Source: an uncultured Actinomycetota bacterium
GTDB lineage: Bacteria > Actinomycetota > Humimicrobiia > Humimicrobiales > Humimicrobiaceae
Assembly (NCBI GenBank): GCA_964518375.1
Contig: CAZFFH010000006.1
Coordinates: 1-32,414 of the forward strand
Length of the DNA stretch: 32,414 nt
Direction of reading: 5' to 3'
Under the pieces are notes generated by a model. That model had not been told where the DNA came from and did no database searches. It saw only the letters and a list, made by a program, of their open reading frames with translations. Shown here piece by piece: positions 1-32,414 of this stretch. Numbering within the stretch: position 1 is the stretch's first letter; each line of letters begins with the position of its first letter. The position numbers were made by a program, and so were the translations under genes.

Positions 1-777
1 CGAGACATCTGATGTATACGTCTCAGAATAAAGCCTTTTTGTAATTCCTTTAAACAATGGACTAACAGCTACAAGAAAATCTTCTGATGGTAGGCCTTGC
101 CACTGCTCATGCCACATTGCCTTATGGCCTGCAGCACAACGGCTTCTTTTAATTTTGCCGGGAACCGTATTACCAGTTAGAAGTGCAGGTATCCAGTCTG
201 CAAGTTCTACCCAGGAATAGGCATTCTCTCTTACCCCTTTATCTTCTTTTAAAATGTGAAGTATTTTTGCGAATAACCACTCAGATGAATATACGCCTCC
301 AGAATATTTTGTATAATCTATGCCACCCCAGGTTTTTGCTGTCTTATTTATTAGCTCTGCTTCATCTACTGCACTGTGATCTTTCCAAAGTACAAACATG
401 GCATTTGGATTGTCTTTGAATTCTTTTTTTAATGAAAGTACCTTTCCATCCGCATCTACCGGTGCCGGGGTTGATCCTGTAGTATCAATACCTATAGCTA
501 TCACATTATTGCCGGTGCCGGCGGGCATTTTTTCAAGAGATGTGTTTATTGCTTCCTGCAGCGATTCTATATAATCGAGCGGATGGTGCCTGAATATATT
601 CCTTGAAGCATCCTGGTAGCTGCCCTGCCCCCATCTTTTATAATATGAGACATGGGTGGCTTCTTCTTTTCCAGTATTGACATTAACCACAAGGGCCCTT
701 ACGGAATCTGTTCCAAAATCAAGACTTATTACATATTTCTTATTATTTATTTTTTTATTATTAATTGTTGCAAGCAT
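1..777 (-). CDS. araB: L-ribulokinase-like FGGY carbohydrate kinase, N-terminal 259 codons only (the gene runs off the left edge)
   Basis: Absent from the ORF track because it is open at the window edge. My translation of the minus strand from the ATG at 775-777 reads MLATINNKKINNKKYVISLDFGTDSVRALVVNVNTGKEEATHVSYYKRWGQGSYQDASRNIFRHHPLDYIESLQEAINTSLEKMPAGTGNNVIAIGIDTTGSTPAPVDADGKVLSLKKE... The blocks DFGTDSVRA, FRHHP-DYIES and GIDTTGSTPAPVDADG match what I recall of E. coli AraB. An SD (GAAAGGA) lies 6 nt upstream of the ATG. Confidence 0.85.
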   Translation of the reverse strand, partial: MLATINNKKINNKKYVISLDFGTDSVRALVVNVNTGKEEATHVSYYKRWGQGSYQDASRNIFRHHPLDYIESLQEAINTSLEKMPAGTGNNVIAIGIDTTGSTPAPVDADGKVLSLKKEFKDNPNAMFVLWKDHSAVDEAELINKTAKTWGGIDYTKYSGGVYSSEWLFAKILHILKEDKGVRENAYSWVELADWIPALLTGNTVPGKIKRSRCAAGHKAMWHEQWQGLPSEDFLVAVSPLFKGITKRLYSETYTSDVS

Positions 778-802
778 TAAAAATCCTTTCAAGATCTAAT
801 TG

Positions 803-1753
803 TTACAAGCTTAAGACTTCTTCTTCCCTTTCCCTGAAATATTCAACCGAATCCTTCACCAGGCTATCAAGCTTTAAAGGGTCGGGACTTCCATACATTG
901 CAGGATACGGGTCACCTCCCGGACCAAGAGGTTCGGGTGATAAAAAACATCTGTCATCATTATTATAGCCTATAACATACAAAGCCATAATTATGGTATC
1001 CAGGTCAAAAAACCCATCTCCTAAAGCACCCCTGTTCGTATCTGCCATGTGAAGATTTGTAAGAATGCCTTCAGCATTCACTATGGCCTCACCAATATGG
1101 GATTCTTCTACAAGCATATGGTAAAGGTCACCGTTTATATGTTGAATACCCTGTGAGCCAACTGCCTTTATATATTTTTTTGCATCTTTAAAAGTATGGC
1201 AGAAACTTACCTCTGCCGATCTGATCGGTTCTACCGCACCTCTTATGCCTGTTTTAACAAAAAGATTTTCTACAATTTTTAGTGTCTCTACCGACCTATG
1301 AAACTCCATATTGTCATACGGGGTAGGCCTGCCTACGGCCCCGGGCACTACAAGAAAATAATGTGCACCGACTTGAGCTCCGAAATCAACATTTCTTTTT
1401 ATATAATCAATAGCATTCTGCCTGATTATGGGCCTGTTTGCAGACATGTCATTATCTGCCGAAAACATTCCACAGATACCCGATACGGAAATACCTTGGC
1501 TATTTATAATCTTTTTTGCTTCTTCAGGTTTATAACCCAGGTCTTCTCCATACAAATTACCATGCAGCTCAATATATTTGACTCCAAACTTATTGAGCCT
1601 TTTTACAGTAGTCTCAAGACCTTCAATTCCAAAACCCCAATTGGACCATGAAAATTTCAACCTGTTTTTAAAACTTTCAGGTTTTTTATTTTTCATCTCC
1701 AGAAATCTTTCTCTGATTTTTTGGTTTTTGATCTCATAATTTTGCGGTTTCAT
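803..1753 (-). CDS. Sugar (phosphate) isomerase/epimerase, xylose-isomerase-like TIM barrel family
   Basis: ORF track 803-1759. The overall pattern (IELHG..., HYFLVVPG, VEPI, HMADTNR) is typical of the AP-endonuclease-2 / xylose isomerase-like TIM barrel fold. I place the start at the ATG at 1751-1753 (MKPQNY...) because the SD GGAAGGAAAG abuts the track's GTG. Confidence 0.75.
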   Translation of the reverse strand: MKPQNYEIKNQKIRERFLEMKNKKPESFKNRLKFSWSNWGFGIEGLETTVKRLNKFGVKYIELHGNLYGEDLGYKPEEAKKIINSQGISVSGICGMFSADNDMSANRPIIRQNAIDYIKRNVDFGAQVGAHYFLVVPGAVGRPTPYDNMEFHRSVETLKIVENLFVKTGIRGAVEPIRSAEVSFCHTFKDAKKYIKAVGSQGIQHINGDLYHMLVEESHIGEAIVNAEGILTNLHMADTNRGALGDGFFDLDTIIMALYVIGYNNDDRCFLSPEPLGPGGDPYPAMYGSPDPLKLDSLVKDSVEYFREREEEVLSL

Positions 1754-1808
1754 TGCCACTTTCCTTCCTAAGATTTACATAATTAAGGTTAATTTTTATC
1801 AAACCATA

Positions 1809-3023
1809 TTATTTTTCCGGCATATTGGGATTACAATCGGGCCCAAAGTGCTTAAGTATTACTATTGGCTCCTGTCCGGTGTTTTCTATGGTCACACCTT
1901 TTATTGCTGCAGGATAAGGAACAAAGAACTCATCGCGGGTGGTGTCACCAAACCTTATCATATTGGGACTTTCAAAAGGTACCTCATTTATCTTTCCGTG
2001 CCCCTGAACTGTGATGAAACCATATGCACCGGTATCTTTTATGGTTACTTTAGCCCCGGAATATACTGTCAGCTCTTTTGCACTAAATACTTCTTCTCCA
2101 TGGACTTTTCCGTACACAACCCATCTCTCTATATATCCTTTAGATTTGGTATCGCCTATCGGGATGGGTTTTAGATGGAACTTCTGTTTGAAATTAGGAT
2201 CCACATTAAGTTCCCAGTCGATAATATCAATTATATAGTCAATATCATCCTTATATTCTTCCGGGACATCTTTTACAAGAAGTGACCTGTCTATTGGCTT
2301 GTTTGCTACAAGTGACTGATACATCCCATATACGTCTGATGCCCATTGAGGTTCATAAGAGCAAAGTGAGCCTGGTGCATGCAGTATTCCGGGGGGCAGG
2401 AGCCATCCTGTTTCAACCTCAAGCCTGTAAGCCTTTGACAGGTTTGTTATCTTATTATCACCTTTTTCAAAATTTATAAGACATTGCCTTACCTGCTCTT
2501 TGGTTGTCCCCGGCTCAAGGCCAAAGAATGTATATGGAAAATTATTTTCTGCAAAATTTACCTGGGGTGCAAAATAATAGGCTTCGGGTTTTCCCTCCAT
2601 CCCTACGTTTTTTGCATGTACTTTGCCAAGATGTATATGATGAGGAAGAGCATCCATATTATCAAAAAACTTTGAAAATACTTTAAGGCCTCCCCATTTA
2701 TTCATCACTTTGTCACTAAGTATATCTGTGCCAAGCTCTGAAATAATATCTTTAAAGAGCATCTTCTGGCCATCACAATATACGTAGCTTAGACCCTCGT
2801 CAGGGGGTGTGCCCGGACCGTTATCTGCAGGGCAAGTAGATGCAAACCACCTTTCATCAATTCCTCCTCTATTTGTACCAAGTGCATACAGATCATCGAC
2901 ATGTAGTTTAAGCCTTCTGCCCGGAATGCAAAATACGCGAGGTACCCATGCCGGTAGCAGATGCAGCAGACCCTTGTATGATTCAAGAGCTTTTTTTGTG
3001 AATTCTTTTAATTTGTCCGACAT
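1809..3023 (-). CDS. Cupin-fold, class I phosphomannose-isomerase-like sugar isomerase; substrate unknown
   Basis: 404-aa ORF with SD AAGGAG upstream. It has PMI-type metal-ligand-like blocks in the right order: LPHHIHLGK, GKPEAYYF, GILHAPGS. The family assignment is by recollection only. Confidence 0.5.
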   Translation of the reverse strand: MSDKLKEFTKKALESYKGLLHLLPAWVPRVFCIPGRRLKLHVDDLYALGTNRGGIDERWFASTCPADNGPGTPPDEGLSYVYCDGQKMLFKDIISELGTDILSDKVMNKWGGLKVFSKFFDNMDALPHHIHLGKVHAKNVGMEGKPEAYYFAPQVNFAENNFPYTFFGLEPGTTKEQVRQCLINFEKGDNKITNLSKAYRLEVETGWLLPPGILHAPGSLCSYEPQWASDVYGMYQSLVANKPIDRSLLVKDVPEEYKDDIDYIIDIIDWELNVDPNFKQKFHLKPIPIGDTKSKGYIERWVVYGKVHGEEVFSAKELTVYSGAKVTIKDTGAYGFITVQGHGKINEVPFESPNMIRFGDTTRDEFFVPYPAAIKGVTIENTGQEPIVILKHFGPDCNPNMPEK

Positions 3024-3068
3024 TTCATTTCTCCTTTTGATATTTTATTTTCAATTTAATTTATTTAA

Positions 3069-4352
3069 CTACTTACCTGTTTTATCAATAATATTGTTCA
3101 ATTTTTCCCTATAATACTTGAATTCTTTCCATGGAACTTCAGGTGGGATGAAATGATCCCCAAATGGAATAAAACCACCCTGTTTTATGGCCCACTCTAT
3201 TGGTTCTAAAAATTCATCAATCCTTTTTTTACCAAGTGCTATTTCTGATTTAGGGATCCCACCCATTATCTGCAATTCAGGATATCTTTTTCTCACCTTT
3301 ACTATGTCCATACCGGCAGATACTTCCATCGGATAGAGACCTGTGACACCGGTTTCCAGGAAAAGGGGTATTAATTCATTACAATCACCATCAGTGTCTA
3401 CAAATATGATTTTAACACCTTTGCTCTTCATAAAACCGCAAATTTTCTTATAATATGGCGATAAAAATTCTTTAAAGGTTGCCGGTGAAATCATTGAACC
3501 TTTGCCCGAAGAAACATCTTCCCAAATGTTGCATAAATCTATTTCAACCTTAGCCAATATTTCTTCCCACAAAGCAAGCCATACATCAGTTAACCGATCA
3601 AGGATATCTTTAATAAGATCGGGGTGGTCATAATAAAAAAAGAACAGATTTTCATAACCAATGAGATGTGTCAGACTGCCAAAAAGTCCATTCGGGTAAC
3701 CACCAAGTGCAAGAGGGTAGTCCCTATTCTTGTACTCAGCCACAAGCTCATCCCAATTTTTCGGAAGCCTTTCTTTTATATTATCTAATCTAATCCTTTC
3801 TTCTTTTAGCTTGTTCCAGCTATTCCAGTCCTTAACTATCCAATCCAGTCCTCCAGGTAAAACTTGTTGGGATTTTGAGTATCTCCTTGTGGCACCATCA
3901 ATATCGATATAATCAATATATTTTTCATCTTCACGTAAAAATTTGATTTTAAAATTAGGACAGACAAACTGTTCGGCACATACTACCTGTTGGCAAGAAT
4001 CGAATTGAAAATATTCTTTGACATCCTTATCCAGCGGAAATCCCTGAGTCGGCCAGTACAGGCCGCCTGACATTAATGCTATACCTTTAGGCAGCTTTAT
4101 TTCTGTTTCAGGCTCATTATATATTTTTTCAAATAGTGTCCTGCTTTTTTGCCATGTGCGTGTCCATATTGCAGTATAGAGGGAGGCTGTAGTGTTTATA
4201 ATATTAGTTGGAATTTTCGGGTAATTTTTTTTATTTAACCCTTCATCATACCATCTTTCAATTGTCGCTCCCCATATTCCAAACTCCCACTTGTTAGGGC
4301 CGACTTTTTTGTTAAACCTCATTGTTTCTAAAAAGATCTCCCTTGAATTCAT
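3069..4352 (-). CDS. Uroporphyrinogen-decarboxylase (URO-D) family protein, non-tetrapyrrole context
   Basis: 427-aa ORF. Its C-terminal half (IFVDTDGDCNELIPLFLETGVTGLYPMEV, IMGGIP, FGDHFIPPEVPWKEF) resembles the URO-D / MtaA-like TIM barrel family. The SD AAGGAGG sits inside the 3' end of the preceding LacI gene, and the stop and start codons are directly adjacent (4353/4352). Confidence 0.55.
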   Translation of the reverse strand: MNSREIFLETMRFNKKVGPNKWEFGIWGATIERWYDEGLNKKNYPKIPTNIINTTASLYTAIWTRTWQKSRTLFEKIYNEPETEIKLPKGIALMSGGLYWPTQGFPLDKDVKEYFQFDSCQQVVCAEQFVCPNFKIKFLREDEKYIDYIDIDGATRRYSKSQQVLPGGLDWIVKDWNSWNKLKEERIRLDNIKERLPKNWDELVAEYKNRDYPLALGGYPNGLFGSLTHLIGYENLFFFYYDHPDLIKDILDRLTDVWLALWEEILAKVEIDLCNIWEDVSSGKGSMISPATFKEFLSPYYKKICGFMKSKGVKIIFVDTDGDCNELIPLFLETGVTGLYPMEVSAGMDIVKVRKRYPELQIMGGIPKSEIALGKKRIDEFLEPIEWAIKQGGFIPFGDHFIPPEVPWKEFKYYREKLNNIIDKTGK

Positions 4353-5378
4353 CTATAACCTCCTTACTGAGTCTCTTCGGACTATTTTAGGGTCCAATAC
4401 CAGTTTCTTATTTTCAAAATCACCTGTTTCAAACTTATAAATCAAATTTGCAGCAACTTTTCTGCCGATTTCATGCATGTCGTGGTGTATTGTAGAAAGC
4501 CGTGGAAAAACTAGATTTGAGTAGATCATGTTATCATAACCCATTATTGAAATATCTTCAGGAATTTTTATTTTCTTTTCCTGCAATGATCGCATAAGGG
4601 TAATAGCAATTGTATCTGAAGTATTAAAAACAAAAGTGACTTTACTCTTAATTACGTCTTCAATACTATCCATTACGCTTGATTCAATTTTATTAAACTC
4701 CAGGGGGATATCTATTATAAAAGATGCTCCTAATCCTGCTTTTTTTAAAATACTTAAAAACCCTTTTACTCTCTGGTTAAATATATGCGCAGATCTATTA
4801 TAAGAAATAATTCCAATTTTATTATGATTATTTTCGCGGGCATAATCCGCTGCAATTTTTCCCCCCAGAAAATCATTACTTGATACAAAAGGGGTATCCA
4901 TATCTGGTATAATCCTGTCTACCATTATACATGGTATATTTCTTTCCAGCATCTCTAAAATAAAAATCTTATCATTTTTATTTCCATACACGGATGAAAA
5001 AATGACACCGTCTATAAATCTGTTATCTATTATCTTCGCTATTTCACGTTCTCTTTCAAGTGATTCCCTGAAATTGAAAATATTTAAACAATAACCTCTT
5101 TTTGATAGCTCGTATTCTGTACCATTAATCAGGTCCATAAAAGGCGGTTCTTTAAAACTTGGTAAGAGCAATGCTATCGTCTTGGTCTTTTTTGTTGTTA
5201 TTGCGCTTGCTATTTTGGATGGCTCATAGCTATATTTGTCACATATTTGCAGAATCCTGTTTCTGGTTTCTTCCTTAACCAGATATGGTTTATTAAAAAA
5301 TCTGGATATTGTCGCAACCGAAACCCTTGCTTCCTTAGCTATGCTGTAAATAGTCGCTTTTTCCATTTTTTCAGTCAT
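4353..5378 (-). CDS. LacI-family transcriptional regulator
   Basis: N-terminal HTH ATIYSIAKEARVSVATISRFFN, followed by a periplasmic-binding-protein-like sugar-sensor domain. The ORF track starts at a TTG at 5408. I prefer the ATG at 5376-5378 (MTEKMEKATIY...), but the start is uncertain by about 30 nt. Confidence 0.85.
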   Translation of the reverse strand: MTEKMEKATIYSIAKEARVSVATISRFFNKPYLVKEETRNRILQICDKYSYEPSKIASAITTKKTKTIALLLPSFKEPPFMDLINGTEYELSKRGYCLNIFNFRESLEREREIAKIIDNRFIDGVIFSSVYGNKNDKIFILEMLERNIPCIMVDRIIPDMDTPFVSSNDFLGGKIAADYARENNHNKIGIISYNRSAHIFNQRVKGFLSILKKAGLGASFIIDIPLEFNKIESSVMDSIEDVIKSKVTFVFNTSDTIAITLMRSLQEKKIKIPEDISIMGYDNMIYSNLVFPRLSTIHHDMHEIGRKVAANLIYKFETGDFENKKLVLDPKIVRRDSVRRL

Positions 5379-5413
5379 TTTAAAATTATTCCTACCCGAA
5401 TCTGGCAATTACT

Positions 5414-6805
5414 TTAAACCGGGATAACGGGTTTGATATCAAGTATCTCACAGGTTTTTATCAGTTCATTCTTATAATCCCCCATTACAACGTGAACATG
5501 ATTTGCCCTCAAGCAGCTAATAAAGCCATCTTGGCTGCAGTCAAGCTTTACAAATACATGCGGTTGCTGGGAATTTGTCTCATTTATCTTTTCAAGGGGC
5601 ATATTAAGCGCACTGCCAGTAGCAATCAGCATTACATATTCCCTGTTGACCCTTGAAAGTCTTGCAATTGTTACCTTGCCGGGTTTTCCCACATATCTTG
5701 GGCAGGCGCCTCCAATTTTCCAGTCAAATTCCCTTAACCCTTCTGTTACCCATACGACATCCTTTCTTGACTTTGCAAAATCTGTAGGCTGGGAACCGCA
5801 ATTGCACATCCTTACCATATTCTCATCGTAATCATAATACAATACATCAGTAAACATAGTTGTCGAACCTGTTATGTTGTTTAATATCTGCATAGTAAGG
5901 GCACCGTTCGCATCTGCTTCACAGGCAGATACCATGGAGCAACATTCACCAAATCCGTCATTTGAGCTGTCGTTTAATAAAGCATGTGCCACACAAAAAG
6001 TTGTAAAACATGAAGGCATTTCCGGAAGACACTTGACGGAGACAAAATCATAATTCTTTTCTTTTATAATTTCCCTCAGAGCAAAATAAAGTTTGATCTG
6101 TGCAATCATAACCTCATTTTTTGCCTCAACTCCACCAAATTCTTCTTTCATCCATTTTAAAAACTTAATCGCTTCTTCGTCGGAATACTTTTCAGACCTT
6201 TTTATGACATCCACCTGTTCAAACCCGTCAACATCCACACCAAATCTTTTCATCCATTCTGAAGGATCTATTCTTGCGGTATACATTCCCATGCACCTTG
6301 ATCCGCCTTCACCATAGATCATTCCCCTTAATTTTGTTGCCCCGGCAATGCCGCTTATAAGCGTTTTCAATTCATTCAGAAGTCTTTTATCTTCAAAGTC
6401 GCCATAAACAAGATAATTTTTAATTCCTACTTCATCTAAAGCACCCCTGACTATTGAGCCGCCTACGATTCCAAAAGTCTGAATACTGGAGTCCGCCCAT
6501 ACTATTACAGGCACATCGGCTTTCATGGCAGCCATAATCGCTGTGCTAGAATACGTCCAAGTACCTACATATATGACCAGTACATGCACTCCTTTGCTCC
6601 TTAATTCTTCACCATGTTCTGTCATTTTTTCGGGTGTTCTGGCAATATCTCCGCAATCAAAAACCTCAAAACCTAATTTTCTAATAGCTTCTCTTGATTT
6701 AGGTAAGTAGCCCTCTACCCTTTTTACAAAACTTTCCGGCCAGGTCTCGTCTAAAGACATCGTAACGATCAAACCAACTTTTGTTTTTTTGTCCTTATAA
6801 AACAT
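5414..6805 (-). CDS. L-fucose / L-arabinose isomerase family protein (aldose-ketose isomerase, substrate unknown)
   Basis: 463-aa ORF with SD AAGAGG. Its size and layout match my recollection of the short FucI-like family: an N-terminal Rossmann-like KVGLIV...VLVIYVGTWTYSS and a C-terminal ...HVHVVMGDY. Confidence 0.6.
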   Translation of the reverse strand: MFYKDKKTKVGLIVTMSLDETWPESFVKRVEGYLPKSREAIRKLGFEVFDCGDIARTPEKMTEHGEELRSKGVHVLVIYVGTWTYSSTAIMAAMKADVPVIVWADSSIQTFGIVGGSIVRGALDEVGIKNYLVYGDFEDKRLLNELKTLISGIAGATKLRGMIYGEGGSRCMGMYTARIDPSEWMKRFGVDVDGFEQVDVIKRSEKYSDEEAIKFLKWMKEEFGGVEAKNEVMIAQIKLYFALREIIKEKNYDFVSVKCLPEMPSCFTTFCVAHALLNDSSNDGFGECCSMVSACEADANGALTMQILNNITGSTTMFTDVLYYDYDENMVRMCNCGSQPTDFAKSRKDVVWVTEGLREFDWKIGGACPRYVGKPGKVTIARLSRVNREYVMLIATGSALNMPLEKINETNSQQPHVFVKLDCSQDGFISCLRANHVHVVMGDYKNELIKTCEILDIKPVIPV

Positions 6806-6838
6806 TTTATACCTCTTAATTTCTCAAGTTTTAGAAAT

Positions 6839-6866
6839 ATATTAATCAAAATAATTTTTTTATCAA
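6839..6866 (-). promoter_or_regulatory. Candidate sigma-70 promoter, TTGATA-N16-TAATAT, for the isomerase-LacI-UROD-cupin-TIM-araB unit
   Basis: On the minus strand, TTGATA lies at 6861-6866 and TAATAT at 6839-6844, with a 16-nt spacer. It sits about 33 nt upstream of the ATG at 6805, and the SD lies in between. Confidence 0.4.
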
Positions 6867-7096
6867 GGTTTGTCATAAAAATAAATCAGCATATTTTCCA
6901 AACTAACCAATCTTATAAGATCATGAGTAAGACCGAAGCTCCAACACCAGGGACCTTTTAGCTTTGGTGTCAATAAATCTCTAAATACAATGCAGGCAAG
7001 TTCAAAAGTTTCAAGAGTTATCTTGTAATCTACAACTATCCACGGTTCTTTTATCTTAGCTATTTTACGATATGGTCATTAAAACAAATCTTAATA

Positions 7097-7127
7097 AAAT
7101 GGCCCAATAGTTATTATTGGGCCATTT
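7097..7127 (-). terminator. Intrinsic terminator after the ABC-transporter operon
   Basis: Perfect 13-bp inverted repeat AAATGGCCCAATA / TATTGGGCCATTT with a 5-nt loop, 52 nt downstream of the binding-protein stop codon. It is followed on the minus strand by the T-rich TATTAAGATTTGTTTT. Confidence 0.8.
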
Positions 7128-7178
7128 ATACACTACCTGTATTGTCATATTAACTTTATGTATGAGGGCATACAAAAA

Positions 7179-8225
7179 TTAATATTCTGCTCCCCATATC
7201 TCAATTGCTTTTGGCAAATATTCCGCAGCATTGCTTGCATCTACCGTAGGTGTCTCAAGATAGGTAAAGTATTCAACTTTTTCACCATTAAAAATCTTTC
7301 CCATAACTGACATTGAAAGCTCTGCATCAGAAATCGGGGACTGGAATATTGTAAACAGCATCCAGCCGTCTTTTACCATCTGGACAGCTTGCGTCTGACC
7401 ATCGCATCCGTTGGTAACTATCTTACCTGGTTCAACTCCTGCAGCCTTTAGTGCATTTACAACACCGATACCCATGCCGTCATTATGAGCATAGATCATC
7501 TGAAGTTCGTCCCCAAAGGTTGTTAACCAGTTTTCGGTAAGGGTCTGGCCTTTATCCGGTGACCAGTCTCCCGGTTGAAGATCAAGCATATTGAATTTGG
7601 CTTCAGCGCCAGCTTCCTTTAACGCGTCATTGAAACCATTTTCTCTGTCTATTGCTGCTCCATATCCTGCCATTCCGGTCATGTGGCAGTAATTAATAAT
7701 GTCATAGCCCATTTTTTCAACATATTTAACATATTCTGCACCCATCTGTTTGCCCTCAAGATAGCTGTTCGGGCCTGCAAACCCTTTTACTGAAGCAATT
7801 TCTGCAGGATCAGTTAATGTGTTTGATATGAGTATTGGTAAGTCCGGATACTCGCCATGCACTTTTTCAAGCACTGATACAATACCGGCAGCATCAGTAG
7901 GCATAACAAACAGCCCGTCCAAGCCCTGAGCCACAAGGTCCTCAACCTGATTAGCCTGAGTATTGATATCACCCTTTGCATCAGTCAATATCATTTCCCA
8001 GCCACGGGTTTCTACAGAAGCCTGTAAAGCCTTGGAAAATGGAAAACAGTATGGGCTGTCCTCAATAAATGGCATTGAATAACCGATTTTCATACCTGCT
8101 GCTGCAGCGGTTGTTACTTCTGCTGCTGTTGTTACTTCTGCTGCTGTTTGCTTGCAGCTTACCCCACCCATCAGTAAGGTGAAGGCAAAAGCCACAACCA
8201 GCAAACCTATTACTATTTTTTTCAT
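7179..8225 (-). CDS. Monosaccharide ABC transporter substrate-binding lipoprotein (RbsB-like, type I periplasmic binding fold)
   Basis: Signal peptide MKKIVIGLLVVAFAFTLLMGGVSC with a lipobox-like Cys, then a Thr/Ala linker and an RbsB-type fold. SD AAGGAGG upstream. Confidence 0.85.
   Translation of the reverse strand: MKKIVIGLLVVAFAFTLLMGGVSCKQTAAEVTTAAEVTTAAAAGMKIGYSMPFIEDSPYCFPFSKALQASVETRGWEMILTDAKGDINTQANQVEDLVAQGLDGLFVMPTDAAGIVSVLEKVHGEYPDLPILISNTLTDPAEIASVKGFAGPNSYLEGKQMGAEYVKYVEKMGYDIINYCHMTGMAGYGAAIDRENGFNDALKEAGAEAKFNMLDLQPGDWSPDKGQTLTENWLTTFGDELQMIYAHNDGMGIGVVNALKAAGVEPGKIVTNGCDGQTQAVQMVKDGWMLFTIFQSPISDAELSMSVMGKIFNGEKVEYFTYLETPTVDASNAAEYLPKAIEIWGAEY
8097..8150. repeat. 18-bp tandem repeat (2 near-identical units plus degenerate flanks) encoding the TAAEVT-TAAEVT-TAAAAG linker of the lipoprotein
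   Basis: GGTTGTTACTTCTGCTGC (8109-8126) is followed by TGTTGTTACTTCTGCTGC (8127-8144), a 17/18 match. In protein it reads CKQTAAEVTTAAEVTTAAAAGM. Confidence 0.8.
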
Positions 8226-8270
8226 TTCGTTTTTCCTCCTTAAGGATTTTTGTTTTTTTACATATTCATA

Positions 8271-9242
8271 CTACGCCCCTTTTTCCATCACCCCCTTTTC
8301 AATGTCCAGCTTTTTCCTTCGAGATGTTACTGCGTCAGTTACAACGACAAATAGTATGATAATGCCTCTTACTAAAAGCTGGTAATTAGTATCAACGTTA
8401 AACACAACCATTGCCCTTTCAATGAGACCAAGAATAATAACACCCTGAATGGTGCCGATAACACCGCCCTTGCCGCCGAAGAGGCTTGTACCACCCAGTA
8501 CCGCAGCTGCTATTACGGTCAGATTTGTGGTATCCCCAAATACCGCATTGCCCGTGTTTACTCTTGATGACAGTATTATACCGGAAACTGCAGCTGTAAA
8601 AGCACAGAATACAAAATAATACAGTGTATATAAATTAACATTTATTCCGGAAAGTCTTGCAGATAAAATATTTCCGCCGATGGCATAATCATTTCGTCCG
8701 AATTTTGTATATTTCAGTAAATACCACACAATTATAAATATTGCAATTAAATAGAATAGTGTAATATCGACACCAAAAACCTGGCCCTGCCCGATAAATT
8801 GATAGGCAGCGATTGTCCCCTTTACAGGTGAGCTTCCTGTTAATGCAAGACCGAAACCTTTAAATATTACCATAGTTCCAAGAGTAGCTATGAAAGCATT
8901 TATTCTGCCTTTAACGACAAGCAACCCGTTTATAACACCAACCATTGTCCCAGCAATAAGACCTATTAGAACTGATAAAAAAAGCCCCAGCGGTTTTTGC
9001 AGCATTATGGTAATAATACCTGTAAAAGCCATTACAGAACCAACGGAAAGATCAAATGATCCGCTTATTAGAAGCACAGTCATGCCTGCTGCCATTATTC
9101 CAATAATTGTCGCATGTTCAAGTATGCTTGCAAGACTTTTAACGGTAAAAAAACTCTTATCCTCAACTGACAAGGCAATAATCAGCACTATTATTATAAT
9201 TATTAATTTCTGGTCTATTATGAAATTAGTTATTTTTTTCAT
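8271..9242 (-). CDS. Sugar ABC transporter permease (RbsC-like, BPD_transp_2 type)
   Basis: 323-aa polytopic hydrophobic ORF. It overlaps the upstream permease by 4 nt (ATGA). Confidence 0.85.
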   Translation of the reverse strand: MKKITNFIIDQKLIIIIIVLIIALSVEDKSFFTVKSLASILEHATIIGIMAAGMTVLLISGSFDLSVGSVMAFTGIITIMLQKPLGLFLSVLIGLIAGTMVGVINGLLVVKGRINAFIATLGTMVIFKGFGLALTGSSPVKGTIAAYQFIGQGQVFGVDITLFYLIAIFIIVWYLLKYTKFGRNDYAIGGNILSARLSGINVNLYTLYYFVFCAFTAAVSGIILSSRVNTGNAVFGDTTNLTVIAAAVLGGTSLFGGKGGVIGTIQGVIILGLIERAMVVFNVDTNYQLLVRGIIILFVVVTDAVTSRRKKLDIEKGVMEKGA

Positions 9243-10222
9243 TGATATAATAACCTCTTTCTTCTGTTAAATTCATCATAAAGCACTGCCAGTATTAAAA
9301 TTATTCCCTTGATGAGCTGCTGATATTCATAAGGAATGGATAGAATAGCCATGCTATTATTGACAATTCCAAAGATTGCAAGTCCTATTGCCGTCTTGTA
9401 AATGCCTCCCATGCCTCCTGTAAGGGCAGTTCCACCAAGAACAACTATTGTAATTACATCAAAAAGGTAGGGTGCAGTCTGTCCGACTCTGATTCTTGGA
9501 ATTCGTGAAGTCATAACCACTGCAGCAATTCCGCAGATAAGACCATTTAATACGTAAGTGCCCATTATTATATTGGATGTATTTATTCCGGAAACCAGAG
9601 CAGCTTTATCATTTAAGCCAGCTGCATAAAGCCTCCTGCCGGCAATGGTTTTCTGAAGTAAAATACCTGTAATAATCATTATAATTATTAAAAATATTAT
9701 TATGACCGGAAAACCAAAAACGCTGGAAGAACCGATATAAGAAAAAACCAGCAGGGGTCTAGCTGTTAAATTTCTGCCTTCGGAAATAATTAACGATGTT
9801 GCCGTAAACAGGATCCCGGTAGCCAGCGTTACAATAATGAAGTTTGCTTTGACTTTTCCGATAAAGTAACCGTTTATAAAACCGCAGACAACGCCAACCG
9901 CTATTGCCACTGCTACACTTACAGCATAACCGTACTGCTGAATCATTACAAATGAAACAGCTGAAAGACCGAGTATTGCTGCAGCGGACAGGTCTATTCC
10001 CTTGCCAATTATTACTAAGGTCATGCCGCAGGCCATTACTCCCAGTATGGCAACATGCCTGAAAAGGTTATAAATATTGTTCAGTGTAAAAAAATTATCA
10101 GAAACAAAAATCATAATTACAAACAGTATTATCAGTATAAAGAGCATGGCCTGACTATAAAAAAACTTTATGAACCCTCTTTTAACACTTGTGCTTTTTA
10201 TTGTTGTATCAGCATCACTCAT
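9239..10222 (-). CDS. Sugar ABC transporter permease (second RbsC-like subunit)
   Basis: 327-aa polytopic ORF, a paralogue of 8271-9242. It overlaps the ATPase gene by 4 nt. Confidence 0.85.
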   Translation of the reverse strand: MSDADTTIKSTSVKRGFIKFFYSQAMLFILIILFVIMIFVSDNFFTLNNIYNLFRHVAILGVMACGMTLVIIGKGIDLSAAAILGLSAVSFVMIQQYGYAVSVAVAIAVGVVCGFINGYFIGKVKANFIIVTLATGILFTATSLIISEGRNLTARPLLVFSYIGSSSVFGFPVIIIFLIIIMIITGILLQKTIAGRRLYAAGLNDKAALVSGINTSNIIMGTYVLNGLICGIAAVVMTSRIPRIRVGQTAPYLFDVITIVVLGGTALTGGMGGIYKTAIGLAIFGIVNNSMAILSIPYEYQQLIKGIILILAVLYDEFNRRKRLLYQ

Positions 10223-11739
10223 AAATTTTTTACCTCGCTTTGAATATTTCCAACTGCCACCTGCATAAGATCTTCTTCGTTTAGCTCTTCTTTTCTAAAT
10301 TCTTTAATTAATTTACCTTCCCTTATTACAAGTACTCTGTGACACATCCCGATGATTTCAGGTAGCTCAGAGGAAACCATAATTACTCCTATCCCGCTAT
10401 TTGCCAGTTCCTTTACAAGGGTATGGATTTCCTTTTTTGCACCCACATCGATACCTTTTGTGGGTTCATCCAATATTAATATTTTTGGACTGGTTGAAAG
10501 GCACTTAGCAAGAGCAACTTTTTGCTGATTGCCGCCGCTTAAGTTCATTACTAACTGCTCCATTGAGGGAGTTTTAATTGAAAACTCATCAATGTATTTT
10601 TTAGCAAGCCTAGCCTCTTTTTTTGTACTTATTAGCCCAATTTTAGATATCACTTCTTTTAATAACAAGATCGTAACGTTTTCTCTTACTGTAAATCCCT
10701 GAATAATGCTTTCTGTTCTTCTATCCTCAGATACAAAAGCAATCCCTTTATTTATTCCATCCGTAGAATTTTTTATATTGACTCTCTGGCCTTCCACCAA
10801 GATTTCTCCACTATCCAGCTTGTCTAAACCAAATATTGATCTGACTATTTCACTTCTTCCAGCACCAACCAGTCCGGATAGGCCTAAAATTTCACCCCTC
10901 TTTAAATTGAAGCTTATATTTTTGAAAAAACCTCTTCTGGCAATGTTTTTAGCTTCTAGTATTAGTTCTCCTGAAACCTCGTATGTTTTTTCACCGAAAA
11001 TATCTCCTATATCTCTACCTACCATATATTTCACTATATCCATTTCGCTTGTCTCGCTGACTTTTATTGTTGTCACTGTTTTACCGTCACGCAGGATTGT
11101 AACCATTTCTGCAATCCGGAAGATTTCCTTAAGCCTGTGAGAGATATATATAACCGAGGTTCCTTTTTTAACGATTCCTCTGATAATATTGAACAAGTTT
11201 TCCGTATCATCTTCGGCTATTGCAGAGGTAGGTTCGTCCATTATTATTATTTTTGCTTCCCTGGAAAAAGCTTTCGCTATTTCTATGAGTTGTTGCTGAG
11301 CAGTTGAAAGATCGATAACAATAGATCTGGGGTTTAAATTAATAGATAAGTCGTCAAGGATTTTTTGTGAATCATCAAACATTTGTTTCCAGCGAAGCTT
11401 ACCGCCTTTAATAGGCTGTCGTCCTAAAAATATATTTTCGGCAACAGATATTTCCGGTACCAGCGATGTCTCCTGATATATAGTGTTGATACCCAACTGC
11501 ATCGCATGGAAAGGATTTCGTATATTGATTTTTTTGCCTTCGATTTTTATTTCTCCGTGATCATTTGTATAAGAGCCGGATAATATCTTTATTAAGGTGG
11601 ATTTCCCTGCCCCATTCTCACCGACTATTGCAAAAACCTGGCCTTTTTCTAATTTGAAAGAAACCCCATCAAGGGCTTGGACGCCGGGAAAATATTTTGA
11701 TATATCAATCATTTCAAGCAGATATTCATTTGAACTCAA
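10219..11739 (-). CDS. Sugar ABC transporter ATP-binding protein with duplicated ATPase domains (RbsA/MglA type)
   Basis: Walker A motifs GENGAGKST and GLVGAGRSE, signature LSGGNQQK, and Walker B ILILDEP. It starts at a TTG preceded by AGGAG with 6-nt spacing. Confidence 0.9.
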   Translation of the reverse strand: MSSNEYLLEMIDISKYFPGVQALDGVSFKLEKGQVFAIVGENGAGKSTLIKILSGSYTNDHGEIKIEGKKINIRNPFHAMQLGINTIYQETSLVPEISVAENIFLGRQPIKGGKLRWKQMFDDSQKILDDLSINLNPRSIVIDLSTAQQQLIEIAKAFSREAKIIIMDEPTSAIAEDDTENLFNIIRGIVKKGTSVIYISHRLKEIFRIAEMVTILRDGKTVTTIKVSETSEMDIVKYMVGRDIGDIFGEKTYEVSGELILEAKNIARRGFFKNISFNLKRGEILGLSGLVGAGRSEIVRSIFGLDKLDSGEILVEGQRVNIKNSTDGINKGIAFVSEDRRTESIIQGFTVRENVTILLLKEVISKIGLISTKKEARLAKKYIDEFSIKTPSMEQLVMNLSGGNQQKVALAKCLSTSPKILILDEPTKGIDVGAKKEIHTLVKELANSGIGVIMVSSELPEIIGMCHRVLVIREGKLIKEFRKEELNEEDLMQVAVGNIQSEVKNL

Positions 11740-11850
11740 ATAAAACTCCTATTTTTATTTAAATGATTTTAACTTTTAGAATATATTTTTTACAAATAAA
11801 AATATATTTATTAAATATTAATGACAATAAATTAGTGGCTTTTTGTTTTA

Positions 11851-11864
11851 TGTAACCTGTTGCA
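11851..11864. promoter_or_regulatory. Candidate repressor operator, TGTAAC-CT-GTTGCA (imperfect palindrome)
   Basis: The half-sites are TGTAAC and TGCAAC. It begins 1 nt downstream of the -10 box of the ABC promoter and so covers the predicted +1. Confidence 0.45.
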
Positions 11865-11865
11865 T

Positions 11866-11893
11866 ATTATAACTTTTATTATTACAATGTCAA
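11866..11893 (-). promoter_or_regulatory. Consensus sigma-70 promoter TTGACA-N16-TATAAT for the ABC transporter operon
   Basis: The minus strand reads TTGACAttgtaataataaaagtTATAAT, with the -35 at 11888-11893 and the -10 at 11866-11871. It lies about 125 nt upstream of the TTG start at 11739. Confidence 0.65.
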
Positions 11894-11977
11894 CTTAAAA
11901 AAATTACTTAAAATTCGTTTTTTCCCCTTATCCAAAAACGGTACAAGTATAGTGACTTATATCCTGGTGAGGAATAC

Positions 11978-12940
11978 TTAATATCTTATTTCATCAGGTT
12001 TTTCAAAAAACGCAACTTTTCTTATGAACTCTATTGCTTTTTTAAAACCTTCATTTTTTCCGATCAAGGCATCCTGATGTTCAACACTCAATGAACCGTC
12101 ATACCCGCATAACCTGAGAACTGAAACCAGTTTTCTCCAGAATTCTTCACTATGACCATAACCTACAAGCCTCAAGTTCCATGCTCTTGAAGCCAGCTTG
12201 CCATAATCCTTGGAATCAAGAACCCCATCTACGCTGACTACTTTCATATTCAGTTCCGCATCTTGGGCGTGAACATTAAAAATAAGACCATTAAGAATTT
12301 TTACACATTCTATTGGGTCCATGCCCTGCCAGAATAGGTGTGCAGGATCAAAGCAGCAACCCAACCCGTCATAATCCACTTCTTCTCTTAATTTAACCAG
12401 TGTGCTTGTGTTAAAAACTGCATCACCAGGATGCATTTCAAAAGCATACTTTATTTTGTATTTTTTTAATTTTTCTGCCATTTCTCTCCAAAATGGAATA
12501 ATCCTTTCACTCCACTGCCATTTAAGGTAGCCCCTGAATTCAGGCGGGTAAGGCAGCCCGATCCAGCAAGGATATTTTGCGTCTTCAGCGGCCCCGGGGC
12601 AACCTGCAAAACCGTTTAAGACTTTTACCCCAGTTGCTGCAGCAAGCTCTACTACATTTTCCAGGTCTTTTCTGTGAGTATCTGAAATTTTTTTGTTGGG
12701 ATGAAGATAATTGCCCATACAGGAAAATGAACTTATCTGTAAATTGTGCTTTTCCAAAACAGATATAAAATCTCTTAACGCAAACTTATCTTTTAAAAGT
12801 TTTTCCGGGTTACACACATATGTTCCATGCAGTGCACCTGCACCAATTTCCAGGCACTCAAAACCGGCTTCACTTGCACTCCTGCAGATATCAGGCCAGC
12901 TTTCATTAAAAAAACAGTTAGTAAACAAACCTATTTTCAT
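11978..12940 (-). CDS. Sugar (phosphate) isomerase/epimerase, xylose-isomerase-like TIM barrel family
   Basis: 320-aa ORF (GFECLEIG, FEMHPG, CFDPAHL, SVEHQD pattern). It is a distant paralogue of 803-1753. Confidence 0.75.
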   Translation of the reverse strand: MKIGLFTNCFFNESWPDICRSASEAGFECLEIGAGALHGTYVCNPEKLLKDKFALRDFISVLEKHNLQISSFSCMGNYLHPNKKISDTHRKDLENVVELAAATGVKVLNGFAGCPGAAEDAKYPCWIGLPYPPEFRGYLKWQWSERIIPFWREMAEKLKKYKIKYAFEMHPGDAVFNTSTLVKLREEVDYDGLGCCFDPAHLFWQGMDPIECVKILNGLIFNVHAQDAELNMKVVSVDGVLDSKDYGKLASRAWNLRLVGYGHSEEFWRKLVSVLRLCGYDGSLSVEHQDALIGKNEGFKKAIEFIRKVAFFEKPDEIRY

Positions 12941-12993
12941 TTTTTACCTCTGCGCTCCCACGATCTATTTCTTAAATACCAAAAAGAAAACTT

Positions 12994-14175
12994 TTAAGGT
13001 TTTATAATGATTTTTGCTGCTTCTCTCTTCTTTGCAAGCTCCATTGCTTCAAGTCCGTCAATCAGTTTAAACCTGGAGGTTATTATTTTTTCGGGATGCA
13101 GCATACCTGCCGAAATCAACCTTATCACATTTTCAAAAGATCCATTTCCTGAATGTCCCATGGAACAGTGTATCTGGGCTGCCCTTGGAAACATTTTCTT
13201 AAAGTCTGTTGGTACAGGCTTTGGTGGCCAGGCCACAAGAATAATTTTACCATTGACATTTAGAGAATTGAGCATTGCAGGCATTGTCATCTCAGTAGCA
13301 CCTGAACTTTCCATAAAGAAGTCTGCTCCCTGCCCATTAGTCTCATCAAGTATAATGTCCTCTACTCTTCCTCCGCTTTCAGTTATTGAAATAGGATCAA
13401 ATACCTTGTCAGCTCCCATTTCAAGTGCAAGCTTTCTCCTGCCTTCACCAGGTTCAAAAACCATAACTTTTGAAGCACCGGCTACTTTTAACTGTGAAAT
13501 ACCAAAAAGACCAATTGGTCCACAACCAAAAACTACCGCTCTCTGGCCGGGCCTGATTCCCTGTCCTCTTTCAAAAATTGCATTATATGCCACTGAATTC
13601 GGTTCTATCGTTGCACCAACGTCAAATATTAATTCTTCTTCCTTATAAATATTTTTAAATCCATTAATATTCCAGCATAGCTTTGCCGGTACTCTAAGAT
13701 ATTCTGCAAAACCACCATCATATGTTACACCTACTTCCTCCAGTCTCTCACACTGATTTGGAAACCCATTTCTGCAAGCAACACACTCACCGCACCATGT
13801 CATTTCCTCTGTAGTCACATAATCTCCAACTATAAAATCAAACACTTCGGGGCCGATTTTATAAACTATTCCTGAGATTTCATGGCCTAATATAATTTTT
13901 TCCATTCTTGCATGACCCGGATAAAGCATGTAACCTTCTTCATCATACTCTACAAAATGTAAATCAGAACCGCATATCCCACAGGATTTGACACTGATAA
14001 GTATATCTTTCGGACCGATTTCAGGAATATCAACTTCTACTAAATTTAATTCCGGGAATCTCCAGACACTGTTTGAATCCCATATTTTTTTTGTCGTAAG
14101 TTCATATTCTGTCATATGATAATCCTTTTTTGGTTCATATTTGCTTGTAAGTTTCAGAGCCTTCATTTTAGCCAT
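12994..14175 (-). CDS. Zinc-dependent medium-chain alcohol/polyol dehydrogenase
   Basis: Catalytic zinc blocks CGICGSDLH and GHEISGIV, structural zinc block CGECVACRNGFPNQC, and Rossmann motif VFGCGPIG. Its start overlaps the transketolase C-subunit stop by 8 nt (ATGGCTAA). Confidence 0.85.
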   Translation of the reverse strand: MAKMKALKLTSKYEPKKDYHMTEYELTTKKIWDSNSVWRFPELNLVEVDIPEIGPKDILISVKSCGICGSDLHFVEYDEEGYMLYPGHARMEKIILGHEISGIVYKIGPEVFDFIVGDYVTTEEMTWCGECVACRNGFPNQCERLEEVGVTYDGGFAEYLRVPAKLCWNINGFKNIYKEEELIFDVGATIEPNSVAYNAIFERGQGIRPGQRAVVFGCGPIGLFGISQLKVAGASKVMVFEPGEGRRKLALEMGADKVFDPISITESGGRVEDIILDETNGQGADFFMESSGATEMTMPAMLNSLNVNGKIILVAWPPKPVPTDFKKMFPRAAQIHCSMGHSGNGSFENVIRLISAGMLHPEKIITSRFKLIDGLEAMELAKKREAAKIIIKP

Positions 14176-15154
14176 AATATTTTAATTCCTTCCTTCTTTG
14201 TCCTATTTTATTTTTAAAATTAATTAACTCCCTGGCTTTAGCTTGTATGTTTTCAATACTTATACCAAAATATTGAAGTTGAAATTCAAGGTCTGCGGTC
14301 AGTCCGAACTGATTATTTATACCTATCCTGAAAACCGGGACAGGAAATTCTTCTGTTACAATTTCTGATATCAAACCACCTAAACCACCACATGTGGAGT
14401 GATTCTCTACTGTCAGTATGGCGCCTGTTTCAATTGCACATCTAATGATTAATTTCCGGTCTGCAGGTTTTATTGTCGGAATATGCAATACCCTGGCATT
14501 TATATTTTCTTTTTCTAATGCTTCCTGTGCCCGAAATGCTATAAAAGTTGTCAGACCATTGCAAATAATTGTCAGGTCAGCCCCGTCACCCCTAACATAG
14601 GCATTATTAATCTTAAAAATATAGGATGAATCAAAAATATTTTCCGGAAGAGATCTGGGCAAGTGTATATATGTGGGACCGGTATCCTTTGAAACTGTTA
14701 CCAGGACTTCTTTCAATTCCCTTATATCTGAAGGTGCGATTACCTTCATTTTTGGTAAAATCCTCATTATTGCAAAATCCATTAATGAAATATGAGTCCC
14801 GCCATTTTTTCCCTGTGATAAACCGGAATAGCATCCGACAAGTTTTACATTAAGAGCATTATATGCTGCCCCCAGAAAGACCTGATCACATGCCCTCTGT
14901 GAAAGGAAATTTGACATTGTACAAGCAAAAGGTATCCTGCCCATTACTGCCAACCCTGCTGCAATACTGACAAGATTCTGCTCCGCGACTCCGACATTTA
15001 TATGTCTGTCAGGAAACTTTAACATGAACTGTTTTGAACCGGATGCCTTCATAAGATCAGCTTCCACAACAAATATATCCGGATTAGAGGTACCAAGTTC
15101 AAGAAGGGTTTCCCCATACGCTTCTTTTGTTTGTATTAGATTAAAACCGCTCAT
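14168..15154 (-). CDS. Transketolase C-terminal subunit (pyrimidine-binding plus C-terminal domains)
   Basis: 328-aa ORF with GVAEQNLVSIAAGLA and the layout typical of split transketolases. It lies immediately downstream of the N-subunit gene. Confidence 0.85.
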   Translation of the reverse strand: MSGFNLIQTKEAYGETLLELGTSNPDIFVVEADLMKASGSKQFMLKFPDRHINVGVAEQNLVSIAAGLAVMGRIPFACTMSNFLSQRACDQVFLGAAYNALNVKLVGCYSGLSQGKNGGTHISLMDFAIMRILPKMKVIAPSDIRELKEVLVTVSKDTGPTYIHLPRSLPENIFDSSYIFKINNAYVRGDGADLTIICNGLTTFIAFRAQEALEKENINARVLHIPTIKPADRKLIIRCAIETGAILTVENHSTCGGLGGLISEIVTEEFPVPVFRIGINNQFGLTADLEFQLQYFGISIENIQAKARELINFKNKIGQRRKELKYYG

Positions 15155-15211
15155 CTGTTATTAATAAATACTCATGTGCTGTTTCTAGTAATAAACCAAA
15201 CCAGGATTATT

Positions 15212-16048
15212 TCAACAAGTATTAAGCCTTCTCTGAAGTTCCTTTAGCCCAAGCTTATATTGTTCTTCGTCTACCTTACCACTGTGCCACTCCGAACTGT
15301 TTTCCATAAAAGAAACCCCAAATCCTTTTACTGTATTGGCTATTATTATCTTTGGCTGCGAATTTTTTATTTTTGCTGAATCTATTGCTGCAATAATGGA
15401 TCCTATTGAATGTCCGTCTGCCTTAAAAACTTCCCATCCAAATGCTTCCCACTTTTTATCAAGTGGGTCCGTTGGCATTACCTCTTCTACGGGCCCATCG
15501 ATCTGCGAATTATTTCTGTCTACTATTGCAATAATATTATCGAGCTTATATTTTGCTGCAGACATTGCTGCTTCCCAAACCTGACCGCTATCTAATTCAC
15601 CATCGCTCAGCACGACATAGACCATATTTACTTTTTTCTGCTGTTTTAATGAAATAGCAATACCACAAGCCATTGAAAGCCCCTGGCCAAGAGGACCCGT
15701 GGACAGTTCAATTGATTCCAGCATGTTTCTGTCAACATGCTTGGGGAATCTGGACAAAGGTTTATCCAGACCATCATACAGTTCGTTATACGAAAAAAAA
15801 CCTCTTTTAGCCAGAGTCGTGTAAAGGGCAGGACCGCCATGACCTTTTGAAAGCACAAACATATCTCTGGATTCATCCCCCGGTCTTGAAGGGTCAACCT
15901 TCATTTTTAAGAAATAAAGGACTGTAAGTATCTCGACTATTGACAAGCTTCCGCCAAAATGCCCACCACCTGCTTCAGCAATTACTTTGAATGTCTCCAG
16001 CCTTATTTCATCTGCAATTTTTCTTAATCTACCCTCTATGTTTACCAT
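15212..16048 (-). CDS. Transketolase N-terminal subunit (thiamine-diphosphate-binding)
   Basis: 278-aa ORF with GGGHFGGSLS, SKGHGGPALY, TGPLGQGLS and the TPP motif SDGELDSGQVWEA. Confidence 0.85.
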   Translation of the reverse strand: MVNIEGRLRKIADEIRLETFKVIAEAGGGHFGGSLSIVEILTVLYFLKMKVDPSRPGDESRDMFVLSKGHGGPALYTTLAKRGFFSYNELYDGLDKPLSRFPKHVDRNMLESIELSTGPLGQGLSMACGIAISLKQQKKVNMVYVVLSDGELDSGQVWEAAMSAAKYKLDNIIAIVDRNNSQIDGPVEEVMPTDPLDKKWEAFGWEVFKADGHSIGSIIAAIDSAKIKNSQPKIIIANTVKGFGVSFMENSSEWHSGKVDEEQYKLGLKELQRRLNTC

Positions 16049-16058
16049 GACTTCATAT

Positions 16059-16089
16059 TTAACATATTATGTTAAAAATCAACTGTCAA
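16059..16089 (-). promoter_or_regulatory. Candidate promoter TTGACA-N17-TATGTT overlapped by the perfect palindrome TTAACATA-T-TATGTTAA
   Basis: The -35 lies at 16084-16089 and the -10 at 16061-16066. The 8-1-8 palindrome spans 16059-16075. The -10 ends only 12 nt from the ATG at 16048, and no SD is visible. Confidence 0.45.
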
Positions 16090-16141
16090 TACTGTAAAAT
16101 AATCTAAAAATTTTAATATGTACTTATATTTTTACCTGTAA

Positions 16142-17236
16142 TCAGAAACCTATCCTAGGTAACCCGTATACAGACCTCCAGCCATCACTTAACGGCTCCC
16201 TTAAATATGGTTCCATTTCTTTTTCTGTTCTAAGTGTTGTCTTTTCAACAGGAGGTACCTTGCCTGGCGGCAATGCTTCAATAATCTCATCATTCAAAAG
16301 AGTCAGGTATTTTAGTATGGCAGCTATTGGCCTTTTTGCCTTCTCTGCAGAGGCTTTTGTTGCATATCCGACAACACCTTCGGGAGTTGTCATGACTTCA
16401 AGGCCTACATGACCTTCACACTCAGACCATTTTGAAGGTCTGCGATATTCATCAGTTGGAGTATCCATGTGACCACCCGGAATATAAAATTCCGGCTCAG
16501 TATCACAGGCATATTTCATGTCTATCAGTTGTGGAAAAAGAAGTAGACCTATTGATGTTTCAGCCTCATCCGCATGCGTGAAAGGAGTATCAAATTGCCC
16601 TCCTTTTTCCTTAGTTCTGAAAAATTCCCTTACAGATCTATGCCAGTCCAGAACCCTGAAAATTCCAGGTATCTGATATTTTTTAACAAAATCCTGGATA
16701 GTTGATTCAAGCATCCAGAGCTGCCCATGGTTGTTTATTATCACCTGTTTTCTGAAACCATCATTCCATAAGCCCAGCATAACATCATGCAATAAAGCTT
16801 TTGTATTGTCTTCTTGTATTACAACAGTCCCAGGAAGACCTACATGATGGTAAGGGTGAGTACCATATATCAGGGGTGGAAATGCGATATTTATCGGAGT
16901 ACCCCTTTTTGCTGTAAACCTTCTGACACCCTCAAGAATCTGTGTAACAAAAAGTGTGTCCATTGAACTTACAGTATGTTGGCCGTGAAGCTCTGTAGAA
17001 CCGACTGGAATAAAAACAATATCATTTTTCTTTCTTTGTTCAGGAATTTTATATCTTATGGTGGATTGCAGATAAGTTCCTTCCTTAAACCATTCCGGAG
17101 ATGTAGGAATACCATAATCCTGCAATATCTTATCAATATCTTTATCACTTGATTCCCAGATCTCTTTTTTCATTCTGCCAACGGGAGAATCTTCAAAAAA
17201 TAAATCCTCTATATTTGTTTTTAAAAGACCACTCAT
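16142..17236 (-). CDS. Creatininase-family metal-dependent hydrolase, unusually long form
   Basis: 364-aa ORF. It has the creatininase-type metal blocks IPVGSTELHGQH...D, NNHGQ and HADEAETS. A good SD (AAAGGAG) lies upstream. Confidence 0.7.
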   Translation of the reverse strand: MSGLLKTNIEDLFFEDSPVGRMKKEIWESSDKDIDKILQDYGIPTSPEWFKEGTYLQSTIRYKIPEQRKKNDIVFIPVGSTELHGQHTVSSMDTLFVTQILEGVRRFTAKRGTPINIAFPPLIYGTHPYHHVGLPGTVVIQEDNTKALLHDVMLGLWNDGFRKQVIINNHGQLWMLESTIQDFVKKYQIPGIFRVLDWHRSVREFFRTKEKGGQFDTPFTHADEAETSIGLLLFPQLIDMKYACDTEPEFYIPGGHMDTPTDEYRRPSKWSECEGHVGLEVMTTPEGVVGYATKASAEKAKRPIAAILKYLTLLNDEIIEALPPGKVPPVEKTTLRTEKEMEPYLREPLSDGWRSVYGLPRIGF

Positions 17237-17334
17237 TTTAATCTCCTTTCTTTAAATTTTACTGTTCCTGTTTTTAATAATGATGACTTGATTAAATCAA
17301 AACAAATCACCAATAAAAAATATCTACAAGCTCC

Positions 17335-18693
17335 CTAGTCAATTGCCCAGATCTCTTCCTTTGAAGGAGCTTTATCTGTTATTGGATAACCAATCCTTGT
17401 CACATTCATCAGGTGCCTGTAAGTCAGGTTTTCAGAAAGCATATTATTTTCCCATGTCCCACAGCCAAGGGTCGTTGTGGGGGCAAAACCTATTGAAAAA
17501 CCTCCACCGGCAGTAAAATTACAAGTCTGGTTCACGATGATCCTTGATACATAAAGAGCATTCGCAAGCTGTCCAATGTGTTCCCTGTCGTTGGAATGGA
17601 TCACTGCCGAATGTCCCTTGCCATCCATTTCCAAATTTGACTTTGCAATCTCAATTGCTTCAGAAAAATCACCATATTTGTAAATCATTACGACAGGAGA
17701 TAACTTTTCCACCCTTAGTTTTTCAGGTTGTTTCTCCAGATCGCCCCTAATTAGCAGGATCCTTATTTTTTCCGGAACTGCTATCTGGGCATTTACAGTG
17801 ACTTCGTATGCTGATTTTCCAATTAGCTCTTTTCTGAGTATTTCACCATCAAAAAGTGCATCACTTACCCTTATGATATCTTCATCTTTATCTATATATG
17901 CAGCTCCATTTTTAATAAAAGCTGCAACTATATCGTTATACATTTCTTCAGGGACTATAACAGACTGTTCAGATGCACAGGGTATTCCATGATTAAATGA
18001 CCTGCCTGCTATTATCTTTTTTGTAGCATCATCAATGTCTACATCCCTATCAATTATTGCCTGAACATTGCCTGGTCCAACACCATAAGCAGGTTTTCCG
18101 CTGGAATATGCTGCTTTTACCATACCCATTCCACCGGTTGCAACGATAACATGTGCTGCACGCATCAACTCCTGTGTAGATTCCTTTGTTGGTTCTTTTA
18201 TGACCTGAATCAGATTCAGAGGAACATCATATTTTGCAATTGCGTTCTGGACAAGCTCAGAAGTCCTTGCTACTGTTTTTTTTGCCCCGGGATGTGGGGC
18301 ATGTATTACAGAATTTCCACATTTTAAAGCAAACATTGAGTTTGCCATAAAGTTTGTAACGGGAATCGTCACCGGCAATATTACCCCGACTACACCAACT
18401 GGTTTTGCAATCTCTACTATATTAAGATCCTTATCAATATTTATAATACCTGTAGACTTTTTACCTTTAAGGCCGTACCATATGATTTCTGATTTTCGCC
18501 TATCCTGAATCAGATTATCTTCATAATTGCCAAGACCGGTCTCATCTACTGTAATTCTTGCAAGTTCTTCAGCATTATCATAAACAGTTCTTGCTATTTC
18601 CCTTATAACCGTATCTATCTTTTTCTGACCTGTTTTTTCCCATATGCTAAGCGCGACAAGGGCTTTTTTGATCATTCCTGATACTGTTTCCAT
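17335..18693 (-). CDS. CoA-acylating aldehyde dehydrogenase, SucD / SauS / AdhE-N-terminal type
   Basis: 452-aa ORF with the active-site block GIPCASEQS, plus ATGGMGMVKAAYSSGKPAYGVGPGN and TTTLGCGTWENN..SENLTYRHLMNVTRIGY. By recollection it resembles succinate-semialdehyde dehydrogenase (acylating) from end to end. Confidence 0.75.
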   Translation of the reverse strand: METVSGMIKKALVALSIWEKTGQKKIDTVIREIARTVYDNAEELARITVDETGLGNYEDNLIQDRRKSEIIWYGLKGKKSTGIINIDKDLNIVEIAKPVGVVGVILPVTIPVTNFMANSMFALKCGNSVIHAPHPGAKKTVARTSELVQNAIAKYDVPLNLIQVIKEPTKESTQELMRAAHVIVATGGMGMVKAAYSSGKPAYGVGPGNVQAIIDRDVDIDDATKKIIAGRSFNHGIPCASEQSVIVPEEMYNDIVAAFIKNGAAYIDKDEDIIRVSDALFDGEILRKELIGKSAYEVTVNAQIAVPEKIRILLIRGDLEKQPEKLRVEKLSPVVMIYKYGDFSEAIEIAKSNLEMDGKGHSAVIHSNDREHIGQLANALYVSRIIVNQTCNFTAGGGFSIGFAPTTTLGCGTWENNMLSENLTYRHLMNVTRIGYPITDKAPSKEEIWAID

Positions 18694-18731
18694 AATAAAA
18701 CTTTCAAATCGTTTATATTCTTATTTCAATT

Positions 18732-19610
18732 CTAAATAATTTTCATATTTATATTATCAATATATTCTTTTATTTTAAGGGCCAATTTAAGATGCGGAGG
18801 GTCGTACATCACCCCATTAATACTAACAGCACCCTCTTTTTCAATTCTTTGCCTGTTTTCAAGCAGCCGGTTCATTTTCTCAAACTCAACCTTTGACGGT
18901 AAAAATCCGCAATTTATTATTTCTATCTGTGAAGGGTGTATAGCAAGCTTTCCGTTGAAGCCCATGTGAGCTATTTTTGAAACCTGTTTTTCCAGGCCAA
19001 CGCTGTCTTTAAATTCCTTGTAAATAGTATCTATTGCCAGGCAATCATATGCTTTTGAAAATAATAGAATCTGAAATCTTATATAATCTAGCATTGCTTC
19101 TGAGATTTCGGAAAAAACCATGATATCCCTTGAAAAATCCTCCCATCCAATTGTTAATGCCATGATTCTGCTGGTATTTTCTTTTAGTTGTTCGAATTTA
19201 TTAAGTTCGATTATACCCCTGGCGCTTTCGATCATCAGAATTATTTTTATGCTTCCTGCATTTATCCCAGCTTTATTCTCTTCAGATTCAACAAAATTTA
19301 TTACTTCTTTCAATTTTAAAATATTTTCAAATTTCGGGATCACAAAGCCAGCTACTTTTTCACAAATTGTCTCTTTTATATCATTTTTATATAATTGTGA
19401 ATCCAAATCATTGGTCCTTACGAATATTTTTTTACTTATAGTAAGGTTTTTTAGACTTCTTGAAATGTTTTGTCTTGCATGCTCTTTCTGGTTTGCCGGT
19501 ATGCTGTCTTCAAGATCAAGAATAAAACCATCAGGCTTGAGCATATTTATCTTATCAAGCATTTTAATACTTACAGATGGTATGAATAACAGAGACCTTA
19601 ATATTTCCAT
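18732..19610 (-). CDS. CitE / HpcH-HpaI family acyl-CoA lyase (citryl-, malyl- or citramalyl-CoA lyase-like)
   Basis: 292-aa ORF with RSLLFIPS, FILDLEDS, LMIESARG, GWEDFSRD and AIHPSQI, the signature blocks of citrate lyase beta-like enzymes. Confidence 0.75.
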   Translation of the reverse strand: MEILRSLLFIPSVSIKMLDKINMLKPDGFILDLEDSIPANQKEHARQNISRSLKNLTISKKIFVRTNDLDSQLYKNDIKETICEKVAGFVIPKFENILKLKEVINFVESEENKAGINAGSIKIILMIESARGIIELNKFEQLKENTSRIMALTIGWEDFSRDIMVFSEISEAMLDYIRFQILLFSKAYDCLAIDTIYKEFKDSVGLEKQVSKIAHMGFNGKLAIHPSQIEIINCGFLPSKVEFEKMNRLLENRQRIEKEGAVSINGVMYDPPHLKLALKIKEYIDNINMKII

Positions 19611-19653
19611 AGCAGAAAATGAATCAAATTATAAAATCATTTTTACATTCAAT

Positions 19654-19669
19654 AGTATAACGTTAAACT
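19654..19669. promoter_or_regulatory. Candidate LacI-type operator AGTATAAC-GTTAAACT (CG-centred 16-bp palindrome, one mismatch pair)
   Basis: It contains the perfect core TAACGTTA. It starts 7 nt downstream of the -10 box and lies 44 nt upstream of the CitE-like ATG. The LacI gene (19830-20876) is immediately upstream. Confidence 0.5.
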
Positions 19670-19676
19670 ATTTAAT

Positions 19677-19705
19677 ATCATAATAAATATCTTTTCATAT
19701 GTCAA
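19677..19705 (-). promoter_or_regulatory. Sigma-70 promoter TTGACA-N17-TATGAT for the CitE-ALDH-hydrolase unit
   Basis: The minus strand reads TTGACAtatgaaaagatatttatTATGAT, with the -35 at 19700-19705 and the -10 at 19677-19682. Confidence 0.55.
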
Positions 19706-19829
19706 TATTTTTCATGATATTTCATTATATTTTAGATGAAATCTTTTATTCTTCATTATATTTTTTAGTGTACCTTATAATCTTAGTATGCCAATAATTT
19801 CATATTAATTCTTAAAGATTTTAGGAATA

Positions 19830-20876
19830 TCAACATATGCTTTTTTTGCCAGGTGCAGTTGATTCCCTTATTATTATTTCAGGGGTCAATACCTTATTAA
19901 TTGTAATGTTTATATCTTTGCCCTCAATTTTTTTTATAAGTTCTCCTGTAGCTATTGCAACCATTTCCTTAATTGGCTGTCTCACCGTAGTTAAATTTAC
20001 AAAATCCATTGAACTGAACCCGATGTCATCAAAGCCTGCAATAGAAACGTCCTCAGGAATTTTCAAGTTCTTCTTGTAACAAAAATCTATGACACCGTAG
20101 GCTGCAAAATCGTTTGAACAGAAAATTGCAGAAGGTTTATTTTTGAGTAAAAAAAGTTTTTTTGCTCCTTCTTTTCCACTTTCGGGATTGAACTCTTTTT
20201 CTATGATTATATTTTCTTCCCTTATGTCAATACCGCTATCACTTAATGCAGCTTTATAACCTTTTAACCTGTTTTGAGTAACAAGAGTGTCAAGCGGGCC
20301 TGAAATATATCCTATATTCCTATGTCCCTGATCCATCAGATATCTAATTAATAAATAAGCACCCATGTAGTTATCGACTGTTACAAAATTGATATCCATA
20401 TCAGAATGGTCGGGATACCTTCCAATAAAAATAATAGGTATGTTAATATCCTGAAGGTAACTAAGACACACCCTGCTTAATTTATCTGAGGTACTTAGAA
20501 TACCATCTACTCTGTCTTCCAATAAAGAATCAATATATTTATCGCCGGTTTCCTCACCAATACTCATATCTACAAACAATGTTCTGTAATTAAGATTTTT
20601 TTGGTATATATATTCTTCTATGCCACTTAAGATTTCTGTCTGGTAAGGATTTTTTATATCAAACACTATCAGACCAATTTTGTTTGTTTTTTTAGAAACC
20701 AGGCTTCTTGCTACAAGATTTGGCTTATAGTTAAGCTGTAAAATTGATTGTTCGATTTTCTTTCTGGTATTTTTACTGACATAAGGCTTCTTGCAAAGAT
20801 ATTTTGAAACACAACCTGCCGATATCCCTGCTAACCTTGCAACATCTTTTATGCTTGGAGATTTCTTAACTCTCAT
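19830..20876 (-). CDS. LacI-family transcriptional regulator
   Basis: HTH SIKDVARLAGISAGCVSKYL, followed by a sugar-binding effector domain. 348 aa. Confidence 0.88.
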   Translation of the reverse strand: MRVKKSPSIKDVARLAGISAGCVSKYLCKKPYVSKNTRKKIEQSILQLNYKPNLVARSLVSKKTNKIGLIVFDIKNPYQTEILSGIEEYIYQKNLNYRTLFVDMSIGEETGDKYIDSLLEDRVDGILSTSDKLSRVCLSYLQDINIPIIFIGRYPDHSDMDINFVTVDNYMGAYLLIRYLMDQGHRNIGYISGPLDTLVTQNRLKGYKAALSDSGIDIREENIIIEKEFNPESGKEGAKKLFLLKNKPSAIFCSNDFAAYGVIDFCYKKNLKIPEDVSIAGFDDIGFSSMDFVNLTTVRQPIKEMVAIATGELIKKIEGKDINITINKVLTPEIIIRESTAPGKKSIC

Positions 20877-20987
20877 TTAGATCAAACCTCAGCAGTAATA
20901 GAATATAACAAATCAAAACATTAGGGGTGACAAAGATAGTCACTGAAAAATGAACAAAACCTAAAAGCAACTTAAACAAATCCTGAT

Positions 20988-21905
20988 TTATGGTATTTTT
21001 GTTTTTTCTACCAAACTAATCAAATTATCATCTATGGATTGCTCTTCTTCTTCAAGAACGGCATCAAAAAGATACCAGTTTTCTTTATAATCCATGTATT
21101 TGCCTGGTTCTATTTTAGCCAAAGGTCCGAGAGTTTCAACCTCAAATATATCTGCGTCTGTATAAATTTCAGTATTAACACCAAAATCTGTATATTCAGC
21201 TTCAGGTTCGTAATTATAACGTTTAATAAAAATCTGGTCATTTAGAATATATGCGGCCCAGCCAAGGGTATTAAGTATACCAAGTTTCTGCCTGGTGGTA
21301 GACTTGTGATCCTGCCTTAGTTGAATATATTTTCTTCCCCAGATCCATCTGGGATCATCCATCGTTGTATAACCCCACAAGACCAGCGGTCTTACAGGTG
21401 CCAATCTCTCCTCCCATGTTTGAAAAGGCTCGTGCGGAATTATACCCCTGCCCCCAAGATTCATTATACTCAAAATCCAGGGTGCAAGCTTGATGTCCCA
21501 CAGTGTCCTGTTATGAATCCTGTATGATATTTTCACAGAACCATTTTCACTTGCAAATTTTATCATTACTTCTTTCTGTATTCCTGTTGTAGATTCTTTT
21601 TCCTGCAAAAGAGATAGGGTTTTACCGTCCCAGGAATAATTAAGAGGGTTATTGTCTGGAAAATAACACCTGGGATTGGCCTCGGGGCCATGCCAGAATC
21701 TAGTACCACCATACAACCGGTACTCTTCTCCACCTTTTTTCCCAAGTTGGTCTTTAAACTCTCTGAACATGTTCTGTCCACCAATTTTACCAAATCTAAT
21801 TATTCTTGGTCCGATATCAGTAGTAATAATAAGTTCAACTTCCTCATTTGACAATCTTATGCAACCCGGCCAGCCCCCATAACTATATTTTTCCTCAAAT
21901 TTCAT
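20988..21905 (-). CDS. Hypothetical protein, possibly a beta-sandwich mutarotase-like carbohydrate-binding fold
   Basis: 305-aa ORF with a strong SD (AAGGAGG). It is rich in W/Y/G and has no motif I can assign with certainty. The fold guess comes from composition and from blocks such as YGGTRFWHGPE. Confidence 0.3.
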   Translation of the reverse strand: MKFEEKYSYGGWPGCIRLSNEEVELIITTDIGPRIIRFGKIGGQNMFREFKDQLGKKGGEEYRLYGGTRFWHGPEANPRCYFPDNNPLNYSWDGKTLSLLQEKESTTGIQKEVMIKFASENGSVKISYRIHNRTLWDIKLAPWILSIMNLGGRGIIPHEPFQTWEERLAPVRPLVLWGYTTMDDPRWIWGRKYIQLRQDHKSTTRQKLGILNTLGWAAYILNDQIFIKRYNYEPEAEYTDFGVNTEIYTDADIFEVETLGPLAKIEPGKYMDYKENWYLFDAVLEEEEQSIDDNLISLVEKTKIP

Positions 21906-22064
21906 TTTAATCCTCCTTTTGTAATTCCGTAATTAATTTCTGGGAAATAATCCAATTTATAATACAAGAAATCCATCAAATTTTTCCATTTATATGCATT
22001 GGACTTAATATAGCATATATCCTTAAAATAATTATAAAATTTGCCTATTTTTTAACAATACAAA

Positions 22065-24116
22065 TTATATTAATAATTCTTTTTTTATCCTATTAATGAT
22101 CTTATCTACAGATGGTACGCATTCCTTTTCAAGTGCAGAACTCATGGGTACAGGGACATCTTCAGATGTTATTCTAAAAACAGGTGCATCAAGCCAGTCA
22201 AAGACATTTTCGTTTATCAGCATCGCTATCTCGCTGGCAAAATTCAAGGTCTTATAAGCCTCAGAGACTATAACAGCTTTTCCGGTTTTTTTAACAGAAT
22301 TATATATCGTTTCCGTGTCCAATGGTTTTAAGGATCTCATATCTATTACTTCAGTGTCTATTCCCTCTTCTTTTAATATTCTTGAAGCCTCAAGACAATA
22401 GAGAACCATCCTTGAATAAGTTATTATAGTCAGATCTTTACCTTCTCTTTTAATATCTGCTACCCCCAGTGGTATATAGTATTCCTCCTGCGGGACCACA
22501 CCTTTTGTAGAATAAAGCATTTTATGCTCAATAAACATTATGGGATTATTATCTCTTATAGCTGTTTTTAAAAGTCCTTTTGCATCATAAGGTGTAGCAG
22601 GCATAACGACAAATATCCCGGGATAGTGCAAAAACATAGATTCAAGCGATTGAGAGTGGTGAGCAGCTATACTTCTCCCTGTTCCGCCTTCGCTTCTCAT
22701 GACCATTGGGACCGAAGTTTTACCACCAAACATATATCTATTTTTTGCTGCATGGTTTACAAGCTGGTCCATTGCAAGTGTTGAAAAATCAATATACATG
22801 ATCTCACCTATGGGCCTGCTCCCTGTCATAGAAGCACCTATGCACGCCCCCGCAATAGCTGCCTCTGATATGGGCGTGTCTATAATCCTATCCGGAAATT
22901 TTTCATATAATCCTTTAGTAACCCTGTAAGCACCACCATAAACCCCCACGTCTTCACCTATGCAGAAAACATTCTTATCTTTTTCCATTTCCTCGTTAAT
23001 AGCTTCATTTAATGCTTCCCAGTAAAAGATTTCCCTTATAATCTCCTTGTCCTTTACCCTTGAACAAAGTTCTTTTTCTTTTTGAATATCTGAAATATCC
23101 AGGTTAAGATCCGTATAAACATCTGAAAATAATTCCTCTTTTTCAGGATAAGGACTTTTGTTTAAAGCAAAATCCGTGGCAAGATCTATTTTTTTATTTA
23201 CTTCTTTCTGTAGCAATTCAAAGTCATCTTCACTGATGATATCTCCTTTAACAAGGTATGATTTGAACTTGAGTATTGGATCCCTATCTCTCCATAGCTT
23301 CTCTTCCTCTTTTGTCCTGTAAATCTTCGGGTCATTAATAGAGTGGCCAAAATACCTGTAAGTCAATGCTTCAATAAAAACAGGGCCTTTGCCATCTCTG
23401 CAATCCTTGACTGCCTGATTTATATTTTCTATAACTGATAGGATGTCCATTCCTTCAATGCTGGTAGTCTCTATACCAAAAGCTTTTGCCTTTTCAAATG
23501 CTGACAGCCTGGAAGCCTTTTTATATGGAACACTCATGCCATATAAATTGTTTTCGCATATAAACACAATAGGCAAATTATATATAGAGGCCATATTTAT
23601 AGATTCATAAAAAGATCCGGTATTTGAAGCACCATCGCCAAAAAAACAAAGCACCACTTTATCTTCGTTTTTAAGTTTAATTGATAATCCTGCTCCTGTT
23701 GCGACAGGTACATGCCCTCCGACTATTCCTGTAGCACCAAGATTGCCTTTGGCAACATCAGCAATATGCATGGAACCACCCTTGCCTTTGCAATACCCGG
23801 TTACTCGACCGCAAAGCTCTGCCATCATTTTGTTTAAATGGTCCTGTTTTTCCGTAGCAGTCTTTGCTAAACTATCGCCATGCGCGTGACAATGCCCATG
23901 TCCTCTATGAGTAGAGGTAATATAATCTTTTCCTGTTATACAGTACATTGCACCCACTGCTACTGCTTCCTGTCCTGCATAAAGATGTGATGCGCCTTTA
24001 ATTATATCCTTCTGTAAAAGCTCGGATACCCTATTTTCAAAAGCTCTTATTTCCATCATTTGCTGTAATAATACCGTACAGTCATTTTTGCTTATATTTT
24101 TTATTTCTTTTGCCAT
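22065..24116 (-). CDS. Fused E1 alpha-beta component of a 2-oxoacid / acetoin dehydrogenase-type thiamine-diphosphate enzyme
   Basis: 683-aa ORF. The alpha half has the TPP motif GDGASNTG...ICENNLYGMS and YRYFGHSINDP. The beta half (from about residue 365) has GEDVGVYGGAYRVTKGL, IDTPISEAAIAG and RSEGGTGRSIAAHHSQS. SD AAGGAG upstream. Confidence 0.85.
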   Translation of the reverse strand: MAKEIKNISKNDCTVLLQQMMEIRAFENRVSELLQKDIIKGASHLYAGQEAVAVGAMYCITGKDYITSTHRGHGHCHAHGDSLAKTATEKQDHLNKMMAELCGRVTGYCKGKGGSMHIADVAKGNLGATGIVGGHVPVATGAGLSIKLKNEDKVVLCFFGDGASNTGSFYESINMASIYNLPIVFICENNLYGMSVPYKKASRLSAFEKAKAFGIETTSIEGMDILSVIENINQAVKDCRDGKGPVFIEALTYRYFGHSINDPKIYRTKEEEKLWRDRDPILKFKSYLVKGDIISEDDFELLQKEVNKKIDLATDFALNKSPYPEKEELFSDVYTDLNLDISDIQKEKELCSRVKDKEIIREIFYWEALNEAINEEMEKDKNVFCIGEDVGVYGGAYRVTKGLYEKFPDRIIDTPISEAAIAGACIGASMTGSRPIGEIMYIDFSTLAMDQLVNHAAKNRYMFGGKTSVPMVMRSEGGTGRSIAAHHSQSLESMFLHYPGIFVVMPATPYDAKGLLKTAIRDNNPIMFIEHKMLYSTKGVVPQEEYYIPLGVADIKREGKDLTIITYSRMVLYCLEASRILKEEGIDTEVIDMRSLKPLDTETIYNSVKKTGKAVIVSEAYKTLNFASEIAMLINENVFDWLDAPVFRITSEDVPVPMSSALEKECVPSVDKIINRIKKELLI

Positions 24117-24128
24117 ACAATTCTCCTT

Positions 24129-25679
24129 TTAGAAATCTTGAGATGTTTTCTCAAATATCATATTAAAAGTTTTATTAAGAGTATTTTTGAATATGTCTCT
24201 ATAAATATTAAAATAACTGTCATATACGTTCCTGTTACTAATATCTGGTTTAAATATTTTGCTTCTGTCGACTATATCTATATTTGAAGCAACCTTGGCC
24301 ATATCACCGATTACGCCTGAACCAAAACCGGCCAATATGCCACTGCCCCTTATATTGGATTCAAAACTTTCCGACTTTAAATATACCAGACCTGTGATGT
24401 CTGCCTTTATCTGATTCCAAACATCACTTTTTGCACCGCCACCACTGATGGCTATCTCTGAAAAAGAATAATTTGGAAACAATCTTTTTATATTATCAAT
24501 TCCTGCCCTGGCGTCATAACCAATAGACTCGAGAATAGACTTATATAGATGTTCAAGCTTATGGCCCCAATTTAAACCTATCCACGAACCCCTGATTTTA
24601 TTGTCATACGGGCACTGTCTGCCGCCAAAATAAGGGATAAAGATAAGCCCCTCAGAACCGGCAGGTATTTTATCAAGATTTTTTTCTATTGCCTGTAAAA
24701 TGTTACCTTTTTCTATTCCACCTTTTTCAAAACACTCTTTTAGGAAATTATCCCTGAACCATCTAAGGCATATCCCACCACCGTTGATATAATTAAAAGC
24801 ATAAAATGTATCAGCAATCACTGAGGGGATATACATGACTGAACCATTTTTATTATCCGGTACGATTCTGTCAACAGCAATAAATTGTAATGTCGAACTA
24901 CCTGATACTTCAAATAAAGTCCCCGGTTTTACAAGACCTGCTCCCAGAAGCCCTGCGGGTTGATCCCCGGCTCCTGCTATTATCAAAGTTCCTTCATTTA
25001 AACCGCTACCTTCTGCAGCAGCTTTTGTAAACCTTCCGATTATTTTCCATGGCTCTACGACCATAGGAAGTTTCCCTGAATCTATATCAAGGATTTTACA
25101 GAATTCTTTTGACCACTCCAGCTTTTTTATATCTTCAAGACCGAAAAAAGATAGTAAAGTATAATCGATAAAAGCATCGTCGCTTTTTAAACCGGCAAGG
25201 TTACCTGCAACAAAACTATTTAAAGTTACAAACTTCTTTACCTTTTTATATACAGAAGGGTATTCTTTTTTCCACCATAGTATTTTCGGGAGGTTTCTTG
25301 GTGAACCACAGGTTTTTGTCCTTAAAAATTTCTTATAATTATCATGCAAATAAGCATTATATTTCTCTGATCTGACATCAAGGCCCATGTCGTAACCGGT
25401 TATAGATCCATAATAAGCATCGATGCCTATTATTCCACCCATTTGCCCATCTATAGATATTGCTGTAACAAGGACCGGATTTATTTCTGTTTTTTCAAGG
25501 ATTTCTTTTATTATGCCAATAGTGCCCGCAACAAAATCCTGGGGATCCTGTTCCATTAAACCGGGCTTTCTGGAAATTAGCTTTGTTTCCCAGTAACTGC
25601 TGCCAATAATTCTTCCTGCTTCATCTATGATACCGGCTTTTATTCCATTGGTACCCAGATCTACACCAATAAAATACAT
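24129..25679 (-). CDS. FGGY-family carbohydrate kinase (xylulokinase/glycerol-kinase-like)
   Basis: 516-aa ORF with N-terminal MYFIGVDLGTNGIKAG and the C-terminal actin-fold block ISGGGAKSDVWNQIKADITG. Confidence 0.85.
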   Translation of the reverse strand: MYFIGVDLGTNGIKAGIIDEAGRIIGSSYWETKLISRKPGLMEQDPQDFVAGTIGIIKEILEKTEINPVLVTAISIDGQMGGIIGIDAYYGSITGYDMGLDVRSEKYNAYLHDNYKKFLRTKTCGSPRNLPKILWWKKEYPSVYKKVKKFVTLNSFVAGNLAGLKSDDAFIDYTLLSFFGLEDIKKLEWSKEFCKILDIDSGKLPMVVEPWKIIGRFTKAAAEGSGLNEGTLIIAGAGDQPAGLLGAGLVKPGTLFEVSGSSTLQFIAVDRIVPDNKNGSVMYIPSVIADTFYAFNYINGGGICLRWFRDNFLKECFEKGGIEKGNILQAIEKNLDKIPAGSEGLIFIPYFGGRQCPYDNKIRGSWIGLNWGHKLEHLYKSILESIGYDARAGIDNIKRLFPNYSFSEIAISGGGAKSDVWNQIKADITGLVYLKSESFESNIRGSGILAGFGSGVIGDMAKVASNIDIVDRSKIFKPDISNRNVYDSYFNIYRDIFKNTLNKTFNMIFEKTSQDF

Positions 25680-25704
25680 GTTTTTCCAATCAGTTTAAAA
25701 TCTT

Positions 25705-25722
25705 TTATAAAGGGCTTTATAA
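25705..25722. promoter_or_regulatory. Perfect 8-2-8 palindrome TTATAAAG-GG-CTTTATAA upstream of the FGGY kinase gene
   Basis: It lies 26 nt upstream of the ATG at 25679, within a 151-bp gap. The loop is too tight for a stable RNA hairpin, so a DNA-binding site is more plausible. It is AT-rich, so chance occurrence is possible. Confidence 0.25.
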
Positions 25723-25830
25723 TCTTAGATATCCTTAAATAATAAATGCCCATATAGTAGAAATATTTATTTGATTCTTGCTAGACGCTTTAATTTTCTT
25801 TTTAATCTAATAGGCTTTGACATTTAAATT

Positions 25831-26883
25831 TTAAGGCTTTACTACCACCTTCAGGTGATTTCCATCTGCTATCTCCTGCATATATTCTGGTATTTCATCC
25901 AGACTGCATGTCCCGGTAATGAATTTTTTACCGTCTATTCTTTTTCCGCCCATAAATTCGATACAAATTCTAATCTGCTCTGTAGTGGCTCCGGAAGAGC
26001 CATGAACGAATATCTCCTTGTAATGAATAAGATTGCTATCAAGGCAGGCTATGTAATCATTTTTTGGAAGTCCGCCAAAAAAGCAGATCCTTCCCTGGTT
26101 TGCAACAAGCTGAACCGACTCCTCCTGCGAAGACTTGGAAGGTGCAGCTATCATAATTACATCCGGTCCGATACTATCAGTTATTTTCATAAGAAATTCT
26201 TTAAGGTCTGCTTCTTCAGGATTTATATAATAGTCTGCAATATCAGCCTTCTTTGCCATTTCCAGCCTGCTATGGCTTAATTCTGAAAGAACTACTTTTG
26301 TCGCACCAAGTATCCTGGAAAGACCGGCGTGCATCATACCTACAGGTCCTGCGCCAATGACCAGTACGGTATCGCCAGCCCCCACTCTAGCAAGCAGCAG
26401 ACCGTTTAGTGCGCATGCCATAGGTTCTGCAATAGCAGCCTCTTCAAATGACATGCTCTCGGGAATAGGTATTAAATTTCCTCTCAATATTGCTTTACCG
26501 GGAATAGCCATATATTCTGCAAAACCTCCTGGATAATAATATCCGAAAGACTCAATAGTCTTTTTAAATGTAGAGCAAAGATTGGTTATTCCACGCCTGC
26601 AATAGTAACACCATCCGCATGAAACTATAGGATCTATTGCGACCCTGTCTCCCACCTTGAATTCTTCCACATTTTTTCCGGTTTTTGCTACAGTACCTGC
26701 ACTTTCGTGTCCAATGATCTGAGGAGGATGCACGGCATGGTGCCCACTTTTATATATCCTCAAATCAGTACCACATATTGCGCTAGCTTCCACCTTGATC
26801 AGTATATCGTCATCACCAATTAGCGGCATTGGTTTTTCCTCGACCCTAATATCTCCAGGGCCATAATATACTGCTGCCTTCAT
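25831..26883 (-). CDS. Zinc-dependent polyol dehydrogenase (sorbitol/L-iditol dehydrogenase-like MDR)
   Basis: CGTDLRIY, GHESAGTV, structural zinc block CGWCYYCRRGITNLC, and Rossmann motif VIGAGPVG. It overlaps the upstream gene by 1 nt (TAATG). Confidence 0.85.
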   Translation of the reverse strand: MKAAVYYGPGDIRVEEKPMPLIGDDDILIKVEASAICGTDLRIYKSGHHAVHPPQIIGHESAGTVAKTGKNVEEFKVGDRVAIDPIVSCGWCYYCRRGITNLCSTFKKTIESFGYYYPGGFAEYMAIPGKAILRGNLIPIPESMSFEEAAIAEPMACALNGLLLARVGAGDTVLVIGAGPVGMMHAGLSRILGATKVVLSELSHSRLEMAKKADIADYYINPEEADLKEFLMKITDSIGPDVIMIAAPSKSSQEESVQLVANQGRICFFGGLPKNDYIACLDSNLIHYKEIFVHGSSGATTEQIRICIEFMGGKRIDGKKFITGTCSLDEIPEYMQEIADGNHLKVVVKP

Positions 26884-28073
26884 TATTTTTCCTTTCTTAA
26901 ATTTTTAAATTCATAAAAATACTCGATTACTTTTTTACCTGTTTTGCTATCAGGATCTATTTTTGAAATATCTTTTATCACTTTCTCTATTCCAGAGTCA
27001 GCAATCATTTTCTGTAAGTTTATTGCAATACTGTCTGAAGAATTGTCAAAATTATAGGCTGCTGCACATATCTTTAATATGTTTTCGGGAAATATTCCAT
27101 AGTCAAGGCAAAGGTTTATGCTGCCTATTATTCTGTCATCTGATCCGAGTTTTCTTATCGGGTCTCGTGCTACTCTCAGGACAGTATCCTGGAGCATTGG
27201 ATTTCCAAACCTTGTGATTACATCTATTCTTATCTCCTTTTGCTGCTTCATGTTTATATCTTCAGGGTATTTTTTTGAAAGAGCTTCACTGGTCTCATCA
27301 AGAGCGCCATTAAAAATAGACTCTATAAAAGGGTCTGCGAACGGTTCGTGAACAAATGTATAACCCTTTAAAAAACCAAGATATCCTAATGCAGCATGTC
27401 CGAGATTATATGTATAAAGTTTTCTTTCAAACTCAGCATTGAAATTATTTACAGTATGCATACCCTCAATTTCAAGCGCCTCTGATTTTATCGCTGACCC
27501 GTCATAAGGCAATTTGTGATATGCGTCTGCGACCACAAACAGCGGATCTTTAATACCAAATTGTGAGCTTGAAGGTGGGACCATCCTGGCAACGATCGTG
27601 CCTACAAAACCAATAGTTTTATCTGCCCATTGTCTGACAGGCTGGTTAAGGTATCTGTAAACATAATCTTTTAAAATTGTAGGGGCTTCAAGAGTATTTT
27701 CACAAAGATAAATATCAACCGGAACAGGATTTTCCTTTATCCTTTTTTTCAAACCTTCTGCAATGACCCGTGAAATCGGCTCAAGTATTTTTATTCCTAC
27801 TGCTGTGCATATTACATTAGAGAAAGTTATTTCTGAAGCTATTTTATCTGTATCGTTAGAATGTAAACAATCAATATTATCTATGATCATATCTACTTGC
27901 CTTTTTTTATAAGCATCAAGCAATTTAAGCGGATACTTCTTTTTTTCTTTTAAAAGCTCTGCAATATCCTTTCTTGCTTCTATAAAAACAGTTTTGAAAC
28001 CTGCTTCCCAAAAAAGCTGTCCCATGAACCCCCTGCCGATGTTACCTGCACCAAATTGAACCGATTTTTTCAA
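26883..28073 (-). CDS. Mannitol-1-phosphate 5-dehydrogenase family (long-chain polyol/polyol-phosphate dehydrogenase)
   Basis: N-terminal KKSVQFGAGNIGRGF is the MtlD-type dinucleotide fold. The ORF track begins at a GTG at 28091, but that codon lies inside the SD GAGGAGG. I place the start at the TTG at 28071-28073, 9 nt after the SD. Confidence 0.75.
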   Translation of the reverse strand: MKKSVQFGAGNIGRGFMGQLFWEAGFKTVFIEARKDIAELLKEKKKYPLKLLDAYKKRQVDMIIDNIDCLHSNDTDKIASEITFSNVICTAVGIKILEPISRVIAEGLKKRIKENPVPVDIYLCENTLEAPTILKDYVYRYLNQPVRQWADKTIGFVGTIVARMVPPSSSQFGIKDPLFVVADAYHKLPYDGSAIKSEALEIEGMHTVNNFNAEFERKLYTYNLGHAALGYLGFLKGYTFVHEPFADPFIESIFNGALDETSEALSKKYPEDINMKQQKEIRIDVITRFGNPMLQDTVLRVARDPIRKLGSDDRIIGSINLCLDYGIFPENILKICAAAYNFDNSSDSIAINLQKMIADSGIEKVIKDISKIDPDSKTGKKVIEYFYEFKNLRKEK

Positions 28074-28217
28074 AAAAATCACCCTCCTCACCCTGAAATG
28101 CTTTTACGCTGAGAGACTTCTTAAAAACATTAACGGGTTGCTTAACAGTACCATTATTGCTAGATTTTAGTTCATTGTTCTCGGACATTTTTACCTTCTC
28201 CAATATATTAATATATT

Positions 28218-28628
28218 TTATTTATGTATTTTTTGACATCCACCCGGTTTGTCTATATTTTTATATTCTAATCTGCCTATTTGTGGCTTGGATTCAGCTT
28301 CTGCACCCTTGGGTACTACACAGATAAAGCCAAAAGGCTCTGTACCTGTATTTACCCATTGATGCTCTTCGTCTCCAGGGACGAATACTGCCATATTTGG
28401 CTTTAAGTATCTTTCATAGCCCTTACCCTTTATTTTGCCCTCACCTATAACCGTAAAGACTTCATGTTCGTGTACATGACTACCATAACTGCTTTTCCCT
28501 CCAACAGGGATTTCTATATATCTTAATTCGAAATTTTTTGCGCCCATTTCAGACGTGATCATCCAGTAGATTGAATTTCCTGAACCTGTTTTGCCCATGA
28601 TATTATTATTTATTTCTTTTATTTCCAT
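28218..28628 (-). CDS. Small cupin-domain protein (metal-dependent, possible sugar isomerase)
   Basis: 136-aa ORF with the cupin metal motif GSHVHEHEVF ... PGDEEHQWVN. SD AAGAGG upstream. Confidence 0.7.
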   Translation of the reverse strand: MEIKEINNNIMGKTGSGNSIYWMITSEMGAKNFELRYIEIPVGGKSSYGSHVHEHEVFTVIGEGKIKGKGYERYLKPNMAVFVPGDEEHQWVNTGTEPFGFICVVPKGAEAESKPQIGRLEYKNIDKPGGCQKIHK

Positions 28629-28908
28629 TGAAACCTCTTATTATTAAATTTATTAAAAAAATTAAACTTAAACGATACAAACCTTGATCTGATAAATATG
28701 ATTATGATTTCATTAAAAGTTCCAGAACATAAAGTTCAAGTTCTTCGTAGTCTCTTTTCTCAACACATTTTTTCTGGAAATTATAATCAAATTTTCTTAC
28801 TACAAACTCAGCTACAAGCCCGATCTCGTCAAGCTGTTTTTTGACCATTCCAGCTTCTTTTTCAATAAAAATTAATTATTTAAACCTGGTTAATTAAATC
28901 ATCAAGTA

Positions 28909-29823
28909 TCATAAGATAAGTCTTGCCGTATTTTCATCGATTACTATAGTATTGATTATGCCTGAAAAAAGTGCGCCTTTTATCACATCCTTTTTATAAT
29001 CACCTCCCGCTATTGCTATAAGCTGCTTAAACTTTCTTAAATGCTTTATACTTATACTTACAATCCTGTCTTCAAGTTTTGAATCAATAAAATTGCCTTC
29101 TACGTCAAAGCAATGTCCAAGTACGTCTCCGACGGCACCTTTATGTTTTACCTGTTTTATGATTTCCATGTTTACAAGGTTTAATCCGACTACAGTACTT
29201 CTTTCTATTGCTCCTATACCAAATATGGCCATATCTGCTTTTTTAAGCTCGCTTCCTATCTGGCTGGAAGAAATGATCGAGTCTCTAATTTCTTTGTTTT
29301 CTGCAAGTGCATAAGATGTAAGAAAAGTTCCTTTTGCATTTAATTTCTTGCTTATCTCCTGAACTATTGTAAAGGGATTGAAATTAGTCATATCTTCCAT
29401 ACCACCCATAAGCTGTATTACATGAGTATTTTTTGTGTTCATTGGAGTCAGGCAATCGACCATTGAACCTAGCGTATTTCCAATGCCTACACCAATGACT
29501 TTACTGTTTAAATCCATTACACCCATATAAAAAGACCATGCTTTTCCTAATTCTTTAGGAATCTGGTTTTCTGACTTGACTTTAATAACATAAGCTTTGT
29601 CAAGTTTATAAACATTTTCCAGTGATGAAGCGATATCACGGTTTATCGCAAATGGCAGTATTATTTTGGTACTTACAAGCTTCATCTCTTTTGCTTTTTG
29701 CAGCATTCGAGATATGGTCATTTTTGAAAGTCTCATAATCTCGCCTATTTCTTTCTGTGAGATGTCTTTATCGTAATATAGTATCGCCACCTGTGTTATT
29801 TGGTTGTTAAGCCAGTCATTCAT
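28909..29823 (-). CDS. SorC/DeoR(Bsu)/CggR-family sugar-binding transcriptional regulator
   Basis: 304 aa, with N-terminal HTH ISQKEIGEIMRLSKMTISRMLQKAKE followed by a SorC-type sugar-phosphate-binding domain (GIGNTL..., GGD...). Confidence 0.8.
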   Translation of the reverse strand: MNDWLNNQITQVAILYYDKDISQKEIGEIMRLSKMTISRMLQKAKEMKLVSTKIILPFAINRDIASSLENVYKLDKAYVIKVKSENQIPKELGKAWSFYMGVMDLNSKVIGVGIGNTLGSMVDCLTPMNTKNTHVIQLMGGMEDMTNFNPFTIVQEISKKLNAKGTFLTSYALAENKEIRDSIISSSQIGSELKKADMAIFGIGAIERSTVVGLNLVNMEIIKQVKHKGAVGDVLGHCFDVEGNFIDSKLEDRIVSISIKHLRKFKQLIAIAGGDYKKDVIKGALFSGIINTIVIDENTARLIL

Positions 29824-29873
29824 GTTTTTTAAGTCCTATAATTGATATATAAAGTAATTTTAAATTCAAACAT

Positions 29874-31127
29874 TTAACTTTCCCTAAAACCAAATTTTTC
29901 CAAATGTGTTTTCATGAATGTGAAATTATTGAAATCCTTTAAAGTATACCCCAGGGCTTTTTTTACATTCAGAATATGAGGTGGACAGCCTGCTATATAA
30001 ATACCACTGTCTGTTCTTATTTTTCTTGTACAATTTCCTAAAAATACAGCTTTTCCTGTTAAGTGATATAACTCTTTAGCTTTATTTTCAGGTCCAATTA
30101 TAAAAACTCTATTTTTTAATTTTTCTAATTTTTCACTTTTTACTGCATCAGTAATAAGAGAAGTTATAAGAGCTTTGCATCCACTACAGGCACCTTTCTC
30201 AACTATCTTGATTCCAAAATCCCTAAATTCTCTCGATTTTAATATGTCTTCCAGCTTGATTCTTTTAAATTTCTTCTGGACTTCTTTTATAGAATTTCCC
30301 AATACTTCTATTTTAGAAATATAAGCATTGCCAAGTTCTTGCTCAGCTGCAAGTTTAATATATTTGGTATCAAAAGGATTTATTCCCATTACCATTGAAC
30401 CAATAGTATCTGCTGCAACTGTATCATTCGATGCTATAATGATACCCATATTTGCAGGTGTTCCATATACAGGTCCCAAGCCTTCCATTCCAATAGTACC
30501 ATCTATTATCGTTAGTCTTGGTAGGACAAGCTTATTTAAATCTACAATACATTGGGCTAAATCAAGAGAATGGAACCTTTGCTTATCATTTTCATGAATT
30601 ACTCCTTTCATGTTTTTAAGACCCAGAGATACTGGAAATATATCATGCGTTTTTAATACAGGTATATTTATAACAGCATCTGCATTAGCCACAATTTCTG
30701 GAATTTTTAAGATTCTAAATACCTTTCCATTTGTTATACTCATGGGAACAAACTTGTCTTTTTTTAAATCAACAATTAAAACATTTTTCCTCTCAGCAAT
30801 TTTATCCAAACCTGTTGCCTCAAAACATTTTAGAGTTTTTTCTCCAACTACAGCTCCTTCACCTATAATTATTTTCTTAATTCCAAAATCCTGTAATATG
30901 TCAATTACTGCCTCAACTACTATAGGATTTGTGACTCCACCATCCCGGTAATTCATAGGCATCAATAAGTTTGGTTTAATAAGAACTCTATCAGATCTTC
31001 TAAATGCTTCCTCTAAACCACCTATTAAATCAACAGCTTCCCAAATTGCTTCTCTGACTTCTACTATATTATCTATGCTTCTGAGTTTTTTTATAGATAC
31101 TAATGATTTATTCATTACACCTCTCAT
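29874..31127 (-). CDS. DUF362-domain protein with a C-terminal Cys-rich extension
   Basis: 417-aa ORF. The blocks VLIKPNL, NIPVLKTHD, GLKNMKG and IIDGTIGMEGLGP match my recollection of DUF362. The tail carries CSGC ... GNC ... AGCPP. The true start may be the second ATG at 31113-31115 (MNKSL...), which follows AGAGGTG. Confidence 0.6.
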   Translation of the reverse strand: MRGVMNKSLVSIKKLRSIDNIVEVREAIWEAVDLIGGLEEAFRRSDRVLIKPNLLMPMNYRDGGVTNPIVVEAVIDILQDFGIKKIIIGEGAVVGEKTLKCFEATGLDKIAERKNVLIVDLKKDKFVPMSITNGKVFRILKIPEIVANADAVINIPVLKTHDIFPVSLGLKNMKGVIHENDKQRFHSLDLAQCIVDLNKLVLPRLTIIDGTIGMEGLGPVYGTPANMGIIIASNDTVAADTIGSMVMGINPFDTKYIKLAAEQELGNAYISKIEVLGNSIKEVQKKFKRIKLEDILKSREFRDFGIKIVEKGACSGCKALITSLITDAVKSEKLEKLKNRVFIIGPENKAKELYHLTGKAVFLGNCTRKIRTDSGIYIAGCPPHILNVKKALGYTLKDFNNFTFMKTHLEKFGFRES

Positions 31128-31288
31128 ACGAAAATAAATAAAATAAAGGTTGCTTCAACTTTTTAACGATTTTAACTTTAGAAAAATATTTATTATACAT
31201 AAAAAATACTTTTAGGATAAAATCATATCAAAACAAGATTTAAGTAATAATTTGTTATTAATAACTAATGTTTATAATATCATATTTT

Positions 31289-31316
31289 ATTATATATCGC
31301 ATGTTACCATTGTCAA
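31289..31316 (-). promoter_or_regulatory. Consensus sigma-70 promoter TTGACA-N16-TATAAT at the head of the island
   Basis: The minus strand reads TTGACAatggtaacatgcgataTATAAT, with the -35 at 31311-31316 and the -10 at 31289-31294. The predicted leader to the DUF362 gene is about 155 nt. Confidence 0.65.
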
Positions 31317-31320
31317 GAAG

Positions 31321-31340
31321 TTCTTTTGATTCTTTTGATT
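31321..31340. repeat. Tandem 9-bp direct repeat TTCTTTTGA x2, 4 nt upstream of the -35 box
   Basis: The plus strand reads TTCTTTTGATTCTTTTGATT (minus strand ATCAAAAGAATCAAAAGAA). It sits at about -40 to -60 relative to the predicted start. Confidence 0.6.
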
Positions 31341-31522
31341 TATCATTAAAAAGTTAAAACATTGATGTAATTTAAAAAATGAAATGAATTTAGCCTATTT
31401 TATTCACAAATGAGTACAACTTGAGCACGATTATACTATCCAAATCTAAATGTAGTGACCTAATTAATAATATATATAAAATATATATTGACACTAAGTT
31501 TGTTTAATAATAAAACAGTTTT

Positions 31523-32072
31523 ATGTTTATCAGGGAGTATAAAACTATAAATAAAAAGACAGCTGCAGTCTATATAAAGCATCGGCTGGTTGAGCCCTAC
31601 AGAAGCCAAACCGGACCCAGACAGAGAATAGTAATGAATCTTGGAAGACTTGATATTTCCAAATCAGACTGGAGAAGGCTTGCCTTTGCTCTTGAGGAAA
31701 AGCTATCCGGTCAGGAAAGCTTACTGGAGGATGAAAAATTGCTGCTGCAGCAGCTTCTGCTATGAGAAACTACCAGTTTTACAAAGTAAGAGCCAAAAAA
31801 GAACAAATAAAGGGTAAACTGCTAACCATAGACCTGGAAAAAGTGGCAACCACTTCTTGTAGAACCCTGGGGCCTGAGATTGTAGGAAATGACGCGTGGG
31901 AGGCACTTTCATATGACGCCATACACATATGAGAACTACAGTTATTATGACTGATAAAGATGGCGGCATTCATCATATCAGGGTTTCATCGGCTCCGGAG
32001 GAAATACACCGTAAAATATATAATCTGCTTGAGATAAAGGATCCTCTAAAAAAAATACACCTTAAACTTTAA
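31523..32072 (+). pseudogene. IS1634-family (IS4-related) transposase remnant, frameshifted and internally deleted
   Basis: Frame 1 (31523-31765) reads MFIREYKTINKKTAAVYIKHRLVEPYRSQTGPRQRIVMNLGRLD..., an N-terminus typical of IS1634-type transposases as I recall them. After a frameshift, 31762-31932 reads ...IDLEKVATTSCRTLGPEIVGNDAWEALSYD.... Then 31935-32072 encodes a C-terminal-like tail, DKDGGIHHIRVSSAPEEIHRKIYNLLEIKDPL. The total is about 0.55 kb, so the catalytic DDE core is missing. Confidence 0.6.
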
Positions 32073-32414
32073 AGGTTGTAGTGACCAAAAAAAGGCTAAA
32101 ATTGTTTGTTTTAATCGGGAATTATGAATATAAATCGAAGGTTAGATAGCTATAATTTAGATACAAAAAGAGATGTTTTAAATATGGCACAGGTTCATAA
32201 AAAAATTAGCGATTCCCATGTAAAGGAAATGATTATAAGATGTCTGGCAAAAGAAATTAAAAATCCCAAAAAATTATCATTATTTAATTACTGTAATTGG
32301 ATCTAAAAAATAATAAATAAAAAAATTAAAAATCATTTATATGTCATATAAAAAAATGGGTTCTAAATAAAAGATTATTTAAAGTTCATGACTTCGGTTG
32401 CAGCGTCTATATCA

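Follow-up and report, generated by a model that had tools for sequence, protein, structure and literature searches.

The window analysed here, a contig of 32,414 nucleotides, is the whole of contig C6 from a MAG, 84% complete, of an uncultured lake-water actinobacterium. Seven genes on its minus strand, in the order CitE-like lyase, SucD-like CoA-acylating aldehyde dehydrogenase (ALDH), IolN, the two subunits of a split transketolase (TK_N and TK_C), IolM and the TIM barrel TIM1, form a predicted single transcription unit that runs from 19610 to 11978 (Table 1). The gaps between them are 38-98 nt, the TK_C stop and the IolM start overlap by 8 nt, and there is one strong promoter. The genes listed in a preliminary description of this DNA are all present where it placed them, all on the minus strand, but the span that it treated as a unit (7179-17236) cuts the real one, which extends beyond it: the lyase and acylating ALDH genes upstream also belong to the operon. 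A dedicated transporter is not encoded in the operon, and a kinase is absent from its conserved core.

Table 1. Features of the cyclitol operon and its surroundings (positions in the window)
Feature	Coordinates	Strand	Basis
CitE/malyl-CoA-lyase-like acyl-CoA lyase, 292 aa	18732..19610	-	PF03328 + PF15617
CoA-acylating aldehyde dehydrogenase, SucD-like, 452 aa	17335..18693	-	PF00171
IolN equivalog, 364 aa	16142..17236	-	PF02633, NF041098
Split transketolase N-terminal (ThDP-binding) subunit, TK_N	15212..16048	-	PF00456
Split transketolase C-terminal (Pyr + C) subunit, TK_C	14168..15154	-	PDB 6yaj
IolM equivalog, 393 aa	12994..14175	-	ADH_N + ADH_zinc_N, NF041097
TIM1, xylose-isomerase-like TIM barrel, last operon gene	11978..12940	-	PF01261
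LacI-family repressor gene	19830..20876	-	LacI + Peripla_BP domains
Promoter and putative operator palindrome of the cyclitol operon	19654..19705	-	motif reading
CUT2 ABC importer, neighbouring unit	7179..11739	-	family domains, synteny

The promoter, TTGACA-17-TATGAT at 19705-19677, has 11 of the 12 consensus positions, and a CG-centred palindrome, AGTTTAACGTTATACT, at 19654-19669 is a putative operator. In L128 the orthologous operon has the same palindrome (GGTTTAACGTTACACT) 3' of its promoter. L128 and L211 both carry an ortholog of the LacI protein (51-55% identity) beside the same operon, and in L225 the LacI gene is missing along with the operon. This pattern points to control of the cyclitol operon by its own LacI repressor, acting via a conserved operator.

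Three further lineages have the core, IolN-TK-TK-IolM, in the same order, and in two of these the CitE-like lyase/ALDH pair goes along with it. Identities in L128/L131/G032 are 51% for the CitE-like lyase, 70% for ALDH, 85% for IolN, 60-62% for the transketolase subunits and 81% for IolM; in L130 they are 79% (ALDH), 91% (IolN), 74-78% (transketolase), 87% (IolM) and 77% (TIM1), and in L211 79% (IolN), 63-65% (transketolase), 65% (IolM) and 62% (TIM1). Looser versions of the arrangement occur in G029 and in the high-GC L212, the latter with IolN-TK and IolM-TIM1 but with other downstream genes. TIM1 follows IolM also in L130, L211 and L212. Transketolase-linked IolN and transketolase-linked IolM each form a clade of their own (SH-aLRT 97 and 100 respectively). 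The transketolase, earlier viewed as an insertion, is instead a conserved member of the core operon, and in four lineages it separates IolN from IolM.

The case for cyclitol breakdown comes from the dehydrogenase and the hydrolase, each of which was compared with an NCBI curated equivalog model (NF041097 for IolM and NF041098 for IolN) whose cutoff was trained on the scyllo-inosose route. The zinc dehydrogenase, of the MDR family, scores 475.7 bits, where the cutoff is 450, in a full-length match (residues 4-392 on model positions 1-388), and it matches PDB 3ip1 at 9e-94. The creatininase-family hydrolase, which has an N-terminal extension of about 50 aa, scores 320.6 bits, where the cutoff is 245, and matches PF02633 at 7.9e-42; in a control scan of 14 control genomes NF041098 had a match in T. 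maritima only. By the curated models the two proteins would be equivalogs of scyllo-inosose 3-dehydrogenase and 3-dehydro-scyllo-inosose hydrolase. The similarity to IolM and IolN is thereby specific, beyond family level, so that oxidative ring opening of a cyclitol, the core of what the preliminary description had proposed, holds as the best reading.

The oxidative-hydrolytic myo-inositol pathway of T. maritima, reportedly described by Rodionova et al. 2013 (Environ Microbiol 15:2254; cited in PMC3750489 and PMC12632266), proceeds through IolG, IolM, IolN and IolO and then hexuronate enzymes. The preliminary description had likened the present locus to it; carried through, that reading makes TIM1 an IolO-type epimerase, the CUT2 system the cyclitol importer, hexuronate metabolism the next stage and the transketolase an unrelated intrusion. 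IolM and IolN are indeed equivalogs, and the TIM barrel and ABC genes are physically adjacent. TIM1, however, had no match to the IolO model NF041099 at E<=1e-3 and none to TM0416 (2zvr) at E<=0.01. Its AF2 model (pLDDT 95) has 2zds and 8ro4 as top Foldseek matches; TM is 0.83-0.84 against its nearest neighbours, SCO6571 and the 2-hydroxy-3-keto-glucal hydratase AtHYD, and 0.60-0.68 against 3-epimerases. TIM1 is thus predicted, from the model, to belong to the SCO6571/AtHYD (keto-sugar hydratase/eliminase-like) subgroup of xylose-isomerase-like TIM barrels. A second TIM barrel, TIM2 (803-1759, outside the operon), reaches 80 bits against the IolO model, for which the cutoff is 300.

The importer, of Rbs/CUT2 type, consists of a fused double ABC ATPase, two BPD_transp_2 permeases and a Peripla_BP_4 binding protein. 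Its genes have their own promoter (12/12 consensus, 11893-11866), palindrome (11851-11864) and terminator (7127-7097); the operator of the cyclitol operon is missing at this promoter and the palindrome differs. In L225 and L226 the system is syntenic with the downstream unit of FucI-like, LacI_4353, URO-D, TIM2 and ribulokinase genes. L225 has this FucI-like/kinase unit and the transporter with no IolMN genes ahead of them: the whole cyclitol block is missing, and is an indel relative to a neighbourhood that is 94-97% identical. Neither synteny nor operator ties it to IolM and IolN, whether by linkage or by shared regulation, and the CUT2 importer belongs to the FucI-like/kinase unit, not to the cyclitol operon. 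CUT2-type uptake had also been ascribed to Thermotoga itself, but the T. maritima inositol transporter is named InoEFGK (PMC3750489), in the style of MalEFGK, and is not Rbs-type. A search of the MAG turned up neither KDPG aldolase (PF01081) nor altronate dehydratase (PF04295), and of the Thermotoga-type pathway leading from IolG, IolM, IolN and IolO to tagaturonate/KDG, IolM and IolN only are represented. As four lineages also keep the transketolase between IolN and IolM, the Thermotoga-like reading retains very little probability, and synteny already contradicts it. The earlier expectation that the chemistry downstream of ring opening has to differ from that in Thermotoga was sound; transketolase, acylating ALDH and CitE-like lyase would take the place of the Thermotoga steps.

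As the preliminary description had pointed out, there is no Gfo/Idh/MocA gene in the window. A search of the 84%-complete MAG likewise yielded no IolG equivalog (TIGR04380; best 131 bits, cutoff 355), though at that completeness the organism may still possess one. Of 54 ordinary IolN loci, 53 have an IolG-like gene within about 1-2 kb. IolM, moreover, clears the NF041097 cutoff by a small margin and has a long branch to itself in the tree, the IolM of transketolase operons being only ~41% identical to the ordinary-trio IolM from the same bacterial family, so its substrate may differ. The same chemistry could then serve an uncommon substrate, such as an inosose imported as such, a deoxy- or methyl-cyclitol akin to quercitol or pinitol, or a different carbocyclic polyol. 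This would account for IolG being dispensable and for the separate IolM and IolN clades, and both the hydratase/eliminase-like nature of TIM1 and the malyl-CoA that a deoxy intermediate would yield are in keeping with it. In the sister lineage L128, however, a full-length IolG-like gene (290 bits), whose best match is IolG, lies 9 kb upstream of the operon, the MAG is incomplete with the contig ending at 32.4 kb, and both IolM and IolN still exceed cutoffs trained on the scyllo-inosose route; an uncommon substrate is on balance rather unlikely.

TK_N matches PDB 6yak (2e-78) and TK_C PDB 6yaj (8e-74), and alignment to 6yak and human transketolase shows the catalytic histidines and the ThDP/Mg motif to be kept (GGGH, SKGH, KH, EWH, DG...N). 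The substrate pocket is another matter. At the positions of human R318/S345/H416/E423/D424/R474, generic split transketolases read R/S/H/E/D/R and TK_C reads K/A/Y/K/N/R (K10, A37, Y109, K116-N117, R167), so that TK_C has neither the canonical sugar-phosphate pocket (Arg, Ser, His, Arg), whose residues we take to be phosphate-binding, nor the Asp hotspot. The pattern in IolN-linked transketolases is [K/A]-A-[Y/F]-K-N-R, with the canonical His and Asp lost in all six; the RSHEDR pocket is present in 44 of about 87 generic split transketolases. The C11 transketolase paralog of the same MAG has a canonical pocket, and the housekeeping transketolase is encoded elsewhere, outside the operon. The Asp position is a hotspot for specificity and stereoselectivity (PMC13663882).

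The partners of the transketolase in carbon-carbon cleavage would be the CitE-like lyase and the ALDH. The lyase has the HpcH_HpaI and C-C_Bond_Lyase domains of the CitE/malyl-CoA lyase family, finds its best PDB matches in CLYBL (5vxc) and malyl-CoA lyases, and retains the LDLED, VRxN, Mg-ligand Glu/Asp, IHPSQI and lid-Asp signatures; against the citE equivalog model it stays below the cutoff (149 bits, cutoff 443). The ALDH is nearest to an acylating succinate-semialdehyde dehydrogenase (PDB 8cei, 8e-124), with EutE/AdhE types weaker, and has its catalytic Cys239 within IPCASEQS, which contains the C-A-S-E-Q motif of acylating ALDHs; it reaches no equivalog cutoff (SauS, 393 bits, cutoff 600). 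In related loci the lyase always adjoins the ALDH, and in every context of the module the ALDH is 66-79% identical. The pair also occurs without IolMN, where its neighbours are C-C-cleaving enzymes of other kinds (class II aldolase, HpcH aldolase, E1-type ThDP enzymes). Since such aldolases would release C3 or other aldehydes, the substrate of the pair may be something other than a C4 semialdehyde. No description of a fixed CitE-like/SucD-like pairing in sugar-acid loci was found in the searchable literature.

That modularity, together with the occurrence of Tyr-type split transketolases in other sugar loci and the different downstream enzymes of L212, would suit two partial pathways in one operon, gene order then reflecting co-regulation only. 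The transketolase and the CitE/ALDH pair would not act on the IolN product; for example, the transketolase might use a phosphorylated ketose of another route, and the ALDH and CitE-like lyase glycolaldehyde or glyoxylate. Such a division is improbable given the conserved interleaving of IolN-TK-TK-IolM, the translational coupling of TK_C and IolM, the loss of phosphate-binding residues from the transketolase in a core without a kinase, and an IolN-TK linkage that arose or persisted at three separate places on the IolN tree.

The reading to which we give somewhat better than an even chance, as judged from gene content, is of one repressor-controlled operon for a cyclitol (inositol or inosose), in which a variant of the Thermotoga-type oxidative-hydrolytic route would continue with transketolase cleavage and CoA-dependent splitting. 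IolM would oxidize an inosose to a diketo-inositol and IolN would open the ring by hydrolysis, both reactions being supported at the equivalog level; the resulting 5-keto-aldonate would be 5-keto-L-gluconate in the case of a substrate that comes from myo- or scyllo-inositol. Established routes go on by epimerisation to D-tagaturonate and then via Uxa/Kdg. Here the split transketolase may instead remove the terminal HOCH2-CO- group, a C2 ketol unit, from the non-phosphorylated keto-acid, its pocket presumably rebuilt for the step (His->Tyr, Glu-Asp->Lys-Asn, Ser->Ala and the first Arg lost). The C3'/C4' configuration of 5-keto-L-gluconate is the mirror image of that of canonical transketolase donors, so epimerisation or an altered stereopreference of the transketolase must be assumed. 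TIM1 probably makes a transketolase-competent intermediate, either by dehydration or by isomerisation beside a keto group. The C4 remainder would be the acid semialdehyde 2,3-dihydroxy-4-oxobutanoate, which the SucD-like dehydrogenase may convert to a CoA thioester for the CitE-like lyase to split into glyoxylate and a C2-acyl-CoA. Malyl-CoA is the textbook substrate of the CitE-like lyase family. With a fully hydroxylated chain the C2 product here would be glycolyl-CoA; should TIM1 first remove a hydroxyl, malyl-CoA would form and the product would be acetyl-CoA. Phosphotransacylases elsewhere in the genome (the MAG has two PTA_PTB genes) could turn the acyl-CoA into ATP. The fully hydroxylated version, a kinase-free pathway with a carboxylate-adapted transketolase and with tartryl-CoA split by the CitE-like lyase to glyoxylate and glycolyl-CoA, is put forward tentatively, as a possibility that falls well short of even.

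With the Thermotoga route the operon shares the IolM and IolN equivalogs, the expected second oxidation and beta-diketone hydrolysis, and repressor control. It differs in lacking IolG and IolO, in having a TIM barrel of another subgroup, in the steps after the keto-aldonate (altered-pocket transketolase, CoA-acylating ALDH and CitE-like lyase), in a regulator of LacI rather than ROK type and in the absence of a dedicated transporter. Split transketolases are known in catabolism from SqwGH of sulfo-transketolase sulfoglycolysis and from the apulose-4-phosphate transketolase of D-apiose catabolism. A dedicated split paralog in a catabolic operon, which cleaves (here presumably) a C2 ketol unit off an atypical anionic ketose, is common to those and to the present case, where the presumed donor is instead a carboxylate from cyclitol ring opening. 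Fold, signature residues and catalytic Cys are shared with malyl-CoA lyase/CLYBL/CitE and SucD-type enzymes, as would be the reaction logic, in which an aldehyde becomes an acyl-CoA that Claisen-type cleavage splits to give glyoxylate, as with malyl-CoA, but the pair here is below equivalog cutoffs and its substrate is probably a hydroxylated C4 semialdehyde. For 5-keto-L-gluconate, the described fates are C-4 epimerisation (IolO/LguG) to D-tagaturonate and reduction (LgnI) to D-idonate (PMC12632266); C-C cleavage by transketolase of the same presumed intermediate would be a third. A literature search found no paper on such a transketolase/CoA-ester cyclitol route.

Metabolism of glycolyl-CoA and tartryl-CoA has so far been discussed mainly for synthetic pathways, and to our knowledge neither is an established natural intermediate. 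The operon is possibly a case of natural glycolyl-CoA or tartryl-CoA metabolism, and, if the tentative scheme is true, would contain the first natural pathway via both. The transketolase with its rebuilt pocket is a natural example of interest for biocatalysis, and the SucD-like/CitE-like pair, recurring in many sugar-acid loci, another for study. Plant, algal and microbial biomass is rich in inositols and related cyclitols, and we know of only two established bacterial schemes for inositol, Bacillus IolABCDEJ and Thermotoga IolGMNO. That IolM and IolN are encoded together with a transketolase of altered pocket and an enzyme pair for CoA-dependent aldehyde splitting points to an undescribed ending of cyclitol breakdown. 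The operon suggests this third ending to be one in which a transketolase acts on a non-phosphorylated acid and energy is kept in a thioester with no sugar kinase, which would suit small-genome anaerobes of lake hypolimnia.

All large ORFs of the window, which spans contig C6 entirely, are on the minus strand of this 1.53 Mb, 84% complete MAG, and every gene named by the preliminary description is confirmed with its coordinates by Pfam and NCBIfam. The best two predicted promoters in 17.5 kb are at 19705-19677 (11/12), before the CitE-like gene, and at 11893-11866 (12/12), before the ABC ATPase gene, with seven genes tightly packed between them (gaps of 38-98 nt). The span 7179-17236, proposed as one block, does not match these transcription units. 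The ABC unit closes with a predicted clean intrinsic terminator at 7127-7097. An operator-like palindrome belonging to the operon, AGTTTAACGTTATACT, is at 19654-19669, its counterpart in the sister lineage L128 is GGTTTAACGTTACACT, and the putative operator motif of the operon is GTTTAACGTTAYAC. A search of the window did not find the operon palindrome before the ABC genes; the one present there is different and unique within the window. Given this difference between the palindromes, the hypothesis that a common operator regulates both the ABC unit and the operon is rejected. Operon DNA is contained in lake-water metagenomes, and there is no RNA dataset among the sequencing runs listed as matching it.

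Genes of the operon and its flanks in the window
Feature	Position	Strand	Remark
LacI gene	19830-20876	-	upstream of operon
CitE-like lyase	18732-19610	-	first gene of operon
CoA-acylating aldehyde dehydrogenase (ALDH)	17335-18693	-	second gene of operon
Creatininase-family hydrolase, IolN	16142-17236	-	Pfam and NCBIfam
TK_N, split transketolase	15212-16048	-	Pfam and NCBIfam
TK_C, split transketolase	14168-15154	-	Pfam and NCBIfam; overlaps IolM by 8 nt
Zn-ADH, IolM	12994-14175	-	Pfam and NCBIfam
TIM1	11978-12940	-	PF01261; last gene of operon
CUT2-type ABC system	7179-11739	-	Pfam and NCBIfam; binding protein at 7179-8225

The Zn-ADH scores 475.7 bits against a cutoff of 450 with NCBIfam NF041097 (scyllo-inosose 3-dehydrogenase IolM), and the hydrolase 320.6 bits against a cutoff of 245 with NF041098 (3-dehydro-scyllo-inosose hydrolase IolN). 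Since both exceed these cutoffs, similarity at family level only is excluded, and the suggested relation to IolM and IolN holds. The Zn-ADH also matches PDB 3ip1, which we take to be T. maritima IolM, at 9e-94. Among 14 control genomes T. maritima alone matches the IolN model, and in 401 sampled genomes of the phylum of the MAG above-cutoff matches occur only within its own family. Oxidative and hydrolytic opening of a cyclitol ring is thus supported, from these family assignments, as the probable central chemistry of the operon. The IolN has a conserved N-terminal extension of about 50 residues (residues 1-51) beyond the IolN model, common to its clade and to 65%-identical Anaerolineae proteins; the classical IolNs of L212, G024 and G029 do not have it.

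As the preliminary description had it, the window has no IolG-type gene. In the search that it called for in the rest of the genome, the best Gfo/Idh/MocA protein of the 84%-complete MAG reaches 131 bits with the IolG model, for which the cutoff is 355. A survey of IolN contexts took the best 80 IolN loci in GTDB genomes, 54 of them long, and searched these for the other proteins of the window. Because an IolG-like gene is within about 1-2 kb of IolN in 53 of the 54 long loci, its absence here is a real departure. Two genera of the family (genomes G312 and G213) have the plain trio of IolM, IolN and an IolG-like gene. L128 has a full-length IolG-like gene 9 kb upstream (290 bits, best match IolG), and the best match to it in the MAG is just 28% identical.

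The gene order IolN-TK_N-TK_C-IolM is found again in several related loci. Identities to the window are 51% for CitE, 70% for ALDH, 85% for IolN, 62/60% for the transketolase halves, 81% for IolM and 51% for LacI in L128/L131 and G032; 79% (ALDH), 91% (IolN), 78/74% (transketolase), 87% (IolM) and 77% (TIM1) in L130; and 79% (IolN), 65/63% (transketolase), 65% (IolM), 62% (TIM1) and 55% (LacI) in L211, which also has a cupin. The arrangement in G029 is TK_N-TK_C-LacI-IolN-like. In the distant, high-GC L212 a classical IolN (453 bits) is directly followed by a split transketolase, and an IolM (487 bits) directly by a TIM1 homolog. As judged from gene order, the transketolase is a core member of the operon; the notion that it was inserted into the block does not fit its position between IolN and IolM in several lineages. 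In L212 (Logan SRR21285597, 1-11000) a glyoxylate-reductase-like 2-hydroxyacid dehydrogenase, a GarL/HpaI-like aldolase and two Ldh_2-family dehydrogenases replace the CitE/ALDH pair. These enzymes seem to offer a third route for the transketolase product.

None of the 54 long IolN loci encodes a counterpart of the transketolase, ALDH, CitE, TIM1 or the binding protein, so the variant is rare and not the usual context; the ABC ATPase and one permease occur in 1 and 2 of them, respectively. When the TK_C clade alignment was searched against metagenomes, close matches were L130 and L131 only, the other 78 being generic split transketolases. On a tree of 93 IolN sequences the five nearest transketolase-linked proteins form one clade (SH-aLRT 97). 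Those of G029 and L212 are placed elsewhere, so that parsimony requires three state changes. The IolMs of the transketolase operons form a separate clade with a long stem (SH-aLRT 100).

The ThDP/Mg motif of TK_N is intact, as are its catalytic histidines. At the positions of human R318, S345, H416, E423-D424 and R474, TK_C has K, A, Y, K-N and R. The canonical residues are present at the same aligned positions in the split transketolase of C. hydrogenoformans, and the R, S, H, E-D, R signature is found in the C11 paralog of the MAG itself and in 44 of about 87 other split transketolases. Other IolN-linked transketolases have the signatures KAYKNR (L130), AAYKNR (L128/G032), AAFKNR (L211), RSYKTR (G029) and RSSQLR (L212). 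The first four of these pocket positions are presumably ligands of the substrate phosphate, as in the yeast, E. coli and human enzymes. As these are altered, and the conserved core of the operon is kinase-free, we infer that the transketolase substrate would be non-phosphorylated, and probably carboxylate-bearing. PMC13663882 describes Asp469 of the E. coli enzyme as a hotspot both for substrate specificity and for stereoselectivity.

A second kind of split transketolase is near the operon in L128 (2471-4489) and L211 (8236-10057), where its neighbor is a small TIM barrel or a cupin. With a pocket of R-S-[L/I]-I-E-R it, too, is without the canonical His and Asp, and by analogy with the sulfo-transketolase pathway it could provide a second ketol-transfer step. 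About a dozen further metagenomic split transketolases, L134, L144, L155, L156, L158, L170, L174, L179, L185 and L205 among them, carry a Tyr in place of the phosphate-binding His, together with an altered Glu-Asp. Those with context (L134, L144, L156) belong to sugar loci, where their neighbors are ABC importer genes, Zn-ADHs, TIM barrels, LacI regulators or an FGGY kinase. Such Tyr-type enzymes may constitute a broader class of catabolic transketolases.

Among PDB entries the ALDH comes nearest to 8cei (8e-124), an acylating succinate-semialdehyde dehydrogenase, with the EutE/AdhE types behind it, and the catalytic Cys of the ALDH is in IPCASEQS. The lyase is nearest to CLYBL and malyl-CoA lyases and retains the LDLED, VRxN, Mg-ligand, IHPSQI and lid-Asp signatures. 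The family to which it belongs splits 3-hydroxy-3-carboxy-acyl-CoAs, releasing glyoxylate or a 2-oxoacid together with a short acyl-CoA. The acylating ALDH would convert a C4 acid semialdehyde to a thioester of the kind that such lyases split, and a C4 acid semialdehyde is exactly what a C6 keto-aldonate leaves after removal of a C2 ketol. The two genes are a fixed pair (ALDH 66-79% identical across contexts), adjoining other C-C-cleaving enzymes: class II aldolase with FGGY kinase, HpcH-type aldolases and E1-type ThDP enzymes. A split E1 alpha/beta directly precedes the pair in L126, and on the P0013 contig the pair is followed, some 3 kb downstream, by another. The upstream unit of the window (20988-28091) encodes a mannitol-1-P-dehydrogenase-like protein, an FGGY kinase, a mutarotase-like protein of TTE1925 type, a further Zn-ADH, which scores 201.6 bits with the IolM model, and a fused E1 alpha-beta ThDP enzyme without E2/E3.

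The pathway proposed from this gene content would begin with oxidation of an inosose by IolM to a diketo-inositol, whose ring IolN would open to a 5-keto-aldonate, possibly adjusted by TIM1. Transketolase would then move a C2 unit to an acceptor, leaving 2,3-dihydroxy-4-oxobutanoate for ALDH to turn into tartryl-CoA, from which the lyase would free glyoxylate and glycolyl-CoA. Alternatively, if TIM1 creates a deoxy position, malate semialdehyde would lead via malyl-CoA to acetyl-CoA and glyoxylate. The MAG, 84% complete, has two PTA_PTB genes, and searches of it for malate synthase, KDPG aldolase and altronate dehydratase were negative. Fischer projections drawn by hand would give 5-keto-L-gluconate the D-sorbo configuration, with both C3′ and C4′ inverted relative to transketolase donors; its IolO-type epimer, D-tagaturonate, would match the donors at C3′, not at C4′, and the Asp to Asn change of TK_C would affect the residue reading the C4′ hydroxyl. 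This is a suggestive line of argument rather than a finding.

TIM1 matches neither the IolO model nor TM0416 (2zvr), and in NCBIfam only IolE matches it, weakly, at 26.7 bits. An AlphaFold model of TIM1 from 38 homologs, with a pLDDT of 95.2, is nearest to SCO6571 (2zds, TM 0.83) and the 2-hydroxy-3-keto-glucal hydratase AtHYD (8ro4, TM 0.84), and reaches TM values of only 0.60-0.68 with ketose 3-epimerases, IolI and AsbF. Contig C21 of the MAG (3505-6535) holds a paralog with 52% identity to TIM1, next to a TIM2-like barrel and a Gfo/Idh/MocA gene that is levoglucosan-dehydrogenase-like (396 bits, the cutoff being 650). From the neighbors of the model and the context of this paralog, TIM1 therefore looks like a hydratase or eliminase acting beside a keto group, rather than the IolO-like epimerase it had been taken for. 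The C21 set resembles oxidoreductive pathways for 3-keto-sugars (levoglucosan or glycosides).

In the relatives L225 and L226 the binding protein of the window has counterparts (84% and 79% identity) encoded within the same ATPase-permease-permease-binding protein set. Downstream of it, there as in the window, are genes for a FucI-like isomerase, LacI_4353, a URO-D-like protein, an unknown protein, TIM2 and ribulokinase, followed in L225 and L226 by class II aldolase. L225 is 94-97% identical to the window in the FucI-like unit, yet is without the whole block from LacI_19830 to TIM1. Synteny therefore argues that the cyclitol operon with its repressor is an insertion/deletion cassette, and that the ABC system is part of the neighboring FucI-like unit; this, with the differing palindromes, contradicts its earlier placement in the cyclitol block. 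Ribose-, galactofuranose-, polyol- and inositol-binding relatives of solved structure score in the same range with the binding protein, so the ligand class is not discriminated; a sugar serving the FucI-like route would be the expected ligand, rather than a cyclitol. In the FucI-like unit (1-6805) TIM2 is a ketose-3-epimerase-like barrel, the URO-D-like protein has 427 aa and another protein, of 404 aa, has no family match. URO-D-like proteins recur in many sugar-acid loci (L127, L129, L210, L212), an odd setting, since haem synthesis and methyltransferases are what this family is known for. PMC3750489 gives InoEFGK as the inositol transporter of T. maritima, beside RbsABC for ribose. The CUT2 inositol uptake that the preliminary description ascribes to Thermotoga is therefore doubtful.

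The known fates of 5-keto-L-gluconate are epimerization and reduction (PMC12632266). A literature search (IolN/IolM with transketolase; tartryl- or glycolyl-CoA with inositol; transketolase with tagaturonate or fructuronate; Humimicrobiia) returned no description of such an operon and no paper on a transketolase route for 5-keto-L-gluconate. The Thermotoga inositol pathway (Rodionova 2013), as far as it is set out in PMC3750489 and PMC12632266, has IolG, IolO and a hexuronate tail, whereas the evidence from the operon and the MAG is without all three, so the operon does not belong to that pathway as a whole. The first steps, those of IolM and IolN, appear to work alike. Judged by its genes, the operon is a variant of a known cyclitol route, in which Thermotoga-like first steps would lead to a different ending.

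Follow-up and report, generated by a model that had tools for sequence, protein, structure and literature searches.

An operon in the DNA analysed here is best explained as serving inositol breakdown by a route apparently new to the literature; no paper describing a transketolase/CoA-lyase inositol route was found. We read it, with a little less than even confidence, as a version of the Thermotoga-type (IolM/IolN) inositol pathway that depends on a transketolase. The original prediction had covered three genes of this 32,414-nucleotide stretch (the window), a CitE-type lyase, a CoA-acylating aldehyde dehydrogenase (ALDH) and a creatininase-like hydrolase, which it joined into a LacI-gated C–C cleavage branch of carbohydrate breakdown. 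That interpretation was supported in part.

A conserved gene block behind a predicted LacI operator

All three minus-strand open reading frames were recovered (table 1), and their translations contain the peptide blocks quoted for them: LDLEDS, MIESARG, GWEDFSRD and AIHPSQI in the lyase, GIPCASEQS in the ALDH, and PVGSTELHGQH and HADEAETS in the hydrolase. From the lyase to the TIM-barrel gene AP_endo_B, the intergenic spacings are 38, 98, 93 and 57 nt, an 8-nt overlap of IolM with the TktC stop, and 53 nt; a scan of these gaps found no terminator-like sites. Lyase, ALDH and hydrolase (IolN) are probably the front genes of a LacI-repressed operon of at least six and probably seven genes.

Table 1. 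Features of the proposed inositol locus and its flanks (window positions).
Feature	Position	Strand	Basis
Ribose/inositol-type ABC transporter (binding protein, two permeases, ATPase)	7179..11739	-	translations
Xylose-isomerase-like TIM-barrel protein AP_endo_B	11978..12940	-	Pfam AP_endonuc_2
IolM, scyllo-inosose 3-dehydrogenase	12994..14175	-	NCBIfam NF041097
TktC, split transketolase C-terminal (Pyr + C) subunit	14168..15154	-	Pfam Transket_pyr + Transketolase_C
TktN, split transketolase N-terminal (TPP-binding) subunit	15212..16048	-	Pfam Transketolase_N
IolN, predicted 3-dehydro-scyllo-inosose hydrolase	16142..17236	-	364 aa; Pfam Creatininase, NCBIfam NF041098
Predicted SucD/SauS-type CoA-acylating semialdehyde dehydrogenase	17335..18693	-	452 aa; Pfam Aldedh
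CitE-like acyl-CoA lyase	18732..19610	-	292 aa; Pfam HpcH_HpaI + C-C_Bond_Lyase
CG-centred palindromic operator ATAGTTTAACGTTATACTAT	19652..19671	.	20 bp, covers predicted +1 region
Sigma-70-like promoter TTGACA-17-TATGAT	19677..19705	-	consensus matches 11/12
LacI-family repressor gene (LacI_2)	19830..20876	-	Pfam LacI HTH + Peripla_BP_1/3
DUF4380/TTE1925-like mutarotase, fused E1 alpha-beta TPP enzyme, FGGY (xylulokinase-like) kinase	20988..25679	-	family matches

Scanning and Pfam matches confirmed the predicted promoter, the CG-centred palindrome and the upstream LacI gene. From the promoter it is 67 nt to the start codon of the CitE-like gene; promoter-like sites taken together hardly exceed expectation in this AT-rich region (49, with 38.6 ± 7 expected). 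The palindrome begins 5 nt past the -10 hexamer, has 9 of 10 arm positions paired and occurs once in the window, with a chance expectation of 0.02. LacI_2 lies 219 nt upstream of the CitE-like gene. The operator core TAGTTTAACGTTA[TC]ACTA is kept 26–54 nt before the CitE-like start in L007, L088, L096 and L108, with degenerate copies in L091 and L092, and in L007, L088 and L094 the CitE-like gene has a LacI_2 orthologue (51–57% identity) upstream. Conservation of the operator across loci supports the proposed LacI gating. The three-gene limit does not hold: the block continues into TktN, TktC and IolM, which the prediction had overlooked.

At least eight independent metagenomic loci share the order CitE-like lyase, SucD-like ALDH, IolN, split transketolase and IolM. 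Seven have the six-gene order (L007, L088, L091, L096, L106, L108 and L111), and in L094 it is interrupted by the TIM-barrel gene; identity of the CitE-like protein in these eight is only 45–63%. The three genes are thus conserved neighbours in relatives, which supports this part of the prediction. The TktN gene directly follows IolN in L007, L088, L091, L094, L096, L111 and L115, IolM orthologues (72–81% identity) end the block in L007, L088, L096 and L111, and AP_endo_B orthologues (52–55% identity) lie in or beside it in L094 and L096. Of the flanking genes, the mutarotase-like gene directly precedes CitE in L106, L071 and L105. The ABC transporter has its own promoter (11893..11866, 12/12 consensus), and L007 has a similar transporter close to its block; we infer that the transporter is associated with the operon.

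Family assignment of the hydrolase, lyase and dehydrogenase

The hydrolase scored 320.6 bits with the NCBIfam equivalog NF041098 (cut-off 245) and 61 with the creatininase equivalog (cut-off 235), and creatininase was rejected as its identity. Its homologues carry the NCBI name 3-dehydro-scyllo-inosose hydrolase. The best 120 of 2216 homologues all measure 364–379 aa with full-length coverage, and conservation across phyla extends to the N-terminal ~60 residues, so that what had looked like an oversized creatininase with an N-terminal extension has the normal length of a large clade. Judged by these profiles, the protein is predicted to be an ordinary IolN, a ring-opening C–C hydrolase of a cyclic diketone with a creatininase fold. 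The cyclic carbohydrate derivative originally suggested as its substrate is consistent with this; the amide-linked one is not, since IolN is a C–C hydrolase and no amidase. IolM likewise exceeded its equivalog cut-off (NF041097, 475.7 bits against 450).

The lyase fell below all NCBIfam equivalog cut-offs, including that of citE (149 bits against 443), and no citD or citF was found among the window ORFs scanned, a set systematic only from 100 aa upwards. Citrate lyase was rejected on these grounds, in agreement with the prediction of a CitE-family enzyme that is no ordinary citrate lyase. Its AF2 model (pLDDT 93.7) superimposes on malyl-CoA/beta-methylmalyl-CoA lyase (Mcl1) and on CLYBL/citramalyl-CoA lyase with TM scores of 0.80–0.88, and R65, E128, D158 and D270 align with the CLYBL Arg, Glu and Asp taken as Mg2+/substrate ligands and with its C-terminal Asp. 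The expected chemistry is also that of Mcl1 and CLYBL, a retro-aldol cleavage of a beta-hydroxy-beta-carboxy acyl-CoA into a 2-oxoacid and an acyl-CoA. Identity to both, however, is only 22–28%, and MYDxxHLKWA replaces their C-terminal GxMIDxPxxxRA. The signature M[YFL]DxxHL[KR]W[AS] runs through about 75 orthologue clusters (40–63% identity) and is missing from canonical CitE-like proteins. Whereas Mcl1 and CLYBL serve the ethylmalonyl-CoA, 3-hydroxypropionate or itaconate pathways, this lyase is partnered by an acylating ALDH in sugar loci. Residues and model together point to a malyl-CoA-lyase/CLYBL-type enzyme of a distinct subfamily.

For the ALDH, the top PDB match was Clostridium kluyveri SucD (8CEI; E 8e-124, 45% identity along the full length). 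Catalytic Cys239 and His361 are retained, as is Lys67, the equivalent of CkSucD K70, which is a carboxylate ligand (PMC10249356). This agrees with the predicted SucD/SauS-type acylating ALDH, and the retained Cys, His and distal-carboxylate-binding Lys would fit a C4 dicarboxylate semialdehyde. Differences from clostridial SucD comprise Ser243 to Ala, Thr395 to Asn, a QD[RK]RK segment for KxxLK, and a context of sugar-acid catabolism rather than conversion of succinate to 4-hydroxybutyrate. The class motif QD[RK]RK / PCASE / NF[NT] is common to all CitE-linked ALDH orthologues. The His/Trp signature beside the catalytic Asp of the lyase and the Ser243 to Ala change in the ALDH suggest a substrate other than the known ones.

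JGI annotation names homologues of the three proteins citrate lyase beta subunit, succinate-semialdehyde dehydrogenase and creatininase. That these are just such ordinary enzymes is extremely improbable: besides the citE and creatininase shortfalls and the lack of citD/citF among the ORFs scanned, the ALDH scored far under the SSADH and SauS equivalog cut-offs, and the IolN profile is passed.

A proposed transketolase route for inositol

The inositol pathway of Thermotoga maritima, as relayed in later articles, runs through IolG, IolM, IolN and IolO, after which UxaE leads on into the hexuronate route (Rodionova et al. 2013, via PMC5931981, PMC3750489). The present locus shares with it adjacent IolM and IolN with equivalog-level matches, ring opening to 5-keto-L-gluconate by what should be the same C–C hydrolase, and a sugar ABC transporter and a repressor alongside, although the regulator is LacI-type here and ROK-type there. 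The window contains no UxaE, no clear IolO and no IolG-type inositol dehydrogenase, all of which counts against our reading; a split transketolase, a CoA-acylating dehydrogenase and a CitE-like lyase are present instead.

In the route that we propose, IolM would oxidize scyllo-inosose to 3-dehydro-scyllo-inosose, and IolN would hydrolyse a ring C–C bond to give 5-dehydro-L-gluconate, a 2-ketose with a terminal carboxylate. The split transketolase would act on this product directly or after epimerization, passing its CH2OH-CO- unit to an acceptor and releasing the C4 aldehyde-acid 2,3-dihydroxy-4-oxobutanoate (tartrate semialdehyde). Transketolase and IolM in the block would thus supply the step that turns the C6 product of IolN into a C4 semialdehyde. 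The SucD-like ALDH, proposed as a tartrate semialdehyde dehydrogenase, would probably use CoA and NAD(P)+ to form tartryl-CoA, and the lyase, proposed as a tartryl-CoA (beta-hydroxymalyl-CoA) lyase, would cleave it between C2 and C3 into glyoxylate and glycolyl-CoA, keeping the thioester bond for later ATP formation. Beta-methylmalyl-CoA lyase performs a parallel cleavage on a substrate with a methyl group where tartryl-CoA has a hydroxyl. Candidate glyoxylate reductases, in the form of 2-hydroxyacid dehydrogenase genes in L007 and L094, would suit the glyoxylate product. Every substrate downstream of IolN is a deduction, including the transketolase donor and the compounds on which ALDH and lyase act. 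Other points count against this route: the window shows no obvious enzyme for glycolyl-CoA, and 5-dehydro-L-gluconate has a D-sorbose-like C3/C4 configuration, which to our knowledge ordinary transketolases refuse.

A deoxygenated C4 unit, malate semialdehyde, would instead lead through (S)-malyl-CoA to acetyl-CoA and glyoxylate, close to the acetyl-CoA plus oxo-acid originally proposed. Malyl-CoA lyases and CLYBL are the nearest solved relatives of the lyase, and acetyl-CoA would be of greater use than glycolyl-CoA. A dehydration would be needed, for example by AP_endo_B, whose fold family includes the IolE dehydratase. This protein matched no equivalog and had only weak hits to IolE and to PDB entries; it is a possible epimerase/isomerase of a keto-uronate or C4 intermediate, and the L007 and L111 blocks lack its gene. 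No hydroxyl is lost along the IolM/IolN route, and the family profiles gave no dehydratase above any cut-off. With none identified in this block, both hydroxyls should remain on the C4 unit, which favours tartryl-CoA; together with the substrate-pocket changes in lyase and ALDH, this makes malyl-CoA quite improbable.

Tartrate semialdehyde has precedents as a transketolase product: its formation from 5-keto-D-gluconate was proposed in grapevine and engineered with Escherichia coli TktA (PMC12016104, PMC7970118) by mutating the phosphate site (R358I/H461S/R520Q; PMC12016104). In a low-identity alignment, R358 and H461 are not conserved in the natural TktC and R520 is kept, while D469 is replaced by N and H473 is kept; the loss of two of the three phosphate-site residues counts for the transketolase reading. 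The proposed C4–C5 cleavage of a 5-ketohexonate into a C4 aldehyde-acid would be alike in both. The grapevine and TktA routes, however, are biosynthetic or engineered and end in free tartrate via a non-acylating dehydrogenase, whereas ours would be catabolic, CoA-dependent and on the L-gluconate series.

The sulfo-TK pathway variant of anaerobes pairs the split transketolase SqwGH with SqwD, a CoA-acylating sulfoacetaldehyde dehydrogenase (PMC12890257). Here too, in an anaerobe, a split transketolase would act on an anionic, non-phosphorylated ketose, and the anionic aldehyde released would be oxidized by a SauS/SucD-type CoA-acylating dehydrogenase, so that energy would be conserved as a thioester. 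The anionic group would be a carboxylate instead of a sulfonate, the feeder cyclitol ring opening instead of sulfoquinovose isomerization, and the thioester would go to a C–C lyase instead of an ADP-forming ligase. The lyase–ALDH pair could also run in a condensing, reducing direction, as an electron sink or for assimilation: two sulfo-TK-like transketolase rounds would yield glyoxylate, which the lyase would condense with acetyl-CoA to malyl-CoA for reduction to malate semialdehyde by the ALDH. SucD-type enzymes are physiologically reductases (PMC10249356), second transketolase pairs and candidate cupin or RpiB-type isomerases lie near the L007, L088, L111 and L115 blocks, and HpcH and KDPG/KHG-type aldolases, producers or consumers of glyoxylate, adjoin the lyase–ALDH pair in other loci. 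We nevertheless regard this direction as very improbable. The window holds a single transketolase pair and no evident follow-up enzyme for a C4 semialdehyde made at the cost of acetyl-CoA, the SauS/SqwD relatives run oxidatively, and direct reduction of glyoxylate would be a cheaper sink, with 2-hydroxyacid dehydrogenase genes (possible glyoxylate reductases) in L007 and L094.

The lyase–ALDH pair beyond the IolN block

The ALDH gene directly follows the lyase in 16 of 20 lyase loci; an acylating ALDH is missing beside the lyase in the other four, which counts against the transketolase–inositol reading. With the same pocket motifs, the pair also occurs without IolN beside an FbP-type aldolase and a directly upstream FGGY kinase (L005, L089), and without IolN beside E1a/E1b TPP enzymes (L006, L110; these also flank it in L096) or an HpcH aldolase (P0003 contig). 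The three genes are therefore conserved neighbours and not an obligate trio, and the pair appears to be a portable two-gene module with IolN as one feeder. How the routes without IolN would yield a C4 dihydroxy semialdehyde is not obvious, and this too counts against our reading.

These loci would also suit a general module for some other aldehyde, metabolically uncoupled from IolN and transketolase and adjacent through co-regulation. The MAG GCA_040961035.1 carries IolN–TK (L115) and lyase–ALDH (L005) on separate contigs, and next to iolD a sister ALDH class is paired with an E2 component and a CitE-like lyase of the canonical kind. We consider such uncoupling unlikely: the pair is joined to IolN–TK–IolM in the same order in eight independent loci, several of which have the conserved operator, and leaving the pair out deprives the transketolase product of a consumer, where including it completes a linear route.

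Variant layouts also speak for the coupled, transketolase-dependent reading. IolN–TK adjacency recurs in L115 and in the Bacillota MAG L116, where the TK pair lies upstream of IolN in the same cluster, and an aldehyde:ferredoxin oxidoreductase and a CoA-transferase stand in place of ALDH and lyase. With that oxidoreductase in the ALDH position, an aldehyde would again be the expected transketolase product. Finally, the Myxococcota locus L117 has the classical IolM–IolN–IolO–UxaE layout without transketolase, lyase or ALDH, which suggests that the transketolase set replaces the IolO/UxaE route.

A probable cyclitol transcription unit

The three open reading frames lie at the positions given in the table, and their translations contained every peptide block quoted for them in the original prediction, which had described a CitE-type lyase, a SucD-type aldehyde dehydrogenase (ALDH) and an oversized creatininase. 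In profile searches the hydrolase matched the Pfam Creatininase fold family (PF02633), as predicted. Creatininase proper (TIGR04448), however, was rejected at 61.2 bits against a cut-off of 235. The protein scored 320.6 bits (cut-off 245) with NCBIfam NF041098, the equivalog for the 3-dehydro-scyllo-inosose hydrolase IolN, residues 52-359 covering profile positions 5-305 of 307. NCBIfam settles the 364-aa hydrolase as IolN by family, with ring opening as its predicted activity. Among homologues with E <= 1e-30, the best 120 of 2216 were all full-length, 364-379 aa long and 66-100% identical, so that the length is ordinary for the IolN family, and several of these 120 already carry the NCBI name '3-dehydro-scyllo-inosose hydrolase'. 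The N-terminal residues (about 60) were conserved in Actinomycetota, Myxococcota and Bacillota, and with the homologue lengths this led us to reject any special extra length.

Three genes downstream of IolN, in the same strand run, lies the scyllo-inosose 3-dehydrogenase IolM (NCBIfam, 475.7 bits; cut-off 450). The IolM-IolN partnership was also found in L007, L088, L094, L096, L111 and L117 (L numbers denote comparison loci, mostly metagenomic, holding lyase, ALDH or IolN relatives). The sugar-type setting of the original prediction therefore stands, but the IolN and IolM identities, with a split transketolase between them, make it more exactly a cyclitol locus of the Thermotoga type. The Thermotoga inositol pathway was reportedly described in a 2013 study (cited in PMC3750489), and the reaction predicted for IolN is hydrolysis of 3-dehydro-scyllo-inosose to 5-dehydro-L-gluconate. 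By tblastn, no GFO (IolG-type) or UxaE homologue was found in the window. It also held no convincing IolO, the IolO model giving 80 bits against a cut-off of 300 on the gene at 803-1759 and nothing on the TIM-barrel gene of the unit. The Zn-ADH is no more than a candidate for the IolG-type dehydrogenase role.

Positions of features in the window
Feature	Position	Strand	Remark
LacI-family gene	19830-20876		219 nt upstream of the lyase gene
Promoter-like TTGACA-17-TATGAT	19705..19677	minus	11/12 consensus matches
Palindrome ATAGTTTAACGTTATACTAT	19652-19671		20 bp, CG-centred
CitE-like lyase	18732-19610	minus	292 aa
SucD-like ALDH	17335-18693	minus	452 aa
IolN (by family)	16142-17236	minus	364 aa
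TktN, split transketolase half	15212-16048		Between IolN and IolM; Pfam
TktC, split transketolase half	14168-15154		Between IolN and IolM; Pfam
IolM	12994-14175	minus	NCBIfam
TIM-barrel protein	11978-12940		Candidate epimerase
Promoter TTGACA-16-TATAAT	11866-11893	minus	12/12 sigma-70 consensus
Mutarotase-like gene	20988-21905		DUF4380/TTE1925-like
Fused E1 alpha-beta TPP enzyme	22065-24116		PDH/acetoin-dehydrogenase type
Zn-ADH	25831-26883		
Second LacI-headed sugar unit	803-6805		
URO-D/MtaA-like gene	3069-4352		
Short broken ORFs	31128-32414		GC and AT skews flip
Transposase-like ORF	31523-31765	plus	Presumed N-terminal fragment

The window has a G+C content of about 37%, and its minus strand carries nearly all genes. 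We confirmed the promoter-like sequence ahead of the lyase gene, although such matches are barely enriched in this AT-rich window (49 against a shuffle expectation of 38.6 +/- 7). The palindrome was likewise confirmed, starting 5 nt past the -10 hexamer. It occurs as a single copy in the window, where chance would give 0.02 matches. Its operator core, TAGTTTAACGTTA[TC]ACTA, was kept in L007, L088, L096 and L108, at 26-54 nt ahead of the lyase start codon, was present as degenerate copies in L091 and L092 and was missing from loci without IolN. This conservation gives good comparative support to the predicted gating by LacI.

Downstream of the trio, successive genes are separated by 93 nt, 57 nt, an 8-nt overlap and 53 nt, and the window scan found no terminator-like site in any of these gaps. 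The next strong promoter, with no copy of the LacI operator near it, stands ahead of an ABC transporter ATPase gene. These features point to a transcription unit that most likely extends from 19610 down to about 11978. No Rfam family matched anywhere in the window.

The lyase and the aldehyde dehydrogenase

The lyase scored above the gathering score with Pfam HpcH_HpaI (PF03328, 127.6 bits) and C-C_Bond_Lyase (PF15617, 66 bits). It fell short of the equivalog cut-offs for L-malyl-CoA/beta-methylmalyl-CoA lyase (65.7 bits against 500) and RipC (113.5 against 375), and citrate lyase CitE (TIGR01588) was rejected at 149 bits against 443.4. The predicted absence of citD and citF held among the scanned window ORFs of at least 100 aa (CitD is about 97 aa), and neither partner was found in 20 related loci. 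Among solved proteins, human CLYBL and the malyl-CoA/beta-methylmalyl-CoA lyases are the closest to the lyase. An AF2 model (pLDDT 93.7) gave a TIM barrel with a C-terminal lid, and Foldseek aligned it to 5ugr, 5vxc and 4l9y with TM scores of 0.80-0.88 at 24-28% identity. Residues R65, E128, D158 and the C-terminal D270, invariant in 29 subfamily members, align with the R/E/D/D of CLYBL; we take them to be the Arg, the Mg2+-binding Glu and Asp, and the C-terminal catalytic Asp. The subfamily is sharply bounded, with about 75 database clusters at 40-63% identity and the next at <=36%. Its C-terminal signature, M[YFL]DxxHL[KR]W[AS], replaces the GxM[IV]DxP...RA of canonical CitE-like proteins and, at the level of sequence, separates it from the characterised equivalogs.

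The ALDH was assigned to Pfam Aldedh. Its best NCBIfam match was SauS, at 393 bits below the cut-off of 600, and EutH_ACDH reached 349 bits, below 620. The closest solved relative is the succinyl-CoA reductase SucD of C. kluyveri (8CEI; E 8e-124, 45% identity), and Cys239 and His361-Ser362 align with its C242 and H364-T365. Full-length similarity and the kept catalytic Cys and His argue for the SucD/SauS-type CoA-acylating family, in agreement with the original prediction. The succinate-semialdehyde dehydrogenase reading was rejected on the curated NCBIfam cut-offs; ordinary citrate lyase, succinate-semialdehyde dehydrogenase and creatininase thus all fail such cut-offs as readings of the trio. 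In SucD, Lys70 and Ser243 are ligands of the distal carboxylate of the acyl group (PMC10249356). The Lys is conserved as Lys67, Ser243 is replaced by Ala240 in 13/13 CitE-linked orthologues, and the position of Thr395 is Asn in the window ALDH. The kept carboxylate-binding Lys fits a C4 dicarboxylate semialdehyde as substrate. Two other substrates considered for the pair, malonate semialdehyde/malonyl-CoA and glyceraldehyde/glyceroyl-CoA, were dropped, since a CitE-type reaction has to release a 2-oxoacid and since the carboxylate-binding Lys of SucD is present in the ALDH. The pocket motifs QD[RK]RK, PCASE and NF[NT] were identical also in lyase-ALDH pairs outside IolN loci.

A sister ALDH class (L118-L120, 5800-17356), 53% identical and with an LPCACE motif, had as its partners a canonical-type CitE-like lyase (29% identity to that of the window) and an E2 lipoyl acyltransferase, and adjoins a true iolD (830 bits; cut-off 715). 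Pairing of a SucD-like with a CitE-like enzyme therefore predates the subfamily in the window and extends beyond it.

Conservation of the gene order

Loci were sampled through exact-protein look-ups and by scanning metagenome contigs for a DNA pattern of the lyase signature, and were annotated by BLASTP against the window proteins. The pattern scan returned 24 loci, 7 of them chance matches without the lyase. A profile scan of genome contigs with the lyase alignment yielded, among the matches listed, nearly all 30-37% identical paralogues from Chloroflexota and Proteobacteria and a single fragment of a true orthologue (L071); the scan was therefore left out of the synteny work. Homologues were almost all metagenomic. 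Some of the MAGs among their sources bear the labels Actinomycetota and Candidatus Humimicrobiaceae, and assemblies of this kind also match proteins of the window itself.

The SucD-like ALDH was the next gene after the lyase in 16 of the 20 non-redundant loci with downstream sequence, at gaps of -16 to +65 nt. In its place L095 and L099 hold a classical ALDH with an aldo-keto reductase and L090 a cupin gene, and L097 has no ALDH match in its 327 bp downstream of the lyase. The order lyase-ALDH-IolN-TktN-TktC-IolM recurred in L007, L088, L091, L096, L106, L108 and L111, and in L094 with a TIM-barrel gene inserted, at identities to the window of 45-63% (lyase), 63-81% (ALDH) and 76-87% (IolN). 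The trio is thus kept as neighbours in eight loci, as the original prediction would have it. One alternative is that lyase and ALDH are merely co-regulated with unrelated IolN-transketolase activities, which is hard to square with eight loci holding the same order under the same operator.

Across several phyla IolN thus repeatedly has transketolase as its partner. In L115, IolN is followed by two transketolase pairs. L117 (Myxococcota) has the classical layout of UxaE, IolM, IolN, an IolO-like TIM barrel and a GFO dehydrogenase, with no transketolase, lyase or ALDH in the locus. L116 (Bacillota MAG; cupin, TktN, TktC, Zn-ADH, TIM barrel, IolN) is the sole IolN-transketolase locus without lyase-ALDH nearby and has another aldehyde-oxidising enzyme in its place. 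In this region (11355-17381) the genes beyond the cluster encode ferredoxin, a two-subunit CoA-transferase, Ldh_2 and an aldehyde:ferredoxin oxidoreductase, perhaps a third means of dealing with the same product of transketolase.

Elsewhere the lyase-ALDH pair adjoins an FbP-type aldolase and an FGGY kinase (L005, L089), E1 alpha/beta TPP enzymes (L006, L110), or an HpcH aldolase and KDG-type genes (P0003, a further comparison contig). The pair is therefore a portable module into which several routes lead, and we could not derive one and the same C4 aldehyde from all of these. FGGY kinase genes also recur near the pair, and separate E1a/E1b genes flank it in L006, L110 and L096. The window itself has a fused E1 alpha-beta enzyme, with no E2 or E3 in the window, which may be a second way to cleave an alpha-hydroxyketone.

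A possible tartryl-CoA route

Read from C6, 5-dehydro-L-gluconate is CH2OH-CO-(CHOH)3-COOH, a 2-ketose that ends in a carboxylate and the type of compound that transketolases cleave. Transketolase would take the C2 ketol off it to leave OHC-CHOH-CHOH-COOH, the SucD-like ALDH would convert this C4 aldehyde-acid to tartryl-CoA, and a malyl-CoA-lyase-type enzyme would split tartryl-CoA into glyoxylate and glycolyl-CoA. The cleavage of beta-methylmalyl-CoA to glyoxylate and propionyl-CoA is a parallel for the last step. The scheme uses each gene of the conserved block once and in a chemically sensible order; we infer the substrates downstream of IolN from the sequences. Candidate glyoxylate reductases, encoded by 2-hydroxyacid dehydrogenase genes, are present in L007 and L094.

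We tentatively propose that the CitE-like subfamily is a tartryl-CoA (beta-hydroxymalyl-CoA) lyase yielding glycolyl-CoA and glyoxylate, that it and its own SucD-like tartrate-semialdehyde dehydrogenase make up a portable module that handles C4 sugar-acid aldehydes with conservation of energy, and that this module completes a transketolase-dependent inositol fermentation here. The original prediction of a malyl-CoA-like thioester split into acetyl-CoA and an oxo-acid appears unlikely: it needs a dehydration step to which no enzyme is assigned. Where two transketolases are present, the pair could possibly run in the condensing and reducing direction, from glyoxylate and acetyl-CoA through malyl-CoA to malate semialdehyde, but the window offers no follow-up enzyme for this.

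Our own stereochemical working gives the IolN product a C3/C4 configuration like that of D-sorbose, and normal transketolases reject this; the TIM-barrel protein may epimerise the product. In a low-identity alignment of six IolN-linked split transketolases, the equivalents of E. coli TktA R358 and H461 were lost (K/G/A/S and Y/F, respectively), D469 was Asn, and H473 and R520 were kept, a remodelling of the phosphate site that at such identity is a hint only. Second transketolase pairs in IolN loci retain R358. Grapevine has been proposed to form tartaric semialdehyde from 5-keto-D-gluconate by transketolase cleavage, a reaction demonstrated with E. coli TktA R358I/H461S/R520Q (PMC12016104). 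In the sulfo-TK variant a split transketolase acts on an anionic ketose and is coupled to a CoA-acylating dehydrogenase (PMC12890257); split N and C subunits are encoded in the window.

Descriptions exist of the upper pathway, but not of the lower branch or of the two enzyme subfamilies in it. Full-text literature mostly outside subscription journals gave neither a tartryl-CoA lyase nor a transketolase-dependent IolM/IolN route nor natural glycolyl-CoA from inositol, which is absence of evidence only. To our knowledge, glycolyl-CoA has so far been known mainly from engineered pathways. Inositols are abundant in plant matter and sediments, and the known bacterial routes are IolE/IolD and the Thermotoga IolM/IolN route feeding hexuronate catabolism. 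If the proposal holds, a third lower branch, in which transketolase cuts the opened ring and a C4 CoA thioester is then cleaved, would be a new fermentation route in uncultured sediment Actinomycetota, Bacillota and others, found so far mainly in MAGs such as those of uncultured Actinomycetota. The lyase-ALDH module would be a natural source of glycolyl-CoA, and two subfamilies would gain functions, the CitE-like one, which is widespread and unnamed, and the SucD-like one. They would supply natural enzymes able to make or condense glycolyl-CoA and glyoxylate, a kind of catalyst wanted in synthetic C2 assimilation and in bio-based tartrate chemistry.

Several further genes recurred near these loci. 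The mutarotase-like gene (302 bits; cut-off 550) has no solved relative by sequence and stands immediately upstream of the lyase gene in L106, L071 and L105; PDB sequence searches with it and with the TIM-barrel protein yielded nothing usable. URO-D/MtaA-like genes recur beside lyase-ALDH or IolN-transketolase loci, in the window and in L005 (15355-17964, together with an MttB-family gene), L007 (1470-2588), L089 (5071-6249), L110 (between TktC and CitE) and L115 (15405-17754). They may serve demethylation of O-methyl-inositols such as pinitol, or have another role. The second LacI-headed unit holds a FucI/SftI-like isomerase (105 bits; cut-off 700), a URO-D-like protein, a cupin/PMI-like protein and the IolO/psicose-epimerase-like TIM barrel. 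At the far end of the window, the transposase-like ORF lies among broken ORFs, so this stretch may be a decayed insertion element.
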